DNA of 64,000 bases from NCBI GenBank assembly GCA_964494885.1, contig CAZBTH010000003.1, positions 5,983 to 69,982 on the forward strand, in the 5' to 3' direction. The DNA comes from an uncultured Gammaproteobacteria bacterium. Its GTDB lineage: Bacteria; Patescibacteriota; Microgenomatia; UBA8517. A model generated the notes under the pieces. It made no database searches. It worked only from the letters and a program-made list of their open reading frames with translations, and was not told the origin of the DNA. This document shows, piece by piece, positions 1-64,000 of this stretch. Within the stretch, counting starts at the first letter, position 1; each line of letters starts with the position of its first letter. The translations under genes were made by a program, and so were the position numbers.

Positions 1-1
1 C

Positions 2-196
2 GAAAACCCTCGGCGCAAGGTGCTTGAAATGCTTGTCGCGTTGAAGGCACTCCAGAAGATTCTGGACGAAATCAAGGCTTCCGAAAGCACCAACAAGCCC
101 ACCGAACCGAAACAACCGCCTGCGGCGACCGGTGTGCCCAAAGTGGAATTGCCCGAAGAGTTCCAAAAGTTTTTTGACGAACGCAACTTTAAATAA
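2..196 (+). CDS. 3' end of an unknown protein (partial, runs off the window start); GC-richer than the rest of the window
   Basis: Frame-2 translation ENPRRKVLEMLVALKALQKILDEIKASES...FFDERNFK* ends in TAA at 194-196. About 53% GC. Confidence 0.5.
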   Translation, partial: ENPRRKVLEMLVALKALQKILDEIKASESTNKPTEPKQPPAATGVPKVELPEEFQKFFDERNFK

Positions 197-216
197 TTTA
201 GCAGTACTTGGGATCA

Positions 217-254
217 CACCCGTATAAGAACTTTTTATACGGGTGTTTTTTTGC
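217..254 (+). terminator. Rho-independent terminator
   Basis: ACACCCGTATAA-gaacttt-TTATACGGGTGT, a 12-bp perfect stem, followed by TTTTTTT. Confidence 0.85.
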
Positions 255-328
255 TTGCCCGTCAAAAACGCCCTTGCGATGCAAACACGGAGTATTTGAG
301 AGTAAGTAGGTTTTGGCGGGGAAAAAAG

Positions 329-724
329 CTAAAACTCAGCCACGGGCATATGAAGATGTTTTTGGATATCACGGACTTCTCCTTGAACCTTTAAATAGTT
401 TTTGTCATGAAAGTTGAATAGTTTATCGAATTTTCGATCAAGTTTGTCAATTTTTGTATTTAATTTCTTGTCAATTTTTTGAAGCTCTTTCTTAGTAGCC
501 AATGGTTCTAGATCTTTTTTTGTAGCAAGTGATTTAAGATCTTCCTTCGAGGCTAATAGTTCTAGATCTTTTTTTGCAGCAAATTGTTCTAATTCTTTCT
601 TGGTGGCAAGTAATTCAATTTCCTTTTTTGTAGCAAGCAATTTAGTTTCTGACTGTACAATCCTTTTAGTTTCTGACTGTACAATCCCTTTAATCGCCTG
701 AAGGTCCTGCTTTGTTAGTGTCAT
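329..724 (-). CDS. Coiled-coil repeat protein, hypothetical (LATKKELE-type repeats)
   Basis: ORF with repeated (L/A)ATKK(E/D)LE heptad-like units. The DNA has a perfect 23-nt tandem duplication at 649-694. Confidence 0.5.
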   Translation of the reverse strand: MTLTKQDLQAIKGIVQSETKRIVQSETKLLATKKEIELLATKKELEQFAAKKDLELLASKEDLKSLATKKDLEPLATKKELQKIDKKLNTKIDKLDRKFDKLFNFHDKNYLKVQGEVRDIQKHLHMPVAEF

Positions 725-751
725 AACTCATTAAATATCCCCCCACCCACC

Positions 752-780
752 TTGTCAATTATATCTATCCGTATTACAAT
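752..780 (+). promoter_or_regulatory. Sigma70-like promoter for the ABC exporter
   Basis: TTGTCA-N17-TACAAT, about 70 nt upstream of the ATG at 854. Confidence 0.45.
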
Positions 781-853
781 GAAATCTAGCCACAAGATCT
801 CCCCTCGGGAAGCACTTTGAACTTGGTTGAAAAGTTTTTGTGGCGTTCAAAAA

Positions 854-2632
854 ATGTTTAAAATCTTTAAACGATTCTACTGGTTCATTTGGAAGCACAA
901 GTGGTGGTTCATCCTAGCGCAGCTGGCCACGACTATTGCTATCGTGCTTGAACTCATTACCCCCTATTTCTTTAAACTTTTTGTGGAAACTCTTCAAAGG
1001 AATGACTTGAATCATCTCTATACATTAATTCTGATCTTCATTGGAGTTTTGTTCGGCAGTCTTGTTTTTGACAATCTAAAGTTTTTTCTTGGCGACATTG
1101 TCTCGGTAGACACTGCCATAGACATAAGAACAACTATATTTAAATATATTCAGGAATTGGACTTCTCGTTTCATGCCGGAAAAAGCACTGGTTCTTTGAT
1201 TAGCGCTTTCAAGCGCGGTGACAACGCCTTTTGGGGACTTTACGAGCGCCTAAACCAAAGGATGTGGCAAATTTTTATCGGTTTTTTTGTAATGGGTTAC
1301 TTTTTTCTAAAAATCGATCCACGATTCATACTTATTTTCTTTATTTCTTTCCTCCTAACACTTGTGGCAACAAAATATCTGGCCGGTATGAACATCCGTA
1401 CGCGTGAAGAGTTTAACGAATACGAAGATAAAATATCCGGCATTATCACTGATAATTTGATCAATTACGAAACGGTAAAACTTTTTGCCAAGGAAAACTG
1501 GGAAATTGAACGGCTAAGGTCTACATTTCGTGATTGGAAAAAATTTCTTTGGAGGCATTTTTATACTTATAGGTATATTGACATGAGTGTTGGAAGTTTA
1601 ATCAACCTCTCCATATTCATTGTTTTGGCCTTTTCCCTGAACTTAATTAAGGCCGGTCAAATAGGCATCGGAGATTTTATCCTTGTTGTATCTTACGTAA
1701 ATTTGTTCTTTCCCAAGCTTTTTGATCTGATTTATGGTTTGCGCGAAATCTCAACAAGTTATGCTGACATCAAAAAATACTTTGATTTGCTGGATTACGA
1801 AATAGATGTAAAAGACCCAATAAGCCCTGTAAGCAAAGATCACGTCAACGGCATAATTGAATTTAAAGATGTCTCTTTTACCTACGGCGGGCGAAGCAAA
1901 AATGCGATTAATGGTGTTGATTTGGAGATTAAAAAAGGACAATCTGTGGCTTTGGTTGGTAGAAGCGGCAGTGGTAAAACTACGTTGGCAAAACTTTTAA
2001 TGAGATTCTACGATATCGATTCCGGAGAAATAACAATCGATGGAGTAAATATTAAAGATTTTACAAAAAGTACTCTAAGGGGATTTGTCGGAGTTGTTCC
2101 CCAAGAGCCCATTCTTTTCAATAATACTATCGCCTACAACATTGGCTACGGCTTCGGACAGGGTCGTCGGACAGGGTCGGACCCTGTCAAACAACCCGCC
2201 CGGAAAGGGTCCGACCTTTCAGAAATTAGAGCAGCTTCAAAACTTGCCAATATTGATGACTTTATTGAAAGCCTAAAGAAAAAATACGATACAGAGGTCG
2301 GCGAACGCGGGGTTAAACTTTCCGGAGGCCAAAAGCAGCGCTTGGCCATAGCGCGGATGATATTAAGCGACCCCGATATTGTTGTATTTGATGAGGCTAC
2401 AAGCCATCTTGATAGCGAGAGCGAAAAACTTATTCAGGATGCGTTTTGGAAAGCCAGAAAGGGAAAAACTACCATCATCATCGCCCACCGTTTGTCTACT
2501 ATCATGAGGGCGGACAAAATTGTGGTTATGGAACATGGGCATATTAAAGAAACAGGAACTCACGAGGGATTGGTGAAGAAAAAAGACAGTTTGTATTCCC
2601 ACTTCTGGAATTTACAAATTAAATTGGACTGA
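854..2632 (+). CDS. ABC transporter permease/ATP-binding protein (MsbA-like exporter) with an in-frame palindromic insertion
   Basis: N-terminal TM domain. Walker A GRSGSGKTT, signature LSGGQKQR, Walker B IVVFDEAT, H-loop IIIAHRL. The track start at 827 is TTG; the ATG at 854 (MFKIFKRF) is more likely. Confidence 0.9.
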   Translation: MFKIFKRFYWFIWKHKWWFILAQLATTIAIVLELITPYFFKLFVETLQRNDLNHLYTLILIFIGVLFGSLVFDNLKFFLGDIVSVDTAIDIRTTIFKYIQELDFSFHAGKSTGSLISAFKRGDNAFWGLYERLNQRMWQIFIGFFVMGYFFLKIDPRFILIFFISFLLTLVATKYLAGMNIRTREEFNEYEDKISGIITDNLINYETVKLFAKENWEIERLRSTFRDWKKFLWRHFYTYRYIDMSVGSLINLSIFIVLAFSLNLIKAGQIGIGDFILVVSYVNLFFPKLFDLIYGLREISTSYADIKKYFDLLDYEIDVKDPISPVSKDHVNGIIEFKDVSFTYGGRSKNAINGVDLEIKKGQSVALVGRSGSGKTTLAKLLMRFYDIDSGEITIDGVNIKDFTKSTLRGFVGVVPQEPILFNNTIAYNIGYGFGQGRRTGSDPVKQPARKGSDLSEIRAASKLANIDDFIESLKKKYDTEVGERGVKLSGGQKQRLAIARMILSDPDIVVFDEATSHLDSESEKLIQDAFWKARKGKTTIIIAHRLSTIMRADKIVVMEHGHIKETGTHEGLVKKKDSLYSHFWNLQIKLD

Positions 2633-2684
2633 AAAAATAAACAAATCTACAAATAATCAAATAAACAAATAAATTTCAAATGAT

Positions 2685-3050
2685 TTAATGTTTTGAATTT
2701 AATATAATTTTGCTAACTATCAATAATATTTCTTGTGCCTCTTTTATATAAGGCTCAGTAAGCCTTGGATCCAACATTGATGTATCTGAAACGAGAGTAA
2801 GCCAATATTTCGTTTCTTTGGTTTCTTTTTTAACAATCGTATATTTTAAAATAAAGTCTTTGTTTGAGTTGGCTGCGTCTGCTTCCTGATCATTGGCTCC
2901 CATAGATGTAAGCGAAGCTGAAATTTGTTGGATTATTGGTATATTTTCAATATTTTTTGGGATTTTACGAACAATATTTATGAAACACTCAACCACAAAC
3001 TTATGAATCCTTACATGAATATCCTTATCTGTCCCAACATATTCATTCAT
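2685..3050 (-). CDS. Hypothetical protein
   Basis: ORF only; no recognisable motifs. Confidence 0.4.
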   Translation of the reverse strand: MNEYVGTDKDIHVRIHKFVVECFINIVRKIPKNIENIPIIQQISASLTSMGANDQEADAANSNKDFILKYTIVKKETKETKYWLTLVSDTSMLDPRLTEPYIKEAQEILLIVSKIILNSKH

Positions 3051-3109
3051 TAAATAATTCTATCATTTATTTGTAATTTGCAGATTTGACTATTTGTTTA
3101 TTGAAGTAC

Positions 3110-3325
3110 TTACTCTTCTTTACTTTGCATACCCAATAACCAGAGGACAGCTTCTTTCTTATAACGGCGATCCCCTCTTGAATTTATTCTGATTGCAGGG
3201 AGTTTGCCCCGTTTACCCCATCTTTTTATAGTTAAAGGGGAGACGCGGAGAACATCTGCAACTTCACGAACTGTTAGTAAATCCGGTAGATTCTCAAGTT
3301 TTACTTTCTTTTTTCCTTCTTCCAT
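3110..3325 (-). CDS. Helix-turn-helix DNA-binding protein, excisionase/MerR-like family
   Basis: LTVREVADVLRVSPLTIKRWGKRGKLPAIRI is a typical excisionase-family HTH. Confidence 0.65.
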   Translation of the reverse strand: MEEGKKKVKLENLPDLLTVREVADVLRVSPLTIKRWGKRGKLPAIRINSRGDRRYKKEAVLWLLGMQSKEE

Positions 3326-3398
3326 ATTTTTTGTGTTGCTTACCGAAAAGGTAGTTAGTATGTTGTATATGGTATATAGATTCTGAAATTTGCTTTCT

Positions 3399-3445
3399 CT
3401 ATATACTATATACTATATACGATATACGATATACTTTGTACCCAT
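3399..3445. repeat. ATATAC(T/G) heptamer tandem array (intergenic repeat family)
   Basis: ctATATACtATATACtATATACgATATACgATATACt. The same motif family recurs at 13205-13250, 13528-13551, 19011-19090 and 19485-19611. Confidence 0.8.
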
Positions 3446-3529
3446 CCCCTGCCTATCAACGATCTATCTTAGTCAGACAATATCAAAGCGAAACAGCTCC
3501 GTCAAGGACCAATTTACAATAATTACATA

Positions 3530-3558
3530 TTGCAAATTAAATTTCGTGTTGTTATATT
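3530..3558 (+). promoter_or_regulatory. Sigma70-like promoter for the dCMP deaminase gene
   Basis: TTGCAA-N17-TATATT, 15 nt upstream of the ATG at 3573. Confidence 0.4.
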
Positions 3559-3572
3559 GGCTGACAAATTAA

Positions 3573-4067
3573 ATGGAAAGAACTGGAGAATATATAAAAG
3601 AAGCATATAAGTTTGCGGCAGCTAATTCAACTGATCTTAGTACTCAAATCGGCGCAATTCTTGTTGATGGGTCCGGTATACCTGTAGCCTGGGGAGCAAA
3701 CCATTTCCCAAGGGGTGTTGCCGAAACTTCCGAAAGACTCCAAAGACCAGCCAAATATCTGTACGTTGCTCACGCAGAACTTGAATCAATCCTTAATGCG
3801 GCAAGAAACGGTGTAAAAACGGAAGGGCTTAGTATGTACGGCACATGGGTCGCATGCAACGAATGCGCAAAATCAATAATTGACTCAGGAATCGTTAAGG
3901 TTGTAGGGCACAAAAAAGCGATGGACGCGGCACCCGAGAGATGGCTTGAACCGATAAGAATCGCAGCAGGAATGTTTGAAGAAGCCGGAGTTGTATTTGA
4001 AAACTGGGAAGGCGATATTGGCGGAGATATTGTAATCCGCTTTAACGAACAACCATTCAAACCTTAA
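3573..4067 (+). CDS. dCMP/cytidine deaminase family protein (ComEB-like)
   Basis: Zinc motifs HAELESI and CNECAKSI (H-A-E ... C-x-x-C). Confidence 0.8.
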   Translation: MERTGEYIKEAYKFAAANSTDLSTQIGAILVDGSGIPVAWGANHFPRGVAETSERLQRPAKYLYVAHAELESILNAARNGVKTEGLSMYGTWVACNECAKSIIDSGIVKVVGHKKAMDAAPERWLEPIRIAAGMFEEAGVVFENWEGDIGGDIVIRFNEQPFKP

Positions 4068-5599
4068 AAATCGTATATTTTAGAATATTTTTCTTCCAGA
4101 TATTGAAGGTTAACGTTTGGGTCAACCCCGTACATAATTCTTTCAGAATTTTTACGGGGCGAGACTTCCATTTTATTTTTCTTCAAAAGCTCCTCCAGTG
4201 TGTACGTACTCCCATACTTATGTATCTGTTCCTTGAGCCAATGTTCTATATTTTTTATTTTTAAACTGTAATTTTGATCTTTGATTTTTGATTTTTGAAT
4301 TTGATGTTCCCATTGCGCTCCTAAAAACGTTCCAAGACTGTAAGTCGGAAAATATCCCACCGTTCCCCCACTCCAGTGGATATCCTGGAGTACCCCTTCA
4401 GAATCGTTTTTGGGAGTAATTCCCAAGTATTCCTTCATTTTTGCATTCCAAATCTCCGGTAAATCTTTGACTTTCATTTTTCCTTCGATTAGTCCTTCCT
4501 CGATTTCAAATCTAAGCATAATATGGAAGTGGTAAGTAACTTCGTCGGCCTCTACCCGAAGAAGGCTTGGGCGGACTTTGTTAAAGTAAGAAAAATAGCT
4601 GGTTACTGGTAGCTGTTTGCTGATTACTGAATCAAAATCTTTTTTAAAATAATTGATAAACTCAGAGCTTCGGCCGACAAAGTTTTCCCAAAAACGGGAT
4701 TGAGATTCATGAATTGCCAAACTTGACCCCCCACCGATCGGGGTCATTTCCAGCTCCGGTGAAGACTGTAGGTCATAAAGTGCGTGGCCAAACTCGTGAA
4801 CTACCGCCAAAAGACTTCTTCCAAAATCGCGCTCATGATACCAAGTAGTGATCCTTGTGTCCTGATTTGAAAAGGACGTGGTAAATGGATGCGCGGAGGT
4901 ATCAAGCCGGAAATTTTGGCCAAAATCTTTCCACAGGTACCTTAATATTTTGTCATTTAATCCTGACATCTTATGCCTGTCATATTTTGCATTCTCGAGC
5001 GGGTGGGTTTTAAAATAATTTGGAGATGTTACGATACTCTTTAATATATTTTGAAGTGGTTGTTTGATTTTAACGAAAAAATATTCGACCGACTTAGAAG
5101 TTAACCCTTCTTCAAATTGATCCAGAAGCGCGTCATAGGGAGAATCTTTATAGCCCAAATATTCAGCCGCTTTTTTGTTCATGTCAAAAATTTTTGACAG
5201 AGATTTTTCAAATATTTTGAAATCGTTCTTTTCCTTGGCTTCTCTCCAAATAACAGTAGCCGTATTGGTTAGCCTTTCAAAATCTTCAATAAAGTCGCTT
5301 GGTAATTTCTCGTAATATTTTAGAGATCTCAAAAGAATCCGGACCACCCCCCTTTCCTGATCGGTCATTTGCTTAATGTCCTCTGCTTTATGCAACAAAC
5401 TTACAAAGTCTTGATCAAGAAACATCTTTTGCCTGATAACCGAGAGTCTGCCAAGTGCCTCACCGCGCGCAGAAGCTCCCTTTGGAGGCATGTAAGTTTC
5501 TAGATCCCAGTGGGCGATTGCCGAGGTGTAGCTTAGTGCCCACAAATCTTTGTATTTATCCAAAATTGAGAGGATCGTTTTGTTTTTGAAAGGTTTCAT
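4064..5599 (-). CDS. Carboxypeptidase Taq-like metallopeptidase, family M32
   Basis: HEFGHALY zinc motif, HESQSRFWEN, DIHWSGG, GYFPTYSLG. Confidence 0.85.
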   Translation of the reverse strand: MKPFKNKTILSILDKYKDLWALSYTSAIAHWDLETYMPPKGASARGEALGRLSVIRQKMFLDQDFVSLLHKAEDIKQMTDQERGVVRILLRSLKYYEKLPSDFIEDFERLTNTATVIWREAKEKNDFKIFEKSLSKIFDMNKKAAEYLGYKDSPYDALLDQFEEGLTSKSVEYFFVKIKQPLQNILKSIVTSPNYFKTHPLENAKYDRHKMSGLNDKILRYLWKDFGQNFRLDTSAHPFTTSFSNQDTRITTWYHERDFGRSLLAVVHEFGHALYDLQSSPELEMTPIGGGSSLAIHESQSRFWENFVGRSSEFINYFKKDFDSVISKQLPVTSYFSYFNKVRPSLLRVEADEVTYHFHIMLRFEIEEGLIEGKMKVKDLPEIWNAKMKEYLGITPKNDSEGVLQDIHWSGGTVGYFPTYSLGTFLGAQWEHQIQKSKIKDQNYSLKIKNIEHWLKEQIHKYGSTYTLEELLKKNKMEVSPRKNSERIMYGVDPNVNLQYLEEKYSKIYDF

Positions 5600-5650
5600 C
5601 AGGAGATTTTATCACATGACATACTCTCCGCAACAAGTTGCAACTTACCT

Positions 5651-6448
5651 TTAGCATGTCTTCCTTGAATCTGCTTCATCCTTCGCTACAAGCAGCGAGG
5701 TATTTGCAGGTTCTCGAATAAAATATTTATCGATGAATTCACCCATTACTTTATTTACTTCCGCAACCACTGCCTTGTGACGGCGGTAGCCATGATCTGA
5801 ATTTAACTCGTGGAGCATTTTTGGCCCAGGAACAGATTCATATATTTCTTCAATTTCGCGGGGGGTGTAATACCTGTCGTCAGTCCCCGAGAATAATAAT
5901 TTTGGTTTCTTGCATTCTTTCAGAATAGCCAGAGTATCAAATTTTTCTCCGTCCTTAAAATATTCAATAGGTAGAGCAAATTCTTTCTGTTCCTTGGTCC
6001 TTTCACTTCCAGGTGGAATATCCCTATGCTCAATCTGAACTCCATCTTTGACAGACTTGGGAGGTGTAGGCGGTTCATACGAAGACATTACCAAAATAAT
6101 ACCGATTACATTTGGATTAACACTTGCCAATATAGCCACATTTCCACCTCGAGAGTGGCCAAGTAACAAAGTTGGCTTATTTCCATAATATTCAATTAAT
6201 TCATTAACGGCTTTAAGATAGTTGGTAGTTGTAAAAAGTTCGGTTCCTCCCGGACTTTCCCAGGTGCCGGGCGGGTCAATCGCCACAGTATAAAACCCTT
6301 TGCCGTCTAAATATTCCTGGTGGCTAACAAAATTGGCGTAATCTTTGGTATCAATCTTACCGGGAAGCATAAGAACGACTTTTGAAGCGTTTTTGTTCCC
6401 TTTTTCGTTTACCGCCAGTGTAAATGATTTAGTATTAACCAAATTCAT
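5651..6448 (-). CDS. Alpha/beta-hydrolase fold protein (dienelactone hydrolase/esterase-like)
   Basis: Nucleophile elbow LLLGHSRGG. Size and pattern fit an alpha/beta hydrolase. Confidence 0.6.
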   Translation of the reverse strand: MNLVNTKSFTLAVNEKGNKNASKVVLMLPGKIDTKDYANFVSHQEYLDGKGFYTVAIDPPGTWESPGGTELFTTTNYLKAVNELIEYYGNKPTLLLGHSRGGNVAILASVNPNVIGIILVMSSYEPPTPPKSVKDGVQIEHRDIPPGSERTKEQKEFALPIEYFKDGEKFDTLAILKECKKPKLLFSGTDDRYYTPREIEEIYESVPGPKMLHELNSDHGYRRHKAVVAEVNKVMGEFIDKYFIREPANTSLLVAKDEADSRKTC

Positions 6449-6493
6449 ACTTGAAGTATACCAAAGTCTGAAAGATGTGTTACAGCGCCTTGC

Positions 6494-6511
6494 AAGGTCG
6501 GACCTTTAAAG
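6494..6511. repeat. REP-like palindrome (upstream flank of the RAYT gene)
   Basis: AAGGTCGGACCTTTAAAG, a half-site-plus-core copy of the TTTAAAGGTCGGACCTTTAAAG palindrome. Confidence 0.8.
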
Positions 6512-6527
6512 ATAATATTTAATTAAC

Positions 6528-7217
6528 ATGCCCACAAAAAACTCCATTAAAATTTACGCAGAAAACACTATCTATCATGTTTACAATCGCGGCGTGGAAA
6601 AAAGAGATATCTTTCTAGACGAACAGGATTATAAAGTTTTTCTTGGATACCTAAAAGAATACTTGTCCCCACCCCCAAGTCTTGAAGATAGAATAAAAAA
6701 ATCTTTTACCTTAAAAGGTCGGACCTTTAAAGGTGTATCAAGACAGCCCAATAATTACTGCGAAAAAATTGATCTTTTGGCGTATTGTCTAATGCCCAAT
6801 CATTTTCACTTCATATTAAAACAAAATGATGACAAGAACACTTTGAAGGAATTTATGCGATCCCTACTTACAAGGTATTCAGTATATTTCAATAAAAAAT
6901 ATGAGCGTGTCGGATCGTTATTCCAAGGTAAATATAAAGCGATTATCGTAATGGACGAAGTCTATCTACTCCATCTGTCGAGATATATTCACATAAATCC
7001 TTATGAGATAACCAAAGATCTTGTAAACGCATATTCTTCTTATGCCGAATATTTAGGCATTAGGCACACAGATTGGATAAAACCAAAGCTTATACTTTCC
7101 TATTTTACCAATCAAAAAACGACCCCCGAATTTACAGCAATCAATACTTATAAAAGTTTCGTAGAAAATTATTTAAAAGATAATTCGAACATATTGGAAG
7201 GTCTAAGATTAGAGTAG
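6528..7217 (+). CDS. IS200/IS605-family Y1 (HuH) transposase, REP-associated tyrosine transposase (RAYT)-like
   Basis: YHVYNRGVEKRDIF, HuH motif LMPNHFHFIL, catalytic-Tyr motif RYIHINPY (compare YIYINP in E. coli RAYT). Flanked by REP palindromes and carries one internal copy. Confidence 0.85.
   Translation: MPTKNSIKIYAENTIYHVYNRGVEKRDIFLDEQDYKVFLGYLKEYLSPPPSLEDRIKKSFTLKGRTFKGVSRQPNNYCEKIDLLAYCLMPNHFHFILKQNDDKNTLKEFMRSLLTRYSVYFNKKYERVGSLFQGKYKAIIVMDEVYLLHLSRYIHINPYEITKDLVNAYSSYAEYLGIRHTDWIKPKLILSYFTNQKTTPEFTAINTYKSFVENYLKDNSNILEGLRLE
6711..6735. repeat. REP-like palindrome inserted in frame inside the RAYT gene
   Basis: TTAAAAGGTCGGACCTTTAAAGGTG, translated as LKGRTFKGV. Confidence 0.8.
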
Positions 7218-7241
7218 CTTTAAAGGTCCGACCTTTAAAGC
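7217..7241. repeat. REP-like palindrome (downstream flank of the RAYT gene)
   Basis: GCTTTAAAGGTCCGACCTTTAAAGC, a 25-nt near-perfect palindrome that overlaps the RAYT stop codon. Confidence 0.85.
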
Positions 7242-7799
7242 TTAATCGGTTTCGTATTCAATCACGACCCAAGGAGTTGGTTTATTAAAGCCGCACATTC
7301 TTAAGACATCAATTGAAGCCTCCCTATGTTTACCGTTTTCCACTCTTGAACCCCGAATTGCGATTTCGTCATTCTTAAAAAGGTTTTCATATACCACCCT
7401 ATCATGTATCACCTGCCCTAATCCATATAAATATTGCGGAAGGTTGTCGGTATGTCTTTTCAATTCACTGACATCGTGGGTTTCTGAATATTCTTTGAAT
7501 TTATGTTCAAATTCTCCGTATTCAGGATAGCCTTTAGGCTTAATTGGGTTTTGCTCTCTTAGAAACTTTGCCGACATTAATTCACCCCACGCTTGAGTAT
7601 CAATAACTCCTTGGCTATTTACAACACCCAGCTGATTAAGATACTGATTTAATAGCTGTCTAACACCGGCAGCTGCAGCCGGATCTTCGTGGCTTTTCTC
7701 TACAAGCCATGCCCAAAGCTTATCAATTTCTTCTGCACGCGTTTCCGAAGAACGCCTCTCGAATTGCTCTCCTCCTCTACCGAATCCACCCATATCCAT
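7242..7799 (-). CDS. Hypothetical protein, probably translationally coupled to the upstream UppS gene
   Basis: Its start lies 3 nt after the UppS stop. No recognisable motif. Confidence 0.45.
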   Translation of the reverse strand: MDMGGFGRGGEQFERRSSETRAEEIDKLWAWLVEKSHEDPAAAAGVRQLLNQYLNQLGVVNSQGVIDTQAWGELMSAKFLREQNPIKPKGYPEYGEFEHKFKEYSETHDVSELKRHTDNLPQYLYGLGQVIHDRVVYENLFKNDEIAIRGSRVENGKHREASIDVLRMCGFNKPTPWVVIEYETD

Positions 7800-7801
7800 T
7801 T

Positions 7802-9076
7802 TTATGCAACCCTCTCCTTCAGGGCTCTGTAATATTTTTGAAGATAATCTTCTGCTTTAGCCCAATGAGCTTCCCCCGCCCCAGCTATGGCCAAATTGCG
7901 CTCCACTGCGGCCAAGATTCGGAGGTGAGCCGCTTTTGCGGCCTGAAAAAGCGATATGCGATAGACCTCGGCATAAAGTTCTTTGGCAGTTTGCTCCGCC
8001 TCAAAAGAAGATTCCACAGAGTCCTTGCCGGCAAGCTCCCTATTCATTTTGACCTCAAGTGAGGCAACAAGTTCCGGCTCAAATGCCAGTTTGAGTTCGT
8101 CTTTCACTAATTTGTAAAATTTCTTCATTTTTCCTTTCGCCTCTATGAACTTACTTGCTTTTTCATAAACAAAGGCCTCTATTAATAGTTTTGCTGCTTG
8201 AATCGCCAGAGTCTTACTTAACCCATACTGCTCTTTGATGTGTTTCATAACATAGTCGCGGATGCGGACGCCTTCGGGAATGTTTTTGAGGCGCCACCAA
8301 GAAAGCTCCAAGCGGGCGGCGATTTCCGGATTGAATTTTAAGTGCTCCTCGGCGTCATTTCCACCAAACCTGCGCCTGCGGCGGCTAAAATCCAAAACTG
8401 CATCCTTCAATTTTTCGGGTCCAAAGTCAGGAAAATGATCGTTTTCGAAATAGTATTCGGTATAGGGTGACTGCCAAAGCAACATTCCGCTGGTTCTTTG
8501 TTCCCCGCTGGTTCTTATCATCAAATCCACATATGGATAAGGCTGGCCTTTTGTATCGAGATATTTTTCAAACAACTTTTTGTCAATACTCCCGGCAGGG
8601 ACTTTGTCTATCACCATTTTTTGAACCGCGCGGATGATTTCATCGTGTCCGCCGTAATCTATGGCAATATTCATAATGTATTTTTTATTGTCTTTTGTTT
8701 CTATTTCCGCTTTGGCAATTTTTGATAGAAGGAATTTGGGCAGACGGTCTTTTCGCCCCAGGTGAACTATTTTTACGTTGTCCTTTTTGGCATCTGACAA
8801 GTATTGATTTATCATTCTTGAATACAGCTTCATCAGATAGCCTATTTCCTCTGTGGTTCTGTCCCAGTTCTCGGTAGAGAATCCCCACAGGGTAACCGTA
8901 TGAATTCCCCAACTTCTCGACGACTTGCAAATTTCAACAGCAGTGTCAAACCCTTTTTTGTGCCCCTGAAGGGTGTTTAGCCCCCTGGCCCTTGCCCATC
9001 TGCGGTTGCCGTCGGGAATGATGGCAATATGATTTGGAACAACGGTGTCTTTGGGGAGAATTAGATTATTTGACAT
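7802..9076 (-). CDS. uppS: Undecaprenyl-diphosphate synthase (cis-prenyltransferase) with a C-terminal extension of about 190 aa
   Basis: HIAIIPDGNRRWA, plus GH..G and ENW motifs in the first 230 aa. An extra alpha-helical C-terminal domain follows. Confidence 0.85.
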   Translation of the reverse strand: MSNNLILPKDTVVPNHIAIIPDGNRRWARARGLNTLQGHKKGFDTAVEICKSSRSWGIHTVTLWGFSTENWDRTTEEIGYLMKLYSRMINQYLSDAKKDNVKIVHLGRKDRLPKFLLSKIAKAEIETKDNKKYIMNIAIDYGGHDEIIRAVQKMVIDKVPAGSIDKKLFEKYLDTKGQPYPYVDLMIRTSGEQRTSGMLLWQSPYTEYYFENDHFPDFGPEKLKDAVLDFSRRRRRFGGNDAEEHLKFNPEIAARLELSWWRLKNIPEGVRIRDYVMKHIKEQYGLSKTLAIQAAKLLIEAFVYEKASKFIEAKGKMKKFYKLVKDELKLAFEPELVASLEVKMNRELAGKDSVESSFEAEQTAKELYAEVYRISLFQAAKAAHLRILAAVERNLAIAGAGEAHWAKAEDYLQKYYRALKERVA

Positions 9077-9743
9077 GTGATGTGATTATATCAAGAATAT
9101 TGTCGCGATTCACAATTTGCCAGCCGTTTTCCATTGCAATTGCCTGGAGCTTCTCATTAGGCTCCATTACGAATGCGTGCTCAACGAGTTCCAACATATC
9201 AGCGTCATTTTCTGAATCCCCAACTGCAAAAGATCCGCCTTTGCCGTATTTTGAAACCAAATCTGCGACAATTCCTTTATTTCCCGCCAGACTTCGTTCA
9301 ACTCTTCCTGTAAATTTACCATCTTCTATCTCCGCAACCGAGGAAACATGATTTGGAACCCCAAAAATTTTCCCTAAAGCTTCGCACATAAACTGAAAGT
9401 TCGTGGTAACCAAAAAAATGTCATATGTATCTTTAATCTTAGAAGTAAGTTTTTCGAAATACGGAAAAAATTTGGCTTTGTTTTTTGATAGGTATTTAAA
9501 AGTGTCATCAAGCATTATTTTATAATCCACTTCTTTCAAGGCATTTGCTGAAACCTTGAGCATTGAATTTGCGGCGTCGGTATAGTTTTGATTGCCATTT
9601 TTGTATTCGTTAAGTTCCCAGAGTATTTTGTCCCAAGTCCCTTTGGCAATAAATCCTCTTTTTTCTTGGTCTTGAACCTGATCAAAAATGGAGTGACCTT
9701 CGTATATAACGCCGTCAATATCAAAAAGCGCTAGTTTTTTCAT
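9066..9743 (-). CDS. HAD-superfamily hydrolase (phosphoserine-phosphatase-like, subfamily IB)
   Basis: Motif I LFDIDGVI and motif IV GDSENDADML. Confidence 0.75.
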   Translation of the reverse strand: MKKLALFDIDGVIYEGHSIFDQVQDQEKRGFIAKGTWDKILWELNEYKNGNQNYTDAANSMLKVSANALKEVDYKIMLDDTFKYLSKNKAKFFPYFEKLTSKIKDTYDIFLVTTNFQFMCEALGKIFGVPNHVSSVAEIEDGKFTGRVERSLAGNKGIVADLVSKYGKGGSFAVGDSENDADMLELVEHAFVMEPNEKLQAIAMENGWQIVNRDNILDIITSHVK

Positions 9744-9839
9744 ATCTTTATTTTATATCATTTTGAAAAAATTAATTAAATAGCCTTCACACTGATATAT
9801 CTATATATAACGATGTATCAGAAAAATGTTAAAAAAACC

Positions 9840-9869
9840 TTGTTCTATTGTTCTAGAACAGTAGAACAA
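9840..9869. promoter_or_regulatory. Operator-like 17-bp inverted repeat between divergent genes
   Basis: TTGTTCTATTGTTCTAG / CTAGAACAGTAGAACAA, one mismatch, centred on CTAG. Confidence 0.5.
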
Positions 9870-10090
9870 ACAAATAGGATTTGGGGATTTTAGAGAGTTT
9901 CGAGATCATTTTCCTCTCTTTCGGTCGGTTCGTGTATTACAGGTGCCCCTCTCCCCTCGTGCCCGCTTCCAATTGTGCCCAACTCGTCATCAAGCTGGTC
10001 TTCTGAGTTTTGTTCTTGTCTTTCTGTCATATTGAATCACCCCCAATCGTATCGTGCACTAGGTTAGTCTTCTTTGGTATAATTCACCCC

Positions 10091-10318
10091 ATGGCACTTG
10101 CAGAATTTAATAAGTATGAGGATCCGGAAGTCCGTGCCTGGGCTATGATTTGGAAAGTAGCGCCTCAAATGGAAAGAGTCCGTCCTTTGACTGAAGGAGA
10201 CCAAGAAACTATCGATGAAATATCAAAACTCAGAACCGAAGGAAAATTGACAGATGCTCAAAAAAAGGTATTAGATACGATTGGGATGAATGTCTCAATC
10301 GACTACGACGGCTTTTAA
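10091..10318 (+). CDS. Small hypothetical protein (75 aa)
   Basis: MALAEFNKYEDPEV... The upstream part of the 10010 ORF is probably not coding. Confidence 0.35.
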   Translation: MALAEFNKYEDPEVRAWAMIWKVAPQMERVRPLTEGDQETIDEISKLRTEGKLTDAQKKVLDTIGMNVSIDYDGF

Positions 10319-11106
10319 CATATGCGCGTACCCGTTGTCTTTTTGCCCATTACTGCATTTTTGAGACTATTTTTTTCGTTTCCATTTACAATTGAGGTCG
10401 AAATATCATATTTTTTGGCTAAAGAAAGCGCCTGTTCAACTTTATGGAGCATTCCCCCTGTCACATCTACACTTTTTGCCCCAATAATTGAAGACTTTAA
10501 TTGATTAAAATTTTTATTCGTTATTACCGGAATAATGTTTCCTTTTTCGTCGTGAACTCCATTAACATCAGTGACGTAAATCATGCGAATTTTATAGTCT
10601 CTGACTAATTTCTTAGCAACGATAGAAAGTACTTTTTCTGTGGAAAAAATCGTGCAACCTTGCCCCCTGTCCATTATTACGTCTCCATATATGACAGGGT
10701 GCGACCCTGTCAGCAAAGCTTGTTTGATCGGGTCTAAATATGATTTATTAGATACTTGTGTATCAGAAATAATGAAACTTGCGGGAGAAAACGGAAAAAC
10801 CGGGAGATTTCCTTTGATGAAAATCTTTACTAAAATGTCATTTAGAGTTCTCGCCGCGTCTTCTACTATCGTCATTCCCATCAAACTCTTAGAATTGATA
10901 AGTCCTTTTTTTGTTTGATATTTTTTGGCGGGAGTATGTGCAAAAGACCCGGCGCCATGACCGATAACAATCGCGCAGGGAAACACTTTTAGTGCCGCTT
11001 TTATTTCCCCGCCTAATCTTTTTATATTTGCCGGTCGCGCAGTAAACTCCTTGGACTTATCCGTAATTACGCTCCCTCCAAGTTTTATAAATATTAGTTC
11101 TTTCAT
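10315..11106 (-). CDS. Amino-acid-kinase-family protein, probably isopentenyl phosphate kinase
   Basis: IKLGGSVITDK, HGAGSFAH, YGDV, DVTGG and NGN motifs match IPK/FomA-type kinases. Carries the palindrome GACAGGGTGCGACCCTGTC in frame at 10694-10712. Confidence 0.7.
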   Translation of the reverse strand: MKELIFIKLGGSVITDKSKEFTARPANIKRLGGEIKAALKVFPCAIVIGHGAGSFAHTPAKKYQTKKGLINSKSLMGMTIVEDAARTLNDILVKIFIKGNLPVFPFSPASFIISDTQVSNKSYLDPIKQALLTGSHPVIYGDVIMDRGQGCTIFSTEKVLSIVAKKLVRDYKIRMIYVTDVNGVHDEKGNIIPVITNKNFNQLKSSIIGAKSVDVTGGMLHKVEQALSLAKKYDISTSIVNGNEKNSLKNAVMGKKTTGTRIC

Positions 11107-11163
11107 CCCGCTATTCTAGCAGATTGGCAACAAGTGTTATACTTTCTATTGGTCTCAAAAAAA

Positions 11164-11721
11164 ATGGCAAGAACCTCACACTTCGACTCGCAAGGCTCGC
11201 TCGGTGCAAGCACTTTTGAGGCAGTTTTTGAAAAACTGGCTGTACCTCTAACCAAATTTGTAATCAAAAGAGTTTCAGGGGACTCTGAAGCGGTAGAAGA
11301 AGTACTCTCTTCCACTATGGTTGCCGCCTGGCGTGGGTGGAATTCGTTCCGTCATAAGTCGAGCTACTTCACCTGGATGTGCAGAATCGCTTTAAATAAA
11401 ATCGCCGATTATTACCACGATCAGGTGAATCGCAACTCAAAAATTGTGGTACCTCTTATAGACGCTTTTAATAATATTGATGATAAATCCCTTTCCCCGG
11501 AAGAATCGATTGCACTAGATGAACTAAGAAGGTCTGTAAACGATTGTTTAAATCTTATCTCCCCCGAAAAAAGACGCTTGTTGCAGTTTAGGTACTGGTA
11601 CGATCTTTCCTACTCCGAGATAAGTAAAATTTTTGGAATTAGCGAACGGGCAGTTGAGGGACAACTTTACCGCGCCCGTCATGAATTTGCGGAGATTTGG
11701 TCACGCGAAGGCAAAGTGTGA
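11164..11721 (+). CDS. ECF-type RNA polymerase sigma-70 factor
   Basis: Region 2 (IADYYHDQ) and region 4 HTH (LSYSEISKIFGISERAVEGQLYRARHEF). Start codon uncertain: 11134 or 11164. Confidence 0.75.
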   Translation: MARTSHFDSQGSLGASTFEAVFEKLAVPLTKFVIKRVSGDSEAVEEVLSSTMVAAWRGWNSFRHKSSYFTWMCRIALNKIADYYHDQVNRNSKIVVPLIDAFNNIDDKSLSPEESIALDELRRSVNDCLNLISPEKRRLLQFRYWYDLSYSEISKIFGISERAVEGQLYRARHEFAEIWSREGKV

Positions 11722-12281
11722 CCGTTCGGATACCAATCCCTTGTTTGTTTATAAATTGATAGCTCCTGGTGGGTCATTATTTGGACCTCTCCTATGTCCA
11801 GCAGGTTTGAACCCTTCCTTTGAAAAACAAAGTTTATATGCAAAGCGGAATAGATTGGACTCATGTGAGGGTTTGATTTTTCAATATGACCTGCGCGCAC
11901 TTCCGGATTTCTGTAATCTCTAGTGCTGGGTTTTCCCCACGGGAATACATTTGGCGTTAACGGGTATGCAGATTGAATCAAACGGGAAAGAGCCACCCTA
12001 TTTTCCTCTTCGGTAATAAACCTTACCCCATAAATATCTCCTTCCGGCACCACGGAATCTCTCCTTTTGATCTTGTTTTCAATTCTTGACAGCCCTTTTG
12101 CTCTATACCCACTTTCCTCCCAATCAATTTTTACATTATTTAAAACCAGAAAGTAAGAAAAACCAACAAACAATGATTTTGCCATTCTTTCCCGCGTTTC
12201 AACATCCGGAAGACTATTTATTTGCTCATAAACATTCTCAGGCATTCTGACAGCAATATTAAAATCTCTTTCTGTGTTCAT
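11679..12281 (-). CDS. Hypothetical protein
   Basis: ORF only. Overlaps the 3' end of the sigma factor gene by 43 nt. Confidence 0.4.
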   Translation of the reverse strand: MNTERDFNIAVRMPENVYEQINSLPDVETRERMAKSLFVGFSYFLVLNNVKIDWEESGYRAKGLSRIENKIKRRDSVVPEGDIYGVRFITEEENRVALSRLIQSAYPLTPNVFPWGKPSTRDYRNPEVRAGHIEKSNPHMSPIYSALHINFVFQRKGSNLLDIGEVQIMTHQELSIYKQTRDWYPNGHTLPSRDQISANS

Positions 12282-12328
12282 AAGGAAGAAAATTTTAACA
12301 CGGACAAACGGACATACAAGACCGTAAT

Positions 12329-13129
12329 TTAAAGGTGCGTCAGTTTATACCAGAAAATTTTGACGGGGAAAATTGGGAAGGCATTAAAGACACGTTTGAA
12401 TCGATCCGGTTCTGTAATAAGTCGATAGAACCACTCCAGACCTGCTTTTTCCATCCATATCGGAGGTAATTTGGAAACACCCGCAATATAGCGAAAAGTT
12501 CCACCTACTGCCATTGCTCCCTTGATTTTAAGTTTTGAAAGATTATTGTGAATCCAAATTTCCTGTTTAGGATTGCCAAATGCCACAAACAAAAGATCTG
12601 GAGCAAATTTGTTTATCTTGTCAATTGCATCTTTCTGTAATCTTTCGTCTACTTCCGTCTCAGGTTGTCCTTTTTGGTTCAATTTTGGTCCCGCTGCAGT
12701 TTCAATTTTTAATTTTGAATTTTTAATTTTTAACTTTGAAGCTGCTTTAGCAGCTTCATCCCCCAATCCACCGAGAAGAAACACTTTCCAATGTCTTTTT
12801 GCCGCCAGTTTGATCAAACCCTCAAAAAGTTTTCTGCCAGGAATGACATTTAAGCTCTTTCCAAAGAGGAATCTTGAAGCATAGGCAAGTCCCACACCAT
12901 CCGGTACTGCATAGTCTGCCGAATTGAGAGCAATCTTAAGCTCTTTGTTCTTCTGAGCCATTAAAACAAGCTCCGGGTTGGGTGTCACAATACTGAATTT
13001 TGTATTACAGGATATATTTTCTTCCACTCCTGTTAGCAATAAGTTAACCGAACTGCTAAGTATATTAATTCCAAGGATTTGTCCGTATTTCCGACCTTTT
13101 TTGTCTTTTTTTACTCTGATTTTGTTCAT
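12329..13129 (-). CDS. WecB/TagA/CpsF-family glycosyltransferase with an in-frame low-complexity insertion
   Basis: VTPNPELV, ADYAVPDGVG, LLGG, GNPKQEIW and AMAVGGTFRY are TagA-family motifs. The KLKIKNSKLKIE insert is encoded by a tandem DNA repeat at 12700-12745. Confidence 0.75.
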   Translation of the reverse strand: MNKIRVKKDKKGRKYGQILGINILSSSVNLLLTGVEENISCNTKFSIVTPNPELVLMAQKNKELKIALNSADYAVPDGVGLAYASRFLFGKSLNVIPGRKLFEGLIKLAAKRHWKVFLLGGLGDEAAKAASKLKIKNSKLKIETAAGPKLNQKGQPETEVDERLQKDAIDKINKFAPDLLFVAFGNPKQEIWIHNNLSKLKIKGAMAVGGTFRYIAGVSKLPPIWMEKAGLEWFYRLITEPDRFKRVFNAFPIFPVKIFWYKLTHL

Positions 13130-13551
13130 TAACTTTTAACTTTTAGCTCATAGCCTTTAACTTTTTATCCATTAGCCTCATATTTTCCGCAGGTAACTAC
13201 AACCTATATTGTCATTTGTATATTGTATATAGTATGTAGTATATAGGAAACGATAGAACTATACTAAGGGATAGTAGTACAAATTACGCATCAACTACAA
13301 ACACACAATATTGAACAAGTTTTTACTTCTTTTTTCAAATACGTATTCTAAAACTTATCCTCAATCGATCCTCAACTCGATTGACATTTTTTGGCTTATA
13401 CTATGAGTATTTATTTTAGAAAGATATTACTTACCAACCCTACTATTTTATTTAAATCAATAAGTGCAAGTCTTAAAGAAATACTAACCCTATAAGTTTA
13501 TCTTGTTCTAGTTTTTCCCCATACCCCATATTCTATATACGATATACTAGT

Positions 13552-14559
13552 TTATCCCCTCGTGCTGACACTTCTTTTCCAAAGCTCAATATTTTCAAGA
13601 ACTAGACCTGTTCCCCTAACAACGCACAAAAGTGATTCGTCGGCCACATGAGCAGGAACTCCGGTTTCTTGTGTCATCAGCTTGTCAAAATTCCTGAGGA
13701 GTGACGTTCCCCCACTCATTACAATCCCTTTATCTATTATATCTGCCGCAAGTTCAGGCGGCGTATCTTCCAGAACCGCTTTTACCCCACCTACGATTTG
13801 CATCAAAACAAGATTTATCGCCTCACCAACCTCAGTTGAAGTTATAATTACACTCCTGGGAAGTCCAAATACCAGATCGCGCCCGGATATTTCAAGTTTT
13901 TCCTCCTTGGCTAAAGGTGTGGCCGAACCAATTTTCAATTTGATTTCCTCGGAAGTCTGATCTCCGATAATCAAGTTATGTTTCTTTTTCAAATAATTCT
14001 GTATGGCCTCATCAATCTTATTTCCGGCAACCCTGACAGATTTGTGAGTAACAACTCCTCCAAGAGAAATTACGGCCGCCTCGGTTGAGCCTCCGCCAAT
14101 ATCTACTATCATATGCCCGGACGGTGCAGATACAGGAATTCCCGCTCCAATTGCGGCTGCCAGCGGCTCATCAATTAAATAGGCATGGGAAGCACCTGCG
14201 GAGAGGGTTGCATCCAAAGCTGCACGGCGTTCCACCTGTGTACAGCCGGCAGGTACACAAACCATCACATTTGGCTTGAAAAACTGGAATTTGCCGACTA
14301 CTTTACCTATAAAATACTTTAGCATTGCCTCGGTTATCTGATAATCCGCTATTACCCCGTCTCTCATAGGACGACTAGCAATAAGCGCCTCCGGAGTTCT
14401 ACCCAACATTTTTTTTGCCTCTTCCCCCACAGCCACTACTTTATTGTCATCGGCAGAAATCGCTACAACTGTGGGCTCATTCACTATCAACCCCTCTCCA
14501 GCCAACCAAACCAGAGTGTTGGCAGTACCTAAATCGATTGCGATGTTTTTACGAGGCAT
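13552..14559 (-). CDS. mreB: Rod-shape-determining protein MreB
   Basis: Actin-fold motifs AIDLGTANT and IVDIGGGSTE, conserved along the full length. Confidence 0.9.
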   Translation of the reverse strand: MPRKNIAIDLGTANTLVWLAGEGLIVNEPTVVAISADDNKVVAVGEEAKKMLGRTPEALIASRPMRDGVIADYQITEAMLKYFIGKVVGKFQFFKPNVMVCVPAGCTQVERRAALDATLSAGASHAYLIDEPLAAAIGAGIPVSAPSGHMIVDIGGGSTEAAVISLGGVVTHKSVRVAGNKIDEAIQNYLKKKHNLIIGDQTSEEIKLKIGSATPLAKEEKLEISGRDLVFGLPRSVIITSTEVGEAINLVLMQIVGGVKAVLEDTPPELAADIIDKGIVMSGGTSLLRNFDKLMTQETGVPAHVADESLLCVVRGTGLVLENIELWKRSVSTRG

Positions 14560-14679
14560 AATATTAATTCAAAAATCAAAATTAAAAAATCAAAATTTTG
14601 ACTTCTTACTTTTGAATTGTATCAAGGGCATTATATCAGAATTCAGAGATATCATTGGGAGTCTGATATAATATGAGCC

Positions 14680-15873
14680 ATGACTAAAGTCCGTATTTAT
14701 GTATTTTTGTCTACACTTTTAATAGTCGGTGTTTTTGGTGTTTTTGTTTCATTCTATGCAAGAGGATATCGTCTAAATCTCAAAACGTTTAAATTTGAAC
14801 CCAACGGGATTCTGGTGATAAAATCTGAACCTGATGGTGCCTCGGTTTATGTAAACAAAGAGCTGAAGGGTGCAACAAACACCTCCCTTTCCCTAGCACC
14901 AGGCAATTATGACGTTGAGGTCAAAAAAGACGGTTTTTTCCCCTGGTCCAAAAGACTCTCAATAGATAAGGAGATTGTGACAAACGTGTCTATTTCACTT
15001 TTTAAAAATGTCCCGTCGCTCTCCCCAATCACTTTTTCGGGAGCGATTAACCCGGCAGTGTCTCAAGACGGCACAAAAATGGCATTTTTGGTTCCAACTT
15101 CAAAAGATCCGGGAAACGACAAGGAAGGCTTGTGGAGTTTAGATACCTTTAATTTCCCGTTGGGGTTTTCCGGCGACCCTAAAATGATAACCGACGGCGA
15201 TCTTACGGGCTCAACGTATGTATTTTCACCCGACGCAAGACAAATCTTGCTAACTACATCTAACGGTATCTTTCTACTCGATTCCGGATCTTTTATTTCC
15301 CAGTCCCAAAGAATAAATATTGCCTCACGGGTGCCATCAATACTTGCTCAATGGGAAAACGAAAAGAAAATCAAAAATGAGAGTTTGGTTAGAAATTTAC
15401 CTCCGGACGTTGCTGACATTTTAACCAGAAAAAGTAAGACTTTTACTTTCTCCCCTGACGAAACGATGATCCTCTATACCGCAAGTTCTTCCGGAACATT
15501 GCCTGAAGACCTTATCAGCCAACTTCCCGGCTCATCTACTCAAAAACAAGAAAGAAATGTTAATGCGGGCTCAAGTTACGTTTATGATATCAAAGAAGAC
15601 AGAAATTTCCTGATTACCAATAACGAGGTTGTCGTAGGAGACACACCAAATTATTCTTTGCGTTGGATGCCTTCAAGCAAACATATTCTGCTTGCCCAAC
15701 CAGATCAAGTGATTATTATGGATTACGATGGTACAAATAGACAGGTTGTCTATTCCGGAAGTTACTTTGCGCCCTTTGCCTTTCCGTACAGGAATTCGAC
15801 AAAGCTTTTGATTCTAACAAACCTCGGGGCAATATCCCTAGTCCCCAACCTTTACACCCTAACGATTAAGTAA
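14680..15873 (+). CDS. PEGA-domain membrane protein with a beta-propeller-like C-terminal region
   Basis: N-terminal TM helix. PEGA signature GASVYVNKELKGAT...LAPGNYDVEVKKDGF. Confidence 0.65.
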   Translation: MTKVRIYVFLSTLLIVGVFGVFVSFYARGYRLNLKTFKFEPNGILVIKSEPDGASVYVNKELKGATNTSLSLAPGNYDVEVKKDGFFPWSKRLSIDKEIVTNVSISLFKNVPSLSPITFSGAINPAVSQDGTKMAFLVPTSKDPGNDKEGLWSLDTFNFPLGFSGDPKMITDGDLTGSTYVFSPDARQILLTTSNGIFLLDSGSFISQSQRINIASRVPSILAQWENEKKIKNESLVRNLPPDVADILTRKSKTFTFSPDETMILYTASSSGTLPEDLISQLPGSSTQKQERNVNAGSSYVYDIKEDRNFLITNNEVVVGDTPNYSLRWMPSSKHILLAQPDQVIIMDYDGTNRQVVYSGSYFAPFAFPYRNSTKLLILTNLGAISLVPNLYTLTIK

Positions 15874-15880
15874 ACTTTTG

Positions 15881-15952
15881 TGCCCTCAGAGGGAATTGAA
15901 CCTCCATCTTACCCTTAGGACGGGTCTGCTCTATCCGTTGAGCTATGAGGGC
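15881..15952 (-). tRNA. tRNA-Arg (anticodon CCT)
   Basis: The reverse complement folds as a cloverleaf. Acceptor GCCCTCA/TGAGGGC, anticodon loop GTCCTAA, T-loop TTCAATT. CCA not encoded. Confidence 0.8.
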
Positions 15953-15961
15953 ATATTTACC

Positions 15962-16036
15962 TGGTCGGGGTGCTGGGAATTGAACCCAGTGTCTTTACGT
16001 CCCGAACGTAACGTGATACCGATTCACTACACCCCG
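15962..16036 (-). tRNA. tRNA-Pro (anticodon CGG)
   Basis: Acceptor CGGGGTG/CACCCCG, D-stem GTGA/TCAC, anticodon stem TTACG/CGTAA, loop TTCGGGA, T-arm CTGGG-TTCAATT-CCCAG. CCA encoded. Confidence 0.85.
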
Positions 16037-16113
16037 AGTCATACGAGGGGTGCCAAGCTCTGCTTACACCCACATTAGGCTGATTATAACAGGAAAGTGG
16101 GTGTTCATACTAT

Positions 16114-16671
16114 GTGATAATATTATTTTATATGCCTTCTTCCCGCCCGGGATATGAATATCTTTCTGCTTATACACTTGGAAAAGTTATTCAGGATTTA
16201 ACCGTAGAATTTTGCAACCGCTACATAGATTGCAAGAGCAGAACCCACGACCAAATGGTGCAAGCGGCACGTTCCAATTGTCAAAATGTGGCAGAAGGCT
16301 TCAGTAACCCGTCACTAAAAGGTTATATTAAACTCGTAGGTATTGCTTACGGTTCAAATGAAGAACTAACTAAAGACTACCAGGATTTTTTAAGGCAACA
16401 CAATTTACCAATTTGGGAGAAAAATGACGAAAAAGTTAGGGTTTTTAGGGAATTTAGGGCAGTTTGGACTTCCCCAACCTCTCTAAATACCCCAACACCC
16501 CCAAACACCCCAACTGAGTTTGCCAATATGTTGCTTACTTTTTGCAACATGGAAGGCTTTTTACTTAAAAAGTTGGTTGCTTCACTTTTGGAAAAACACG
16601 AAAAAGAGGGTGGCTTAACAGAGGAACTATACAGAAAAAGAGTTGAATATCGCAAAAGCCACTCCATTTAG
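16114..16671 (+). CDS. Four-helix-bundle protein (TIGR02436 / 23S rRNA IVS-protein family, Avd-like), long form
   Basis: QNVAEGFSNPSL family core. Paralogous to 28060-28611. Confidence 0.6.
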   Translation: MIILFYMPSSRPGYEYLSAYTLGKVIQDLTVEFCNRYIDCKSRTHDQMVQAARSNCQNVAEGFSNPSLKGYIKLVGIAYGSNEELTKDYQDFLRQHNLPIWEKNDEKVRVFREFRAVWTSPTSLNTPTPPNTPTEFANMLLTFCNMEGFLLKKLVASLLEKHEKEGGLTEELYRKRVEYRKSHSI

Positions 16672-16686
16672 TGTAAAATCCATAAA

Positions 16687-17685
16687 ATGCTAGCCAAACT
16701 TAAACAAAAAATTATCGATAAGACTTCCGGTAAACGCAAAAACGAGACTTCTCCCGAGATCTTCGACGAGTTTAAGTTAAAAACCGGCAAAAAGAATCAG
16801 CTTTTTACTTTTTTTAAACCCGAAGTGTTTTTGAAAAAGACTCCGGATCAGATCGAAAAAATATTAGACTTGGTATTTAAAAAACTTGAGGAATATGAAG
16901 TCAGCGTTGACGGAGCCGCCCTTTTCCCGGGAGCAGCTATCGGCAAATACACAATAATGGATAAGCACTACGGCGTAATTAATACCCTATCTAAAAATGC
17001 CTCCAAAATTCTTAGCAAAGACGAACGTAATTTGGTCTTAAAGACTCTCGGTATAACAAACCCAAATACAAAGATATTGGGCGGGCACGAAGCATATGAA
17101 ATTTCTGGCTTCGGCAGAACTTACGATTTCGATACTTATTGGTTGGAGGCCCCCTCAACAAAAATTAAAAGTGGGTTCTATGTTAGAAAAATGAAAATTG
17201 GAGACAGCGAAACTGTTGTTGTAAACGGATTCCATCCCCATCAACTCGCCCACTACACCGAACCGGACAGATTTGTGGGAACGATGTTAGTCTCTTCTGA
17301 CCGTGACTGGTCGGTACTCAGAACCGAGATGCTGGGCGAAACCTTTCCGGATAAGGCGGTACCGGGTTCGATTCGCGGAATGCTATACAAAGATGCAAAA
17401 ACATACGGGTTTGAAACAGTAACCATCGCCAATAATGCCCTACATCTCTCAGCAGGCCCAACTGAAGCGTTATTCGAAATCGACAACTTTCTGAACAAGC
17501 CGTTTGGAATTGACTTCATAAAAGAAGAGGCAAACTTAAGTAAAAAATTAATGGATAAAGGTATAAAAGAAGAAGATATAAGGAGTATTATCAATGACAA
17601 AGAGGTTCATTCTCTTTTGGAACACAAGAATACCAGTGAAGCAATCGAATTGATTGAGTCAAAACTGATGCAGAAAGATATATAA
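16687..17685 (+). CDS. Nucleoside-diphosphate-kinase-like protein (divergent, extended to 332 aa)
   Basis: QLFTFFKPEVF resembles the NDK N-terminal strand. GSIRGMLY...NALHLSAG resembles the NDK active site (G-T-I-R-G-D ... N-x-x-H-G-S). Confidence 0.45.
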   Translation: MLAKLKQKIIDKTSGKRKNETSPEIFDEFKLKTGKKNQLFTFFKPEVFLKKTPDQIEKILDLVFKKLEEYEVSVDGAALFPGAAIGKYTIMDKHYGVINTLSKNASKILSKDERNLVLKTLGITNPNTKILGGHEAYEISGFGRTYDFDTYWLEAPSTKIKSGFYVRKMKIGDSETVVVNGFHPHQLAHYTEPDRFVGTMLVSSDRDWSVLRTEMLGETFPDKAVPGSIRGMLYKDAKTYGFETVTIANNALHLSAGPTEALFEIDNFLNKPFGIDFIKEEANLSKKLMDKGIKEEDIRSIINDKEVHSLLEHKNTSEAIELIESKLMQKDI

Positions 17686-17722
17686 ATACTTATTCTGTTT
17701 GTTAACGAATAACCTCTTCAAA

Positions 17723-19009
17723 CTATATCAAGAGCTTTTTATACTTCTCCCCGTCCTTGTATGGCCCTATTATGGCCAAATTCAAGTGATCTTTAACAAA
17801 TATCTTTTTAGCTTCGTTTACGACTTCTTCTTTTGTCACTTTACCGATTCTCTTGTAAAGTTCGTCCGGAGTTAAAACCTCTTTCAAAAACATCACCTGT
17901 TCTGCAAAAAAGTCGCCTGCTGCTTGAGTATCTTCCAAGGAAAGCGCAATATGGCCCTTAAGATATTCTTTTGTTTTTTCCAACTCCTTGGGGGAAATCG
18001 GAAACTTGCCGTCCGCCAGACCGTAGAGTTGATCCAGAATAACTTTAATTGCTTCTTCGCTCTTGCCCGTATCCACACCTGCATAAAACCCTGTATATCC
18101 TACTTCGTTAAATTTATCTCCTGCCGGTTTAACAGCGTATGCCAATCCACGACGTTCCCTGACTTCTATAAACAACCTTGAACTCATAGGCCCTGCCAGT
18201 ATTGTGGAAAGTACACTTTGGGCAAATCGTCCCGAATACCCCCTGCCCTCGCTTAAAAAACCAAGGATTATATGAGCCTGTTCAACCTTTTTGATTTTAA
18301 GTTTAAATTTAGGACTTTTTTGTTCCGCTTTAAAGGTCTGACCTTTAAAGTCACTTATAGTTTTTCCACCTAGTGGGTGGAGAGAAGTAAAATATTTATT
18401 TACTAATTCAAGGGCTTCTTTTTCTGTAATACCGCCAGAAACTGAAACAAACATATTTTCGGGATAGTAATGTCGTCCTCTGTAAAGTTCGAAGTCGCTT
18501 TTAGTTATTCGTTTTACGCTCTTTGCTTCCCCACCTATATCCCACCCCAATGAACTACCTTTAAAAATTAGCCCCTCAAAAACATCGTGAATTTTTACCA
18601 TTGGAGTATCCTCGTACATCGCAAGTTCCTGAATAATCGTCCCTTTTTCGCGTTCTATCTCCTCGGGTTTTAGAAGCGGAGAAAGAACCATGTCACTTAA
18701 TACATCCATTGCGGTTTCGACACTACCTGAACGGGATTTTATATAAAAATTTGTCCAATCCTTACTTGTTGCCGCATTAAACTCTCCTCCTATCGAGTCC
18801 ACCGCCTCACTAATTGCCTTAGCGGAAGGTCTTTTTGCACTACCCTTAAAAACCATGTGTTCTAAGAAGTGGCTGATACCGTTGATTCGTTTGTCCTCAA
18901 ATCTTGACCCGGTTTTGACCCACACAGTTACGGTTACCGACTCCAACCCCGGCATGGGGACAGTTACAACAGTCAAACCGCTTTTTAGTTTATGAAGTTT
19001 GTATTCCAT
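17723..19009 (-). CDS. M16-family zinc peptidase (pitrilysin/insulinase-like) with an in-frame REP insertion
   Basis: Inverted zinc motif HFLEHMVFKGS (HxxEH). The likely start is MEYKLHKL at 19009. Confidence 0.8.
   Translation of the reverse strand: MEYKLHKLKSGLTVVTVPMPGLESVTVTVWVKTGSRFEDKRINGISHFLEHMVFKGSAKRPSAKAISEAVDSIGGEFNAATSKDWTNFYIKSRSGSVETAMDVLSDMVLSPLLKPEEIEREKGTIIQELAMYEDTPMVKIHDVFEGLIFKGSSLGWDIGGEAKSVKRITKSDFELYRGRHYYPENMFVSVSGGITEKEALELVNKYFTSLHPLGGKTISDFKGQTFKAEQKSPKFKLKIKKVEQAHIILGFLSEGRGYSGRFAQSVLSTILAGPMSSRLFIEVRERRGLAYAVKPAGDKFNEVGYTGFYAGVDTGKSEEAIKVILDQLYGLADGKFPISPKELEKTKEYLKGHIALSLEDTQAAGDFFAEQVMFLKEVLTPDELYKRIGKVTKEEVVNEAKKIFVKDHLNLAIIGPYKDGEKYKKLLI
18328..18350. repeat. 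REP-like palindrome inside the M16 peptidase coding sequence
   Basis: CTTTAAAGGTCTGACCTTTAAAG, translated in frame as FKGQTFKA. Confidence 0.85.
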
Positions 19010-19117
19010 GAAGCTAGTATATAGTATATTGTATGTAGTATGTAGGGGGAGCGAAAACCATGAAACTAGGATATAGTACATTGTATATGGGGAAACATAG
19101 GCACAAGGACAAAAGAC

Positions 19118-19471
19118 ATGATATTAAAATTTACTGATTTAATAGCCTGGAAAGAGGCTCACAAATTAGTCCTTCTTACATACAAAGTATTGGAAACTTT
19201 TCCCAAAAAGGAAATTTTTGCCTTATGTGACCAAATTAGAAGATGTGTAGTCTCGATTGGTGCAAATATTGCAGAAGGATTTTCAAGACGAGGCAAAAAA
19301 GAGAAAACTCAGTTTTATTACATTTCCAAAGGTTCACTAACCGAATTAGAAAATCATTTCATAGTTGCCAGAGATGTTGGCTATATTGACAAAAAGGAAT
19401 TCGAAAAGGTACTTGGGCAAATGGATTTAGTCGGCCGCTTACTTACCGGTCTTATCCGCTCAGTCTCCTAA
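19118..19471 (+). CDS. Four-helix-bundle protein (TIGR02436 / 23S rRNA IVS-protein family)
   Basis: WKEAHKLVLLTYKV...QIRRCVVSIGANIAEGFSR...KGSLTELENHF is the canonical family signature. Confidence 0.8.
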   Translation: MILKFTDLIAWKEAHKLVLLTYKVLETFPKKEIFALCDQIRRCVVSIGANIAEGFSRRGKKEKTQFYYISKGSLTELENHFIVARDVGYIDKKEFEKVLGQMDLVGRLLTGLIRSVS

Positions 19472-19484
19472 TCCCGCGCCCTAT

Positions 19485-19611
19485 CTCTTCCCCATATACT
19501 ATATACCACATACTAGTTCCTCTAGTTCCAGGCCCCCCTCTTCCCTATATACGATATACTATATACAACATACTACTTTGCCCCAACATACAATATACGA
19601 TATACTAGTTT
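19485..19611. repeat. ATATAC heptamer arrays flanked by C-runs
   Basis: ccccATATACtATATACcacATACtag...ccctATATACgATATACtATATACaacATACtac...ATACaATATACgATATACtagtttATG. Confidence 0.8.
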
Positions 19612-20124
19612 ATGTCCCAAAATCCTCATGGTAAATCCAGTCAGATCATAAAGAGTTTTGAGGCTAAATTACTTAGTAAAAGGTCTTTTGTGGCCAAAGT
19701 TGTAGATTTCCTTACCTCGTACTTCGGAACAATAGGATTTCTTTTCGCAAACGCGGCTATTTACGGAATTTGGGTTTTGGGAAATTCAGGAAAAATTCCC
19801 GGATTCCCCCAGGTTGACCCCTACCCCTACTCTTTCATGAATTCTTTCGTTTCAATAGAGGCGATCATTTTGTCCGTAATAGTTCTGATGAGTCAAAACC
19901 GGGAAAACCAGCGTGATATTTTACGAAACGAACTAGGACTACAGGTTGAGCTAATTTCAGAAAAAGAAATCACCAAAATACTTAAAATCCTCAAAGAAAT
20001 CCGCTCGGGAAAGAAGAATTCGGAACCCGACCAGGAGCTTGAGGAAATGACAAAAGAAATCGACGCAGGGTATATTGAAAGAAAACTGGAAAAAGAACTT
20101 ACGGAATCAGAAAAAATTACTTGA
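19612..20124 (+). CDS. DUF1003-family membrane protein
   Basis: Two TM helices plus DPYPY...SQNRQ-type conserved core. Paralog of 25477-26001. Confidence 0.65.
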   Translation: MSQNPHGKSSQIIKSFEAKLLSKRSFVAKVVDFLTSYFGTIGFLFANAAIYGIWVLGNSGKIPGFPQVDPYPYSFMNSFVSIEAIILSVIVLMSQNRENQRDILRNELGLQVELISEKEITKILKILKEIRSGKKNSEPDQELEEMTKEIDAGYIERKLEKELTESEKIT

Positions 20125-20275
20125 CATTGAACTTCTATAGGCTTAAACTTCCCTCAAAGTTTGCTGAAAACTTTAATAGATTCCCGCCTACGCGGGAATG
20201 ACAGTTGGGAATGTGCACTTTTACATCATAATTCAAATTCAATTTTCATTTCTTGACCCACGAAAGGAGGTTAAG

Positions 20276-21514
20276 ATGGATAACTATTTGAAAGCGTTTC
20301 CTGATACAAGTCCTGCAACAAAGCACCAACTGCGTCACCTTCTTTCACAAGTTGGTAATGTAGACGAAGTTTTGAGGAAGGCAACCGAAAACGGTGTACC
20401 ACCGAAGAGTTTGGTCCAATGGCTTGATAAAAGCATTCAGAGACAACAAAAATCCCCAAGCAATCAACCGGTTGTTGCAGCGACAGCACCGAGACGAGCC
20501 GGGGATCAATCTTCTGAACGAAAAGTGGAAGAGCCCGCAGAAGAAGCCGAGGATCCAGCAGAGGAAAAACCGGAATGGCGTGAACGATTGACGGGATGGC
20601 TCGGCCGTGGCAAGTCAGGTAAGAAAGCCAAAGCTGATCAAGTTCAAGCTGGCAATCGAGACAGCCAAAAAAATTCCGGCTTGGTTAAATGGATCGGAAT
20701 CGGAATTGTAATTGTAGCAGTTGGTCTGGCCGGCTGGCAGTTTATGAGGAACGGCATAGCCCTTCCCAGTTTCAGCGGTGACAGAACAGATTTCAATCTC
20801 TCTGGCGCGCCAAGTTTTATCATAACTCTACTGTTTGCCCCAACTATTCTTGTAGCCATAAACATTATCTCATTCGCCGAATCATTTTCCAGAAAAGAAA
20901 GATGGCTCCTTGACTGGTGGATCGCAATACTAACAGTTGTTGCTCTGGTTGAACGGGTCGCTATCGGCGAAAAGCTCTGGTTGTTCCTTTTGGGCGCATG
21001 CACCTTTGGAATGGCTGTAGCCATCTTTTTAAACGAATCTCAAGAACAAGGTGGTTGGTTCGATACAATCGACTTAACCCCGTTGGGGAACGCTGCCGGA
21101 ATGCTTTTGATCATACACGCCGCCAATTGGGCCGCCATTCCATATCCTACATATGTTCCAATCTGGATCGTGTGGATTGTTTTTGGCATTTCTATGATCA
21201 AGGAACTCGCACGAACATTTTGGCTTGGGATATTTGCAGTCGTAACTGGTGTAGCGGCAGCAATTACACTTAATATCTCGGTGATTTCTATCTGCCTCGC
21301 AGCATCGGTAATCGCGGTAACCTGGGGTTCACGTAAAGGATGGGTTCCAACGTCTCGGCACCGTAGCGATACCTCTGTTTTCTCGGGAAGTGGTCGAGAA
21401 CTTTCGATCATCATTCCCTATGACGTAGTCCTTGGGCAAGTTTATGCGTTCGCGTTAACAGCGTTTGCCCTGTACGGCAACTTTTTGGTTGCGACATTTA
21501 CAGGCGGGCAATAA
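20276..21514 (+). CDS. Polytopic membrane protein with a charged N-terminal cytoplasmic domain (island gene 1)
   Basis: AAAGGAGG SD 6 nt upstream of the ATG. Roughly 7 predicted TM helices. About 48% GC. Confidence 0.6.
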   Translation: MDNYLKAFPDTSPATKHQLRHLLSQVGNVDEVLRKATENGVPPKSLVQWLDKSIQRQQKSPSNQPVVAATAPRRAGDQSSERKVEEPAEEAEDPAEEKPEWRERLTGWLGRGKSGKKAKADQVQAGNRDSQKNSGLVKWIGIGIVIVAVGLAGWQFMRNGIALPSFSGDRTDFNLSGAPSFIITLLFAPTILVAINIISFAESFSRKERWLLDWWIAILTVVALVERVAIGEKLWLFLLGACTFGMAVAIFLNESQEQGGWFDTIDLTPLGNAAGMLLIIHAANWAAIPYPTYVPIWIVWIVFGISMIKELARTFWLGIFAVVTGVAAAITLNISVISICLAASVIAVTWGSRKGWVPTSRHRSDTSVFSGSGRELSIIIPYDVVLGQVYAFALTAFALYGNFLVATFTGGQ

Positions 21515-21608
21515 CAAATTTCGCATCAACCAAACCCCCCCGTGGGACGGATATTTCTTCAATTCAGAAGAAAAAATCATCTCACGGGGTACAAATCGGA
21601 GGTCCGAA

Positions 21609-21839
21609 ATGAAAAAATTGTTTGCGAAATTCAGTTCGTCAATGTCAACATCAAAATGGCGACCGACTATCCCAACCCAAACCAAAACAATTGGAAAGGT
21701 GTTTTTCGACTTTCTGATCCTGGCTATTGTGATGACATCAATTGTCGTTGGGATCTTTTCCAAGAATCTTATGATTCCGGCGATCGTACTCCTTGCTTTG
21801 TTTGTATTAAGTTTTTTTATCCAGCGAAAGCCCGGATAA
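21609..21839 (+). CDS. Small membrane protein, 76 aa (island gene 2)
   Basis: GGAGG SD upstream. Two hydrophobic helices. Confidence 0.5.
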   Translation: MKKLFAKFSSSMSTSKWRPTIPTQTKTIGKVFFDFLILAIVMTSIVVGIFSKNLMIPAIVLLALFVLSFFIQRKPG

Positions 21840-21849
21840 GGAGGAAGAA

Positions 21850-22743
21850 ATGTTAAAGAAGATCAAAATCAGTGAACGAGGAGATGGTCGGATAATATTC
21901 GTCCTCCTCCTCGCGATCGTGGTAATCGTTATTCTCCTGCTGTTCGGAGGGGGAGCCCAATTAGTGGCTATCAACTCTGTGTCGCGGCTCCTGGAGTGCC
22001 AAGACATGGGAATTCTGGGAGTAAGACTGCAAAATTCATACTCGCCCAAACAGGAGTATGCAATGGAGCACCAATTCCCTGATGACGTCGCTTCTGGGCA
22101 GGTTAGATACATAAGCATTCTGGGTGATGACATCACCATCCCCAAAGAAGGCTGGGGAGACATCTACGCAAGACGGGAAGACTTTTCCTATTGCGTCGAC
22201 GACCTAACCGACGACAAAAAGAAAAGGACTTGCATTGACAACTACTACGGCAATCCCGATGCCGGATTTGCCACAGTTGGCATTGGTGGAACCATTTGGA
22301 AACCCACAGATTATGGCCAACTGAGCGGGCAAAAAATGTACGTCAGCGTGGCATTCATCACCGGCCTGACGGATTTTGGGTTCCCTATCGGAGCAATCGT
22401 CATTAATGACGATTACAATCCGGACTTTTCACCCCAGGCGTATACCCCTGACTTTCAGGCCTCCCTCGCATGCAAGATGCTTGTTTGGGAAGGTACTGAT
22501 AAATCAGAGATCAATTGCAGGGACTTTGGATACTTGCCTTACACGAATAAAGTAATTCAAGGGCCCTCGATAATCAACGGAGCTGGATACTATATCGTCG
22601 AAGGGTGCTCTAATGGGATTTGGGTAAAACCGTATTCAGAAATGCAGCCGGGGGCTTTAGACGGCCTTTCCCAAAAAACGTTGGAATCGATTGTCGAGAT
22701 GTTCGGACAAATCACCGCTCCGGCTCCGGCTTCGACACCCTAA
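21850..22743 (+). CDS. Signal-anchored extracytoplasmic Cys-containing protein (island gene 3)
   Basis: AAGGAGG SD. N-terminal TM anchor followed by a soluble domain with several Cys. Confidence 0.6.
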   Translation: MLKKIKISERGDGRIIFVLLLAIVVIVILLLFGGGAQLVAINSVSRLLECQDMGILGVRLQNSYSPKQEYAMEHQFPDDVASGQVRYISILGDDITIPKEGWGDIYARREDFSYCVDDLTDDKKKRTCIDNYYGNPDAGFATVGIGGTIWKPTDYGQLSGQKMYVSVAFITGLTDFGFPIGAIVINDDYNPDFSPQAYTPDFQASLACKMLVWEGTDKSEINCRDFGYLPYTNKVIQGPSIINGAGYYIVEGCSNGIWVKPYSEMQPGALDGLSQKTLESIVEMFGQITAPAPASTP

Positions 22744-22765
22744 CCATTTCCTGGAGGACAATAAC

Positions 22766-23236
22766 ATGTCACAAAATTCGAGTCCAAAACCGGCCAACAA
22801 AAAGCCGATGTTTTTCGTCCTTGGTATCCTGGGAGCAATCGTCGGGATAGCCATTTTTGGAAGCGCAGCCGGAAGGTTTGTTGCATATTTGATCTGCGCC
22901 TTGTTCATTGGCGCGGTCGGCTATGTGACTTACAATTCTACCAAAGACGCCAAGTACTGGCTCGGCATACCTTTTGCCCTGACTTTCTTCGGCTTTGTCT
23001 TCGGAGCCTTTGAGGATGCTGCCAGATACGGAGCAAAAATCGGTGGCAGTTTTCAAGGCATCGCCTGGCTGCTACTCTGCCCTATTATCGCCATTGCCGT
23101 TGCCATAGGCAGCCGCTTGTATTCAAAGAAAAAGCCTGACATCGACGCAGGAATCAATGATACATTAAGGAATGTTGACACTGCGCTTGATAATGCAGCC
23201 GATGAATTGGGCAAACTGCTCAAATTGAAGAAGTGA
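22766..23236 (+). CDS. Membrane protein, 156 aa (island gene 4)
   Basis: GGAGG SD. About 4 TM helices. Confidence 0.55.
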   Translation: MSQNSSPKPANKKPMFFVLGILGAIVGIAIFGSAAGRFVAYLICALFIGAVGYVTYNSTKDAKYWLGIPFALTFFGFVFGAFEDAARYGAKIGGSFQGIAWLLLCPIIAIAVAIGSRLYSKKKPDIDAGINDTLRNVDTALDNAADELGKLLKLKK

Positions 23237-23250
23237 TACTTAAATCTTGA

Positions 23251-23295
23251 CCGCTCGTTGCGCTTTAATACAAAAAGCAACGGGCGGTTTTTTTT
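23251..23295 (+). terminator. Rho-independent terminator
   Basis: CCGCTCGTTGC ... GCAACGGGCGG stem followed by a run of 9 T. Confidence 0.8.
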
Positions 23296-23345
23296 GCCCA
23301 TCGAAGCTCGAAGAGCGAAGTTGGGTTTGGAGAAACCCGCCCCAC

Positions 23346-23374
23346 TTGACATACCATGTCTATAGGATTATACT
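23346..23374 (+). promoter_or_regulatory. Sigma70 promoter
   Basis: TTGACA-N17-TATACT, about 18 nt upstream of the ATG at 23392. Confidence 0.6.
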
Positions 23375-23391
23375 GCCGGCAAGTCAAAAAT

Positions 23392-24405
23392 ATGGCAAAA
23401 CCCGAGGAATCAGACAATAGCCAACAAGGTGAACTAGAAGGTGAACTAGTGATAGATGTCACCCCACTTAATCAAGCCGAAGAGGATTCGATTGAGGTGG
23501 CCAATCCTTCAAGAATGCGCAAATTGACTGGTGAGGAAATTAAATCACTAGGTCTTCCCGAAACAGTAGCCCCATTAATAACAAGCGCTGTCAGAAAATC
23601 AAAAAAAGGCCCAGACAAGCTCATCTATCTCCTTAGAACTGGTGAAGGAAGCGTTTTTGAAATGGATGAAAGGCATCCGATGGTCCAGGAAATGCAGATT
23701 AAGGCCGCCGGTGCTGCAATCGACACTTTTGAGACTGTAACCCCACTTCAAACGGCAAATGCGATCAAAAATGCAATTAGTCAATTTGGATATACTTTCG
23801 ATGGAGGGCCGCTTCAAGCTTGGGATTTTGCAATAAAAGCGATGGATAAGATGATCGAGTTCCAAAATAAACAATTACAAATTCATCAGATAAATGTGAT
23901 GCAAGCAGCAACAGTACAACTTCAATCGGACATAAGTCTTGGCCTCGCCGGATATTTGACTCTTCCACCGCTTAGAAAACGTGCAGCAGACATATTAATT
24001 CAACTAGGTCTTGCGGCCGCTGTTAAAAACTATTCTGGCCAAGACACTCTAGATGCGGCCGATAGACTTGGAAAAATAAACCTTCTTTTCGAACAGATGA
24101 CACAAGAGGCGGCCACTGCAAAAGCGCAGGGGAAGGCTGACCGGGCATATCTCGCTGCCGATAAGGCAAAAACATTTATCGGAGACATACTCGCACAAGG
24201 AAACGAAAGTACTATCGCCTTTTCTAAAACTTTGATTGGTTTTGTATTTGGAGACGACCATCAAGACGAAGGTGTGATAACGGCAACACTGAACAAAGCT
24301 GGGGAGTCGGGTCAAAAACTTCTTGCCCTTATACAAGGGTCGGGTCAGGGTATAAATGGTTTTTTCAAAAATTTGTTTAATAAAGGTGGAGGAGCACGAC
24401 CTTGA
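23392..24405 (+). CDS. Soluble alpha-helical hypothetical protein (island gene 5)
   Basis: ORF starts MAKPEESDN... The track start at 23356 lies inside the promoter. Confidence 0.55.
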   Translation: MAKPEESDNSQQGELEGELVIDVTPLNQAEEDSIEVANPSRMRKLTGEEIKSLGLPETVAPLITSAVRKSKKGPDKLIYLLRTGEGSVFEMDERHPMVQEMQIKAAGAAIDTFETVTPLQTANAIKNAISQFGYTFDGGPLQAWDFAIKAMDKMIEFQNKQLQIHQINVMQAATVQLQSDISLGLAGYLTLPPLRKRAADILIQLGLAAAVKNYSGQDTLDAADRLGKINLLFEQMTQEAATAKAQGKADRAYLAADKAKTFIGDILAQGNESTIAFSKTLIGFVFGDDHQDEGVITATLNKAGESGQKLLALIQGSGQGINGFFKNLFNKGGGARP

Positions 24406-24520
24406 CCGAAAAGGCCGAGATGGAAAATAACAGTCCCACTCTTGCAATCCCCTAATAATAATCCTACAATCCCCCTGCAACTTAACATTACCCTGAAAAG
24501 GGAATAAAAAGGAGAATCTT

Positions 24521-24955
24521 ATGAACGACCTGATTTGGTATTTGGTCTTATCAATTGCCGGTGCTGTAGGCTTTTTCATCGCGATCTTCATGCCTTTTTT
24601 GTGTGAGATCAAGAAAACAAGACTGGAGATGGAAAAGAAACGCGCGTTACGGGCGAAAAATCCGATTTCTTTCGGCCTCAATTATTTCTTTGACGAAAAC
24701 GACAGAATTGAGGCTGTCGTCACTGACATCGACTATGAAGCCGGAGAGTTATCTATCGACGTCACCTTGCATGTAGCAGGTGACGACACCATCCTAAGTG
24801 CCCCGAACGACAGTGATTTGAGCAATGTCAGACTGTCGGTAAGGCACGCAGACGGAATAGTCGAAGCGCTATCGTTTGACATTGCAAATGACAAACCTGT
24901 CGCCTTTGACGGATGGGACATTGTAATAGACGACGTTCTTGCCAAAACTGGCTAG
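24521..24955 (+). CDS. Membrane-anchored hypothetical protein (island gene 6)
   Basis: AAAAGGAG SD. N-terminal TM helix. Confidence 0.55.
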   Translation: MNDLIWYLVLSIAGAVGFFIAIFMPFLCEIKKTRLEMEKKRALRAKNPISFGLNYFFDENDRIEAVVTDIDYEAGELSIDVTLHVAGDDTILSAPNDSDLSNVRLSVRHADGIVEALSFDIANDKPVAFDGWDIVIDDVLAKTG

Positions 24956-24978
24956 GTCGTTTTCTTAAAGGAGACATT

Positions 24979-25362
24979 ATGCCATTCAAAACCTGGTCAG
25001 CTCTGATATTTTTGACGTTCGTGCTTGCAATATTTGTGATAACGCCGTTATGCTACGCTATCGGCGATAAAAAGGCCGAAACCGAACTATTGAACAGAGA
25101 GTTTACTGTTTTCGCCTCGGTTGTCAACAACACTGAAAAAACGCAAATCGGAACAATTCAGGCCAATTCGGTATCTGGAGTTTGGGAATTTGGATATATT
25201 GGGTATGTGTCTGGTCCAATCCAGCTTGACAACGGCTTTAATCTTACATCGGAACAGGGTGGTTACATTCTTACAAAAGAGAACGTTCCAAACAAGGTTT
25301 ATTTGACAGTCGGTACCGTAAAAGGATGGCAGATAGTTTACGCTAATCCAATTCTTCCATAG
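24979..25362 (+). CDS. Signal-anchored or secreted hypothetical protein (island gene 7)
   Basis: AAAGGAG SD. N-terminal hydrophobic signal MPFKTWSALIFLTFVLAIFVITPLCYA. Confidence 0.55.
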   Translation: MPFKTWSALIFLTFVLAIFVITPLCYAIGDKKAETELLNREFTVFASVVNNTEKTQIGTIQANSVSGVWEFGYIGYVSGPIQLDNGFNLTSEQGGYILTKENVPNKVYLTVGTVKGWQIVYANPILP

Positions 25363-25376
25363 GATGAAAGTCAACA

Positions 25377-25437
25377 AGAGCAGCGCTAAATCACCCAAAA
25401 GGTGAATCCTAACAAAGGACGCTGCTCTTTTTTTTGG
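25377..25437 (+). terminator. Rho-independent terminator with a long loop
   Basis: AGAGCAGCG ... CGCTGCTCT stem followed by a run of 9 T. Confidence 0.7.
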
Positions 25438-25476
25438 TTATTGCCAACCCCAAAAGCCCGGGACTACAATCCAAGT

Positions 25477-26001
25477 ATGCCGGGAGATCATGTAAAGTCC
25501 AGCCACCGCCTAATCCAAAGTTTTGAGGCAGACCAGCTCAAGAATCGTCCAAAATTCATACAAATTGCAGACCGATTAACTTTGTTGTTTGGGAGCATTA
25601 GTTTTTTTACTCTTAATGCCTTGCTTTTTATTGTTTGGATAGCAATCAATACAGGGTCCGTCCCACTTATACCGGTCTTTGACCCCTACCCTTTTATTCT
25701 TTTGACTATGTTTGTTTCGCTTGAGGCAATTTTTCTTTCCATAATCGTTCTTATGAGCCAAAACAGACAGGGGCACATTTTTACCCTCCGCGAGGAACTT
25801 GATATGCAGGTTAATCTCCTGGCAGAACGCGAAATAACTATGTCACTTAAAATTTTGAAGCTGATGGCAAACAAAATGGGAGTAAAAATTAAGGATAAAG
25901 AACTGGGCGAGATGGTTAAAGAAACCGATATTTCTTATATCCAAAGAGAAATACAGGAACAAATTCAGGAAAGAAAACGTCTTTCCAAAAATACAAAATA
26001 A
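25477..26001 (+). CDS. DUF1003-family membrane protein (paralog of 19612-20124)
   Basis: Aligns throughout with the 19612 ORF, including DPYPF...LMSQNRQ. The start at MPGDHV aligns with the paralog start. Confidence 0.65.
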   Translation: MPGDHVKSSHRLIQSFEADQLKNRPKFIQIADRLTLLFGSISFFTLNALLFIVWIAINTGSVPLIPVFDPYPFILLTMFVSLEAIFLSIIVLMSQNRQGHIFTLREELDMQVNLLAEREITMSLKILKLMANKMGVKIKDKELGEMVKETDISYIQREIQEQIQERKRLSKNTK

Positions 26002-26195
26002 AAACAATAAGCAAGTGTCCTTGCGAGGAGCAGTAAGCGACGCGGCAATCTATAACGGATGAGATTGCTTCGTATGACTCGCAATGACAAAAAGCATCAC
26101 ATTCGTTCGGGCGCTTTCCCCACGAGATTTTCGCTCTCGCCTTTAGGTATTATTCATACACGGCTCGTGCCAAAATCTGGCGGGGCTACACGCCC
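26002..26195. other. GC-rich structured ORF-free region with a 20-nt direct repeat that duplicates the ArgS C-terminal codons
   Basis: TCACATTCGTTCGGGCGCTT occurs at 26097-26116 and again at 26196-26215, where it forms the argS 3' end. Nested hairpins lie between the copies. Confidence 0.6.
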
Positions 26196-28025
26196 TCACA
26201 TTCGTTCGGGCGCTTGTATCCCAAGAAGTTGAAGGCCATTCTTAAGTATCTGCCCTGTTGCAGCTGTAAGCGTCACTCTGAATGCACTTATACTCTTCCA
26301 CTCTTCTGCTTTTCTACTCTCATCCTCCAAAATTCTAAATTTATTGTAAAAAGTATTATATTTCGAAGCCAAATCATATAAATAGTTACACAAAAGATTG
26401 GGTGAGTAAGTTTTGGCTGCAGTCGCTATTACCTCAGTAAATCGGGATAAAGCTCTTAGTAACGACAATTCTTCTTCAGTTTCCATTTTCCATTTGCCAT
26501 TTATCATTTCATTTGTAGATTTGCTTATTTGCTTATTTGTAGATTTAAGAAGTACGCTGTTGCATCGAGCAACTGTATATTGAAGATATGGGCCCGAGTT
26601 GCCTTCCAAAGACAGGGAACTTTCAAAATCGAACGCAATGTCCCCGCCTATCCCTTGCTTTAAAAATGCATATTTAACGGCTCCAAGGGCAACCTGTTCT
26701 GCAATTTCATCTTCCATATTGTGTGCATCAAGAAGTTTTTTCTTAGCTTCGTCCAAAACCCATTCCCCCCTAATAATTTTTCCGGTTCTTGAACTCATCT
26801 TTCCTTCGGGAAGACGGACCATCCCGTGCCCTATGTGTGTTGTAGCCTCGGCAAGATCCTTTTTGTACATAGATAGGGCTTTAAGGACAACGTCAAAATA
26901 GGCATCAATCTCGTTACCGGTCACGATAATCGATTTGTCATATGGAAAATCTTTGTATTTGGCAACAGCATTGCCGAAATCCTTGGCTTCGTATGTGGGC
27001 AAATTAAGGGCATTTATAAAAACCCTATTATGCAAACCGTATTTTTCTCCAGGAAAAATTACAGCGCCACGCTCACCCTTCTCAAAAATTCCTTTGGCCA
27101 AACCGTCCAAAACCATTCCATAGCCAAATTCTCCGGTTCTGCTTTCCGGATAATAGCCGTCAAACTTCATCCCAACCCTTTTATAAATTGATTCGAAATA
27201 TTCCAAACTCCATGCCCTACCAATTTCATAAATATTTTTGATTTCAGAATAAGAATACTTGCCGTCTTTTTTGATATATTGATCGTAGTTCACCTGTGGA
27301 GATTCGTTGAATTCCGGCAAAACCACTTCCTGTGCAGCCTTGAAAATTAAAAAGTTAAGCTCTTTCATATCTTCTACTGCTTTCGGATCTTCTTCAAAAG
27401 CAGTTGCACCTTTTGCGTATGCTTGTCCAAAATACTCGATTCTTTCTTTTAGAGGCTTTTCGGTAAGGTCTTTAATATCAACTTTGTCCTCTGAAAACTT
27501 AAACATTAAACCCCAAATCGCCTTGGCAGCATGCATGCCAACATCGCCAAAATAATCGGCTCGCCATACGTCTCCGCCAATCGCGCTTTGCAAGCGGCTA
27601 ATCGATTCACCAACCGTATTTGTATATAAGTGGCCTATATGAAACTCTTTGAATGGGTTGGGATCGGTATATTCAACAACTACTTTTTTACCCTTAAGAA
27701 AACCGCTCTTTCCATAACTTTCCCCTTCTTTCTGTATCTTCCCAAGCTCGTTGACAAGGGTCCCCCCTGTCAACCAAAAATTTATAAAACCCGGGCCGGC
27801 GACTTCAATTTTTTCAATAAATTTGGATAATTCGGGAGACTGGGATAGTTTGATTTTGATTTCTTCAGCCAATTCCCTTGGATTTTTGCCCTCGCTTTTT
27901 GCCATGATTAGCGCAATATTGCACGAGTAGTCGCCGAATGTTTCGTTTTCGGGAAATTCCAAGCTGATTTCCTTTGCTTTGGTTACAGCTTCTAAAGCCG
28001 TTAGTATTTTAGTTCTAGTTTCCAT
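26196..28025 (-). CDS. argS: Arginine--tRNA ligase
   Basis: HIGH-class motif region and KMSSRTG (the KMSKS-like motif). C-terminus ...LLGIQAPERM. The likely start is METRTKIL at 28025. Confidence 0.9.
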   Translation of the reverse strand: METRTKILTALEAVTKAKEISLEFPENETFGDYSCNIALIMAKSEGKNPRELAEEIKIKLSQSPELSKFIEKIEVAGPGFINFWLTGGTLVNELGKIQKEGESYGKSGFLKGKKVVVEYTDPNPFKEFHIGHLYTNTVGESISRLQSAIGGDVWRADYFGDVGMHAAKAIWGLMFKFSEDKVDIKDLTEKPLKERIEYFGQAYAKGATAFEEDPKAVEDMKELNFLIFKAAQEVVLPEFNESPQVNYDQYIKKDGKYSYSEIKNIYEIGRAWSLEYFESIYKRVGMKFDGYYPESRTGEFGYGMVLDGLAKGIFEKGERGAVIFPGEKYGLHNRVFINALNLPTYEAKDFGNAVAKYKDFPYDKSIIVTGNEIDAYFDVVLKALSMYKKDLAEATTHIGHGMVRLPEGKMSSRTGKIIRGEWVLDEAKKKLLDAHNMEDEIAEQVALGAVKYAFLKQGIGGDIAFDFESSLSLEGNSGPYLQYTVARCNSVLLKSTNKQISKSTNEMINGKWKMETEEELSLLRALSRFTEVIATAAKTYSPNLLCNYLYDLASKYNTFYNKFRILEDESRKAEEWKSISAFRVTLTAATGQILKNGLQLLGIQAPERM

Positions 28026-28059
28026 ATAAATTTTATAACTTTTATAATAGTTATAATTG

Positions 28060-28611
28060 TTATACACTGCTTTTTTTATACTCCATCCTCTTTTTAAACA
28101 AGTTCTCTCTAAAACCACCCTCTTTAATAAATTTCTCCTCGGTCCAACGAAGTTTTTGATCCAAAAGTTGGTTTGTTTGGTTTATTAAACAAAGCATGGC
28201 GTTGGCTGCAGCCTCGGGGTTCCCAATATAACTTTTATAAAGGTTATAATTTTTATAATTGTTATACGCAAGCCGTCGGACAGCTTGCGCCTCAGAAGAG
28301 CCCACTTCCCAAACCTTTAACCCTTTTTGTCTTAAGTAATCTTGATAGTCATTTAACAGTTCTTCTAAACTTCCTCTGGCAACACCTAAAAGTTTAATTC
28401 TGCCTTCCAGGCTTTTTTGCAAATATCCTTCAGCTATATTCTGTTTGCCGCTTCTTGCCGCCTGCTCCATTTGGTCTTTGGTGCGAGATTTGTAATTGAT
28501 ATAGAGTTTGCAAAATTCAACAGTAAAATCGTAAACAATTTCGCTTTGAATATAGAAAGGTAACGTTTTGTAACCCTTATTTTCCATTTTTACTATTTTA
28601 TTATAACCCAT
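28060..28611 (-). CDS. Four-helix-bundle protein (TIGR02436 family, long form; paralog of 16114)
   Basis: TVEFCKLYINYKSRTKDQMEQAARSGKQNIAEG aligns with the 16114 ORF. Confidence 0.6.
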   Translation of the reverse strand: MGYNKIVKMENKGYKTLPFYIQSEIVYDFTVEFCKLYINYKSRTKDQMEQAARSGKQNIAEGYLQKSLEGRIKLLGVARGSLEELLNDYQDYLRQKGLKVWEVGSSEAQAVRRLAYNNYKNYNLYKSYIGNPEAAANAMLCLINQTNQLLDQKLRWTEEKFIKEGGFRENLFKKRMEYKKSSV

Positions 28612-29708
28612 TAATCAGGCTTGGCATATTCGCTAATTACTTTCTCAAATATTTTTGCACACTTTTCGACCTTATCAGAATAACAATATTCATTCGCCTT
28701 ATGCATCTGTGTTATCTCCCCCGGACCGAATATTACTGTCGGAATTCCAATTTGCGTAAAAAACGGCATGTCAGTAGACCCCGGGAATGCCACCAGTTTT
28801 GCCTTTGAAACGTTTTTGACAATTTTGGCGATATCTTCGCCGCTTTCCGTAAACCCAAAGCTAACCGGCGGATAAAGGTACTCAACTTTACCAATTCTGC
28901 CTACAGATTTTTTTACAGCCTCAAAAGCAGTTTCATGTATTTCCGGAATGGTTCTAATATCGAATGTTGCGGAGCACGCATCCGGAAATTTATTTGGGGC
29001 TATTTCAGTTCCAGCCATGATAGAGGTGGCAAGGCTAATTGTAGGAAATCCTAAAATCTTATTCTTGTATTTCTTTTTCCACTCGGCACCCAAGTTATCT
29101 ATTCTTGATATCAATTTAAACATTCTTAGAACTGCATGATCAGATTTCTTAATTGGCTTGCTCCCATGCCCCGAGTCCCCCGTCGTAATCACTTTTATAA
29201 ACAAATTTCCTTTATGCGCGACACCGATTAACCCTAATCCTGTTGGTTCACAGACAATTGCTGATACTTTTTTATATACTTTTAGATGCTTTGTTGCCAA
29301 CCACTCAACTGTATCATTTGTCCCGTGACCATCCACTTCTTCCCCCACTGTAAACGTGAGAATTACATCACACTCCGGTTTTTTGACAGAAAATTCTTTT
29401 GCCAAAAGCATAAGTACCGCGACCGAAGCTTTATTATCGCTTGATCCAAGACCAAATATCTTGCCGTCTTTTCCGATTCCACCAAAAGGATCGTGTTGCC
29501 ATAGATCAATATCTCCCGGGCTTACCGTATCTACATGAGAATTAAATATCAGGCATTTTTTACTGTTTGACCCTTTTACGGCCGCAACCACATTACCTTT
29601 AATATTTATGGTTTTAAGTCCACAAGAGGTCAAGAAATCATAAATATATCCGATGATCTCCTTTTCCTCACCTGTCACAGAATTTATTTGTATTAACTTT
29701 TTTAACAT
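28611..29708 (-). CDS. M20-family metallopeptidase (ArgE/DapE-like deacylase)
   Basis: NSHVDTVSPG and GSSDNKAS metal-binding motifs. Size fits the family. Confidence 0.7.
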   Translation of the reverse strand: MLKKLIQINSVTGEEKEIIGYIYDFLTSCGLKTINIKGNVVAAVKGSNSKKCLIFNSHVDTVSPGDIDLWQHDPFGGIGKDGKIFGLGSSDNKASVAVLMLLAKEFSVKKPECDVILTFTVGEEVDGHGTNDTVEWLATKHLKVYKKVSAIVCEPTGLGLIGVAHKGNLFIKVITTGDSGHGSKPIKKSDHAVLRMFKLISRIDNLGAEWKKKYKNKILGFPTISLATSIMAGTEIAPNKFPDACSATFDIRTIPEIHETAFEAVKKSVGRIGKVEYLYPPVSFGFTESGEDIAKIVKNVSKAKLVAFPGSTDMPFFTQIGIPTVIFGPGEITQMHKANEYCYSDKVEKCAKIFEKVISEYAKPD

Positions 29709-30181
29709 TATTTGATGATAACCGGTGTGTCACAGCACACCTTTCCGGCTTTTTTAGCCTCTATAAACATCGGGCAGTTGACGCACTCACCCCAAACCTC
29801 CTTTGGCAACAAATCGGGATCTGTTAATATTTCTACTCCATTGTCCAAAAATATCTTTAAACTTTTTTCGTTACATAAAGCAAAAAGTTTAGCTTCTGGA
29901 AAAATCAATTTGGCCGCCGAAATTAGATCTTTGACCACTTTGTGTCCCAATCCGTGTTCTCTTTTGACCGGATCCACAATCACCGCCCCAAGTTCTTTCC
30001 AGCCATCTGGCCAATCAAATGTTATGGCTCCAAATCCGGCCACTTCCCCATCGCCATTTAAGACAACGATACCCCTTCCCTCTTCCAGAAATTTAAAAAT
30101 TTCTTCGGGACTTTTGGGTAGCATTGACCCCGACTCTTTAGTCCAATCTGATATTTTTATTGACACGTTTTCTCTTTCCAT
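29708..30181 (-). CDS. GNAT-family N-acetyltransferase with a C-terminal Cys cluster
   Basis: Acetyl-CoA-binding region GLGHKVVKDL. C-terminal CVNCP...CC. Confidence 0.6.
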   Translation of the reverse strand: MERENVSIKISDWTKESGSMLPKSPEEIFKFLEEGRGIVVLNGDGEVAGFGAITFDWPDGWKELGAVIVDPVKREHGLGHKVVKDLISAAKLIFPEAKLFALCNEKSLKIFLDNGVEILTDPDLLPKEVWGECVNCPMFIEAKKAGKVCCDTPVIIK

Positions 30182-30182
30182 G

Positions 30183-30219
30183 TGCGCCCGGCGGGAATCG
30201 AACCCACAACCACGGGCGC
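30183..30219 (-). ncRNA. tRNA-like minihelix (acceptor stem plus T-arm only) abutting the GNAT start codon
   Basis: On the minus strand: GCGCCCG-TGGTT-GTGGG-TTCGATT-CCCGC-CGGGCGC-A, followed immediately by CATGG, the GNAT start. There is no D-arm or anticodon arm. Confidence 0.5.
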
Positions 30220-30224
30220 AAGCT

Positions 30225-30267
30225 AGACTACGTTCTTTATTCCCCTTGGAACGTAGTCTCTTTTTGG
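30225..30267 (+). terminator. Strong hairpin plus T-run (plus-strand terminator-like) next to the minihelix
   Basis: AGACTACGTTC-13 nt loop-GAACGTAGTCT followed by CTTTTTGG. Confidence 0.45.
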
Positions 30268-30397
30268 ACTTATTTTGTTATGCAAAAGGTATATCTTGCT
30301 CCAGTTACACAAACAACTTTGTTGTCATTTGTGTTTTTATTACAACCTACAAGTAATAGCGACACCAAGGTCAAACAGGTAAGCAACTTCCTGATTT

Positions 30398-30637
30398 TCA
30401 TCGTCCACCTCGACTGTCAAAAGGGCTTGATTTTGGTGCATCCCCGGGCGGCTCCGGCGGATCATCGTCTACGAGAAGCGACCCAACGAACAGCAATATC
30501 GCTCCGATAGAAAATCCGTCCATCATGCCGGTTAATATTGGATGTGGCGGCCAGACACCCTCTTTGAACGCAAAAATTGCAATGAGCAGACTAAACCCAA
30601 GCAATATTGTGCCCAAATAACGAAATAACTTTTTCAT
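30398..30637 (-). CDS. Small two-TM membrane protein (79 aa)
   Basis: AAGGAG SD 6 nt upstream of the ATG at 30637. The track N-terminal extension (MHIKNVNIKN) is encoded by a 16-nt tandem repeat and is probably 5' UTR. Confidence 0.55.
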   Translation of the reverse strand: MKKLFRYLGTILLGFSLLIAIFAFKEGVWPPHPILTGMMDGFSIGAILLFVGSLLVDDDPPEPPGDAPKSSPFDSRGGR

Positions 30638-30689
30638 CGTATACTCCTTTTTTACGTTTTTTATGTTTACGTTTTTTATGTGCAACTTT

Positions 30690-30900
30690 GGGCCACAAAC
30701 CCTCCTTCGCGCAAGGCTTCGGAAGGGTCGCTAACGCAAAAAGCCCCGTTAGCGTCCGAGAAATAAATCTCAGAAACTAAAGGGGCTCTTCACTTACGGC
30801 TAGAGGGCGGCTTGCCACTCCGTAGCCTTGGCGAAGGGTGGTACCACCCTTGTTCAATTATCCTTAAAACCATCCAACTCCGCACGAGGCTTCGTTGGAC
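30690..30900 (-). other. GC-rich ORF-free structured region (candidate leader, riboswitch or ncRNA) upstream of the small membrane gene
   Basis: Several perfect hairpins: CGCTAACG...GTTAGCG, AAGGGTGG-ta-CCACCCTT, CCGCG-ttgta-CGCGG. Local GC about 52% against about 38% background. Confidence 0.4.
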
Positions 30901-30923
30901 AAAGAAAAACCGCGTTGTACGCG
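30901..30923 (-). terminator. Rho-independent terminator on the minus strand
   Basis: Minus strand reads CCGCG-tacaa-CGCGG then TTTTTCTT. Confidence 0.6.
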
Positions 30924-31125
30924 GTTAATTCAAACTTAAAGGACAATCCTTATTATTTGAGTTCTCCGTTTGACGACAAACTCTAGCTTGCTTTTACGGT
31001 AAGCTCCCGTCAGACATTTTGGTCTGCTGCTCGCAAGGCGCGAACTTGCTATGACGCATTTATTAGACTGGAGGTAATTGTATAATATTTGGACAAATTG
31101 TCAACCATCAATTGCCACCTATAGG

Positions 31126-31154
31126 ATTGACTATTAGGCAAAAATGTCCTATAA
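31126..31154 (+). promoter_or_regulatory. Consensus sigma70 promoter for the lipoprotein gene
   Basis: TTGACT-N17-TATAAT. Confidence 0.7.
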
Positions 31155-31224
31155 TTAGAACTTCCCGTTAGTGCACGTTTAAAAAAACCAACCCTATCCC
31201 GCAATTTCAAGTTTTGGAGGATCT

Positions 31225-31638
31225 ATGAAGAAAAATAAGTTGTTTCAGGCGATTGCCTCGATCTTGATATTGATTTTACTGGTCGCCTGCTCCGTGGAGC
31301 AATCCGAGACAGCACGCGCACCAACTGCCATTGCTGTTCCAGAACCCATATATTATGGGGACTTAACTTTAGACATAACCTGGGTACAGGAAAACAATGC
31401 GATCCACATCGTAGCGCACATGTTTCCACCGGCTGGATTCACGGCAAAACCGCAAGCACTCACAGTTTTGAACAGTGAACTTTTGCCGATTTTTTCGGCA
31501 ACTCTCAGCAACATAGGTTTCGACGAAACGAAATACATCACCCCCCAGACTCTGGCAGTCTATTTGGGTGAGAACGGTCCAATTTTTATTGAAGGGTATG
31601 GGGTTTACCATTACAATTTTACGGTAGCATACCCGTAA
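31225..31638 (+). CDS. Lipoprotein, hypothetical
   Basis: Signal peptide with lipobox LLVAC (MKKNKLFQAIASILILILLVACS). Confidence 0.65.
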   Translation: MKKNKLFQAIASILILILLVACSVEQSETARAPTAIAVPEPIYYGDLTLDITWVQENNAIHIVAHMFPPAGFTAKPQALTVLNSELLPIFSATLSNIGFDETKYITPQTLAVYLGENGPIFIEGYGVYHYNFTVAYP

Positions 31639-31745
31639 GCAAAACCGGATCAGTGTTATTTTTATTTCGCTTTTAACACTGATCCGGAAAGTTTCTTCAT
31701 TCCGCAATTTGATTTCACCCCTATTTTCGGATACAATTCCCCCAC

Positions 31746-32765
31746 ATGTCAAATGAAAGATTGGGCAGGCTAATATCAAATATACCTAATCCCACAAATG
31801 CCGAACTAGCCGAATTAGAAGCAAGGTATATTAAAAATTATCATTTTGATTACTCCGCAATCAAAAAAATAGACATCGACGACTTGTTGGACCTCCATAT
31901 CGCAGATATCCCCGAAGTCAAGTTAAACAGCTTGGAAGAAGATATCGCTCTGGCCAAACGCATTGAGAATGGAGGGGATGATGCCCAAGAGGCCCGTGAA
32001 GCCCTTTTTTACTCTGTTGTTTACATGGTAATCTCGGAAGCCTCCAAAAAAACAAAAGACAAACAAGAAATGATGGATCTAGTTCAAGAAGGAAATTTGA
32101 TTCTTTGGGAAAAGGCGATAGAAAAGTATGATTGGAGACACGGCTTCAAGTTTTCCACCTACGCAATGTGGTGGATCAGAAGCGCTCAATCCAGATATTT
32201 GAGTAGGAACTCTCGACCGTATAGGGTGCCAGAAAAGGTGATTCTTGATTCCAAAATAGTGGTGAGAACCTTCGACCGTCTTTCTGATGAGAACCAACAC
32301 AAACCCACCCTTAAAGACATCTCTGAAGTTACAGGAATAAAACCAGACAAGGCTCGAGAACTTTTTGATTTTGCAAAACAAAAATATGTTTCCCTCTCTT
32401 CACCCACGAACAAACGCGACGACATGGAAGTTGAGGAAACAGCAGAGGACCATAAATCATTACACGGCATAGCCCTGGAAGACAGCATTGACGAAAAAAA
32501 CCACATTGAGTTTGTAAAATCAAAGATAGTGGAAGAATTATCACACCTCATTCCAAGACAAAGAGAAGTTCTAAAGTTCAGGCTTGGAATTGGCAATCAA
32601 AACATATGGAATGGGGATTATATGCCATTCGAAAAAATCGGAAAAATCATGGGGGGTATTACAAGGGAAAGGGTTAGACAAATACAAAGAGATGGACTGA
32701 GAAATATTAAAGACAGAAAGATTCACAACCTCTTGATAACAATTTTATCTTCCAGCAAAATTTGA
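31746..32765 (+). CDS. RNA polymerase sigma factor, sigma-70 family (RpoD-like)
   Basis: Region 2.4 FSTYAMWWIRSAQSRYL. Region 4.2 MPFEKIGKIMGGITRERVRQIQRDGLRNI. Confidence 0.8.
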   Translation: MSNERLGRLISNIPNPTNAELAELEARYIKNYHFDYSAIKKIDIDDLLDLHIADIPEVKLNSLEEDIALAKRIENGGDDAQEAREALFYSVVYMVISEASKKTKDKQEMMDLVQEGNLILWEKAIEKYDWRHGFKFSTYAMWWIRSAQSRYLSRNSRPYRVPEKVILDSKIVVRTFDRLSDENQHKPTLKDISEVTGIKPDKARELFDFAKQKYVSLSSPTNKRDDMEVEETAEDHKSLHGIALEDSIDEKNHIEFVKSKIVEELSHLIPRQREVLKFRLGIGNQNIWNGDYMPFEKIGKIMGGITRERVRQIQRDGLRNIKDRKIHNLLITILSSSKI

Positions 32766-33608
32766 TTTTGAACGCAGGGTCGGCAACCAATATTTATTTC
32801 CATCCGTAACAAACTCCACATCTCCAATTTCATCGGTTCTCAAAACTTTTACATTGTATTTACCTAATAAGTCCAATATCTCTTTATGTGGGTGGCCATA
32901 AACATTGTTCTTCCCGTTACTAATTACCGCAACTTGTGGATTTAGAGCTTTTACAAGCATTTCAGACAAACCATTCTTGCTTCCATGGTGATTCACTTTG
33001 AGATAGTTAACCCCTTCGACTTCGCTCAGGGCTGATAGTCCATCACTAATTTTGTTTTCAACATCTGCTGTAAAAATAGCTTTAAATTGATCGTATTTAA
33101 GAAGTGTAACGATCCCCATGTCATTTGTGTTACCTGTTTCGGAGTTGCCCGAAAGGTTAAGTATATCTAACTGTATCGGACCCACCCTGATGATTTGCCC
33201 CATGTATGGTCTTATAACGTTCACCCCACTACCCCCCACCGCTTTCTCTAGCACTTGGTAATCCAGATTGCCAGAATCAATGTCATTATATAAATAATTG
33301 TCCAACTTATACCTTTTGAAAACTTCTATTAGTCCATAATAGTGATCCTTCTGCGGATGAGTTGAAATTACGAGTTCTATGCCCCGATCCCAAAAGGGAA
33401 CATGTTTACTCAAACATTCCAAAACCTTATTATTCGGCCCACCATCGGTTAAAATTTGAATATTTTTATAAACCACAAGAATTGCGTCTCCCTGACCAAC
33501 ATCGCAAGCAATGATATGAAGGTTTTCATCCGGTACTTGAAAAATGGCGATAAACAACAAAGAAAGTACAAGTGATAATAAAATAAATGTGTATTTCCAG
33601 ACCTTCAC
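32745..33608 (-). CDS. comEC: ComEC C-terminal part: one TM helix plus a metallo-beta-lactamase domain
   Basis: HIIACDVGQGDAILV, STHPQKDHYYG and VNHHGSKNG are ComEC MBL-domain motifs. Confidence 0.75.
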   Translation of the reverse strand: MKVWKYTFILLSLVLSLLFIAIFQVPDENLHIIACDVGQGDAILVVYKNIQILTDGGPNNKVLECLSKHVPFWDRGIELVISTHPQKDHYYGLIEVFKRYKLDNYLYNDIDSGNLDYQVLEKAVGGSGVNVIRPYMGQIIRVGPIQLDILNLSGNSETGNTNDMGIVTLLKYDQFKAIFTADVENKISDGLSALSEVEGVNYLKVNHHGSKNGLSEMLVKALNPQVAVISNGKNNVYGHPHKEILDLLGKYNVKVLRTDEIGDVEFVTDGNKYWLPTLRSKSNFAGR

Positions 33609-33625
33609 AATATTAAAAATTAAAT

Positions 33626-33707
33626 ATAAAAATGTAAAAATACAAATAAAAATTTAAAATCTTTGATGTTTTATATGTCATTTTGATTTTTAATATTTGA
33701 TTTTTTA
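33626..33707. repeat. AT-rich 80-nt element splitting comEC (copy A)
   Basis: ATAAAAATGTAAAA...AAAATTTAAAAT...TATGTCATTTTGATTTTTAATATTTGATTTTTTATTT closely matches copy B at 34789-34866. Confidence 0.75.
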
Positions 33708-34772
33708 TTTTGCAAACAGTTTCACTGTTTGCGCAAACCACCACAGCATAGGATAACCCAAATAAAGTATAAGCTTTCCCAAGCTAGGCATAATTAATCC
33801 GATAATCCCCCCAACGCTCCCCAAAATCATAATATAGGGAATTGTCCAAAGAACTAGGGCGTTGATCAAGGGAGACCATATATTAAACTGTCCAAATGTA
33901 ACAAACAGTATCGGTGCTACCCCAATTTGAGCCGCTAAAGACGTGGAAAGTCCTTCTCTAAGAAACTTGGGTATCTTAAGCAATTTAGAATGAATTCTTT
34001 TTTCAAAAAGTACAAGCGAGGCCGTAGAAACAAAAGACAGTATAAAACCGATATCGATAATCCAATTGGGATTATAAATAAGCATTACTCCTGCGGTAAG
34101 GAACAAAACACGCATGGTTGACACGATCCGACCTATTCCCTGCCCCAGAAAAATGACTGACGACATAATGGCCGCCCGCACGAGTGGTGCATCAAAACCC
34201 GACACAAAGAGATACAAAATAATACCTAACATAGCAAACACTATCGCTTTTTTTCTGGTTAAATACAATGTAAGAATTCCCATCAAAAAAGATACAACGA
34301 AAGTTACGTTGGTTCCTGATGCAACCACAACATGGGCCACTCCCGCAAGTTTTGTCTGATTATAAAAATCCGGTGAAAGCGCCCCTTTGGCCCCGATTAC
34401 GATTCCCGACAAAAGTCCCCCTTCCGGTTCGGGTAAAACTTTCTGATAAAAAGAAATTATGTTGTTTCGAAATAATGACGTATAACTTTTTGACGGATTA
34501 ATTTTCATTAATTTTGGGTCCTCTAATTTTCCACTGCCAACGGTTCCCTCAACAACAATTTTGTCGCCGTATGAAATTTCCGGGAAAAGCGGAAGATAGG
34601 TTCTAAGTTCCGCAACTTTTAAATATTGAGAGGTGGAATAACGGATGGGGTCGGAAAAAACTGTTGTAGTTATACGGACACGGTCACCATTGTGGTAATT
34701 TGGTAAAGTAAAATAATATCTTACCCCAATCAGCACTATCAGAAAAATAAAAATTGTCAAATTCCGTTTCAT
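33705..34772 (-). CDS. comEC: ComEC N-terminal part: polytopic membrane Competence domain
   Basis: LAGVAHVVVASGTNVTFVVSF is the ComEC Competence-domain motif. Many TM helices. Confidence 0.75.
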   Translation of the reverse strand: MKRNLTIFIFLIVLIGVRYYFTLPNYHNGDRVRITTTVFSDPIRYSTSQYLKVAELRTYLPLFPEISYGDKIVVEGTVGSGKLEDPKLMKINPSKSYTSLFRNNIISFYQKVLPEPEGGLLSGIVIGAKGALSPDFYNQTKLAGVAHVVVASGTNVTFVVSFLMGILTLYLTRKKAIVFAMLGIILYLFVSGFDAPLVRAAIMSSVIFLGQGIGRIVSTMRVLFLTAGVMLIYNPNWIIDIGFILSFVSTASLVLFEKRIHSKLLKIPKFLREGLSTSLAAQIGVAPILFVTFGQFNIWSPLINALVLWTIPYIMILGSVGGIIGLIMPSLGKLILYLGYPMLWWFAQTVKLFAK

Positions 34773-34788
34773 AATTCAAAAATAAAAA

Positions 34789-34866
34789 ATAAAAATGTAA
34801 AATGGCAATGGAAAATTTAAAATTTCGATATGTCATTTTGATATTTAATATTTGATATTTTATTTA
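34789..34866. repeat. AT-rich 80-nt element (copy B) in the comEA-comEC intergenic region
   Basis: See copy A; about 85% identical over roughly 80 nt. Confidence 0.75.
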
Positions 34867-35493
34867 ATATACACTTACCAAATCTTTTATCTTGTTATAC
34901 GCAGAACTCTTCAAAACACCTTTTGACAGCAATTCTTCAACGTTTGAGTACGGTCTGTGTTCAATTATGTTTTGGCCATAAACTTGGCCAATTCCAGGCA
35001 ATGAGTCGAGCTCCTGAAGGGTCGCTGTATTGATATTGACAAGGGGGCCCCTTGTCACCCCTAAAACGGGTTGATCTACTTTGATATCATCATAAGTTTT
35101 AGCAGTCAAGTTGTCTGACTGCTGATTGGCGTTGGGTATATACACCTTTTGTCCGTCTGTTAATTTTGCCGCGCGGTTTAGATATTTATCCGTCCAAACT
35201 CTGTCCGCGTTAACCGAAAACCCGCCGGAAACAACCAAAAGATCCTCAACGCGACTACCACCGGAAAGTTTATAAACACCCGGTTTAACTACTTCTCCAG
35301 CAATTTCCACTGTTAAGTCCTGACGAATGTCGAAACCTTCGTTATTATCAAGAATTTCAACCTTTGTTGATGGAGACGCCAGTCCACTTTTAAAAAAGAA
35401 AATCCCCGCGCCGGTAGCGATCAACCCCCCGAGAAGTATTAAAAGAGGATAACGAAAACGGTTTAACATTTCATCTATATTGAAGCTGTGCAT
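34864..35493 (-). CDS. comEA: Competence protein ComEA (SLBB plus helix-hairpin-helix DNA-binding)
   Basis: HhH motif INTATLQELDSLPGIGQVYGQNIIEHR. N-terminal TM anchor. Confidence 0.8.
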   Translation of the reverse strand: MHSFNIDEMLNRFRYPLLILLGGLIATGAGIFFFKSGLASPSTKVEILDNNEGFDIRQDLTVEIAGEVVKPGVYKLSGGSRVEDLLVVSGGFSVNADRVWTDKYLNRAAKLTDGQKVYIPNANQQSDNLTAKTYDDIKVDQPVLGVTRGPLVNINTATLQELDSLPGIGQVYGQNIIEHRPYSNVEELLSKGVLKSSAYNKIKDLVSVY

Positions 35494-35567
35494 TACTAAA
35501 CTATACTACGAAATTAATTACTTTTCCCGGAACCACACTTCGTCAAAACTTCGCGGGGCAAGTAATA

Positions 35568-38126
35568 TCAACCTATTACAAAATTAATTACCTTGCCGGA
35601 TATAAAAATTGTCTTTTTAATGGTTTGCCCTTCCAACCACTTGGCCACATTAGCGTCAGATTTGGCCAATTTGGTTACCTCAGATTCTTGCTTCGAGATT
35701 CCAGATTCCAGCTTCAAAGTAGCCCTTAACTTGCCATTGACTTGAACCACAACCGTGACCTTATTCTGAACAATAAGTTTAGGGTCGTAGGAAGGCCAAG
35801 GAGCCTTGTGAATGCTAAAAGGCATACCTAAGACCTCTACCCATATTTCCTCCATCATATGAGGCGCAAAAGGGGCCAGGAGGAGGGCCAAAGCACTTAA
35901 GACCTCAGAAGTCTGATGACTGATATTTGATGTCTGAATCGAAGTTTGATTTTCGATCTTCGTTTTTCCGACTTCGTTTCTGATTTCAGACTTCTGACTT
36001 CCGGCTTCTGTTAGTGTATTCACCAGTTCCATAAGAGATGAAATTGCCGTATTGAATTTATAGTTTTCAATATCCTCCCCCACTTTTTTGATAGTTTGGT
36101 GGAGCTTTGATAAAACTTCACTGTTGACTGCTGATTGTTGACTGCTGATTGTTGACTGTTGGAACAGACGCCAAACACGTCCCAAAAATCTGGCTATTCC
36201 TTCAACTCCTGTTATACTCCACGGTTTCATTACGTCAAACGGTCCCATAAACATTTCATAAACACGAAGCGTATCAGCTCCAAATTTGGGAATAATATCG
36301 TCAGGTGTAATCACATTTCCCCATCTTTTGCTCATTTTGCGGGAATCAGGTCCAAGTATCCAACCAGGAGCACGGAGCTTTAAAAATGGCTCGTCTCCCA
36401 CAGATTTATCGATTAGACCTTGGTCAAATAAGAACTTCCAGAAAAATCTGGCAAAAAGTAAATGTTGGACAACATGTCCCCCGCCAACGTAGTCGTCAAC
36501 AGGAATAATATTTTCTTTTGAAGCAAACTCTTTAATATTCTTTGGATCGCAAAATCTCATAAAATACCAAGAGGAGTCAACATATGTATCCATTGTATCA
36601 ACCTCTCGTTTGGCCGGCTTTCCACAAATAGGACAGACTACATCTTTCTGGAAAGTTTTAGATCTGGCAATCGGACTTTCACCATGTGGTTGGAAATCGA
36701 CATCGGTAGGAAGAACAACTGGTAGATTTTTTTCTTCTACGGGAAACCAGCCAGCCATACCTTTAAAGGATGATCCTTTAAAGGTGTCGGATGCACAATG
36801 CTCGCAATAGATCATGGGGATAGGACAACCCCAATATCTTTGGCGGGAAATTAACCAATCACGGATATGGTAAGAGACCGTTCTCTTGCCAATTCCTTTA
36901 TCCTCAAACCAGTCCATAGTCTTTTGCAATCCCTCTTCGAAACTCAAGCCGTTTAGAAATTCAGAATTGATAAATTTTCCTTCCATCCCATGTTCAATAA
37001 CCTGTTCTTTTGTTTCTATTTCTGAAGTATCGCCGTCTTTTCCTACAATGACCCTAACAATAGGAAGGTCGTATTTTTTGGCAAACTCAAAATCATTCAA
37101 GTCATGTCCCGGACAACCCTGAACAGCTCCTGTCCCCACACCGGCAACTACAAAATCAGAAACCCAAACCGGAACTTCTTTGTTGTTTATAGGATTAATT
37201 GCATACAAACCGGTAAACACCCCTGTTTTTGTCTTATTGGCCACATTTGTCACATTAGATGAATTAGAAAGATGCTCTTTGATGTATTTATCTACACTTT
37301 CTTGATTCTCTTTAGGGATCTTAAGTTGTTTTAATAGTTTGTGTTCTGGAGCTAAAACCAGAAAAGTCATGCCGAAATTTACAGGAGCAGTTGTAAAAAC
37401 TTCTATTTCCTCGTCGGAATCAACAACCTTATATCGAATATTTATCCCTTCTTTCCTCCCAATCCAATTAACCTGCTGTCTTTTAACTTCGTCTTCCCAA
37501 TCAATTTTTTCAAGACCCGAGATTAAACGGTCAGCATAGGCAGTGATTTTAAAGAACCACTGATCCATATCTTTTTGTATTACTTCTGTATCACACCGTT
37601 CACATTTACCCTCAACCACTTGTTCATTGGCCAAAACTGTTTCATCTTTAGGACACCAATTGACAGGAGACTTCTTTTTGTAAGCCAAACCAGCTTTGAA
37701 AAGCTGAATAAATATCCACTGAGTCCATTTATAAAATTCGGGAGAACTTGTGTCAATTTCCTTATCCCAATCATAAGACATGCCGCTTATTTCCAATTGG
37801 CGTTTGAATGTTTTTATATTCTCGTGAGTGGATTTATCAGGGTGAATCCCGGTTTTAATAGCATAATTTTCCGCGGGAAGGCCAAATGCATCCCACCCCA
37901 TCGGATGAAGAACGGAATGACCCCTCATCCTAAAATATCGGGACAGGATATCTGTGCCAACATAGCCCTCAAGATGACCAACATGCATCGAGGCGCCGGA
38001 AGGATAAGGGAACATGTCCAAGATATACTTTTTCTTTTTTCCGGCTTCCGGAGTTTTGTAAACACCCTCCTTCTCCCATTTTTTTTGCCATTTTGGTTCG
38101 ACAACTGAATGGTCGTATTTATCCAT
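35568..38126 (-). CDS. leuS: Leucine--tRNA ligase with several in-frame repeat insertions
   Basis: HMGHLEGY (HIGH) and KMSKRWGN (KMSKS). Conserved editing and anticodon-binding regions. Confidence 0.95.
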   Translation of the reverse strand: MDKYDHSVVEPKWQKKWEKEGVYKTPEAGKKKKYILDMFPYPSGASMHVGHLEGYVGTDILSRYFRMRGHSVLHPMGWDAFGLPAENYAIKTGIHPDKSTHENIKTFKRQLEISGMSYDWDKEIDTSSPEFYKWTQWIFIQLFKAGLAYKKKSPVNWCPKDETVLANEQVVEGKCERCDTEVIQKDMDQWFFKITAYADRLISGLEKIDWEDEVKRQQVNWIGRKEGINIRYKVVDSDEEIEVFTTAPVNFGMTFLVLAPEHKLLKQLKIPKENQESVDKYIKEHLSNSSNVTNVANKTKTGVFTGLYAINPINNKEVPVWVSDFVVAGVGTGAVQGCPGHDLNDFEFAKKYDLPIVRVIVGKDGDTSEIETKEQVIEHGMEGKFINSEFLNGLSFEEGLQKTMDWFEDKGIGKRTVSYHIRDWLISRQRYWGCPIPMIYCEHCASDTFKGSSFKGMAGWFPVEEKNLPVVLPTDVDFQPHGESPIARSKTFQKDVVCPICGKPAKREVDTMDTYVDSSWYFMRFCDPKNIKEFASKENIIPVDDYVGGGHVVQHLLFARFFWKFLFDQGLIDKSVGDEPFLKLRAPGWILGPDSRKMSKRWGNVITPDDIIPKFGADTLRVYEMFMGPFDVMKPWSITGVEGIARFLGRVWRLFQQSTISSQQSAVNSEVLSKLHQTIKKVGEDIENYKFNTAISSLMELVNTLTEAGSQKSEIRNEVGKTKIENQTSIQTSNISHQTSEVLSALALLLAPFAPHMMEEIWVEVLGMPFSIHKAPWPSYDPKLIVQNKVTVVVQVNGKLRATLKLESGISKQESEVTKLAKSDANVAKWLEGQTIKKTIFISGKVINFVIG
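36760..36784. repeat. REP-like palindrome inside the LeuS coding sequence
   Basis: CCTTTAAAGGAT-G-ATCCTTTAAAGG is a perfect 12+1+12 palindrome, translated TFKGSSFKG. It lies in an insertion relative to canonical LeuS. Confidence 0.85.
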
Positions 38127-38127
38127 A

Positions 38128-38577
38128 TTATTTCCAAAGTGAAAACCTCTTAGTTAAAGGGTCTATATCACTTTTTGCTCCAAACGCGCAAACACCATAA
38201 TATTCCAAATTTTCCTCAAGCGTGTTTTTGGTACGTTCTTTTTGTTCCTCAAACGTTCCCACGGTCATTGTATCTGTAAAATCTACAAAATGAACGCCAG
38301 AGTCCATTAAATTTTTCCTAAAAGTGCGGATTTGATTCGAGTTGTCTGCCGAAAGGATTATAAATCCATGATCAGAAATACTGCTGTGACGCCCATCATT
38401 TTTATCAATATGTGTATCAAACCTCATCTCTGAGATATTTGGATAACTAGCAGATAGGCCCGCTGACATATGCGCCAAGGCATTCATTAGTTTCCCGACA
38501 GAAATTTTTTTATTCAAAACGGCTACAAATTTGTTTTTTAGTTCTCCTGTTTCCATATTTTTATTTCTATATTGCAA
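38128..38577 (-). CDS. DUF2000-family protein (PTH2-like fold)
   Basis: KFVAVLNKKISVGKLMNALAHMSAGL...HGFIILSADNSNQIRTF...YYGVCAFG matches the DUF2000 pattern. Confidence 0.55.
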   Translation of the reverse strand: MQYRNKNMETGELKNKFVAVLNKKISVGKLMNALAHMSAGLSASYPNISEMRFDTHIDKNDGRHSSISDHGFIILSADNSNQIRTFRKNLMDSGVHFVDFTDTMTVGTFEEQKERTKNTLEENLEYYGVCAFGAKSDIDPLTKRFSLWK

Positions 38578-38631
38578 TATTTAACCATATTCTACCGCTG
38601 CAGTCGATAGTTTATGGATACAAAAAAGGGT

Positions 38632-38835
38632 CTAACAACCAAATCCTACCTCAAAGGTTGTGGGCGTTCGCTCCTTTGAACAACCTTGGTTTACAGATAG
38701 CGACTTATCAACACAGGCCTCCGGCGATCCGTTTCCCTGAGCCTCAGTTGCTATTTTTGCTTCTCCGGCCTCACGAATTGCCGATGTTGATTGCTCTTTC
38801 TGACCCTCTCCAGTCATAACTGCAATAATAGGCAT
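38632..38835 (-). CDS. Small hypothetical protein (67 aa)
   Basis: Strong SD (AAGGGGGTG, 7 nt upstream). A hairpin plus U-run lies just upstream at 38866-38898. Confidence 0.4.
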   Translation of the reverse strand: MPIIAVMTGEGQKEQSTSAIREAGEAKIATEAQGNGSPEACVDKSLSVNQGCSKERTPTTFEVGFGC

Positions 38836-38973
38836 ATATTTTCACCCCCTTTCTACAAACAAAAAACCTCCCGTGTTAGAGAGGTTTTAAAAAAATATTT
38901 ATCACTCTCTAACCACAAGAAAGCTCTCCGAGAAGGAGGGCTTTAATGCTTAAGAGAACTGTAAATATTTTCA

Positions 38974-39726
38974 TTGAGTTTTGAGTATATACCCAAACAA
39001 TCTAGGTTTGCAAATTTCAGTACTTGTCATATACTTTTAGAAGATATGCAATTTGTTTCACCTGTTTTGGCCGTCATCACTGTTGTCCTTGCTTTTGTAA
39101 TCTCGGTCAGTCCGCTTTCGAGCTACGGCCTGCAAATTACGGCTTTAATGATTGTCATTTACATCGGAACTTCATTTCTGATAAGAAAAGGTGCTCTCCC
39201 CGGAAGTATTAAGGTCACAATGGATGTTATTATCTTTTCCCTTTCTGTTTCTCTTTTACTTTTTACCACAGGAGGATTTAATTCGCCGGTTTTCTTTTTA
39301 AGTTATTTTTTGCTTTTTGGGGTTTCGCTTTTTTCCTCCCCAATTACCGCAACGGCAATTACAATAACCTTCGCCCTGCTTTTTGTTGTCTCACCCAAAC
39401 AGGATTTCTGGATCGATCTACTCCAAATCGGATCATTATTGGCCATTGCGCCCTTGTCCGTCCTCTTTGGAAAACAGTATCTAAAAGTGCTGGAGGATAA
39501 AAAGATGATTACAGGGCTTTCCCAGAAAATTCAAAAGAATAAAGTTGATGTAGAGGCTTGGACCGAGGGAGATTTTAGAAGACGGGTACTCCGAATTCAG
39601 GATTATCTGCAAAAGCTTCTTAACGACCCCGGAGTCGAAACCGACAAAAAGGAAAGAATCAAGTCTTTGTACAGACAGATTTATGACTTATTTTTGAGCG
39701 GAAGAACGATGGAGAAAAATGTTTAA
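38974..39726 (+). CDS. Polytopic membrane protein with a cytoplasmic C-terminal tail
   Basis: About 5 TM helices. The start may be 39046 (MQFVSP). Confidence 0.5.
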   Translation: MSFEYIPKQSRFANFSTCHILLEDMQFVSPVLAVITVVLAFVISVSPLSSYGLQITALMIVIYIGTSFLIRKGALPGSIKVTMDVIIFSLSVSLLLFTTGGFNSPVFFLSYFLLFGVSLFSSPITATAITITFALLFVVSPKQDFWIDLLQIGSLLAIAPLSVLFGKQYLKVLEDKKMITGLSQKIQKNKVDVEAWTEGDFRRRVLRIQDYLQKLLNDPGVETDKKERIKSLYRQIYDLFLSGRTMEKNV

Positions 39727-40465
39727 TGATATGTTGAAGTTTGTCCTCATTTTTTTTGTGTTCTCTCTATTCTCTATTCTCTATTCGCTCTTCGCTGTAC
39801 CCGTGCTCGGCCAAGCTGAAATTACATCCCCGAATTATATTATTCAGATGCCAAATTTAAATTCCGGTGCCGGACTCCCCACATCCAGTAATTACAAGGT
39901 CAGTTCAACAATAGGTCAAACTGCCCCAGGGCTATTTTCTTCCGCAGGCTATCGCGTTAAATCGGGATTCCAATACATCTATTCAATAATTCCATTCTCT
40001 TTTACGGTTTCCTCGACTTCGATTAATTTCGGAAGCTTGATTGCCCAAACCCCGTCTACAGCCACAAACACATTAACTGTGAGTAGTGGTGGCGCTGGTG
40101 GATATCAAGTTAAAGCTTCAGAAAATAATCCCCTAAAAATTGGCAGTACTGGAACCACAATCCCTGACACAAACTGTGACATCTCCTGCAGTGAGACCAC
40201 GGCCGGAGTCTGGACTTCGTCTTCCAGGTACGGTTTTGGGTTTAACATGTCCGGAGACGATATTCCGGCTGATTTTACCAACTCAACTTACTACCGTCAG
40301 TTTGCTAATAGAGATGGAGCCGAAAGCCCCCAAATTGTGATGTCGTCGATTTATGTAGGAACAGGCAGACAGTCAACGGTAGCGTACAAAGTAAATATTT
40401 CCGGTATTCAACCGGCGGGTGTTTACAATAATATGATTACATATACAGCTATACCAAGCTACTAA
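39719..40465 (+). CDS. Secreted protein, paralog family A (shared Cys-containing C-terminal domain)
   Basis: N-terminal signal. The C-terminal region (C..C.ETTAG.WT...YGFG...SSIYV...QPAGVY...YTA) matches 41499-42998. Confidence 0.6.
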   Translation: MFNDMLKFVLIFFVFSLFSILYSLFAVPVLGQAEITSPNYIIQMPNLNSGAGLPTSSNYKVSSTIGQTAPGLFSSAGYRVKSGFQYIYSIIPFSFTVSSTSINFGSLIAQTPSTATNTLTVSSGGAGGYQVKASENNPLKIGSTGTTIPDTNCDISCSETTAGVWTSSSRYGFGFNMSGDDIPADFTNSTYYRQFANRDGAESPQIVMSSIYVGTGRQSTVAYKVNISGIQPAGVYNNMITYTAIPSY

Positions 40466-40466
40466 T

Positions 40467-41435
40467 ATGCAAATCTACAAATCTACAAATCTACAAATTA
40501 CAAATAAATTAATTAATTCCAAATTTCAAATATTTATTTGCTTATTTGCTTATTTGCTTATTTGCTTATTTATTGTGCCTAGCCTGGCCTACGGCCAGGA
40601 GGTTTCCCTTTCCATTTCCCCTCCTTTAACGGAAATTGCGATTCAGCCCGGTAAGGATATTAGTCAAACGATTACTGTTAAAAATGATGGTGTTCCGGTA
40701 GTTGTTGTCGCCAAAATGATGCCGTTTGTACCCCTTGATACAAACGGACATGTAGAATTAATCGAGGATCAAACTTCTATTGACGCTTTCTCTTCCTGGT
40801 TTTACTTTGACGAACGCCCCACTCCGCTCGGAGTAAACGGGATTCACCAATACATTATAAAAATTTCTCCCCCGAAATCGGCAGAACTTAGAGACTATTA
40901 CTTTACTTTTGTAGTAGAAGTGCAAAACAATAATAATTTGGAAGTCGGAGTAAATAATACTCAATCCCAAGCAAGAATTGGGGCAAACATATTATTAACC
41001 GCAACCAATGACGGCAACCCGCAAAAAAATGTCTCGATCGTTAAATTTACGGCGCCACGCGTTATCGATTCATTCTCCGGTTTTACCTACCAGGTACTTC
41101 TGGGTAATTCCGGATCAGGGTTCTTTAAACCGGTCGGCAGGATTACAGTCGACCAGATTTTTGGCACGACCACAACATTCAACCTAGCTCCTCTTAACGT
41201 CCTTGTGGGAAGCGAGCGGGAAATTGGTTGCCTTGATGGGCAAGAAATAATTCCTTGTAAACTCCCCGGAAAGTTTTTAATCGGTATTTATAGGGCCAAC
41301 TTAAGTTTTACTGTTGACGGGGTAGGAGAAAGTCACGAAAAACAAATTTACACAGTGGCATTTCCGTTTACTATCCTTTTGGGGCTTGCAACTATAGTGA
41401 TCACTTACGGCATAATAAGAAGACTAAATCCTTAA
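40467..41435 (+). CDS. Cell-surface protein, paralog family B (signal peptide, C-terminal TM anchor)
   Basis: N-terminal MQIYKSTNLQI encoded by 9-nt tandem repeats. The C-terminus has a hydrophobic anchor then RRLNP. Confidence 0.6.
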   Translation: MQIYKSTNLQITNKLINSKFQIFICLFAYLLICLFIVPSLAYGQEVSLSISPPLTEIAIQPGKDISQTITVKNDGVPVVVVAKMMPFVPLDTNGHVELIEDQTSIDAFSSWFYFDERPTPLGVNGIHQYIIKISPPKSAELRDYYFTFVVEVQNNNNLEVGVNNTQSQARIGANILLTATNDGNPQKNVSIVKFTAPRVIDSFSGFTYQVLLGNSGSGFFKPVGRITVDQIFGTTTTFNLAPLNVLVGSEREIGCLDGQEIIPCKLPGKFLIGIYRANLSFTVDGVGESHEKQIYTVAFPFTILLGLATIVITYGIIRRLNP

Positions 41436-41498
41436 TAAATTCAATTTTTTTAATCATATTGTTGACAATAACATGCAGCAGTATGAGAATAATAATAT

Positions 41499-42998
41499 AT
41501 GAACATTAATAGACGGGTATTTGTTTTTTTACCTTTTATTTTTATTGCAACTTTTTTTGCTTCATCGGCCATATCAATTAATAGTGCATACGCCTCAACG
41601 ATGACTTCCGCTTCTGCTACAATGAGCAACTCCAGAATGTCATTTAAGGCGCCTATTAGTTCCGGTTCGGCCGGGAGTTCGCTAGTTACAATAAGTGGCG
41701 CAGTTCCCGATACAACAACAAATCATTTATTCCCCGGAGATGCTGTTTGTTTTACAGATGCAGGCAACAACGTTTGTAGAGATAACACAACATATACAAT
41801 AGCCAATGTACCATCAACAACCACTTTCAATGTAACTACACCGCTTACAACAGCGCTGACAGCAACAGACTATGCAGTTGCTTCGCAATCGGGAACTCTA
41901 ACAATTACAGCAACAACAGTTAACCAGGTTCCCATAGGTGGAAAACTTATCATCACCATTCCGGCTAACGATGGAAATTCTACAGCTAAAAATAATGATG
42001 GAATGCCTGATAGCGCGGCAAGTATTGCCTTAAACGGTTTTGATTTAAGTAGTTTTGCAGTTGCAAGAGCAACTGTAACGGGTGATTCCTGTACTGCCGC
42101 AAATTGGGGCACATCGGGGACCGCAACAGAGTTCACAACCGGCGGCGGCGGAACAACAGATACCACAATTTCCTGGACAAGAGCAACCTCCATATGTGCC
42201 GCAGGTAGTGTTCTTACAATTTCTATTACGGGAATTATCAACCCCGCTCCAATCACAGGACACACTCAAGGAACAGCTGATGTGTATGGCATAACGGTAA
42301 CAACCACAGACAGCTCATCAAATACAATCGATTCGGTTGTTCCAAGAGTTGCACCGGTTGAAGCAGTTCTTATTTCGGCTACAGTTGATGAAAGTTTGAC
42401 TCTTACCATCGCGGGGCTTACAGGAGGCGCTCAAACATATTGTGGTAGTCAGACTTATGTAACAAGTACCGCGACTTCAATTCCGTGGAGTACACAAACC
42501 GGTGGTGCCGGATTTAAATATTCAGCTCAGCAATTGACGGTCAGTACAAACGCCGCATCGGGTTACACTGTGACTCTTCAGGAAAATGATCAAATGGGTA
42601 AAAATGGAAACACTTGCACGGGCACAGCACCTTCTTCCGGAGAATTTACTTTTAGTGCAGGAACTTGCATCAGAGATACCGTTTGTACGGTTTCGGCTTG
42701 CAGTGAATCAACCGCCGGAGATTGGACAACTGCAACAAATTACGGTCTCGGTTATTCACTGGCTTCCCAAAGCGGATCCGATGCCCCCTTCTATTACAAT
42801 GAAAAGAACAGAACATACAGCGCTAAACAATTGGCGGATGTCACACAAGGCGGCGAAACGGCACAATCAATTATGAGCAACTCTGCTGCAGTGTCTGCAA
42901 GCAGTATTTATGTTTGCTATACTTTAAGCATTCCCGGTACACAGCCATCCGGTTATTATTACAATATAGCAAAGTACACAGCAACAGCAACCTTTTAA
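41499..42998 (+). CDS. Secreted Thr/Ser/Ala-rich protein, paralog family A
   Basis: Signal peptide. C-terminal domain shared with 39719-40465. Confidence 0.6.
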   Translation: MNINRRVFVFLPFIFIATFFASSAISINSAYASTMTSASATMSNSRMSFKAPISSGSAGSSLVTISGAVPDTTTNHLFPGDAVCFTDAGNNVCRDNTTYTIANVPSTTTFNVTTPLTTALTATDYAVASQSGTLTITATTVNQVPIGGKLIITIPANDGNSTAKNNDGMPDSAASIALNGFDLSSFAVARATVTGDSCTAANWGTSGTATEFTTGGGGTTDTTISWTRATSICAAGSVLTISITGIINPAPITGHTQGTADVYGITVTTTDSSSNTIDSVVPRVAPVEAVLISATVDESLTLTIAGLTGGAQTYCGSQTYVTSTATSIPWSTQTGGAGFKYSAQQLTVSTNAASGYTVTLQENDQMGKNGNTCTGTAPSSGEFTFSAGTCIRDTVCTVSACSESTAGDWTTATNYGLGYSLASQSGSDAPFYYNEKNRTYSAKQLADVTQGGETAQSIMSNSAAVSASSIYVCYTLSIPGTQPSGYYYNIAKYTATATF

Positions 42999-43021
42999 TT
43001 TAAATAAATAAATCTGCCCAA

Positions 43022-44107
43022 ATGAAAATCTACAAATCTACAAATCTACAAATAAGCAAATTCACACAAGTGATGGTTCTAGCATTTGTTTATTTGCTTA
43101 CTAGTTTATTTGCTTATTCCGTAGTCAAGGCTCAGGACATTCTTCCCCTTACCGTTGTTCCCCCTAAACAAGAAATATTGGTCAATCCGGGTGAAAAGTT
43201 TACCACTACTGTCAAATACCTTAATCAAAGTAGCTCCCCCGTAAACGGAACTGTTAGCGTTCTCGATTTTGTTGTGGAAGATAGTGTTGGGACTCCCGTA
43301 TTCTTAGATAACCCGACGGTGGTTGGCACAACGACAATATCAGCAAAATATTCAGCTGCAAAGTGGATCAGTTTCCCGACAGAAAACGTGACGATTGCAG
43401 GAGGTGCCAATATCGCCGTGCCGGTTACGATCAATGTTCCAAAAAATGCAGCCGCCGGGGGACGTTACGCAGCAATTTTGTTCCAACCCACTGTCAATCA
43501 AGCCGAAAATGGCCAGGAAGGAACGGCCATAACTCCTACTGCAATCAGATTAGCCTCTCTAATTTATATTAGGATTGCAGGACCAATCACGGAAAAAGCC
43601 CGCATCATCGATTTCCAGGCACCAAAGTTTTTGGAATATGGGCCGATCGGTATCTCAACAACAATTCTAAATGAAGGAAGTTACCACATTACTCCCAAGG
43701 GTAATGTCACATTGAGAGATATGTTTGGTCGAGTGATAAGCAATTCCCCATTGGATATAAAGAACATTTTTCCAGGCACCACCAGAGTTTATGACAACAA
43801 TATCGGATCAAGATTAATGCTTGGTAAATTTACAGCCACCCTAAACGCCACCTATGGTGAAAGGGAACAGCTTATTACATCTACCCTCGTTATCTGGTTA
43901 TTTCCATGGAAGGCTGCACTCGCGATCACTCTTGCAATCATCATCGTTATTCTCTTAATCAAAATGTGGTACAAGAGAGTTACCAAAAAGGAAGAAAGAT
44001 TGGCCGAAGAGCTCAAGGAGGAAACAAGCGAACTTGAGGCATTGAAAGCAAAGTTTAAAGATCAAATTAGCAATGACAAGCCGGAAGTCCAAAACCCCCA
44101 ACAGTGA
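43022..44107 (+). CDS. Cell-surface protein, paralog family B
   Basis: N-terminal MKIYKSTNLQI shared with 40467. C-terminal TM helix then a charged tail. Confidence 0.6.
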   Translation: MKIYKSTNLQISKFTQVMVLAFVYLLTSLFAYSVVKAQDILPLTVVPPKQEILVNPGEKFTTTVKYLNQSSSPVNGTVSVLDFVVEDSVGTPVFLDNPTVVGTTTISAKYSAAKWISFPTENVTIAGGANIAVPVTINVPKNAAAGGRYAAILFQPTVNQAENGQEGTAITPTAIRLASLIYIRIAGPITEKARIIDFQAPKFLEYGPIGISTTILNEGSYHITPKGNVTLRDMFGRVISNSPLDIKNIFPGTTRVYDNNIGSRLMLGKFTATLNATYGEREQLITSTLVIWLFPWKAALAITLAIIIVILLIKMWYKRVTKKEERLAEELKEETSELEALKAKFKDQISNDKPEVQNPQQ

Positions 44108-44125
44108 TAGCCTCGTGGGTTCCGA

Positions 44126-45043
44126 ATGAAAATTAAAAATTTTAAATTAAAAATTCGTCAGTCGATTATTATATTCCCCGCAATCATAGTCATTTTAACG
44201 CAGTTTGTTTTATTAAATGACGGTTTGTTCGTCTATGGGCAAACGTTACCGAATTATTCGATTACAGGGCCTTTGGTATCAATCTCCGCAAGTATCGGAT
44301 CTCCAATATTAAAACTTTGGGGATATGGCGCTCCCAATTCAAGAGTTGAACTTAGCGGTGATAAAGTCAGTGACTTTACATATACCAAAGTCGACGGTTA
44401 CTTTGAATTTTCAAAAACATATCTGCCACAAGCGACAGATATTTTCTACCCAGAGCTCTGCTTAACAGAGATTGACCAAACCGGGCGCGCTACCACTCCG
44501 ACCTGTATCCCCAGACTTCTCGCAACGAAAGATAGTTATAATATTGGTCCCGTGATTTTACCACCCACACTAAGTCTTACAGAAGGTGTTATTGACACCA
44601 CTGCGCAATCCGGAGCCAGCGGAATAACTATTCCAAACTCAGAAGTCAGGGTCGTTCTTGCCGAGGACAACAAAAACCTACGTCTCACAAATTTCAACCT
44701 CGTTAAGCCTGTGCTGGCCTATTACATTCCAAATTATACCATCAAATCGGATAGCCAGGGCCATTTCAGTTTTAATATGCCGGGAGTAAACCCTAATGGC
44801 TGGCGTGTCTTTGTTTTTACACACTATTCAGAAGAAGCCAGATCTCCAAAAAGTAATACTCTAAAGTTTGTGATAATTTCCCCTACCGTAAGCGCAATAG
44901 GAAATATCTGGACATTTATCCTTTCTTTGTTTACCCTACCATCACTTATCATTCTTGAAATTGTAGTAATTCTTTTGATCTTTGTGGGAGCCTTTCTGAA
45001 CCGAAGAGACAGAAAGAAAGTATCTCCGAATACTATTAAGTAG
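44126..45043 (+). CDS. Cell-surface protein with signal peptide and C-terminal TM anchor plus basic tail
   Basis: The C-terminus reads ...SLIILEIVVILLIFVGAFLNRRDRKK, a sortase- or exosortase-like tripartite anchor shape without a recognisable sorting motif. Confidence 0.5.
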   Translation: MKIKNFKLKIRQSIIIFPAIIVILTQFVLLNDGLFVYGQTLPNYSITGPLVSISASIGSPILKLWGYGAPNSRVELSGDKVSDFTYTKVDGYFEFSKTYLPQATDIFYPELCLTEIDQTGRATTPTCIPRLLATKDSYNIGPVILPPTLSLTEGVIDTTAQSGASGITIPNSEVRVVLAEDNKNLRLTNFNLVKPVLAYYIPNYTIKSDSQGHFSFNMPGVNPNGWRVFVFTHYSEEARSPKSNTLKFVIISPTVSAIGNIWTFILSLFTLPSLIILEIVVILLIFVGAFLNRRDRKKVSPNTIK

Positions 45044-45076
45044 ATCTAAGAATATCGAACCAGTGGATTATCATTG

Positions 45077-45547
45077 CTAGTCAAATGTGACCGTGGTCTG
45101 CTGGATCAGGTTTATTCCGTCGACTGCGGCTTGAATTATATAAAGGCCGGTTGAAGATTCAGAGGAGATATCAAAAGTGGCCCTCCCCTGAGGGTCTGTA
45201 ACCGGCTGAATTGCCATAACCTGTAACAAATTGCCGCTACCGACAACAACTGTTTTTCCGGAAATTCCCAGGCCACGGTTATCTAAAATAAAAACTGTTA
45301 TTCTAATCTTTTCTCCCCCTGTTTTAGCTCTTAACGGCGAGGCAAAGACATATGAATTTTCCAGAGATAAGTCTTGAGAACCTCCGGATTGGGTTACAGA
45401 AGAAGTCAGAGAATATGCGGAACTTCTAAATAACTGCGGGCCGCGTATAAAATATAATATTAAGATAAGCACAAGCAGCAAAACAACAATAACAATAAGA
45501 GTATAGATCGCATACTTTGGCCACCTAGGCAAATTATTTTCATTCAT
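45077..45547 (-). CDS. Membrane-anchored protein with a bacterial Ig-like (Big/invasin-like) domain
   Basis: TM helix, then KIRITVFILDNRGLGISGKTVVV...ATFDISSESSTGLYIIQAAVDG. Confidence 0.5.
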   Translation of the reverse strand: MNENNLPRWPKYAIYTLIVIVVLLLVLILILYFIRGPQLFRSSAYSLTSSVTQSGGSQDLSLENSYVFASPLRAKTGGEKIRITVFILDNRGLGISGKTVVVGSGNLLQVMAIQPVTDPQGRATFDISSESSTGLYIIQAAVDGINLIQQTTVTFD

Positions 45548-46087
45548 GATATAATTAATACTAAGCTTAATACATACGCATTTGCAAGCATCTAAAAAGT
45601 TAAACCTCACTCCCCTGCCTCCGGTAAATATAATAGCCAAAAGTTCGGTCTAAAAGGAGGGTAATTTTTCCTAGCACTCATTTTCTCCATCTGCTAATCA
45701 CAGCCGTATCGCCGAAGTATAAAAATATAATATAAAATTATTTAAGCAGAGGCTGCAATCGAACATTTTTATAGAGACGTTCTTCTAAAACGATTACATT
45801 CTCCGCAAAAAAATTTGGCAGTAAGTAATAAACGCAGTTTTCCGCAAACTAAACTCCATGCCTGTTTTTTTGGAAGAAAACAGGCATTTATAAACATTAT
45901 AAACGTTATAAAATTTATAAATATTATATTTTCGTGCGGAAAAGACGTGCGTTAATTATACTACAAGTACTGTGAAAGTAAATTCTAATATTTAAAAGGG
46001 ATGATATGGTAAATACCCTTGACAGGCTTGAATAATATTTTAATAATAGTCTAATTAGTATAATTTGTATAATCTAGCCTTAATAAC

Positions 46088-46603
46088 ATGCTCACCAACT
46101 CAATCGATTCGACTCAAAAAAACTTCTTAAAATACCTAGACACTCTTGGTTTATCCCCCAAAACGCATAAAAACTACAGAAGTGATCTCAACCATTTTAT
46201 TGACTGGCTAATATTACACATCAAATCAATGGGATCATACGTTGATACCCTGACTGAGACCGTCCCTTTTTTGAACAAAGACATACCTTTGAAATATAAA
46301 TCGTTCTTAACAGAAAACAATACTCCAATCAAAACAATTAACCGACGCCTCTCCACACTAAGACATTTAACCAGATATTTTGTGATTTCGAATCTAATTA
46401 CCACGGATATTATGGAGGATATTGAAAATATAAGCTCAGGGAATAAGGTAATAAAAAATATATCAGCTCCCATAGTTGATGCATTCCGAATGCATCTTGA
46501 AACCGAAAAAGTTTCTAAAAACACCGTCAAAAATTATGTAAGCGATATTAGACAATTTTTGTCATGGCTAGAAAAAACAAATTCGTCAAATCTGACCAGT
46601 TAG
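46088..46603 (+). CDS. Integrase-type SAM-like (core-binding) domain repeats; probably the frameshifted N-terminus of the following giant ORF
   Basis: FLKYLDTLGLSPKTHKNYRSDLNHFIDWL...TINRRLSTLRHLTRYFV matches the phage-integrase N-terminal SAM-like domain. A second copy starts at IVDAFRMHLETEKVSKNTVKNYVSDIRQFLSWLEK and is completed in the next ORF. Confidence 0.6.
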   Translation: MLTNSIDSTQKNFLKYLDTLGLSPKTHKNYRSDLNHFIDWLILHIKSMGSYVDTLTETVPFLNKDIPLKYKSFLTENNTPIKTINRRLSTLRHLTRYFVISNLITTDIMEDIENISSGNKVIKNISAPIVDAFRMHLETEKVSKNTVKNYVSDIRQFLSWLEKTNSSNLTS

Positions 46604-46613
46604 TCTAATTTAC

Positions 46614-49600
46614 ATGGACAAACTACCAAAACTAACATCGAAAATAATCAAATCCTATCAAAATGAGATTGCCAGAAGTGATTCGGCCGCAACCGCAAAG
46701 AGAAAAATAGTTTCTTTGAAAAAATTTCTTGATTGGGCAAAAACCAAAGGCCTTATAGATATAAATTTGGAAGAGACAATCATTACTCAGGCTAAAAACG
46801 AAACAAAATTCCCCGCAAAAAAAGCGTTAAATATCAGATTCCAGAACTTATACAAAAGATATCGCAATATACCAGGAACTTCTTATTTGAATATTGCAAT
46901 ACTTGTAATCCTATCCTCCACCTTAGGACTCGGTATATACAATCAATTCTTTAAAAACGCCACAAACCCATTTGCTGCAACGTCTTTAGTTCGACCTAAC
47001 CGCTATCTTTCTTTTCAGGGCAGATTAACTAATCAATTTTTGAATCCGGTTACAGCTGTAACAAGTGTAGTTTTTACTCTATATGACGCGGCAAGCTCCG
47101 GTACCACGCTTTGGACCGGCACCTGTAATGTAACTCCGGATACGGATGGGGTTTTTTCAACCCTTCTTGGAAGCGACTGCGGTTCGGAGATTTCCAGTAG
47201 TGTTTTTTCTGACAATGCCAGTGTTTGGCTGGGAGTTAAAGTCGCAGCAGACGCTGAGGCCACCCCCAGAATCCAGATTGCAACTGTTGCCTATGCCCTA
47301 AATTCGGAAACTCTTCAGGGATACCCGGCCTCTTCAAGTGCAACAATTAACACAGTGCCCGTGGTCAACAACTCAGGACAAATTGTCTTGGCGGTGAGCT
47401 CCCCTAAAATTCAATCCACGACAGGTACCTTTGCAATCGAAGGGCAGGCCATAACAATACAAACTCCAAGTGCATCAAATGGTAATGTTACTATAGCACC
47501 GGATGGCACGGGACAGCTTAACTTGACATTTACAGGCGCCTCCCCGGGGTCTGGAACCGGAATGGTGAACGCAACCGACGCCAACTTAACCTCCGGTTCC
47601 TTGTATTACGGTTCGGTTGCTTCTGACGCATCAGGTTACAACCTTTTGCAGTTACAATCCGGATCCACTCTTTCCAATAAATTCGTAGTCGATTCAGCCG
47701 GAAACGCATCTGCATCGGGTGATTTAACTTTGGCGGGAGTTAGTTCGATCCAAACAACAACATTTAGTCCCCTTACCATTGGCGGAAGTACAACAGGAAA
47801 TATAGTACTATCACCATCAAACAATATCGCGGGGGGCAATGTTTCGCCTGGAGTTACAAATGTGACCGATCTAGGAACCGCTTCCCTCTTGTTTAGGAAT
47901 ATTTATGCAACAACTTTGTACCAAGGCGTCAACCAAGTCTGTGATGCCGGGGGTGGGGTTGCAGGATGCGCAGGCGCAAACTACTGGAGACTTGCCAATA
48001 ATGTCCTTTCCCCTATCCAAGTTGCATATGATTTGACAATCGGCGGAAGCGCAACAGGTAGCGCCTTCCAGGTTTATGCCGCAACGGGAAATGTGGCTTC
48101 AGCCGGAGTAGGACAATTTGGTAGTACCTCGGTGTCAACCTATTCGAGGTTTGGGTCAGCAACTACAGAGCATTCTCTTTCTTCAGCCAGCGATCTCTTG
48201 GTAAACGGAAAGTTGGAACTTAACGATACTCTCTTTCTCGACGGAGGAACAATTGCAAACTCTGCAGGCACGGGAACTATTACTTTTTCCCCTACACCAA
48301 CAACAGCCTCCAACGCCCTTTCCGCAAGCAACTGGCTTATAGAAAATACCGCCAATGTTGGTCAAGCGGCCCTTATGGTTAATCAGGTAAAAGGTGGGGA
48401 TATTTTTACAGCCTCTCAATCAGGAATTCCCGTATTTACGGTGGCCCACCTGGCAGGTACAGTGGCTAACGGCATAACTTTAACTGGTGCGGCTACAGGC
48501 AGCGGCCCAACCATAACAGCAACCGGTTCCGACACAAACATAGCACTTTCCATAGATTCAAAGGGTACCGGAGCATTAAATTTGAATAATACTGCAACAG
48601 GGGATATTCTCTTGGCAGGAGGAGTTGGAGCAACGGGATGCACACTAACCAACTCCACCGGCGCGCTTTCTTGCGCTGGAAACATATCAACAACTGCCAC
48701 AAGTGGAACTCAAGGCTGGTGGCAGCGTGTTGCCGGTAACCTATCTCCGATTAATCTTAATGATACTATTTCTGCCACCACCTCGGCCGCTACAGCCATG
48801 ACCATCACCCAAACCGGCGCTTTCGACGCTTTCTTGGTACAAGACGCGGCTGGTGACACCACTCCATTTGTCATCGACCAATCGGGCAACGTCGGCATTG
48901 GTGACACCACTCCAAGTTATTTACTTGATGTTGCAGGTACTCTTAATTCAACGGGAAGCACCACGCTTGGAACCGGAGCTTCTTCAGTTAATGTTATTGG
49001 TTCTACCACCACTCCAGGAACATTAACTTTACATGGAGCTACAACTCTAGACGACACTTTCACAGTATCTGGAAATAACTTAACATCTCTAGGAGGCAAT
49101 CTCACTCTTAGCGGTACCACAATTACCGCTTCCTCGCTTGCTACACTAACAACTTCATCTGCAGTTGCTTGGGGTGGGGCTACCGAGCTTACCTTTACTG
49201 CTGATAACGCAACTATCTATGGATCGAATGCTGCTAGTGGAAACCTTATTCTTGATGGGACTAGTAATGCTACAAAAACTTCCAGTTATGTGATTATCCA
49301 ACCAAATGGTGGCAACGTCGGAATCGGTACTTCTGCACCTACGGCTACATTAGAAATATTAGCTGATGTTGATACTCCTTCAGGTAACGCCATAGAGGTT
49401 CAAGCGGTCGAATCAGCTAATCTTAACGACCAAGATGCTGATGATATTACTTTCACAAATGCTACAACATGCTGGACATACGGTGCCGGCTGGGCTCGTT
49501 CTGGTGGGACGGCCCTTCATTCCGCGTTAGTAGGTACTGAAAATTTATCTTGCAATTTAACAGACGGCTATATTGATAATAATCAAATATATAGAATGAC

Positions 49601-51497
49601 TTTTGATATGGGAGGAAGAACAGCTGGCACTGTCACTCCAAAAGTTGGAACGGCAGCTCACGATGCAATTAGTGCTAATGGTTCATACGATCTTACCTTC
49701 GACGCTACAGCTAATAATACAGATATAATTTTTACTCCTGACATTAATTTTAACGGTTATATTGATAATGTTTATATCTATCGAAGAGCCGTCAATACTG
49801 TTATTTCTGATACTGGAAGAGTGGGTATTGGACGAGCAACACCTGCATACTTTCTTGATGTTTTGGCTCCGGAAAATGGAGTCATTGCCAGATTCTTAAG
49901 TGACAACACCACTGGTTGTACTTTGGCAACTGGAGGTACTATTTCTTGTACTTCAGATGTCCGGCTAAAACAGGATATTGAAGACACTTCTTTTGGCCTA
50001 GATACTATTATGAACTTAAGACCAGTAGATTTTAACTGGAAAAGCGGAGCTTCAATTTATAAAAACCTTGGTTTTATTGCCCAAGAAGTTGAAACGCTTA
50101 TCCCTAATCTGGTTAACGTTGATCAAGATAATGGTTACAAACAACTCAATACAACAGGGCTTATTCCTGTCCTCACAAAAGCTATACAAGAACAGCAAAT
50201 ACAAATTTCTACCCTCTCCACCCAACTCGCGGATTTAAAGATCAATTCTACAGGCGATATCACTTTATCCGGTAATCCAGTTTCCGGTTATACTGTCTCT
50301 ACTCCTATCGGCATTACTCAAAAAATTGGTGCTTTTGCCAATTTAGTTGCTGCAAATATACACGCAGGGGCGCTGATTACTGATGAACTGCTTACTGATA
50401 AACTGAATGCGGTTGTAGCAACAGTTCAAAAGCTGACAACTAATAGTTTAGCGGTTAAACTGATATCCCCTCTTCCTGATCAAACTGACGTTACAGTAAA
50501 ACTCGGAGGTGAGGCAACACCATCAGGAAAACTGGCGATTCAAAACTCACAAGGTGATGAAGTGGCTGCTATCGATTCGTCTGGCAACGCAACATTCTCC
50601 GGTACAGTAAACAGTAACCAGTTAACAGTAAACAGTGAAGCAACTATTTCCGGAACTCTTTTTGCAGACAACATAAAATCAAAAAGTCTGGATGAAATTC
50701 AAGCACTTTTGACAAAAGTCCAGACTGACCAGGGTCTTCTAAAGGACGCTCAAAGCTGGAACACCAACACCGCAACAAACTCAGCAACTCTCTCAGGTCT
50801 TTCCGCCAGTGATCTATATATAACAAACCAGGCCGCAATTAATTCACTGTCTATTTCTAAAACTTTAGCTGTCGGTTCTGATCTTGTATTTAGTTCCTCA
50901 GTCAACAGTGAACAGTCAACAGTGAACAGCATTGACACTTTGTCTGCTCCACTTCGGATTCAGAGTTTGACAATGGCACCAGTTGAGCTTATGGCCGGAC
51001 TTGTAACAATAGATACACACGGAAATGTTACGATCGGCGGAGACTTGAATGTAGCAGGCAGAATACACTCCTCCGGTCTAACCTTGCAAGGAACAAACTT
51101 ACAAGATGACAAAATTCTTAATCTCCAAAGTCAAACCGGAATCCTGGTCGCCTCGGTGGACGCAAGTGGATCGGCCGAATTCGAATCAGTTTATACTCCC
51201 CAACTTATTATTGCGGGGGCTGACGCAACAACCCCAGGTGCTGTGGTAAACGGAGCAACAACAACAAACTCAACAATCGGACATACGATAATACCGGCAG
51301 GAACAAATGAGATAACAATTATCAATCCCAAGGTTACCGACTATACCCTAATCTATGTGACACCAACCTCGTCAACCCAAAATAATGTATTATATGTAAA
51401 GAGCAAACAAAAAGGACAATTCACAGTTGGATTTGCAATCCCGATTGATACAGACGTCTCATTCAATTGGTGGATAGTCCAGGTACAAAAATGGTAA
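46614..51497 (+). CDS. Giant (1627 aa) membrane-anchored surface fibre protein with an internal S74 endosialidase-chaperone-like domain
   Basis: N-terminal SAM-like half-domain (SKIIKSYQNEIA...SLKKFLDWAKTKGLI), TM helix, Thr/Gly/Ser/Ala-rich beta-rich repeats. SDVRLKQDIEDTSFGLDTIMNLRPVDFNWKSGASIYKNLGFIAQEVETLIPNLV...GYKQLNTTGLIPVLTKAIQEQ matches the S74 intramolecular chaperone domain. Confidence 0.7.
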   Translation: MDKLPKLTSKIIKSYQNEIARSDSAATAKRKIVSLKKFLDWAKTKGLIDINLEETIITQAKNETKFPAKKALNIRFQNLYKRYRNIPGTSYLNIAILVILSSTLGLGIYNQFFKNATNPFAATSLVRPNRYLSFQGRLTNQFLNPVTAVTSVVFTLYDAASSGTTLWTGTCNVTPDTDGVFSTLLGSDCGSEISSSVFSDNASVWLGVKVAADAEATPRIQIATVAYALNSETLQGYPASSSATINTVPVVNNSGQIVLAVSSPKIQSTTGTFAIEGQAITIQTPSASNGNVTIAPDGTGQLNLTFTGASPGSGTGMVNATDANLTSGSLYYGSVASDASGYNLLQLQSGSTLSNKFVVDSAGNASASGDLTLAGVSSIQTTTFSPLTIGGSTTGNIVLSPSNNIAGGNVSPGVTNVTDLGTASLLFRNIYATTLYQGVNQVCDAGGGVAGCAGANYWRLANNVLSPIQVAYDLTIGGSATGSAFQVYAATGNVASAGVGQFGSTSVSTYSRFGSATTEHSLSSASDLLVNGKLELNDTLFLDGGTIANSAGTGTITFSPTPTTASNALSASNWLIENTANVGQAALMVNQVKGGDIFTASQSGIPVFTVAHLAGTVANGITLTGAATGSGPTITATGSDTNIALSIDSKGTGALNLNNTATGDILLAGGVGATGCTLTNSTGALSCAGNISTTATSGTQGWWQRVAGNLSPINLNDTISATTSAATAMTITQTGAFDAFLVQDAAGDTTPFVIDQSGNVGIGDTTPSYLLDVAGTLNSTGSTTLGTGASSVNVIGSTTTPGTLTLHGATTLDDTFTVSGNNLTSLGGNLTLSGTTITASSLATLTTSSAVAWGGATELTFTADNATIYGSNAASGNLILDGTSNATKTSSYVIIQPNGGNVGIGTSAPTATLEILADVDTPSGNAIEVQAVESANLNDQDADDITFTNATTCWTYGAGWARSGGTALHSALVGTENLSCNLTDGYIDNNQIYRMTFDMGGRTAGTVTPKVGTAAHDAISANGSYDLTFDATANNTDIIFTPDINFNGYIDNVYIYRRAVNTVISDTGRVGIGRATPAYFLDVLAPENGVIARFLSDNTTGCTLATGGTISCTSDVRLKQDIEDTSFGLDTIMNLRPVDFNWKSGASIYKNLGFIAQEVETLIPNLVNVDQDNGYKQLNTTGLIPVLTKAIQEQQIQISTLSTQLADLKINSTGDITLSGNPVSGYTVSTPIGITQKIGAFANLVAANIHAGALITDELLTDKLNAVVATVQKLTTNSLAVKLISPLPDQTDVTVKLGGEATPSGKLAIQNSQGDEVAAIDSSGNATFSGTVNSNQLTVNSEATISGTLFADNIKSKSLDEIQALLTKVQTDQGLLKDAQSWNTNTATNSATLSGLSASDLYITNQAAINSLSISKTLAVGSDLVFSSSVNSEQSTVNSIDTLSAPLRIQSLTMAPVELMAGLVTIDTHGNVTIGGDLNVAGRIHSSGLTLQGTNLQDDKILNLQSQTGILVASVDASGSAEFESVYTPQLIIAGADATTPGAVVNGATTTNSTIGHTIIPAGTNEITIINPKVTDYTLIYVTPTSSTQNNVLYVKSKQKGQFTVGFAIPIDTDVSFNWWIVQVQKW

Positions 51498-53416
51498 AAA
51501 CATTAGAAGAAATCCAAAAATACATCCTTTACATAATAATAGCGATATTCCCTATTTTTATATTCATTAGCTCGACCTCACCCGAAGTTCTTTCTAAATT
51601 GATATTGCTCGCAATCGGCATAACTATCGTCATGGCAACTTGGATCATTAGAATGATCATAACCGGCAACATATCTTTCCATACAGGCAAATTTGATCTA
51701 GGAGTTCTTCTTATAACCCTCGCTTATGTTCTTTCGGGGATATTTAGGACCAATAACAAACCTGAGGCTTTCTTTATGCCCGGTACAGCCTCTTTTGTGG
51801 TTGCTCTGGCGATAATTTATTTCTTAATAAATCAACTGGATAAAAAAGCTAAAACAGAGTCTTTAGTTTCATTTTTTACTTCCGGTATATTCCTTTCTTT
51901 ATCCGTAATCTTTAGCGAACTTGAAATATTTACAAAAATTCCTCAACTTCCCGCATTTATAAAAAGTGTGTCATTTAACCCACTCGGAGGAATTTTACCG
52001 TCAATAATCTATCTGGTTCCGACGGCGCTTATCGGGATTTCGTTAATTATAAAGGACAGTGATATCGTCAAAAGGGTTTTTTGGATTGTGGCAAACGCCT
52101 TAGTTGTTATGGCTATGATAATTCTGATCGGAAAGTCATTCCCCGGAAATGTCCAATCACCGAAATTTCCAAGCCTACAGACTTCTTGGGAGGTTGCAGT
52201 TGGAACTGTTGCAAAAAACCCGATTTTTGGAATAGGTGCGGGAAATTACTTAACCGCGTTCAATCTTTATCGCCCTGTTACTTATAATCAAACAGATCTC
52301 TGGTCAGTTAAGTTTTCAACAGCAAGCAATTTTTATCTGACTACGATCACTGAAACCGGTTTATTAGGATTGGCCACCTTGGCCTTTTTACTGTTAAGTA
52401 TTCTCAGATTCTTTGCGCACTCCCTGACTGCAAAAAACATGAATGAGGCATTAAGTGAAGGTCTGGAAAAGCTGGCTATTGCCGCCATTGTTATAATCCT
52501 GGCATTTTACCCCGCCTCCCCCATATTTGTGATCTTTCCGCTTTTTGTTCTTTTGGGTGTATTTTCGAAATCGGAAACCAAAACTTTTACTGCCTCAAAT
52601 ACAAAATTTGCAACAATTACGATTGGAATTATTTTGGGAATAGGAGTCGCTCTTGCCAATTTCTTTGGAGCCAAGGCGGTCATTGCCGAAGCCACATTTA
52701 AAAAATCCCTTGACTCTCTCAGTAAAAATGACGCAAAACAAACTTTTGATTTAATGCAAAAGTCAATACAAGGAAACTCCGGAATTGACAGATATCACGC
52801 CTCCCTCGCCCAGGTTGACATGGCTCTTGCACAATCAATCGCAAACAAGAAAGACATTACAGATTTCGACAAAAATACAATTACCCAACTGGTACAGCAG
52901 GCAATCACAGAAGGTAAAGCAACTGTTGCCCTCAACCCCGAAAGATCGGGCAACTGGGAGGTGTTGGCACAGGTATATCGAAGTGTAATGCCATTTGCTA
53001 CCGGTGCCGATCAATTCACGATTCAATCTTATTCTCAGGCAATAGCATTAGATCCAATAAATCCAAATCTACGAATAGCATTGGGTGGTGTTTATTACGC
53101 CCAGGGGCGCTACGACGATGCTGTCGATGTCTTTAAGCTTGCCATTCTCGCAAAACCGGACCTTGCTAACGCCCATTACAATTTGGCAATGACCTATAAG
53201 GCAAAGAGGGAATATGCCAAAGCAATAACCGAGATGAATTTGGTCCTATCTCTGGTTGCCAAAGATTCAGACGACTACAAATTGGCAAAAAGTGAACTCG
53301 ATAATTTGATGAAAGATAAACCGGTTTCTGTCAATACTGTCGACGGGCAGGGTCAGTTGACTGCCCCACAATCTGTAAATCCCAGCAATATCAAGCCACC
53401 AATTCCCCTTCCCTGA
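51491..53416 (+). CDS. O-antigen ligase/polymerase-family (Wzy_C-like) membrane protein with C-terminal TPR repeats
   Basis: Many TM helices. NPIFGIGAGNYL is a Wzy_C-like loop. C-terminal TPR repeats (AHYNLAMTYKAKREYAKAI). The ATG overlaps the stop of the giant ORF. Confidence 0.65.
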   Translation: MVKTLEEIQKYILYIIIAIFPIFIFISSTSPEVLSKLILLAIGITIVMATWIIRMIITGNISFHTGKFDLGVLLITLAYVLSGIFRTNNKPEAFFMPGTASFVVALAIIYFLINQLDKKAKTESLVSFFTSGIFLSLSVIFSELEIFTKIPQLPAFIKSVSFNPLGGILPSIIYLVPTALIGISLIIKDSDIVKRVFWIVANALVVMAMIILIGKSFPGNVQSPKFPSLQTSWEVAVGTVAKNPIFGIGAGNYLTAFNLYRPVTYNQTDLWSVKFSTASNFYLTTITETGLLGLATLAFLLLSILRFFAHSLTAKNMNEALSEGLEKLAIAAIVIILAFYPASPIFVIFPLFVLLGVFSKSETKTFTASNTKFATITIGIILGIGVALANFFGAKAVIAEATFKKSLDSLSKNDAKQTFDLMQKSIQGNSGIDRYHASLAQVDMALAQSIANKKDITDFDKNTITQLVQQAITEGKATVALNPERSGNWEVLAQVYRSVMPFATGADQFTIQSYSQAIALDPINPNLRIALGGVYYAQGRYDDAVDVFKLAILAKPDLANAHYNLAMTYKAKREYAKAITEMNLVLSLVAKDSDDYKLAKSELDNLMKDKPVSVNTVDGQGQLTAPQSVNPSNIKPPIPLP

Positions 53417-53441
53417 AAAACGAAATTTAATTTATTTTCTA

Positions 53442-53945
53442 TTATGGAGTTGCTGTCGGACTTACCTCGGGTGTTATCGTCGGCGCCGGTGTTGCCTTGG
53501 CCTTGGTTGAAGCAGACGGCGACAGATCTGGACTTGGTACCTGATTATTTATGTTAACCGCTCCAACCTCAACAATCATATTTGTAGAAGGCCTGTATAA
53601 AATAGCCTTTGCCGCCTTCTGGTAAATTAAAACCTTGTCGTCGTTTTGAGCCTTGGCAAAAAACGGTTGATCTTTAACTTTTGAAGCATCGGTCACTGTT
53701 GCCACTGTAGGCTTTTCGTCGTCCGGAAGTGAAATAAGCTTGCCAACCTGGGCTACTAAAGCATCTACCTCTGCTTGAACTGCCGCAGCTCCTTTAGAAA
53801 GTCCGAACCATTCAGGTTTTTGTTGAGCCGTAAATATTCCTCCAGCAGCTCCAAGAGCAATAATTAAGATATAAGGAATAAGTCTGAAAATTAAAAACCC
53901 CAACCCCCTACTTTTCTTCTGTCCTTCGTCCGTTTGGGCTTCCAT
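53442..53945 (-). CDS. Membrane-anchored hypothetical protein with a Pro/Thr-rich C-terminus
   Basis: ORF with a TM helix. Confidence 0.45.
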   Translation of the reverse strand: MEAQTDEGQKKSRGLGFLIFRLIPYILIIALGAAGGIFTAQQKPEWFGLSKGAAAVQAEVDALVAQVGKLISLPDDEKPTVATVTDASKVKDQPFFAKAQNDDKVLIYQKAAKAILYRPSTNMIVEVGAVNINNQVPSPDLSPSASTKAKATPAPTITPEVSPTATP

Positions 53946-54000
53946 GTTAATAATTTATACCACCGGCAACATCCATATGCAAGACCTTATGCATTTAATG

Positions 54001-55077
54001 TCACGGCAATGTTTCTGGGGGGGTTGAACCGGAATGGATTTGGTGCTCTTTGGTGGCGCCCTCTTTATATCCACCAATCTTGGAGATACGGACGGCGATT
54101 ATCAGAAATCCCAGAAACGCAAGCCCCGCCAAACCCAGGTTTGTGAAATAAAATGGAGTAAGAAATTCTAAAGCGTCGATTGCCGGAGTCGTAACAACCA
54201 ACATCCAATGATGATTTCCAACTACAATCGGTGAAGCGGCAATCAAAAACCGCGTCAATACTCCGTTTTTGTTTTCGTCTGGTAATGCAATGTCCAATTT
54301 GAACTCATCGTCGGACAAAAACGCATTTTTCAGTTTTTGTACCAACAAGTCGCTCCCCACAATCCCGGATTTAGTCAGATAATCAAAGTAATTTATTCCA
54401 ACAAGTTCTTTAGCAGGACCTGAAAAAATTACTCCGTTCTGATCAAATAAATATACTCTTGTGTTGTTGGTAATTTTTAACGAATCCAAATAATAAGATG
54501 TTATTTCATCCAACAGGAACGAGGATACAAAAACACCACTGAATTTACCGCCTCTTATGATTGGAGATGCCACAGGAACTACATATCTTCCACTCGCAAA
54601 GCCAATTTTAGATTGGACCGGACTTCCGATAAGGACATCTCCACCCTTGGCGGTCTTTGCCCACATAAAGTACTGTCTATCGGATAAGTCTATCCCTTTT
54701 CCGGTCGGTCCTTGACGATCAAAACCATATTTAACGACACCAGAACCGTCCACGACAACAGCACCCGACACGGATGTATTTTTCCAGCTCTTGACAAACA
54801 TTTCCAAATCTTTTTGTTCGATCTGAGATAAAATGTCGATTCGATTTGAAAACGATGACACTTGATTGCCAAAACTACTCACGAACACTTTTAAGGCGAT
54901 TGATCCGGACCTTGCCGCAACCTGTTCACGGTGAAGCATTTGTTCAACCAAGTTGTCTGCAGCAGCCTTATTCAAAAAAAGGTAGATGACGCCGGCAAAG
55001 AGAATCATTAAAACCCCGAATAGAACAAAAATGTTGTTGTAAGTTTTGAAGAGTATATTTAGAACACCTTTTATCAC
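54001..55077 (-). CDS. Cache-like extracellular sensor domain protein flanked by two TM helices, no output domain
   Basis: Periplasmic region YFMWAKTAKGGDVLIGSPVQSKIGFASGRYVVPVASPI is typical of a Cache ligand-binding fold. Confidence 0.5.
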   Translation of the reverse strand: MIKGVLNILFKTYNNIFVLFGVLMILFAGVIYLFLNKAAADNLVEQMLHREQVAARSGSIALKVFVSSFGNQVSSFSNRIDILSQIEQKDLEMFVKSWKNTSVSGAVVVDGSGVVKYGFDRQGPTGKGIDLSDRQYFMWAKTAKGGDVLIGSPVQSKIGFASGRYVVPVASPIIRGGKFSGVFVSSFLLDEITSYYLDSLKITNNTRVYLFDQNGVIFSGPAKELVGINYFDYLTKSGIVGSDLLVQKLKNAFLSDDEFKLDIALPDENKNGVLTRFLIAASPIVVGNHHWMLVVTTPAIDALEFLTPFYFTNLGLAGLAFLGFLIIAVRISKIGGYKEGATKEHQIHSGSTPPETLP

Positions 55078-55151
55078 GGCATAAATAGTATGCCACGAAA
55101 GTTATTAATTATGTCAAGTAGATTTTAAGCATGGTAATGTTAAACTAAACT

Positions 55152-55835
55152 ATGTATAAATTTGAAAAGGCTCTGTTTTTTTACAGTATTTTGGCCATAA
55201 CCGTATTTTTTATTTCATTTGGTGTTTTCTCGCCGTCTCCACTAAACTTCATAAGTGGCGTTTTGATGCTCCCTAGCACTTTTTACTTCTGGATAAGGAT
55301 GACTTATCCTGAGCACACAGCCCCGGACAGATGGACCGTAAGGTTCCTTTCGGTTTTGACGCTTCTATCACTTTTTGGCATTTTCGGATTTTACCTACTA
55401 TCAAAAGGCTTACCACAAATCCAAATCCTTACAGTTGAAAATAAGCGTCTCACGACCCAAAACGCAGATCTACTAAACAAACTGGAAAGAACAGACTCTG
55501 AAATGACTAAACTTAAGCAAAATATCGCTACTCCTTCGGCAACCATAAAAGGAGTTGACACGAATGACATAACCGTTGCAGACCTGGTCGCTGGGTCCCC
55601 GACCACAGGCTTAGGACAAAGAATAACAGGCATTACAGGCCAATCTTCAATTGACGTCTACCAATCCACATCTCTTTCCTCCACAAAAATCGGCGCGGTC
55701 GACGCCAACATCACATATCCATATGTAACAAAACAAGACGGTTGGTATAAAATAGTTATAGAAAGTCCAAAAGACCGCCTGCCTGCCGGCAGGCAGGGTT
55801 GGGTAAACGAAAGTCAGGTAATCGAGGTGCAATAA
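55152..55835 (+). CDS. Membrane protein with a C-terminal bacterial SH3-like domain
   Basis: TM helices, then ...DGWYKIVIESP...GWVNESQVIEV, an SH3b-like domain. Confidence 0.45.
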   Translation: MYKFEKALFFYSILAITVFFISFGVFSPSPLNFISGVLMLPSTFYFWIRMTYPEHTAPDRWTVRFLSVLTLLSLFGIFGFYLLSKGLPQIQILTVENKRLTTQNADLLNKLERTDSEMTKLKQNIATPSATIKGVDTNDITVADLVAGSPTTGLGQRITGITGQSSIDVYQSTSLSSTKIGAVDANITYPYVTKQDGWYKIVIESPKDRLPAGRQGWVNESQVIEVQ

Positions 55836-55845
55836 TTAAATAAAT

Positions 55846-56649
55846 ATGAAGTCACTGCTACCCAAATTATTATTTTTTTACTCAACAGTTGTTGCACTAC
55901 TGATAACGGTTAGCAGTGGAAGGTTCGTTTTTCTCTTTTTACCAGTTCTTACCTATTTTCTTTTAGAAACCACACGACGGTTCTTTTTCTCGCAAGACCA
56001 GATTCTCTCGGTAGGCATCGAAAAAATATTGATATATTACAGCTTTGTAATAAGCAGCCTTGTAGTTGTAATGGGGTTTGTATCTGCGGGGAGTTTGACC
56101 CAAATGATCTCCGGAGTGATATTTGTTCCATTACTCATTTATTTTGCATCACAGGTTTTTCCCAGAAGAACCCGCGCTGTCCGCCTTCCGAAGACTCCAG
56201 AAATAATAATTCAAACAAACGAGGATAAAGTTGACGAAAAAACCATAAAGCTTAAGAAGGAGGGGGTAGACATTGACCGCAGAACATTTTTAAAGCTAAT
56301 CGGTTCGGCGGGACTTAGCCTTTTCTTATTCTCGATTTTTACCAAGCGGGCAGAGGCTGCATTTTTCGGAAGCGTTCCCGGACCGGGCACTGTTTCTGTT
56401 AAAGATATTGCAGGAAATAAAATTAACCCTGCCGAAAAACAGCCGACAGACGGCTATAGAATCAGCCGGCTCGACGACGCATCCCCCGCCTACTACGGAT
56501 TTACCAACAAGGACGGCGCCTGGTTTGTGATGAAAGAATTGGAAGACGGGTCCTACCTTTACCGAAAAGGAAACTCCGGTTTTGCCGCCGCCTGGGCAGA
56601 ACGAGGAAATATCGGTATTACATACGACGAGTTTGAAAATGTGTTTTAA
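55846..56649 (+). CDS. Hypothetical protein: N-terminal 4-TM region followed by an internal twin-arginine-like signal and a soluble domain
   Basis: DRRTFLKLIGSAGLSLFLFSIFTKRAEAAF resembles a Tat signal with an AxA cleavage site, but sits about 130 aa into the ORF. Confidence 0.4.
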   Translation: MKSLLPKLLFFYSTVVALLITVSSGRFVFLFLPVLTYFLLETTRRFFFSQDQILSVGIEKILIYYSFVISSLVVVMGFVSAGSLTQMISGVIFVPLLIYFASQVFPRRTRAVRLPKTPEIIIQTNEDKVDEKTIKLKKEGVDIDRRTFLKLIGSAGLSLFLFSIFTKRAEAAFFGSVPGPGTVSVKDIAGNKINPAEKQPTDGYRISRLDDASPAYYGFTNKDGAWFVMKELEDGSYLYRKGNSGFAAAWAERGNIGITYDEFENVF

Positions 56650-56699
56650 AAAGATCAACTTTAACGCCCCTTGACCTTTAACCTAAAATCAGCTATTTA

Positions 56700-57203
56700 T
56701 TGAGTATGAAACTTACAAAAGAGATTTGGCTCGTAGTTGCGTTTGTTGCTTTTCTTATGGCTTGGCTTATCGATAGGCTAGCCGGACCTGTATCGATCGC
56801 TGTCGGAAACCCGATTGCATTTCTTTCCTCCTCAAGACTCCTTAACACCTATCCGTTTACGGCGACGGCAATAATCATAAGAACTCTAGCAATTTTTATT
56901 TCAGCAATGTTGATTTTTTCTCTCTTTAACAGGAAATACTTTACCAAAGCCGTAGTACTTACCTTCCTTTGCATTCTGGCCGAATTCTTTTCAATTCAAC
57001 AGCTTGCAACCGGGTTTAGAGTCACCACAATTCAATGGACGCTTTCTATTGCCTACGCAAGCCTCATCTTGGTGGTCGGAATCGTCTGGCTGATTTTAAT
57101 GGGAATCTGGGCAAGCTTTAACAAAGAAGCAACCCCCACCGAAAGCCCCGGCGGGCCAAGAGAAGATTCAGTGCTCGAACCGCCCTCGGAAAATAGAGGA
57201 TAG
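56700..57203 (+). CDS. Polytopic membrane protein, hypothetical
   Basis: About 5 TM helices. Confidence 0.45.
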   Translation: MSMKLTKEIWLVVAFVAFLMAWLIDRLAGPVSIAVGNPIAFLSSSRLLNTYPFTATAIIIRTLAIFISAMLIFSLFNRKYFTKAVVLTFLCILAEFFSIQQLATGFRVTTIQWTLSIAYASLILVVGIVWLILMGIWASFNKEATPTESPGGPREDSVLEPPSENRG

Positions 57204-57204
57204 A

Positions 57205-58032
57205 TCACAAATTTTTAAGATATTCCTTTGCCAATTCTTGAAAATTCCCGGCGAACGACATTACCGACTCCCTTTCTTCTATAAACGGAGTTAAATCGTC
57301 TTCAATCATCTCTTTTGTAACTTTTTTAATCTTTTGGTTAATCAGTTTAATAGCCTTAACTTTAGACAAGCCTGTTTGGTTTTCAACCTGAACCCAATTG
57401 GGTTTTATTCCCTTCTCCAGATACCAAATCAGATCATAATAATCCCTGCCTTTAAACCTGACAACATTTTCCACTCCTTCGATTTTCTCTCTGGTTAATA
57501 TTGCGCTGATTTTGCCCGCAAACAAATCTTCAATAGAGTATCTCCTCATCACAAAGGAAAGATTCTCATAACTTTTGGCTGTGACCTCCACCCTTGCATA
57601 GGGCTTGTCGTTTTGAGAAAAATCAATCCGGATATGCAATATATTAGTCTCACTTTGATCTACCGGTAACCCAATTTCTTTGAGTATCGGAAACTTCAAG
57701 TAAATTGTTCTTCTATTGTTTGCAAGTTTAACTGACAAATCGTCAAATTTTAGCCTTTCGGAAAAATAATTTTTTAAAGCATCGGAAAAATCTTCTATGT
57801 TAAAATTTGACCCGACCTCAACGTCAAAATCTAAATCTTCCGAAAGTCTTGGCAGCTTAAAACAAAACCTCAAGGCGGTCCCGCCCTTAAATAAAAGGAT
57901 CTTGCCCCAATTGCCCGTAAAGACGAAGTTGAGTACGTAATACTGAATGGCCTCTTTTAACAGGCTTCTAACATAGAGCTTATTTTTATCTTTATTCTCC
58001 AGATATACTTGTTTTAATTTAGAAAGAAACAT
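57205..58032 (-). CDS. AbiEii-like nucleotidyltransferase toxin (type IV TA), copy 1
   Basis: LLFKGGTALRFCFKLPRLSEDLDFD shows the GGTAL and SEDLDF hallmarks of the AbiEii family. Confidence 0.75.
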   Translation of the reverse strand: MFLSKLKQVYLENKDKNKLYVRSLLKEAIQYYVLNFVFTGNWGKILLFKGGTALRFCFKLPRLSEDLDFDVEVGSNFNIEDFSDALKNYFSERLKFDDLSVKLANNRRTIYLKFPILKEIGLPVDQSETNILHIRIDFSQNDKPYARVEVTAKSYENLSFVMRRYSIEDLFAGKISAILTREKIEGVENVVRFKGRDYYDLIWYLEKGIKPNWVQVENQTGLSKVKAIKLINQKIKKVTKEMIEDDLTPFIEERESVMSFAGNFQELAKEYLKNL

Positions 58033-58660
58033 AATTTTTTTCTATACTTTTCAATACCGTTGACATTTTTTTACTCTTGGCTGATTTTACATACAATTTA
58101 AACTCACCCAGATCTTCTTTTGTAAAACTATCCCAATTTATTCTAGCATCCAAAACGGATACACCGATATTCTCCATTCTTTTAAGATAAAAATAATCAA
58201 ACAATGCTTTAGCTTTGGAAGCGATATAAATTGTCTTATCTTGCCATTTCTTTTGCCTAAAACCCAAAAATAAGGTTGACTTAATACTTTTATATATAAA
58301 GTTTCCCAAAAAATTATTATATTTTCTGGTCGTTTTCGTGGTAATTGAAGTTATGGAAAAAACAGATTCGGGGATCAGACCTTCGTTAGAAAGCACGTAT
58401 TCACCGGATATATATGAAGGTTCTCTTAAAACGTTGGTAATATACTCAAAGTAAGGTTCCTTTTCTACTCTTTCGAAAAAAGGGTCGGTTACATACAAAC
58501 CTTTTTTTAAAACTTTCAAATAACCGATTTTAACGAGACGTTCTAATTTTTTGTCAAGATTCCTGCCTTCCTTATCGACAAGGATAGATGCCGTACTTTT
58601 GTTGAAAAAAGGCAATTTCTCGAGCTCCTCCTGATACTTTATTCCAGAAATACTAATCAT
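58019..58660 (-). CDS. AbiEi-like antitoxin/transcriptional regulator, copy 1
   Basis: Lies upstream of copy-1 AbiEii and overlaps it by 14 nt. N-terminal wHTH-like region ...LERLVKIGYLKVLKKGLYV. Confidence 0.6.
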   Translation of the reverse strand: MISISGIKYQEELEKLPFFNKSTASILVDKEGRNLDKKLERLVKIGYLKVLKKGLYVTDPFFERVEKEPYFEYITNVLREPSYISGEYVLSNEGLIPESVFSITSITTKTTRKYNNFLGNFIYKSIKSTLFLGFRQKKWQDKTIYIASKAKALFDYFYLKRMENIGVSVLDARINWDSFTKEDLGEFKLYVKSAKSKKMSTVLKSIEKNYVSF

Positions 58661-58708
58661 TTAGTAGTAATTCTAAAACAAATGGGGGTATTTGTCAAGT
58701 CTTCCCAA

Positions 58709-59431
58709 TCAGAAAAATTTATCCAACTCCATCAAAAGCGGTTTTGGGAATGCGTCAATCGCGGGCTTCATGCTTTTAGGAAGAAAGTGTAAAAGTTCAT
58801 CGCCAAATTTAATTTGTTTTTTCTCCAATATTTCTCGAATTTTCTTCAATTCGTCTTTTTCTGAAACAGTTAGCTCACCATTTTTCAATAAGAAATATAC
58901 ATCATAAAAATCTCTGGGTTTACTTCTTGTAAGTGCTGCTTGAATTTTCTCCCCTATCATTTCTCTTTTAGGCAACAAATATGCCTGATAGGTTGGAATA
59001 TATTCATTCAAAATATCAACTATGTCATAGTCAATACCTATTTTTTTTCTTAATGAAATTTGAATATTAATTGGAATTTTCAAAGTCAAAATATTAACAT
59101 ATAATTTGGCCAAATACCCACCCGTTGTTCCTTTAGACTCTTCAATATCACAATTTAAACCATTGTTTGATAATTCTTCCAAGACAGAAAGAATTATCTT
59201 TTCAATCTCTCTATTGTCAACCTCACAAGCTGAGAAATCTAGATCTTCTGAAAAACGAGGACTTTTATATGCTAGCCTGTATGCAGTCCCGCCTTTAAAA
59301 AGAATTTTATTGGAATTTTCAATTTGATATAACGAAGACAAAAACAGATGCTGGGCATATTCCCTATGAACATTATCAGTTGTAGTTTGAAATTTGTTTT
59401 GTATTATTAACAGTCTTTCGTAAGTTAGCAT
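58709..59431 (-). CDS. AbiEii-like nucleotidyltransferase toxin, copy 2
   Basis: ILFKGGTAYRLAYKSPRFSEDLDFS. Confidence 0.75.
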   Translation of the reverse strand: MLTYERLLIIQNKFQTTTDNVHREYAQHLFLSSLYQIENSNKILFKGGTAYRLAYKSPRFSEDLDFSACEVDNREIEKIILSVLEELSNNGLNCDIEESKGTTGGYLAKLYVNILTLKIPINIQISLRKKIGIDYDIVDILNEYIPTYQAYLLPKREMIGEKIQAALTRSKPRDFYDVYFLLKNGELTVSEKDELKKIREILEKKQIKFGDELLHFLPKSMKPAIDAFPKPLLMELDKFF

Positions 59432-59432
59432 A

Positions 59433-60008
59433 TTATTTAAAAACTTTTTTTAATAAATTGTCCAATCGTTTATCGTTAAAATAATTTGCGTAATTAAAAA
59501 TCTTTTGCTTGTCTAGTTTGACAATATTCATTCGATCATTTAAAACTCGCTTGCCTAGAGCTACAAAATATAAATAATCTACAAGCGCTTTCTCGGGATC
59601 AGCTATAAGTATGTCATTAATTAAATCATAACCTGTATAGGCTTGTTTTTTAATTTTATAATATCGATACATAGTCTGTTCGTCGCCAAATTCTCTTGTG
59701 GCCTTTGTGGTTACAGACGTAATTGTATATACAGTCTCCGGGATAATGTTGTGTCTGGAGAGTGCTGTATCTAAAGATATATATGACGGTGAATAAACTT
59801 TGTTCGCAATTCTAAATTTGTCGTTGACTTCATTTCGCAAATAATAAACACCCCTTCGCGGACTAATTAGATACCCTTTAGCCTTATACCTTGAAAGTTT
59901 AACGGCGACAACTTTTCTATCCACATTAAAAATGTTCACAAAATCCTGATTTGTAAATACTTCCAAATTATGCTCTTTTAATGTCTGCCTGATTTGTTGG
60001 AAATTCAT
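59433..60008 (-). CDS. AbiEi-like antitoxin, copy 2
   Basis: Lies 1 nt upstream of copy-2 AbiEii. ...LSRYKAKGYLISPRRGVYYL. Confidence 0.6.
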   Translation of the reverse strand: MNFQQIRQTLKEHNLEVFTNQDFVNIFNVDRKVVAVKLSRYKAKGYLISPRRGVYYLRNEVNDKFRIANKVYSPSYISLDTALSRHNIIPETVYTITSVTTKATREFGDEQTMYRYYKIKKQAYTGYDLINDILIADPEKALVDYLYFVALGKRVLNDRMNIVKLDKQKIFNYANYFNDKRLDNLLKKVFK

Positions 60009-60111
60009 TTTCTTAACAATTATGTTAACTATGTGAATTCATATTAAAACTGATTTGGGGCTTTATCAAGAAATCGTTTGCTTACCAAATTCTGATTTGG
60101 CCAAGCTTTGC

Positions 60112-60516
60112 TTACACACTCTTCTTCCCCACCACAAGCTTCCAGGCAATTCTCTGAACTATATAAGCCCCAAGGCCAATTGCAAAAGTCCAGAAATAAT
60201 TGGTGATTCCAAATCCTGCCACTTGAGAAAATCTGGAAACTATCCAAAAAGCGAAAACGTTTGCGCTAAAAAAATAGCCGAATGTAACCGCGGAGCTATC
60301 GAACTTGATTCCTTTGCTCATAGCAAAATCCCAAAGTACCCAGATGAAAAAAGTTACCCAAAAACCGGTATAAATAGCCGACTCGATGGGATTAAAGCGC
60401 CAGTTGCCCAAAACTATATTTTGAGAAAACATACTTCCGAAAAAATACAAAACAATAGAGTTGACTAACCAATAAGCAAAATATAATAAATGGTTATACA
60501 TAAATCTCACCCCCAT
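60112..60516 (-). CDS. Four-TM membrane protein, hypothetical
   Basis: ORF with 4 hydrophobic helices. Confidence 0.45.
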   Translation of the reverse strand: MGVRFMYNHLLYFAYWLVNSIVLYFFGSMFSQNIVLGNWRFNPIESAIYTGFWVTFFIWVLWDFAMSKGIKFDSSAVTFGYFFSANVFAFWIVSRFSQVAGFGITNYFWTFAIGLGAYIVQRIAWKLVVGKKSV

Positions 60517-60657
60517 TCGAAACAGTGATTAGTGACTAGCGATTAGAGATTAGTTTAGTTCCAGACTATACCCTAAAACCTATACGCTAAACCCTTTCTG
60601 CAATTTGAATATATCACAAAAACATTCCAACCGAAATGGAAATTTAGTATACTGATT

Positions 60658-62244
60658 TTGAATAACATGGCGGCACCAATTTACACTTCAGACCTAACAG
60701 ATCTTCTAACCGATATGGCCTCAACAACGGGCTGGACGGCTCTTGGGGGTGGAGCCGGTGGTTTGGTTGCACCTGAGACCGACTTTTTTATCCAAGGAAA
60801 CAATTGTATTTCCAAAGCAGGCTGGTCGTCTGCCGTAAAGGGAATGGTCTACAATGTAGGCAGCGGCCAGACAGTTGCTAGTGGCAAAGCAGTTTTTATG
60901 TGGATTTATTACTGGGCGCCAAACTCTTTGGACGTTGAAGCTGGCACTCCAGGAGGACTCCAGCTACTTATTGGTAGCTCTACTACAGCCTACAAAGCCT
61001 GGGACATCCGCGGAAAGGACACCCTTACTTACGGAGGTTGGGTTTGCGGAGTAGTCGACCCAACCACCGGCGCTGATGACGTCACCGGCTCTCCATCCGC
61101 CACACTTCAATATTTTGGCGCAACAGCTAATGTTCCGGGGGCGGGTCCATCAAAAGGACAGCCTTTGGGAATTGATGCTTTTCGCCACGGACGTGATTTT
61201 ACCTGCACAAACGGCGACGCCTCAAATGGTTATGCAACTTTTTTAGGAGCCGCCTCTTATAATGACAATGTCACGAGGCGCTACGGCCAAATCCAAGCAA
61301 CTGACGGTGGTTATTTGCAGCAAGGAAGGTTTTTAATGGGATCCTCTTCTATAGCCGTTGACTTTCGCGACAGCAATAAATCAATACTTATAGCCAGGAC
61401 TCCAAAAGTTTCATCTAGCTTCAACACTTTTGAAGTACAAAATGCTGCAAGCCGTGTTGACTGGACAAATATTACCATCACGGCTTTAGGTACAACTTCG
61501 AGGGGAGATTTTGTCACAACCGACAACGCCAACATAAACATTGATAGTTGTACATTTACGGATATGGGAACGTTTGATTTCCAATCGAATAGCACTATTC
61601 TTACATCTACATTTCGAAGGTGTAATTTGGTAACACAAAGTTCTGCCGTCTTCACCGATTGCACTTTTGACTCAACCAATGACTCAACAAAGGCCATTCT
61701 GTCGAACAATCCCGCCAATATTTCAAACTGCACTTTTATTTCTAGCGGCACCAAGCATGCAATAGAGATCAACACGGCCGGAACATATTCTTTTACCGGA
61801 AATGCTTTTGTCGGTTATGCCACCGGCAACGGCTCAACCGGCAATGAAGTTATTTACAATAATTCAGGCGGTTCTGTAACACTTAATCACTCGGGAACTA
61901 CCGGCACTATTTCTGTCAGGAACGGCTCCGGGGCCACGACCACGGTCGCAGTCTCGGCTACATTAACCATTGAAATCCGCAACTCGGATGACGGAACACT
62001 AATCACCCAAAATTGTGAAGTAACCGTTGTCAAGGTGTCAGATGAATCGATTCTTTTTCATGAGGATGATATAACGGACGGCATAACTGAATATTCATAC
62101 TCCACCGGTTCGGGAACATCAATCTATATAAATGTTATTAATACAGCGGGTTATCAAAACAAAGTTGTGTTTCAAACATTGTCTGCAAACAGTGAAACTG
62201 CGAAAGTATTTTTGGATACAGACAGAATTTACACCAACCCCTAA
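60658..62244 (+). CDS. Ser/Thr/Gly/Asn-rich parallel-beta-helix-like protein, no signal peptide (possibly phage-derived fibre or tailspike)
   Basis: Repeated motifs such as NCTFISSGTKHAIEIN, DSCTFTDMG and TDCTFDS. About 49% GC against about 36% in the flanks. Confidence 0.5.
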   Translation: MNNMAAPIYTSDLTDLLTDMASTTGWTALGGGAGGLVAPETDFFIQGNNCISKAGWSSAVKGMVYNVGSGQTVASGKAVFMWIYYWAPNSLDVEAGTPGGLQLLIGSSTTAYKAWDIRGKDTLTYGGWVCGVVDPTTGADDVTGSPSATLQYFGATANVPGAGPSKGQPLGIDAFRHGRDFTCTNGDASNGYATFLGAASYNDNVTRRYGQIQATDGGYLQQGRFLMGSSSIAVDFRDSNKSILIARTPKVSSSFNTFEVQNAASRVDWTNITITALGTTSRGDFVTTDNANINIDSCTFTDMGTFDFQSNSTILTSTFRRCNLVTQSSAVFTDCTFDSTNDSTKAILSNNPANISNCTFISSGTKHAIEINTAGTYSFTGNAFVGYATGNGSTGNEVIYNNSGGSVTLNHSGTTGTISVRNGSGATTTVAVSATLTIEIRNSDDGTLITQNCEVTVVKVSDESILFHEDDITDGITEYSYSTGSGTSIYINVINTAGYQNKVVFQTLSANSETAKVFLDTDRIYTNP

Positions 62245-62303
62245 CCCTACAGCATATTGACAAGTCGTGGACTAAACACTATAATAATTATAGTGTTTGG
62301 ACT

Positions 62304-62891
62304 ATGAAATATAATAAAAAGTCGATCGCCAGTATTCTGCGTTCTCCAAAAACAGTTTTTACCTTTAAAGACGTTTCATTAATTTGGGGCGACACCAATA
62401 AAAAAAATGTTATAGCAAGCGCTAATTATTACGTTAGAACCGGTCAACTCATTAGAGTTAGAAAGGGAATCTATAGCAAAAACGAAAATTATGACCGAAT
62501 GGAACTGGCTAATAGAATTTTTGTTCCATCATATATTAGTTTCGAAACAGTGTTGGGCAAGGAAGGTGTTAATTTTCAATATTACGGCCAAATATTTATT
62601 GCCTCTTATCTTACCCGTAACATAATTATCAACAACCAAACTTATTCATTTAGAAAAATTAAGAATGAAATCCTTGTAAACCCATTAGGAATCAACAACG
62701 AAAATGACATATCAACGGCAACCAAAGAGCGGGCTTTTTTGGACACCATTTATATAAACGGGGACTATTATTTTGACCACATTGATTCACTTGATTGGAA
62801 AAAGATATTTGAAATCCTTCCAATATATAACAAAAAACAAATGGCCAAAAAAGTTAAATATTGGTACAATTATTTTAAAGAAAACAGATAA
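62304..62891 (+). CDS. AbiEi-like antitoxin, copy 3
   Basis: Immediately upstream of copy-3 AbiEii. ...YYVRTGQLIRVRKGIYSK. Confidence 0.6.
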   Translation: MKYNKKSIASILRSPKTVFTFKDVSLIWGDTNKKNVIASANYYVRTGQLIRVRKGIYSKNENYDRMELANRIFVPSYISFETVLGKEGVNFQYYGQIFIASYLTRNIIINNQTYSFRKIKNEILVNPLGINNENDISTATKERAFLDTIYINGDYYFDHIDSLDWKKIFEILPIYNKKQMAKKVKYWYNYFKENR

Positions 62892-63584
62892 ATGTCGCTT
62901 AATATACCAAAACACAGAGATATCCTTTTACAAATTCTAAAGGATGTATATTCTGATACAACAATTTCTTCATTTTTAGGATTTAAAGGAGGGACCGCCG
63001 CTCTGCTTTTTTATGATTTAAGCCGTTTTTCAGTAGACCTGGATTTCGATTTGATTGATGAAACTAAAGAAGATGAAGTTTTTGAAAAAATAAAAGTGAT
63101 TTCTCAAAAATATGGTGTGCTGGAGGCTAAAAAGAAACGTTTCAATTTGATATTTATTATTTCCTATGCAAAAAATGAGCAAAAGATCAAAATTGAAATT
63201 AACCGCAGACATTTTGGTTCAAAATACCAACTAAGGACTTATTTAGGTATCTCCGTACTTGTTATGAATGAGGAGGATATGTTTGCCCATAAATTGATGG
63301 CTATGAACGAAAGATTTGAGAAAACCAGCCGTGATATATATGACGTTTGGTTCTTTTTGAAAAAAGGTTGGCCAATTAATAAAAAAATTATTGAAGAAAG
63401 ATCGGGTAAATCTTTTATTAGTTTATTAAAAGACAATTTGAATAAATTAGAAAATATGAATAATGGCAATATTCTAAAAGGAGTTGGCGAACTTTTAACG
63501 CAAAGTCAAAAGGACTGGGCAAAGGCAAAACTAAGAGATGATACAATATTTCTTTTGAAATTAAGATTGGAAAACGAAAATTAG
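62892..63584 (+). CDS. AbiEii-like nucleotidyltransferase toxin, copy 3
   Basis: LGFKGGTAALLFYDLSRFSVDLDFD. Confidence 0.75.
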   Translation: MSLNIPKHRDILLQILKDVYSDTTISSFLGFKGGTAALLFYDLSRFSVDLDFDLIDETKEDEVFEKIKVISQKYGVLEAKKKRFNLIFIISYAKNEQKIKIEINRRHFGSKYQLRTYLGISVLVMNEEDMFAHKLMAMNERFEKTSRDIYDVWFFLKKGWPINKKIIEERSGKSFISLLKDNLNKLENMNNGNILKGVGELLTQSQKDWAKAKLRDDTIFLLKLRLENEN

Positions 63585-63688
63585 TATATCAATTCCGTCT
63601 TAAATATATCAATTCCGACGTAAATATAAATCCCCCTTGACAGACCTTGCCACGGTCGCTGTAAACTGTTTCTAATCGATTTCAAAGA

Positions 63689-63730
63689 TTAGAAATATAG
63701 AAGATTAGAAATATAGAAGATTAGAAATAA
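63689..63730. repeat. 18-nt tandem repeat (AGATTAGAAATATAGAAG, about 2.5 copies) just upstream of a start codon
   Basis: agattagaaatatagaagattagaaatatagaagattagaaataaATG. Confidence 0.8.
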
Positions 63731-64000
63731 ATGGCGAAAATTGTTGATCCAGATTCATTAAACCAAGCAACCGAAGTCGTAATTGATACGACTTTAAAGA
63801 CAATCCAGCTTCTCGCAACCGGAAACTTAAGTAATGCCTCCCCCGGTTCAACGTCCGGCGTTACCCTCCAAGCCGTTTATTCGTTCTTAAAAGAGGAATG
63901 GAAAACCGATACGGCACTAAACAAATTTAAATTTCCCATCAAAATGTTTACGAAGACTGACGGAATCATGATTAACGCTTGGGATTGGAAAGATGCAACC
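63731..64000 (+). CDS. 5' part of an unknown protein (partial, runs off the window end)
   Basis: MAKIVDPDSLNQATEVVIDTTLKTIQLLATG... Open to the end of the window. Confidence 0.45.
   Translation, partial: MAKIVDPDSLNQATEVVIDTTLKTIQLLATGNLSNASPGSTSGVTLQAVYSFLKEEWKTDTALNKFKFPIKMFTKTDGIMINAWDWKDAT

Follow-up and report, generated by a model that had tools for sequence, protein, structure and literature searches.

The block at positions 30690–31095 of the window (the whole stretch of DNA that was analysed, 64,000 nucleotides long, whose numbering is used throughout) is one minus-strand leader, which runs from a promoter at 31104–31077 to the end of a terminator at 30738. We conclude with considerable confidence that this leader is a divergent, reduced T-box riboswitch, specific for tRNA-Arg, of an arginine operon; its sequence predicts that the ligand it reads is most likely uncharged arginine tRNA. 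Membership of the T-box class rests on the logic of the discriminator, the switch and the specifier. Because the leader falls short of the Rfam threshold and has no canonical Stem I, we filed it as a structural variant of the T-box, one best filed as Arg-specific, transcriptional, platform-free and belonging to candidate-phyla-radiation bacteria. A preliminary description of this DNA had proposed a functional noncoding RNA on the minus strand with a riboswitch-like leader, and both the T-box anatomy and its conservation in 13 other loci bear this out; its term 'candidate riboswitch' holds for the riboswitch-like leader, although the predicted ligand is a tRNA and not a small molecule.

Results

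A structured block with homologous leaders in distant relatives

The block lies within 30511–31224, and no other part of the window runs for so long without an ORF of 100 aa or more. ORFs overlapping 30690–31095 encode 30–57 aa only, and the G+C content is 0.48, compared with 0.403 for the window. Folding was compared with that of shuffled sequences for three segments, and in each of them no shuffle folded as well: minus-strand 31072–30895 (z = -3.2), minus-strand 30905–30640 (z = -4.9) and plus-strand 30686–31095 (z = -4.6). These values agree with the original impression of a structured region of about 50% G+C with no credible ORF.

Searching the whole window with Rfam at gathering thresholds returned two tRNAs only, neither of them in the block. 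In E-value mode, the sole meaningful match in the block was to the T-box leader family RF00230 (16.1 bits, minus strand, 31063 to 30832; gathering score 93), and this match is carried by AACAAGGGUGGUACC. We rejected tmRNA, RNase P, SRP and 6S RNA as identities of the block: ARAGORN finds no tmRNA, and among these RNAs the E-value mode gave just a 17-nt fragment of a tmRNA T-arm, which is part of a minihelix, GCGCCCG/CGGGCGC, at 30219–30182. These results agree with the earlier by-eye remark that no RNase P, tmRNA or SRP signatures were found. The cmscan search that had been suggested as a check is empty at gathering thresholds, but the region is strongly conserved in relatives, and the proposal of a functional RNA stands.

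The flanking ORFs of 79 and 137 aa have no homologues outside the host species, and the contigs that carry them are 99.9–100% identical in the region, which made them useless for comparison. Distant relatives were reached via the neighbouring sigma factor: L022 (Ca. Woesebacteria CP066686.1, 63% identical), L023 and L025. Gene order is kept in L022; in both L022 and L023 a homologous leader lies in the intergenic DNA that separates the sigma-factor gene from an argS-containing operon on the minus strand, and in L025 the leader stands upstream of a GNAT gene. A further locus with a sigma-factor homologue (L024, 41% identity) has no such leader, and a scan of genome contigs with the sigma-factor query found just one unrelated planctomycete locus. 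Metagenomes were scanned with a degenerate pattern from the Stem IIA/B region that included neither the specifier nor the T-box sequence; it yielded 11 loci, every one of which has the whole architecture. The family comprises 14 distinct members (the window and 13 others) in two subgroups, and each of its leaders immediately precedes the downstream genes, on their strand. Matches of the relatives to RF00230 include 44.8 bits in L026 (E 8.8e-7), 35.3 in L028, 29.6 in L030 and 28 in L035; every member, at 16–45 bits, stays below the gathering score of 93.

Joint alignment of both subgroups with MAFFT and RNAalifold put Stems I and II out of register and yielded next to no structure; hand-parsed helices and covariance-model alignments took its place. 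Three covariance models were built from subgroup 1: R1 (the decoding domain) recovers 14 of 14 members (E 1e-25 to 2e-7), R2 (S2 and T1) likewise recovers all 14 (E 2e-23 to 2e-5), and R3 (the terminator) recovers 13, with L028 below threshold. Support was measured as cells paired, double changes and covariation, each against 500 shuffles. Covariance alignments are fitted to their models and favour structure, but the margin over controls is large: 92–96% of cells are paired in the major helices, whereas sliding the partner strand by 1–3 columns leaves 25–62% paired. The hand-parsed tables contain the same helices as the model alignments. Table 1 lists the features in order of transcription.

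Table 1. Features of the leader and of the genes downstream of it.
Feature	Positions	Strand	Description
Promoter-like site	31077–31104	-	-35 TTGACA 31104–31099, 16-nt spacer, -10 TACAAT 31082–31077
Stem I, ultrashort	31033–31061	-	AAAUGCG lead, K-turn-like base, 5-bp helix, 7-nt loop
Stem II, reduced	31011–31026	-	5-bp hairpin CAGAC/GUCUG, conserved loop CAAAAU
Stem IIA and IIB pseudoknot	30985–31010	-	IIA ACGG/CCGU (31010–30996)
Extra hairpin P4	30959–30983	-	GAGUUU/GAACUC enclosing UCGU-CAA-ACGG
Hairpin S1	30930–30960	-	UCAAAU/GUUUGA; loop holds S2 5' strand (30948–30939)
T1 hairpin	30901–30926	-	AACCGCGU-ACA-ACGCGGUU (30926 to 30908), then UUUCUUU to 30901
Lineage-specific extra hairpin	30872–30900	-	GUCCAAC...GUUGGAU, between T1 and S2 3' strand
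S2 3' strand	30856–30865	-	AAGGAUAAUU, pairs with 30948–30939 GAUUGUCCUU
T-box sequence	30840–30851	-	A1 5' strand AAGGG 30851–30847; 7-nt bulge UGGUACC 30846–30840
Helix A2 region with long insertion	30786–30839	-	CUUCGC...GUGAAG enclosing GGCUA...UAGCC hairpin
Terminator T2	30738–30788	-	GAGCCCCUUUAGUUUCUGAGA / UUCUCGGACGCUAACGGGGCUU, then U-run
Two small orphan ORFs	30270–30637	-	Between leader and operon
Arginine operon	26196–30181	-	GNAT 30181–29708, ArgE/DapE deacylase 29708–28611, 23S-rRNA-IVS 28611–28060, ArgS 28067–26196

An ultrashort Stem I displays an arginine codon

The leader is preceded by a minus-strand sigma-70 promoter near consensus (11 of 12 positions match), from which the transcript would be predicted to start near 31070; TTGACA/TATAAT-like boxes also stand upstream of homologous leaders in relatives.

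Across all members, Stem I is a hairpin of 5–7 bp with a loop of 4–9 nt that has neither a specifier internal loop (S-turn) nor a distal platform of interdigitated T-loops. Its helix in the window, GCAAG/CUUGC (31049–31045 with 31037–31033), changes on both sides in all 5 pairs and is 95.6% paired, and the AAAUGCG lead before it is conserved. The loop, UUCGCGC, has the shape of an anticodon loop (Y-U-NNN-R-N) and contains the arginine codon CGC (31042–31040), which all 14 members have in this loop; from this position and conservation we propose that CGC is the specifier codon. In subgroup 2, the CGC lies within a nominal tetraloop, which must open for the codon to be read. The Rfam alignment places the base of Stem I in the K-turn columns of RF00230, and the K-turn is canonical in some members only: by eye, L029 and L033 look canonical (UGC-GUU-GA-CCGGA...GA-GCA), while one strand is degenerate in the window, where the bulged strand reads AUA in place of GA.

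The elements that follow are also maintained by compensatory change. Stem II is 100% paired, with changes on both sides in 4 of 5 pairs; a longer form with an S-turn-like GAGAAA...AUUA occurs in subgroup 2 only. In the IIB pseudoknot, the loop AGCUU (31005–31001) pairs with AAGCU (30989–30985), and the two strands covary across the family as AGCUU/AAGCU, AGCCU/GGGCU, AGCA/UGCU, AGG/CCU, GUC/GAC and GCC/GGC. P4 (helix 5) is 96% paired, two of its pairs being compensatory between subgroups. Over the decoding domain as a whole, 92.4% of cells are paired and 16 of 28 pairs change on both sides, values that none of 500 shuffles reaches.

A terminator-like hairpin is nested within a putative Stem III equivalent

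Downstream of the decoding domain, the hairpin S1 recurs in variant forms (UCAAA/UUUGA, UCGAA/UUCGA, CUUAAA/UUUAAG, CUGAAA/UUUCAG and CUUGAAUA/UAUUCAAG); shuffle support for it is weak per single sequence, and no single register across the subgroups allowed formal counting. The long-range helix S2 is 92.5% paired and changes on both sides in 10 of 12 pairs. It occupies the position of Stem III: purines predominate on its 5' side (AAUAAG or AACAAG), and on its 3' side an A-rich linker leads into A1. We take S2 as the putative equivalent of Stem III, with an unusual topology in which it encloses another hairpin strand and T1.

T1 itself comes after S1 and before the 3' strand of S2, within the span of that helix. 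The preliminary description had placed a minus-strand terminator at 30901–30923; the hairpin and U-run are real, but the stem extends from 30926 to 30908 and the U-rich tract to 30901. In the window this tract is UUUUUCUUU; its first two U's also figure in the stem. A T1 hairpin followed by a U-rich tract (scored as U5–8) is present in 14 of 14 members on stems that are GC-rich, 5–8 bp long and entirely different from one another. In the model-fitted alignment T1 is 97% paired with changes on both sides in 4 of 6 pairs, the window's own T1 being misaligned there; S2 and T1 together are 94.1% paired, with changes on both sides in 14 of 18 pairs, and 0 of 500 shuffles reach these values. Between T1 and the S2 3' strand, the extra hairpin at 30872–30900 is common to the window and L033 only.

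By every sequence criterion T1 looks like a genuine terminator. We sought an antiterminator for it by eye, comparing its arms with upstream elements such as Stem I, and found none consistent across members. As for S2, its 3' strand is transcribed only once T1 has been made, too late for it to prevent termination there. Because the T1 arms have no consistent alternative pairing and S2 is made too late, we read T1 as a pause or a leaky terminator. Its place in the leader suggests a programmed delay that buys time for tRNA capture, a role for which we would give roughly even chances; an efficient T1 would make the downstream discriminator pointless, and leakiness is our assumption.

The same hairpin had been taken as the point that divides an independent sRNA from a separate riboswitch. 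If there were two units, the first would be an sRNA of roughly 165 nt, transcribed from its own promoter and extending from about 31070 to the end of T1 at 30901, and the second a distinct cis-regulatory leader downstream. The distance from promoter to T1 suits an sRNA, all 14 members carry a textbook intrinsic terminator at T1, and RNA ended there may well build up as a 5' by-product. But S2 (30948–30939 with 30865–30856) pairs across T1 with strong covariation; the decoding elements lie upstream and the discriminator downstream, neither half being known to be functional alone; the stretch from T1 to the T-box sequence showed no site resembling a promoter; and the two halves always co-occur. 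We consider two units very unlikely, and the covarying S2 makes the region one leader, the regulatory terminator of which is not T1 but T2, downstream at 30788–30738.

The discriminator and terminator T2 form a predicted switch

The T-box sequence reads GAGUGGUAC in L028 and GGGUGGUAC in the other 13 members, with UGGUAC(C/A) in all 14; the UGGU of the bulge would be predicted to pair with the tRNA 3' end, ACCA. The helices A1 and A2 are 90% paired and nearly invariant, as a T-box sequence would lead one to expect; the A1 of L028 has GAG/CUC in place of GGG/CCC. The 3' strand of A1, CCCUU (30784–30780), and that of A2 both lie inside the 5' arm of T2, which makes the antiterminator and T2 pairings mutually exclusive. 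In all members T2 is a long GC-rich hairpin followed by at least 5 U's; 96.2% of its cells are paired, with both sides changed in 18 of 21 pairs, and 0 of 500 shuffles reach these values.

The long insertion in the A2 region is common to the window, L023 and L034. The first bases of this region, CACCCUU, can alternatively pair with AAGGGUG and hide the bulge; in the window copy, where the sequence is a perfect palindrome, GGGUGGUACCACCC, the T-box sequence forms a local hairpin, AAGGGUG-GUAC-CACCCUU, that hides UGG and may reinforce the OFF state.

In the window, 100 nt lie between T2 and the next start codon downstream. The sequence that separates T2 from the orphan ORF, about 100 nt long, is structured and species-specific; it includes a tandem repeat that had been described as two copies of 16 nt at 30651–30682 and is indeed present, but as 2.1 copies of 15 nt at 30651–30681. 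By eye, at the argH loci of the family the 3' arm of T2 carries AAAGGGG 8–10 nt before AUG, and dual control of transcription and translation is possible at these loci.

The proposed specifier matches the downstream genes

Two orphan ORFs intervene between the leader and the arginine operon of the window: one encodes a 79-aa protein with two TM segments (30637–30398) and the other a 43-aa protein with a lipobox-like LVGC (30401–30270). The leader had at first been assigned to the gene of the two-TM protein; that ORF is an orphan found in the host species only, and the relevant cargo is the arginine operon. Its GNAT is weakly related to amino-acid N-acetyltransferase (ArgA-like), and its ArgS matches TIGR00456 at 347 bits against a cut-off of 262. 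Across the family, the downstream genes include ArgH (TIGR00838, 353.7 bits), an ArgG fragment, ArgS (TIGR00456, 439.8 and 347.3 bits), GNAT and ArgE/DapE deacylase; wherever they can be named, they are argS, argH/argG or an ArgA-like/ArgE-like pair. The first genes downstream in L029, L033 and L035 (3 of the 13 related loci) matched no NCBIfam family.

Three further observations bear on specificity. Firstly, Arg T-boxes in TBDB prefer specifiers that end in C or A, most strongly C (PMC7778990). Secondly, UGGU predicts a tRNA with discriminator A73, and A73 is present in the tRNA-Arg(CCU) of the window, an isoacceptor other than the reader of CGC. Thirdly, R3 found a second T-box in L033 (13622 to 13401; Rfam 56.8 bits), without a T1-like element, in which GAA-CCC-G stands in a truncated Stem I and which precedes proB-proA; since this CCC lies before proline genes, the same reading of the specifier points to the right cargo in this case as well. 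What the sequences show directly is which elements are present, how they are conserved and covary, that the antiterminator and terminator pairings exclude each other, and that CGC goes with arginine genes.

These contacts also bear on whether the leader still senses tRNA. A T-box-derived leader that had ceased to do so (such as a constitutive attenuator or a protein-binding leader) could explain why Stems I and II are heavily reduced and the Rfam score is very low, and the window's T-box sequence can fold locally, hiding UGG. Yet UGGUAC, the geometry of the 7-nt bulge, CGC and the pseudoknot have been kept in divergent members while the helices change freely by compensation, and the link between CGC and arginine genes holds wherever the downstream genes can be named. 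Conserved contacts amid freely compensating helices are the signature of continued selection for tRNA contacts, and we regard the loss of tRNA sensing as highly improbable.

That the block folds by chance, or is a repeat or mobile element without any regulatory role, might be argued from the empty Rfam result at gathering thresholds and from the orphan status of the flanking small ORFs, but this reading, to which we give practically no credence, is already refuted by conservation and covariation: covariation is extensive, the leader is syntenic in relatives and always directly upstream of its genes on their strand, and the window holds one copy only, by model R1 and by its T-box sequence alike. 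We attributed a further covariance-model match at 27936–28009 (15 bits, E 0.23) to chance.

Discussion

Comparison with known T-boxes

The putative tRNA-sensing leader described here shares with canonical transcriptional T-boxes (RF00230; Bacillus subtilis tyrS and glyQS) the 7-nt UGGNACC bulge, the competition of an A1/A2 antiterminator with an intrinsic terminator, the match of specifier codon to regulated pathway, what by eye looks like a K-turn-type base of Stem I (in some members), the IIA/B pseudoknot, followed by CCGUAAAA, which resembles the F-box region, and the purine-rich 5' and A-rich 3' flanks at the putative Stem III equivalent. Besides its low Rfam score, it differs in four respects: firstly, Stem I has no specifier internal loop, S-turn, AG bulge or distal loop, and so no platform for the tRNA elbow; secondly, Stem II is reduced, in the window's subgroup, to 5 bp with a CAAAAU loop; thirdly, there is an extra hairpin, P4, that has no canonical counterpart; fourthly, in place of Stem III there is a long-range helix that spans a terminator-like hairpin and U-run.

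A second resemblance is to the translational ileS T-boxes of actinobacteria (Mycobacterium, Nocardia; PMC7583486), which likewise have a truncated Stem I with the specifier near or at its tip and no elbow platform, retain Stem II and the IIA/B pseudoknot, and carry insertions in Stem III and helix A2. For the ileS T-boxes, it is established that Stem II and IIA/B compensate for the lost platform (PMC7583486). Theirs, however, sequester the Shine-Dalgarno sequence to control translation, whereas here there is a clear intrinsic terminator: the translational class is defined by Shine-Dalgarno sequestration without such a terminator, and T2 is present. The present family also has a predicted specificity for Arg and not Ile, is hosted by candidate-phyla-radiation bacteria (Microgenomates/Woesebacteria) and not Actinobacteria, and has the conserved upstream terminator-like T1. 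From its sequences, the family looks like a combination of the ultrashort Stem I of translational T-boxes with the terminator output of transcriptional ones.

T1 has a possible parallel in the pausing of RNA polymerase on the glyQS T-box, which occurs at 138, 178 and 207 (PMC13001445, PMC6197855); a role in pausing has been suggested for Stem III, and glyQS pausing takes place in and after Stem III (PMC6197855, PMC13001445). In both cases a delay element, a putative one in the present family, lies in or next to Stem III before the discriminator and would widen the time for tRNA capture. Here, by contrast, the candidate pause is one read from sequence, a full terminator-like GC hairpin with U5–8 in every member.

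Proposed mechanism

The following steps are modelled on the established mechanism of the T-box family (PMC7583486); that tRNA binds, which isoacceptor does so and what T1 does are inferred. As minus-strand transcription proceeds from its start near 31070, the decoding domain would fold first, comprising Stem I with CGC, the mini Stem II with its A-rich loop and the IIA/B pseudoknot, and would capture the anticodon of a tRNA-Arg (GCG or ICG). RNA polymerase would then reach T1, where it most likely pauses or terminates part of the time; the delay would give time for tRNA binding, which is expected to be slow because Stem I has no tRNA-elbow platform. Once the polymerase is past T1, S2 would form and position the discriminator. 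With uncharged tRNA, ACCA would pair with the UGGU bulge, stabilising A1 and A2 and blocking T2, and transcription would read through into the ArgA-like/ArgE-like/ArgS operon. With the tRNA charged or absent, CCCUU would instead join T2 and transcription would stop at 30738.

More tentatively, and with more doubt than belief, we suggest that these leaders form a distinct transcriptional T-box class. In such a class the platform would be dispensed with and decoding would be a loop-loop kiss by a mimic of the anticodon stem-loop (U-U-CGC-R-A), while the terminator-like pause hairpin T1, nested in a pseudoknotted Stem III, would offset the slow capture of tRNA and give the leader two consecutive kinetic checkpoints. 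In the window's lineage, an acceptor/T-arm minihelix in the operon mRNA, which ends in a discriminator A, could be cut by tRNA-processing enzymes and might even feed back on the discriminator.

Implications

T-boxes are the textbook case of an RNA reading another RNA. A review in 2020 concluded that transcriptional T-boxes generally require the elbow platform of a long Stem I for tRNA to be caught in time and that only translational ones, mostly actinobacterial, do without it (PMC7583486); some known T-box subclasses also have no platform (PMC7583486). A family that is platform-free yet seemingly transcriptional challenges this generalisation, and the conserved pause- or terminator-like T1 could explain how it copes without the platform. 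Within the library that we could search, no paper on T-boxes in these lineages was found. Together, these analyses suggest, on the strength of the leader family, that candidate-phyla-radiation bacteria use T-boxes to regulate arginine genes; and because standard Rfam annotation misses the family, riboswitch censuses of such genomes undercount T-boxes.

A tRNA-like element in the operon and the apparently variable slot before it

Directly 5' of the GNAT start codon, within the operon controlled by the T-box riboswitch leader, we identified a tRNA-like minihelix. It combines an acceptor stem of 7 bp with a T-arm whose T-loop fits the consensus, ends in a discriminator A and has neither a D arm nor an anticodon arm. 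Its counterpart in L034, a related locus bearing a homologous leader, differs from it by structure-preserving changes (C to U, giving a G-U pair, and G to A, giving a U-A pair), and the 11-bp hairpin preceding the minihelix is likewise kept there. All Rfam matches to the minihelix were sub-threshold (mascRNA, 20.6 bits; tmRNA T-arm), and its acceptor stem presumably resembles that of tRNA-Arg(ACG). This element may act as an RNase P/Z processing signal or represent what is left of a tRNA gene.

The leader is surrounded in the window by three small ORFs, of 79, 43 and 137 aa. The slot that separates the leader from the GNAT gene is occupied in L034 by an unrelated 74-aa zinc-ribbon ORF, and it therefore seems to collect variable small genes. 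A search of 5.8 billion proteins returned no homologue of the 79-aa or the 137-aa protein beyond the source species. Just upstream of the ribosome-binding site of the orphan ORF lies a short tandem repeat that is not present in relatives. On the other side, a second promoter-like site is directed towards the 137-aa ORF, opposite to that of the leader; the intergenic region thus carries putative divergent promoters about 25 nt apart. At gathering thresholds, Rfam gave no match in any of the further ORF-poor stretches of the window.

Coordinates of the features discussed
Feature	Sequence	Position	Strand	Detail
Perfect 15-nt tandem repeat	window	30651-30681		TTTACGTTTTTTATG x 2.1
tRNA-like minihelix	window	30182-30219	minus	GCGCCCG-UGGUU-GUGGG-UUCGAUU-CCCGC-CGGGCGC-A
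Hairpin preceding minihelix	window	about 30259-30225	minus	
Minihelix counterpart	L034	1224-1261	plus	
79-aa ORF	window	30398-30637	minus	two-TM protein
43-aa ORF	window	30270-30401	minus	lipobox-like LVGC
137-aa ORF	window	31225-31638	plus	signal or lipoprotein-like N-terminus
Near-consensus promoter-like site	window	31127-31155	plus	TTGACT-17-TATAAT (11/12)
Further stretches without ORF of at least 100 aa	window	3051-3572, 13130-13551, 38578-38973, 45641-46087		400-520 nt
T2 3' arm as Shine-Dalgarno-like site	L026	about 640-660		
T2 3' arm as Shine-Dalgarno-like site	L028	about 5715-5690		
T2 3' arm as Shine-Dalgarno-like site	L030	about 4310-4330		
Second T-box leader	L033	13401-13622	minus	RF00230; distinct from Arg-type leader

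Variation among related leaders

Where the leader is linked to argH, the AUG follows 8-10 nt after the 3' arm of the downstream terminator T2 (AAAGGGG or GAAGGGG); since this arm resembles a Shine-Dalgarno sequence, the T2 hairpin could play a dual role there, both terminating transcription and sequestering the ribosome-binding site.

A further related locus, the metagenome contig L033, contains a second T-box leader, which matches RF00230 at 56.8 bits (E 8.7e-12), under the gathering score of 93. Its Stem I is truncated with the S-turn retained, its specifier is likely CCC (Pro), and the genes downstream are proB-like and proA (NF001221, 501 bits). Across this leader, a hairpin and U-run like T1, the GC hairpin inside the Arg-type leader, is absent. 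The L033 leader suggests that transcriptional T-boxes without the platform, the tRNA-elbow-binding distal part of canonical Stem I, are general in this lineage.

What the first reader, a model, noticed from the sequence alone, without database searches (positions are those of the whole stretch)
36760..36784. Perfect 12+1+12 palindrome inside leuS adding TFKGSSFKG next to the editing/zinc region
LeuS reads ...CEHCASDTFKGSSFKGMAGWFPVEEKNLPVVLP, whereas canonical LeuS proceeds from the Cys cluster directly to the ...VPVPE..LPV.LP segment. An essential aminoacyl-tRNA synthetase therefore carries a mobile palindrome and still has an open frame.
Basis: partly seen in the sequence, partly recalled or inferred. 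Interest (0 to 1): 0.6.

Follow-up and report, generated by a model that had tools for sequence, protein, structure and literature searches.

The report
Translated transposase-linked hairpin repeat inside leuS
The perfect palindrome inside the essential leucyl-tRNA synthetase gene is one copy of a small family of DNA hairpin repeats that brackets a transposase gene 30 kb away and also sits, in frame and translated, inside other housekeeping genes of this ultra-small (CPR) bacterium.

Summary
Window 36759-36785 is a perfect 13+1+13 palindrome inside leuS, and it lies within a 14-residue insert (ASDTFKGSSFKGMA) absent from T. thermophilus LeuRS.

It is not unique. The motif CTTWAAAGG-N5-CCTTTAAAG occurs five times in the window against 0.4 expected. 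Three copies lie just before, inside and just after a 229-aa Y1/HUH transposase gene (6528-7217; Pfam IS200-like, weak match to NCBI's REP-associated tyrosine transposase model). One lies in an M16 peptidase gene and one in leuS. Three homologous transposase loci from other Microgenomates show the same three-copy layout.

Distant LeuRS relatives carry different palindromes at the same codon, with compensatory changes that alter the amino acids. In one such genome the leuS copy is 24/27 identical to a copy in argS.

The closest relative (about 90% identical LeuRS) lacks both the insert and the motif in 22.6 kb.

Best reading (confidence about 0.65): a REP-like hairpin element of a RAYT/IS200-type system, tolerated in frame in a surface loop of the LeuRS zinc knuckle. 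Transposition itself is inferred, not shown. This is a new variant of a known kind, and the closest precedent is the Rickettsia palindromic elements.

The parts
36759..36785 (.). Perfect 13+1+13 palindrome in leuS (ACCTTTAAAGGAT G ATCCTTTAAAGGT), translated on the minus strand as TFKGSSFKG. It is a member of palindrome family A, with centre GGATCATCC.
   Evidence: Covariance model R1 scores it 39.8 bits, E 3e-8. DNA hairpin -11.4 kcal/mol, z -4.05.
36753..36794 (-). The 14-codon insert ASDTFKGSSFKGMA (LeuRS aa 445-458) relative to canonical bacterial LeuRS. It comes directly after the first CxxC of the zinc knuckle.
   Evidence: Alignment to T. thermophilus LeuRS 1H3N shows a single 14-residue gap between C442 and G443. 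96 of 121 Microgenomates LeuRS have no insert here. The AlphaFold2 model shows coil with pLDDT about 70-79.
35568..38126 (-). leuS, bacterial-type leucyl-tRNA synthetase, the host gene with an intact reading frame.
   Evidence: ORF. (homologues carry Pfam PF00133, PF09334, PF13603, PF08264). (E 1.7e-206 to 1H3N).
6528..7217 (+). Y1/HUH single-strand DNA transposase gene (RAYT / IS200-like, 229 aa; HUH motif in 'CLMPNHFHFIL'). It is the only copy in the window.
   Evidence: Pfam PF01797 Y1_Tnp, E 7e-9. NCBIfam NF047646 'REP-associated tyrosine transposase' scores 45.6 bits, below its cut-off of 80. At least 7935 homologues, nearly all 224-231 aa (a few up to 261), among Microgenomates/Patescibacteria. 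Single copy by tblastn.
6487..6513 (.). Family-A palindrome (imperfect: GCCTTGCAAGGTC G GACCTTTAAAGAT) in the divergent intergenic region, ending 14 nt before the transposase start codon.
   Evidence: R1 scores 35.6 bits. The same position is occupied in L210, L211 and L212.
6708..6734 (+). Family-A palindrome inside the transposase gene (ACCTTAAAAGGTC G GACCTTTAAAGGT), encoding TLKGRTFKG.
   Evidence: The peptide TL[KQ]G-x-[TSAP]FKG is conserved in 120 homologues. Residues flanking the centre co-vary as reverse-complementary codons, 116/119.
7216..7242 (.). Perfect 13+1+13 family-A palindrome (AGCTTTAAAGGTC C GACCTTTAAAGCT). It overlaps the transposase stop codon and fills the gap to the convergent gene 7242-7799.
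   Evidence: R1 scores 41.7 bits. The same position is occupied in L210, L211 and L212.
18326..18352 (-). Family-A palindrome (11+1+11 perfect core CTTTAAAGGTC T GACCTTTAAAG) in frame in an M16 peptidase gene (17723-19081), encoding DFKGQTFKA.
   Evidence: R1 scores 35.8 bits. The 54%-identical orthologue in L215 is 6-8 residues shorter at this spot.
2161..2222 (+). Two shorter palindromes sharing the family core GGTCNGACC (2172-2186, 2205-2219). They lie in frame within a roughly 16-residue insert in the nucleotide-binding domain of an ABC exporter (ORF 821-2629). These are probable diverged relatives of family A.
   Evidence: Alignment to ABCB4 shows the gap. R1 gives only 12-13 bits, so membership is tentative.

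Best explanation
The leuS palindrome is an in-frame, translated copy of a REP-like DNA hairpin repeat. The repeat belongs to a Y1/HUH (RAYT / IS200-type) single-strand transposase system found widely in Microgenomates (CPR bacteria).

Shown:
- A 27-nt palindrome family (consensus ACCTTTAAAGGTC-N-GACCTTTAAAGGT) brackets the transposase gene on both sides, occurs once inside it, and is scattered in other genes and in intergenic DNA.
- Copies within one genome resemble each other more than copies at the same leuS site in different genomes.
- The stem is kept by compensatory changes, even where that changes the encoded amino acids.
- The leuS copy lies in a loop after the first CxxC of the LeuRS zinc knuckle that is absent from canonical LeuRS and from the closest relative.

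Inferred:
- On single-stranded DNA the palindrome folds into a hairpin that the Y1 enzyme recognises, cuts and rejoins. This is how REPs and IS200/IS605 ends are handled, and it spreads or replaces copies.
- In these gene-dense small genomes, copies survive inside genes only in the frames without stops. The frame used by all the coding copies reads NCC-TTT-AAA-GGN, giving x-F-K-G. They also survive only in loops that tolerate 9-14 extra residues.
- The enzyme stays functional, and the peptide TFKGSSFKG is a passenger of the DNA element.
For: Family and chance:
- 5 matches in the window against 0.40 expected.
- Core GGTCNGACC: 6 against 0.38 expected.
- 30 near-palindromes against about 7 in simulations; 9 against 0.1 with a GG-N5-CC centre.

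Transposase:
- PF01797, E 7e-9. The best NCBIfam hit is the RAYT model.
- The palindromes sit just before the start codon, inside the gene and over the stop codon.
- The same three-copy layout occurs at homologous loci L210 (73% identity), L211 (76%) and L212 (62%).

DNA level rather than protein level:
- Palindromicity exceeds synonymous-recoding nulls in all 8 insert-bearing leuS genes (P 0.0005-0.04).
- 15/16 Ser/Thr/Ala codons in the arms are NCC against a 19% background (P about 3e-10).
- Across 21 copies, 87% of cells pair, 8/13 pairs change on both sides, and there are 27 double-change cells (0/500 shuffles).
- Within the transposase family the residue pair around the centre is G-T/S/P/A or D-V/I, so 116/119 pairs are encodable by reverse-complementary codons (shuffle mean 96, maximum 104).

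Dispersal and turnover:
- The closest LeuRS (P0001) lacks the insert. Its 22.6-kb neighbourhood has no family hit.
- The nearest neighbour of nearly every insert-bearing LeuRS is insert-free.
- In L215 the leuS copy is 24/27 identical to a copy in argS of the same genome, but only 17/27 identical to the window's leuS copy. That 22-kb locus has 5 core motifs against 0.05 expected.
- L210 has a copy with the same GGATCATCC centre in an unrelated 908-aa ORF.

Tolerance:
- The 14-residue gap against 1H3N lies in the zinc-knuckle loop.
- The model shows coil at moderate confidence while the rest of the enzyme is well predicted.
Against: - No transposition event is seen directly.
- Query and closest relative differ by a diverged patch. 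Nucleotide identity is 58-60% in the 20 codons after the insert against 84% overall, and CEHC is replaced by CEDD. This looks like recombination or local rapid change rather than a clean insertion.
- In argS (L215) the palindrome occupies a stretch with no length difference from orthologues. In M16 the difference is only 6-8 residues for a 9-codon element. 'Insertion' is therefore not the whole story.
- The leuS site is occupied in several distant lineages.
- The leuS copy's centre (GGATCATCC) differs from the GGTCNGACC centre of the transposase-linked copies in the same window.
- The transposase scores below NCBI's RAYT cut-off (45.6 against 80) and has no sequence match in the PDB.
- No conserved GTAG/CGTC-type tetranucleotide is visible next to the copies. 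E. coli TnpA-REP needs such a tag and an imperfect stem (PMC3333891).
- Only 64 kb of this genome was available, so the genome-wide copy number is unknown.
Confidence: 0.65

Rival explanations
1. Selected cis-element. The hairpins are functional sites, kept by selection as part of a domesticated Y1-protein system. They could be binding sites for the single-copy Y1 protein, or mRNA/DNA hairpins that affect expression, pausing or replication of housekeeping genes such as leuS and argS. On this view they are not merely tolerated selfish DNA. This reading overlaps with the best explanation on origin and differs on why the stem persists.
For: - The stem is maintained by compensatory changes over LeuRS divergence of 60-70% identity, at the cost of amino-acid changes (F-K to S-G).
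- The internal palindrome is conserved across 120 transposase homologues and dictates their sequence.
- The transposase appears single-copy per locus, and one homologue sits in an identical context in more than 20 contigs. Published RAYTs behave like housekeeping genes (PMC5581495).
Against: - The leuS copy is dispensable: the closest relative and 96/121 homologues lack it.
- Decayed versions exist (P0032, P0060).
- No promoter- or terminator-like context.
- No Rfam or other functional evidence was sought or found, and no common position relative to gene features.
Confidence: 0.2
2. Self-maintaining quasi-palindrome without a transposase. The stem arose once in a permissive loop. It is kept symmetrical by intrastrand template switching during replication (quasi-palindrome correction), which copies a mutation in one arm to the other.
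For: - Compensatory double changes, and perfect stems in some lineages alongside 1-2 mismatches in others, are what template switching produces. The mechanism itself is from my own knowledge of quasi-palindrome mutagenesis and was not retrieved here.
- Other CPR LeuRS carry unrelated palindromes at the same site (L124/L204, L152).
Against: - It cannot explain why the same 23-27-nt sequence family appears in unrelated genes and intergenic DNA and brackets a transposase gene in four genomes.
- It cannot explain why copies within a genome are more alike than orthologous copies.
- It may still contribute to stem maintenance.
Confidence: 0.07
3. Protein-level motif. A duplicated beta-hairpin-like peptide x-F-K-G-x-x-F-K-G is selected in LeuRS. 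The DNA palindrome is a by-product, because NCC-TTT-AAA-GGN is self-complementary.
For: - The peptide repeat recurs in distant LeuRS (SFKGQAFKG, TLKGQTLKG).
- It is conserved in the transposase family.
- TTT and AAA are the preferred Phe and Lys codons.
Against: - Synonymous-recoding nulls are exceeded in all 8 genes, and there is a strong NCC bias.
- LeuRS relatives keep the stem while changing the peptide to SQGESFG or SQGGSLG.
- Intergenic copies exist that are not translated.
- The model shows coil and no hairpin.
Confidence: 0.03
4. Not translated. The hairpin marks a segment that ribosomes bypass or that is removed from the mRNA, so the protein lacks the insert.
For: Hairpins are part of known translational bypass elements (T4 gene 60 and mitochondrial byps; from my own knowledge). 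GGA and GGT codons flank the centre.
Against: - Every copy in a gene is a multiple of three, free of stops and in one frame.
- There is no stop codon after a take-off site.
- Insert lengths vary freely among relatives.
Confidence: 0.02

Closest known systems
REP sequences with RAYT / TnpA-REP transposases ('REPtrons'; Nunvar 2010 PMC2817692; Ton-Hoang 2012 PMC3333891; Bertels & Rainey 2011 PMC3116915)
   Same: - Short (20-40 nt) palindromes that can fold as single-strand hairpins.
- A Y1/HUH transposase gene bracketed by the palindromes.
- The transposase is apparently single-copy.
- Genome-specific sequence variants of the repeat.
- Stem kept by paired changes.
   Different: - Many copies lie inside protein-coding genes and are translated, whereas REPs are by definition extragenic.
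- One copy is a conserved part of the transposase gene itself.
- Stems are AT-rich and often perfect.
- No GTAG/CGTC tag.
- The protein falls below NCBI's RAYT cut-off and carries an extra roughly 35-residue segment.
- The host is a CPR bacterium. No paper linking RAYT/REP to CPR turned up in the full-text searches.
Rickettsia palindromic elements (RPEs; reviewed in PMC10969869)
   Same: - Palindromic repeats inserted in frame into unrelated, often essential, genes of a small gene-dense genome.
- They add a peptide segment without destroying the protein.
   Different: - RPEs are about 100-150 bp, against 27 nt here.
- No linked transposase is cited for RPEs in the review passage read (PMC10969869), whereas here a Y1 transposase gene carries the same palindrome at both ends.
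- Different phylum, and no sequence similarity was tested or expected.
IS200/IS605 insertion sequences and their transposase-less derivatives (PATEs)
   Same: A compact unit of about 756 nt (6487-7242) made of a left hairpin, tnpA (Y1) and a right hairpin. Solo hairpin-bearing derivatives occur elsewhere in the genome.
   Different: - No second copy of the whole unit in the window.
- One homologue always sits in the same genomic context.
- Dispersed copies are single 27-nt hairpins rather than paired left and right ends.
- Target tetranucleotide unknown.
[quoted passage not shown]
   Same: Coding sequences with dyad symmetry that are spread among genes and translated.
   Different: PARCELs are tandem arrays of 25-residue domains in surface and membrane proteins of unknown function. 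They are not single hairpins in housekeeping enzymes, and no Y1 transposase is tied to them.

Membership tests
REP / RAYT (REPtron) system | Transposase of the Y1/HUH class (HUH motif and catalytic Tyr) | tested here: met
   Pfam PF01797 Y1_Tnp, E 7.2e-9, 36.2 bits against cut-off 23. H-F-H is visible in 'CLMPNHFHFIL', and 'FQGKY...RYIHINP' follows downstream (sequence). The assignment of the catalytic Tyr rests on my own knowledge of the family.
REP / RAYT (REPtron) system | Protein reaches the curated RAYT model (NCBIfam NF047646 equivalog) | tested here: not met
   The model is the best and only NCBIfam hit, but it scores 45.6 bits against a cut-off of 80 and covers residues 80-169 only. 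No PDB sequence match.
REP / RAYT (REPtron) system | Transposase gene flanked on both sides by the repeated palindromes | tested here: met
   Window 6487-6513 and 7216-7242. The same holds in L210, L211 and L212.
REP / RAYT (REPtron) system | Palindromes highly repeated across the genome (typically >100 copies) | tested here: inconclusive
   5 copies per 64 kb here (0.4 expected). About 6 copies, or 5 core motifs, per 22 kb in L215 (0.05 expected). Whole genomes were not available.
REP / RAYT (REPtron) system | Repeats are extragenic | tested here: not met
   3 of the 5 window copies lie in ORFs, in frame (leuS, M16, the transposase itself). Copies in argS and a 908-aa ORF occur elsewhere.
REP / RAYT (REPtron) system | Conserved tetranucleotide (GTAG or CGTC) at the foot of an imperfect stem, required by E. 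coli TnpA-REP (PMC3333891, PMC3733652) | tested here: not met
   Flanks of the copies share no conserved tetranucleotide; 'GGTAG' follows only some copies. Several stems are perfect.
REP / RAYT (REPtron) system | Enzyme binds and cleaves the single-stranded hairpin | not testable with these tools
   Needs biochemistry.
IS200/IS605 insertion sequence | Whole element (hairpin-tnpA-hairpin) present in several identical copies at different sites | tested here: inconclusive
   One copy in 64 kb. Homologue P0201 is in the same context in 20 or more contigs. Context differs between species.
Rickettsia palindromic elements | In-frame insertion of a palindromic repeat into unrelated ORFs | tested here: met
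   leuS has a 14-residue gap against 1H3N. The ABC exporter has a roughly 16-residue gap against ABCB4. M16 is 6-8 residues longer than its orthologue.
Rickettsia palindromic elements | Element of about 100-150 bp belonging to the RPE sequence families of Rickettsia | tested here: not met
   The element is 27 nt and the host is a Microgenomates/Woesebacteria-like CPR bacterium. It is an analogue, not a member.
Bacterial leucyl-tRNA synthetase (host gene) | Full-length class I LeuRS with editing domain and Zn-knuckle cysteines | tested here: met
   E 1.7e-206 to T. thermophilus LeuRS. CEHC and CPIC align with C439/C442 and the second Cys pair. Pfam domains of homologues. AlphaFold2 mean pLDDT 84.

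The most novel reading that the evidence does not exclude
The hairpins are more than tolerated junk. Together with a conserved, single-copy Y1 protein they would form a domesticated system, widespread in Microgenomates, whose DNA (or RNA) stems are kept intact by selection. The stems would be kept even at the cost of rewriting amino acids in essential enzymes (LeuRS, ArgRS) and in the Y1 protein itself. On this reading a nucleic-acid element dictates short peptide segments across the proteome of these minimal bacteria.
Probability: 0.25. Interest if true: 0.85.

Novelty: new variant of a known kind. Interest (0 to 1): 0.62.

Why it matters
REP/RAYT systems are known as extragenic repeats, mostly in Proteobacteria. 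In-frame palindromic parasites of genes are known mainly from Rickettsia, and there no transposase has been tied to them.

This case joins the two. A hairpin repeat with its own Y1 transposase lives largely inside coding sequence in a CPR bacterium, where intergenic space is scarce, and is translated as part of essential enzymes.

If the pattern holds genome-wide it would matter in three ways:
- It would explain some of the many unexplained lineage-specific inserts in CPR proteins.
- It would provide a natural map of loops in aminoacyl-tRNA synthetases that tolerate insertions.
- It would offer a tractable system, a 27-nt hairpin and a 229-aa enzyme, for testing how REP-type elements move and why their stems persist.

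The covariation of amino acids in the transposase caused by a DNA palindrome (G with T/S/A/P, D with V/I) is also a caution for anyone reading protein covariation as structural contact.

Tried and rejected
(1) My first search for other copies used the full 25-mer with up to 3 mismatches. It found none, because the copies differ in the five central bases. For a while this led me to treat the palindrome as unique and to favour a template-switching or selected-hairpin explanation. The window-wide palindrome scan corrected this.

Only 10 of 120 hits were LeuRS, and none was of the short FKG type. A first attempt was rejected for having too few specified bases.

(4) Longer inserts at the same LeuRS site in other CPR groups (L001, L006, L034, L041, L044, L056, L076) were tested as possible relatives. 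They are not palindromic beyond the recoding null and served as negative controls.

(5) A weak tblastn hit of the transposase at 27150-27515 is just argS.

(6) The PDB sequence search for the transposase found nothing.

(7) The M16 alignment to 3HDI was too ambiguous to call an insertion. The L215 orthologue was more useful.

(8) Protein-level repeat, translational bypass and template-switch-only explanations were considered and down-weighted (see rivals).

(9) Not used: the search of protein representatives, fold search, Rfam.
Full report
**1. The observation**

Window 36759-36785 reads ACCTTTAAAGGAT-G-ATCCTTTAAAGGT. This is a perfect 13+1+13 inverted repeat, one base pair longer per arm than reported. 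The 10-mer CCTTTAAAGG is its own reverse complement, so the stretch is also a direct repeat spaced 15 nt apart.

It lies in an 852-codon ORF on the minus strand (35568-38126). That ORF is a bacterial leucyl-tRNA synthetase, with E 1.7e-206 to T. thermophilus LeuRS. Its best homologue is a Candidatus Woesebacteria LeuRS, which places the window in the Microgenomates (CPR/Patescibacteria).

The palindrome is read as T-F-K-G-S-S-F-K-G (aa 448-456). Against PDB 1H3N the alignment has a single 14-residue gap. ASDTFKGSSFKGMA sits between Cys442 and Gly443, directly after the first CxxC of the zinc knuckle. Of 121 related LeuRS, 96 have no insert there.

**2. First reading: a conserved hairpin at one site**

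The closest relative (P0001, 88% identical overall, 91% outside the region) has CEDDGWQPVPDTD and no insert.

More distant LeuRS (60-69% identical) do carry inserts there with similar peptides: SFKGQAFKG, TLKGQTLKG, TLKGETLQG, SQGESFG and SQGGSLG. I fetched their DNA and found that each is palindromic at the same centre codon, but with a different sequence. Examples:
- GGA/TCC becomes GGC/GCC or GGT/ACC.
- TTT/AAA becomes TCC/GGA, which turns F and K into S and G.

Several measures show the symmetry is a DNA property:
- It exceeds what the peptides require in all eight genes, judged against synonymous-recoding nulls (P 0.0005-0.04).
- 15 of 16 Ser/Thr/Ala codons in the arms are NCC, against a 19% background.
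- Longer inserts at the same site in other CPR groups show no such excess.

So the DNA symmetry is the conserved feature, not the peptide. At that point I considered a selected hairpin or a self-correcting quasi-palindrome.

**3. The turn: it is one of a family, and the family has a transposase**

My 3-mismatch search had found no other copy. A scan for all perfect palindromes found 14 in the window, against about 2.5 in simulations. Among them were AGCTTTAAAGGTC-C-GACCTTTAAAGCT at 7216-7242 and CTTTAAAGGTC-T-GACCTTTAAAG at 18328-18350.

The pattern YTTWAARGG-N5-CCYTTWAAR has five matches against 0.40 expected:
- 6489-6511
- 6710-6732
- 7218-7240
- 18328-18350
- the leuS copy

The first three lie just before, inside and just after ORF 6528-7217. 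That 229-aa protein matches Pfam Y1_Tnp 'Transposase IS200 like' (E 7e-9). Its only NCBIfam hit is 'REP-associated tyrosine transposase', below that model's cut-off (45.6 against 80 bits). It carries the HUH motif (CLMPNHFHFIL). The fourth copy is in frame in an M16 peptidase gene (DFKGQTFKA).

A palindrome-bracketed Y1 transposase gene is the signature of REP/RAYT 'REPtrons' and of IS200-type elements (PMC3333891, PMC2817692).

**4. Does the association hold elsewhere?**

The protein family is very large in Patescibacteria: at least 7935 hits, nearly all 224-231 aa.

I fetched three homologous loci, at 73, 76 and 62% identity. All three have a family palindrome shortly upstream of the start, one inside the gene and one over or just after the stop.

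The internal copy encodes a conserved peptide, F-TL[KQ]G-x-[TSAP]FKG. Across 119 homologues the two residues flanking the palindrome centre are G-T (51), G-S (36), G-P (11), G-A (5), D-V (7) and D-I (4). Of these pairs, 116/119 can be encoded by reverse-complementary codons, against a mean of 96 and a maximum of 104 in shuffles. The DNA palindrome is therefore conserved across the family and dictates the protein sequence at that spot.

On 21 copies from five genomes:
- 87% of cells pair.
- 8 of 13 pairs show changes on both sides.
- There are 27 double-change cells, reached by 0 of 500 shuffles.
- Pair 12-16 is UA 13, AU 5 and CG 3, with none unpaired.

**5. Evidence for dispersal and turnover**

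(a) The nearest neighbour of nearly every insert-bearing LeuRS is insert-free.

(b) A covariance model of the family finds no copy in 22.6 kb around leuS of the closest relative.

(c) In 22 kb around the leuS of P0041 (L215) there is a second strong copy inside argS. It is 24/27 identical to that genome's leuS copy, whereas the two orthologous leuS copies share only 17/27. The same locus has another argS copy and three intergenic ones. The core GGTCNGACC occurs 5 times there against 0.05 expected.

(d) L210 carries a copy with the same GGATCATCC centre as the window's leuS copy, in an unrelated 908-aa ORF (ATLQGSSFQGV).

(e) The centre GGCCAGGCC of the P0018 leuS copy is the one found in the L212 transposase.

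Copies thus track the genome they are in. This is expected of a family that spreads or is homogenised within genomes.

**6. What does not fit a simple insertion**

- The window's leuS and its closest relative differ by a diverged patch. Nucleotide identity is 58-60% in the 20 codons after the insert against 84% overall, and CEHC is replaced by CEDD. There is no clean 'empty site'.
- In argS of L215 the palindrome occupies a variable linker with no length difference from orthologues.
- In M16 the excess is 6-8 residues for a 9-codon element.
- The leuS site is occupied in several distant lineages.
- No conserved tetranucleotide flanks the copies and several stems are perfect. E. coli TnpA-REP needs a GTAG tag and an imperfect stem (PMC3333891).

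How copies arrive and how the stem is maintained (re-insertion or replacement by the enzyme, arm-to-arm template switching, or selection) remain open.

**7. Tolerance by the enzyme**

An AlphaFold2 model built on 64 homologues has mean pLDDT 84. The insert (aa 445-458) is modelled as coil at pLDDT about 70-79, between a short helix after the CxxC and the conserved GW-PV strand.

That these four cysteines bind zinc in T. thermophilus LeuRS is from my own knowledge of that structure. Only the alignment of the cysteines was tested.

**8. Verdict**

The palindrome is real. It is an in-frame, translated member of a REP-like hairpin family tied to a Y1 (RAYT/IS200-type) transposase.

It works like a REP/RAYT system and, in its effect on genes, like the Rickettsia palindromic elements (PMC10969869). 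It fails several membership criteria of classical REPs: extragenic location, the tetranucleotide tag and the curated RAYT score.

Full-text searches found no description of such a system in CPR bacteria. I rate it a new variant of a known kind, with interest 0.62.

Noticed in passing
window 2161-2197, 10692-10712, 27750-27774, 35037-35057: A second palindrome family, TGACA(A)GGG-N1-5-CCC(T)TGTCA. All four copies lie inside ORFs and in frame: an ABC exporter (RTGSDPV), ORF 10318-11115 (LTGSHPVI), argS (LTGGTLVN) and comEA (VTRGPLVN). The argS copy does not look like a length insertion. No linked gene was identified.
   Followed up: partly
window 35905-36010 (leuS aa ~713-740): A second insert in leuS of about 26 residues (SEIRNEVGKTKIENQTSIQTSNISHQ) in the anticodon-binding domain. 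It is encoded by a long imperfect inverted repeat with 12-nt perfect arms, TCAGAAGTCTGA/TCAGACTTCTGA, 69 nt apart. It is shared with the closest relative P0001 and absent from P0002-P0007. AlphaFold2 pLDDT is below 50 there. It resembles RPEs in size.
   Followed up: partly
L124 6259-6291 and L204 2364-2396; L152 1936-2306: Other CPR LeuRS carry unrelated palindromes at the very same loop. L124 and L204 have AATTTTAAATTTAAAATTTAAAATT (peptide KKFKILNLKFKIE). L152 has four copies of AACCAAACCCCGGGGTTTGGTT: two in the loop, read in two different frames (QPNPGVW and DQTPGFG), and two further downstream in the gene. The loop looks like a general landing or tolerance site for palindromic repeats.
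   Followed up: partly
window 821-2629 (ABC exporter), insert at ~2161-2222: The nucleotide-binding domain has an insert of about 16 residues (rtgsdpvkqparkgs) between the 'NIxYG' and 'EI..A.K.AN' segments, relative to human ABCB4. The insert coincides with two short palindromes that share the core GGTCNGACC.
   Followed up: partly
window 51081-51107: A weak covariance-model hit (17.4 bits, E 0.06): AACCTTGCAAGGAACAAACTTACAAGA, encoding TLQGTNLQD. It is possibly a decayed family-A copy.
   Followed up: no
L083 10001-12589 (P0001) and many homologues: A large subset of Microgenomates LeuRS, including the closest relative, has C-E-D-D in place of the first CxxC, so one zinc-ligand cysteine is replaced by Asp. 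Insert-bearing forms have GW[FY]PV after the loop and insert-free forms mostly GW[QN]PV. One exception is P0071, which has CENC-GWFPVEEKN and looks like the window's sequence with the insert removed.
   Followed up: no
window 33705-38126; L081-L089, L083, L215: The gene order leuS - comEA (SLBB/HHH_3) - comEC (Competence) is conserved across all Microgenomates loci fetched.
   Followed up: no
window 216-246, 9840-9869, 14573-14618, 45886-45922, 62274-62298: Further strong palindromes or near-palindromes unrelated to families A and B, for example AAACACTATAAT-A-ATTATAGTGTTT (12+1+12) at 62274-62298 inside an ORF. Overall there are 30 near-palindromes against about 7 expected in simulated sequence.
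   Followed up: no
window 6528-7217 and 120 homologues (P0134-P0253): Relative to the Pfam and NCBIfam models, the Y1 protein matches only from residue 80 on. The N-terminal part carries a conserved segment of about 35 residues (…LSPPP…F-TLQG-x-TFKG-VPRQPKNY…) that contains the palindrome-encoded peptide. Its role in the protein is unknown.
   Followed up: partly

Follow-up and report, generated by a model that had tools for sequence, protein, structure and literature searches.

The window, i.e. the whole 64-kb stretch of DNA analysed, belongs to an ultra-small, Woesebacteria-like groundwater bacterium of the Candidate Phyla Radiation (CPR). On its + strand, positions 39719–45043 hold five genes for secreted proteins in the order A1 - B1 - A2 - B2 - C (ORF list, coordinates confirmed). 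They constitute two modules, each combining a pilin candidate with a membrane-anchored partner, followed by an anchored terminator candidate, C. The translations directly show Sec signal peptides and, at the C-termini, hydrophobic helices and basic tails. The genes overlap or are spaced by 1–63 nt, which indicates a single operon. Its first gene is probably U (38974..39726, +, 250 aa), as the stop of U overlaps the start of A1 by 8 nt. U is a conserved polytopic membrane protein with no family assigned by Pfam (a weak TgpA_N match only, E 0.055). Its orthologue at the same place in a related locus, L003, is 29% identical (E 3e-40), and orthologues occupy this position also in loci L014 and L015 and, among 80 species loci, in 25 or more. 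A promoter-like site, TTGACA-17-GAGAAT (41462..41490, +), lies directly before A2, in the intergenic gap of 63 nt; it is a consensus match only (10/12 positions), from a scan that found 27 sites with 21.9 expected. The locus adjoins leuS/comEA/comEC, and the A, B and C families have no further copies anywhere else in the 64-kb window.

This organization is conserved. In 33 of the 44 fully flanked loci, which come from different GTDB species, all with Microgenomatia-type CPR genomes, the small pilin is followed by a chaperone, the large pilin, a second chaperone and C; such recurrence places the arrangement far beyond chance. C follows the second chaperone candidate in 41 of the 44 loci. A sequence-only reading of the locus had proposed two tandem modules of secreted paralogues, and family comparisons bear this out: A1 and the C-terminal domain of A2 are 37% identical over 154 aa (E 4e-19), B1 and B2 25% identical over 245 aa (E 9e-15). 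Its other descriptions, i.e. conserved cysteines in the shared C-terminal domain, near-identical repeat-encoded N-termini of B1 and B2, signal peptide, transmembrane (TM) anchor and basic tail in both, a fifth anchored protein (C) and an Ig-like membrane protein (D), agree with the data given below.

Secreted subunit candidates

Pam pili, reported for the first time in 2026, from Ca. Mycosynbacter amalyticus (Saccharimonadia), comprise the pilins PamA/B/E, the tip protein PamT, the anchored chaperones PamC/D and the anchor PamR (Troman et al., bioRxiv 10.64898/2026.03.03.709456). A1 (39719..40465, +, 248 aa), a small secreted single-domain protein, is PamT-like. It matches the NCBIfam model NF058579 (PamT) at positions 6-241 of 241, with an E-value of 5e-13 and 49 bits, far below the curated cutoff of 240 bits, and the model NF058581 (CPR_Pam_pilin_C) with an E-value of 2.2e-8 and 34.3 bits, below the curated cutoff of 55 bits. 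Both models belong to NCBIfam release 20 (June 2026), and the earlier statement that the proteins have no obvious family assignment is thereby outdated. The signal is shared across the A1 family, which counts 1021 cluster representatives at E<=1e-3: 43 of 64 members match PamT (best E 5.9e-16) and 49 of 64 match Pam_pilin_C (best E 7.8e-12), and residues C153 and C157 are nearly invariant. Judged from these profiles, A1 is a distant homologue of PamT, not an equivalog, and its homology to the Pam pilin C-terminal domain is supported at scores short of curated membership. It is a candidate tip subunit that could accept a donor strand and has no linker to donate.

A2 (41499..42998, +, 499 aa) is a large, PamA-like protein and the candidate major subunit. 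Its AF2 model (pLDDT 85.5) is all-beta with two domains and a confidence dip at residues 290-300. The parts are an N-terminal beta-sandwich (~33-280), a linker or donor strand (~281-306) and a Cys-rich C-terminal pilin domain (~312-499). Linker block 281-300 and the C-terminus rank among the most conserved blocks of the family, and ten cysteines are each 96-100% conserved. Homologues number more than 396, in Woese-, Roizman- and Microgenomates genomes, and one Roizmanbacteria protein is 53% identical to A2. Distant PamA homologues were also reported from Microgenomatia (Roizmanbacteria), and in PamA/B the donated linker and its site in the C-terminal domain are conserved and the cysteines paired (bioRxiv 10.64898/2026.03.03.709456). 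The model thus predicts for A2 the architecture of the two-domain Pam pilins, with beta-sandwich, single linker strand, C-terminal domain and cysteines. A2 itself matches no Pam model of NCBIfam, and 7 of 56 family members match Pam_pilin_C, weakly. In Foldseek, the adhesins CfaE, FimH and CsuE of chaperone-usher pili, which also have two domains, lead the PDB matches; these matches are generic and their TM scores low.

Anchored partners and neighbouring genes

B1 (40467..41435, +, 322 aa) starts with a signal peptide and ends with a TM helix and an RR tail; in B2 (43022..44107, +, 361 aa) the TM helix is followed by a charged cytoplasmic tail of ~45 aa. B1 matches the B-family HMM with an E-value of 7e-69, and its orthologue in L003 is 35% identical. 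The two N-termini, MQIYKSTNLQI in B1 and MKIYKSTNLQI in B2, are both encoded by (AAATCTAC)n octamer repeats. In B1, tandem octamers (CTACAAAT)x6 + (TTATTTGC)x4.8 (40459..40571, +, TRF and sequence) code for the n- and h-regions of the signal peptide, the (TTATTTGC)x4.8 array lying inside it. In B2, (AAATCTAC)x3.5 (43026..43053, +, TRF) encodes the N-terminus; the copy number of this repeat is equal in L014.

Neither B1, B2 nor C matches any Pam-named model. B2, a member of the WxLIP family, matches Pfam WxLIP_PGBD (PF06030) with an E-value of 0.004 and 17.5 bits, below the gathering score of 27.3; in the B family, 28 of 49 members match PF06030. The B-family profile finds EfmWxLIP1 in the PDB (9I25_C/9I1Y_A, E 6e-6), and its hhalign comparison with eight WxLIPs gives a probability of 97.5% and an E-value of 8.2e-12, the 276 aligned columns taking in the TM helix, against P from 8e-4 to 0.27 for unrelated controls. 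By these profile alignments, the B family shares homology along its whole length with the WxLIP/CscA proteins (DUF916 or PGBD, DUF3324 or HBD, and a TM helix) of Firmicutes WxL clusters, a relationship absent from the Pam paper. From the full-length match, B1 and B2 are each predicted to contain two beta-sandwich domains. In PamC/D, a signal peptide precedes two beta-sandwich domains, and a TM helix closes the chain (bioRxiv 10.64898/2026.03.03.709456); judged from sequence, B1 and B2 follow this plan as two-domain candidate chaperones held by a C-terminal TM helix.

In C (44126..45043, +, 305 aa), a PamR-like terminator or anchor candidate, the signal peptide is followed by a flexible N-terminal extension (~37-58, with VSISASIG) and two Ig/FnIII-like domains; then come a TM helix and, last, a basic tail. 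In its AF2 model (pLDDT 83) the domains span 61-157 and 163-251 and the helix 253-294, and segments 37-47 and 49-53 score below 50. Foldseek returns generic tandem-Ig matches with low TM scores, among them RbmA (5g50_B, E 4e-5, and 4kkp_B), not as the top match. PamR, described as RbmA-like, has an extra strand at its N-terminus, followed by two FnIII/Ig domains and, at the C-terminus, a TM helix (bioRxiv 10.64898/2026.03.03.709456), and the modelled C displays the same plan.

Convergent to the operon lies D (ORF 45077..45640, −, likely ATG at 45547), an N-terminally anchored membrane protein with Ig domains of the intimin/invasin type (Big_1, E 1.7e-7, below the gathering score; Invasin_D3, E 4e-5), co-conserved in 41 of the 44 fully flanked loci. 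Beyond D, Pfam identifies a co-conserved pair (46088..51497, +): a 171-aa protein with two Phage_int_SAM-like domains, then a 1627-aa tail-fibre-like surface protein (46614-51497) carrying a Peptidase_S74 domain. The pair is fused in L003 (Phage_int_SAM + Gp34_trimer + Peptidase_S74) and consists of split ORFs in L015. Next comes a membrane protein (51467..53416, +) with TPR and a Wzy_C domain of the O-antigen-ligase/PglL type (E 9.5e-6, below the gathering score), found at the same position in L015. A role as pilin O-glycosyltransferase is possible, if speculative; a sugar-like density is seen on PamA Ser356 in the supplement of bioRxiv 10.64898/2026.03.03.709456.

Pam pili, WxL complexes and other explanations

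Component by component, the locus resembles the Pam operon. Common to both are a CPR host, Sec signals on all components and no usher; a single-domain PamT-like protein (A1); a pilin of two domains, with conserved linker and many cysteines in the C-terminal one (A2); a pair of paralogous, TM-anchored candidate chaperones, each with two domains (B1, B2); a membrane-anchored protein with tandem Ig domains and an N-terminal extension (C); and a neighbouring tail-fibre-like protein. At pam loci, such a protein is a central neighbour and ATP synthase genes also lie nearby (bioRxiv 10.64898/2026.03.03.709456). No ATP synthase genes occur among the window ORFs scanned; a reduced relative of the locus, L004, abuts an ATP synthase operon. 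Unlike M. amalyticus with its PamA, PamB and PamE, the present locus has one large pilin, strict pilin-chaperone pairs and two extra conserved partners, the membrane protein U and the Big_1 protein D. Similarity scores fall far short of the curated NCBIfam cutoffs, and the likeness is drawn from NCBIfam models and published descriptions, not from M. amalyticus sequences or PamA/B coordinates (PDB 25PZ/25QA). Pam filaments were imaged in M. amalyticus, whereas the Microgenomatia locus is known from genes alone. The sub-cutoff scores, the lack of a Pam match for A2, B1, B2 and C, the generic folds, the lack of ATP synthase genes among the scanned ORFs and the single large pilin count against a Pam assignment. 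Most likely, the locus is nonetheless a divergent Microgenomatia member of this recently described kind of pilus, and its component-by-component match supports the sequence-only proposal of a surface-appendage or adhesion locus.

That proposal had also pointed to Gram-positive surface-complex loci, and here the homology of the B family to WxLIPs and the gene order support it. WxL/Csc clusters of Lactobacillales and Listeria encode a small WxL protein, a large WxL protein, a WxLIP (CscA) and an LPXTG protein (PMC1534035; PMC10599100), and WxLIP structures have been solved bound to a WxL protein (PDB 9I25, 9I1Y). As in the present locus, genes may follow the order small, anchor, large (L. plantarum, Enterococcus and Vagococcus loci), the small protein has the shared domain only and the large one has it C-terminally, a strand of the anchor, by prediction or in solved structures, completes the partner's beta-sandwich, and the envelope is monoderm. 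Differences are the two anchors instead of one, the PamR-like C, absent from the WxL loci examined, and the fact that WxL complexes are not known to polymerise. As had also been noted from sequence, the diagnostic motifs are lacking: regex searches find no W-x-L motif in A1 or A2 and no LPXTG-like motif (as in CscD) in any locus protein, and Pfam gives no PF13731 match and no sortase among locus and adjacent genes. Compared with 10-17 WxL domains by hhalign, the A1/A2 domain stays at the level of unrelated controls (P 0.013-0.014, probability 3%).

It is unlikely, given these data, that the locus encodes a non-filamentous complex of the WxL/Csc type, in which A1 and A2 would be monomeric adhesins associated with wall or surface and held permanently on the cell by strand complementation from B1 and B2, without polymerisation, and C and D further anchored adhesins. 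WxLIP homology over both B-family domains and the TM helix, the gene order equal to that of Firmicutes loci and the presence of one anchored partner per secreted protein, which fits stable 1:1 pairing, all suit such a complex, as does the description of the Firmicutes counterparts as stable surface complexes, not pili (PMC1534035; PMC10599100). However, A1 matches models of Pam pilins, whose filaments are visible by cryo-EM (bioRxiv 10.64898/2026.03.03.709456), and the secreted domain has neither W-x-L nor similarity to WxL domains above controls. Moreover, the highly conserved interdomain linker of A2 would be needless in a monomeric adhesin, and the flexible extension of C resembles this linker (VSISASI versus VLISATV, read from the sequences).

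Generic Ig/FnIII matches with low TM scores, together with the lack of a Pfam family at gathering score for A1, B1, A2 and C, could also reflect unrelated Ig-like adhesins or envelope/S-layer components that share beta-sandwich folds without any chaperone-subunit relationship. This is very improbable in the face of an alternating pilin-anchor order strictly kept across dozens of species, specific profile matches to Pam pilin models and WxLIP, and overlapping or closely spaced genes indicating one operon. A locus for type IV pili, or for Gram-positive pili assembled by sortase, can practically be dismissed. CPR bacteria do use type IV pili for host contact (bioRxiv 10.64898/2026.03.03.709456), and the proteins are secreted and some anchored, but their N-termini are ordinary Sec signal peptides. 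Motif and family tests refute this candidate: regex searches for class III prepilin signals (G|FTLxE), LPXTG and PEP-CTERM are negative in all locus proteins, and Pfam finds no PilB/PilC or prepilin peptidase in the locus and adjacent genes. An assignment to type IV pilins, SLH proteins or another well-known family, named beforehand as contrary to the sequence-only reading, was obtained for none of the proteins. Chaperone-usher pili (Pap, Fim, CFA/I and Csu) are alike in principle, with incomplete Ig subunits, a two-domain chaperone and donor-strand exchange. In contrast to them, the present locus involves no outer membrane or usher, its candidate chaperones have a membrane anchor, and its donor strand would come from the linker between two domains instead of from an N-terminal extension. 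No locus protein matches Usher or PapD_N/PapD_C in Pfam at E<=1, and with no detectable sequence homology the likeness is limited to fold and principle.

Proposed assembly and wider meaning

Collectively, the locus is probably the Microgenomatia (Woesebacteria-like) version of the CPR Pam operon, encoding an usher-less, chaperone-assisted donor-strand-exchange pilus in a bacterium without an outer membrane. It would build a thin surface filament by strand complementation and polymerisation in a defined subunit order, and this filament may serve adhesion to host cells. According to their signal peptides, all five proteins would be exported by Sec. B1 and B2, which their C-terminal helix would keep in the cytoplasmic membrane, would lend a beta-strand to the incomplete Ig-like C-terminal domain of freshly exported pilins, as suggested by their homology to WxLIP, solved with a WxL protein, and by the PamC/D model. 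Having an acceptor domain and no linker, A1 would start the filament as its tip. A2 subunits would then join successively, the linker (~281-306) of each displacing the chaperone strand from the groove of the preceding subunit. Finally, the flexible extension at the N-terminus of C would enter the last A2, and the TM helix of C would anchor the fibre to the membrane.

A further proposal, which is tentative and falls short of probable, is that Pam pili and Firmicutes WxL/Csc complexes are two branches of one ancient monoderm system of anchored chaperones and incomplete Ig subunits, the C-terminal domain of Pam pilins being a WxL domain minus its Trp-x-Leu signature, or the WxL domain being derived from a pilin domain. 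The chaperone half of this ancestry is well supported by the profile alignments. The subunit half may be shared as well, as suggested by common architecture, the order of the genes and a motif alignment that is collinear without reaching significance. If this common origin is true, WxL proteins of enterococci, listeriae and lactobacilli could undergo donor-strand exchange and possibly form short fibres, and usher-less chaperone pili would be widespread in bacteria without an outer membrane.

Organization and distribution of the locus

Five plus-strand genes form a compact block in which neighbours overlap or lie 1-63 nt apart. They encode, in order, A1, a small secreted pilin candidate (39719-40465, 248 aa), B1, a membrane-anchored chaperone candidate (40467-41435, 322 aa), A2, a large two-domain pilin candidate (41499-42998, 499 aa), B2, a second chaperone candidate (43022-44107, 361 aa), and C, an anchored terminator candidate (44126-45043, 305 aa). 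The ORFs that the sequence-only reading had proposed for this block are all found on the plus strand, and the Ig-like membrane protein it placed downstream is D, a Big_1-like protein on the minus strand, convergent to the operon (45077-45640, Pfam Big_1 E 1.7e-7). The paralogy it claimed also holds: A1 shares 37% identity with the last 154 residues of A2 (E 4e-19), and B1 shares 25% with B2 across 245 residues (E 9e-15). Direct reading of the translations reveals signal peptides, hydrophobic C-terminal helices and basic tails. No additional copies of the three families are found in the 64-kb window by family HMM search. A promoter-like site directly 5' of A2, a consensus match only, would fit stronger expression of the major subunit.

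The near-identical N-termini of B1 (MQIYKSTNLQI) and B2 (MKIYKSTNLQI) are, as had been read earlier, repeat-encoded, both by octamer units (AAATCTAC)n; a second octamer array, (TTATTTGC)x4.8, lies within the B1 signal peptide. These 8-nt tandem repeats in the signal-peptide coding regions occupy 40459-40505, 40534-40571 and 43026-43053, and since the unit is not divisible by 3, slippage would shift the reading frame. Phase variation via the octamers is unsupported, because copy number is the same in L001 and L002, both assembled from one sample, and in the relative L014. The B1 orthologue of Woesebacteria CP066686 (L015) carries another repeat, the 7-nt (TTTTTAC)x4 (L015 7471-7600), and TRF yields 87 rows across the whole window, with units mostly of 7-9 nt.

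A contig of groundwater metagenome SRR2177950 contains the locus in identical form, and the nearest named relatives are Candidatus Woesebacteria. Homologues of A2 (>396 by sequence search) and of A1 (1021 cluster representatives), none of them named, stem from Woese-, Roizman-, Levy- and Gottesmanbacteria, Microgenomates and other Patescibacteria. One-to-one orthologues with 29-52% identity occur in a complete Patescibacteria genome (L003) in the order U (a polytopic membrane protein), A1, B1, A2, B2, C, D, with a transposase as sole interruption; in Woesebacteria CP066686 the same block is bordered by leuS on one side and by a giant tail-fibre-like gene on the other. Synteny was surveyed with an A2-family scan of one genome per GTDB species, a scan that did not reach M. 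amalyticus, and six-frame ORFs were classed with family HMMs. The layout is stereotyped: two pilin-chaperone pairs, then the anchor. Among the 44 loci having both 6-kb flanks, the order small pilin, anchored protein, large pilin, anchored protein is found in 33, all 33 of which contain C. An anchored protein directly follows the large pilin in 43 loci, the order large pilin, B, C occurs in 41, and D is present in 41.

Some Microgenomatia loci (L035, L084, L093, L025) contain two large A2-type pilins flanking a B gene, and several A2 homologues lie on shared contigs (e.g. P0019/P0034, P0010/P0040). Many GTDB representative MAGs with the locus (L024, L025, L029, L033 and others) are titled ‘uncultured Gammaproteobacteria bacterium’; these are TPA_asm binchicken assemblies, and further titles name one Omnitrophota and one Nevskiaceae. 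Such non-CPR (Candidate Phyla Radiation) titles are probably placeholder or mistaken labels, not a sign that the locus exists outside CPR.

Correspondence with the Pam pilus

The Pam models NF058579 and NF058581 of NCBIfam release 20 originate from a 2026 preprint describing Ca. Mycosynbacter amalyticus filaments by cryo-EM (bioRxiv 10.64898/2026.03.03.709456). PamA and PamB are two-domain pilins with an N-terminal beta-sandwich and paired cysteines, each subunit donating its linker strand to its neighbour's Ig-like C-terminal domain, which is incomplete. [quoted passage not shown] Conserved neighbours are a tail-fibre-like protein and ATP synthase genes, and distant PamA homologues in Microgenomatia (Roizmanbacteria) were detected by language-model search only (bioRxiv 10.64898/2026.03.03.709456).

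Pfam gives no match above threshold for the locus proteins. A1, a single pilin domain, corresponds to PamT: it matches ‘CPR-type pilus protein PamT’ (NF058579) over the full model length (E 5e-13) and ‘Pam pilus system pilin subunit’ (NF058581; E 2.2e-8), both with scores under the curated cutoffs. Within the A1 family, 49 of 64 members match Pam_pilin_C and 43 match PamT; weak Pam_pilin_C matches occur in 7 of 56 A2-family members. A2 corresponds to a PamA-type pilin. Its AF2 model (pLDDT 85.5) is two-domain and all-beta, with lower confidence at the interdomain segment, and Foldseek against the PDB returns first, at low TM scores, the two-domain chaperone-usher adhesins CfaE, FimH, CsuE and SafD. 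The most conserved parts of the family are the linker block 281-300 and the C-terminal blocks 361-370 and 481-499, and ten cysteines are conserved at 96-100%, in agreement with the features described for PamA/B. Sequence searches of the PDB with A1, A2 and the A2-family profile gave nothing useful in a copy evidently without the PamA/B entries 25PZ/25QA.

C corresponds to PamR. Its AF2 model (pLDDT 83) comprises a low-confidence N-terminal extension (~37-58), two Ig/FnIII-like domains and a helix (253-294), RbmA being one among many generic tandem-Ig matches in Foldseek. The extension (VSISASIG) and the A2 linker (VLISATVD) have a similar alternation of hydrophobic residues, as read by eye, without statistics. 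By their architecture and their place in the operon, B1 and B2 are the counterparts of PamC/D; neither the B nor the C family matches any Pam-named model in NCBIfam scans. Loci of other Microgenomatia with two large pilins are reminiscent of the PamA, PamB, PamE arrangement; only one large pilin is present here. The locus is a divergent Microgenomatia member of the Pam pilus kind and not an equivalog by NCBI cutoffs.

Anchored partners, WxLIP proteins and rival explanations

B2 weakly matches Pfam WxLIP_PGBD (DUF916), a model matched by 28 of 49 B-family members at E<=0.01. WxLIPs are the anchored proteins of Firmicutes WxL surface-protein loci, and the B-family profile matches the PDB chains 9I25_C and 9I1Y_A ‘EfmWxLIP1’ (E 6e-6), entry 9I25 being titled ‘WxLIP from Enterococcus faecium locus A bound to long WxL’. 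Nine WxL loci were gathered from Lactobacillales plasmids, eight of which gave WxLIP sequences for a profile; aligned with it by hhalign, the B family reaches a probability of 97.5% (E 8.2e-12) over 276 columns covering both domains and the TM helix, pairs of unrelated families giving P 8e-4 to 0.27. In several Firmicutes loci the order is small WxL, WxLIP, large WxL, as for A1, B1, A2. The account of Hassan et al. (PMC10599100) is donor-strand complementation in all but name, and the Pam preprint makes no mention of WxL or DUF916 (bioRxiv 10.64898/2026.03.03.709456). By profile comparison, the B family-WxLIP homology is robust, and it is the one element absent from the searchable literature.

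This homology, together with the 1:1 gene pairing, would also suit a WxL-like surface complex that does not polymerize, the main rival, to which we give a minor share of the probability. The Pam pilin HMM matches, the strong conservation of the linker and a terminator resembling PamR speak against it. The pilin domain was rejected as a cryptic WxL domain, showing no significant similarity to it by hhalign in three ways (P 0.013-0.014, the level of unrelated controls). The relaxed, non-significant alignment is collinear, with GGYQV opposite the first GWxL motif and YxNxITYIAxP opposite the second. A match between the C and B families (hhalign E 4.9e-5) mostly reflects the signal-peptide cleavage region, at low similarity, and was given no weight. 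Generic, unrelated adhesins are improbable. Type IV or sortase pili are the least credible reading, rejected on motifs and families, and motif tests likewise spoke against exosortase-type anchoring. No W-x-L, LPXTG, prepilin or PEP-CTERM motif occurs in any locus protein. A Pam-type pilus operon is the reading held with good confidence.

In such a pilus, all components would be exported via Sec, judging from their signal peptides. B1 and B2 would be kept at the membrane and, by analogy with WxLIP and PamC/D, stabilize the pilin C-terminal domains by strand complementation; adjacency of the genes suggests that B1 serves A1 and B2 serves A2. A1 would prime the tip, A2 would polymerize through linker-strand exchange, and C would cap the base and anchor the fibre. 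In view of the WxLIP homology, Pam pili and WxL clusters may have a common ancestor, which is unproven for the subunits.

Neighbouring genes and significance

U (38974-39726, 250 aa), without family match, shares 8 nt with the start of A1. Of 80 species loci, at least 25 have U ahead of the small-pilin gene, and it may belong to the pilus system as an unrecognized component. Beyond D lie a 171-aa protein with two Phage_int_SAM-like domains (46088-46603) and the 1627-aa product of 46614-51497, whose Peptidase_S74 tail-fibre chaperone domain recalls the Pam neighbourhood. The two ORFs are split here and in CP066686 and form a single giant ORF in L003 and in Woykebacteria (L004); from a BLASTP comparison with L004, the 1627-aa protein seems to adjoin the SAM-like region at its N-terminus. 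A giant surface fibre with a DNA-binding-type domain at its cytoplasmic end is odd. ATP synthase, the other Pam neighbour, is not among the window ORFs scanned; a reduced relative of the locus in L004 abuts the ATP synthase operon. A membrane protein with Wzy_C (O-antigen ligase/PglL-like; E 9.5e-6, under the gathering score) and TPR domains (51467-53416) is encoded 3' of the tail-fibre-like gene, as in CP066686. Given the sugar-like density on PamA Ser356 (bioRxiv 10.64898/2026.03.03.709456), it is a candidate pilin O-glycosyltransferase. Elsewhere in the window, a GC-richer island (19612-26001; 0.46 versus about 0.40) contains membrane or secreted ORFs without Pfam match (20198-25362) between two paralogous membrane proteins (19612-20124 and 25402-26001); the island possibly arose by insertion or duplication.

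A life attached to host cells is assumed for CPR bacteria, and first-contact filaments are central to it. Among CPR-specific filaments, the Pam pilus is the first to have a structure. For Woesebacteria and Roizmanbacteria, ordinary profile statistics and synteny now show a complete, stereotyped operon in dozens of species, with coordinates for each part: tip pilin, chaperone, major pilin, chaperone and anchor. Its anchored chaperones are tied to the WxLIPs, a family of still debated function found in Gram-positive pathogens and probiotics. If this link extends to the subunits, donor-strand complementation and exchange would become a mechanistic model for the WxL field, and the Pam system would gain an evolutionary origin.
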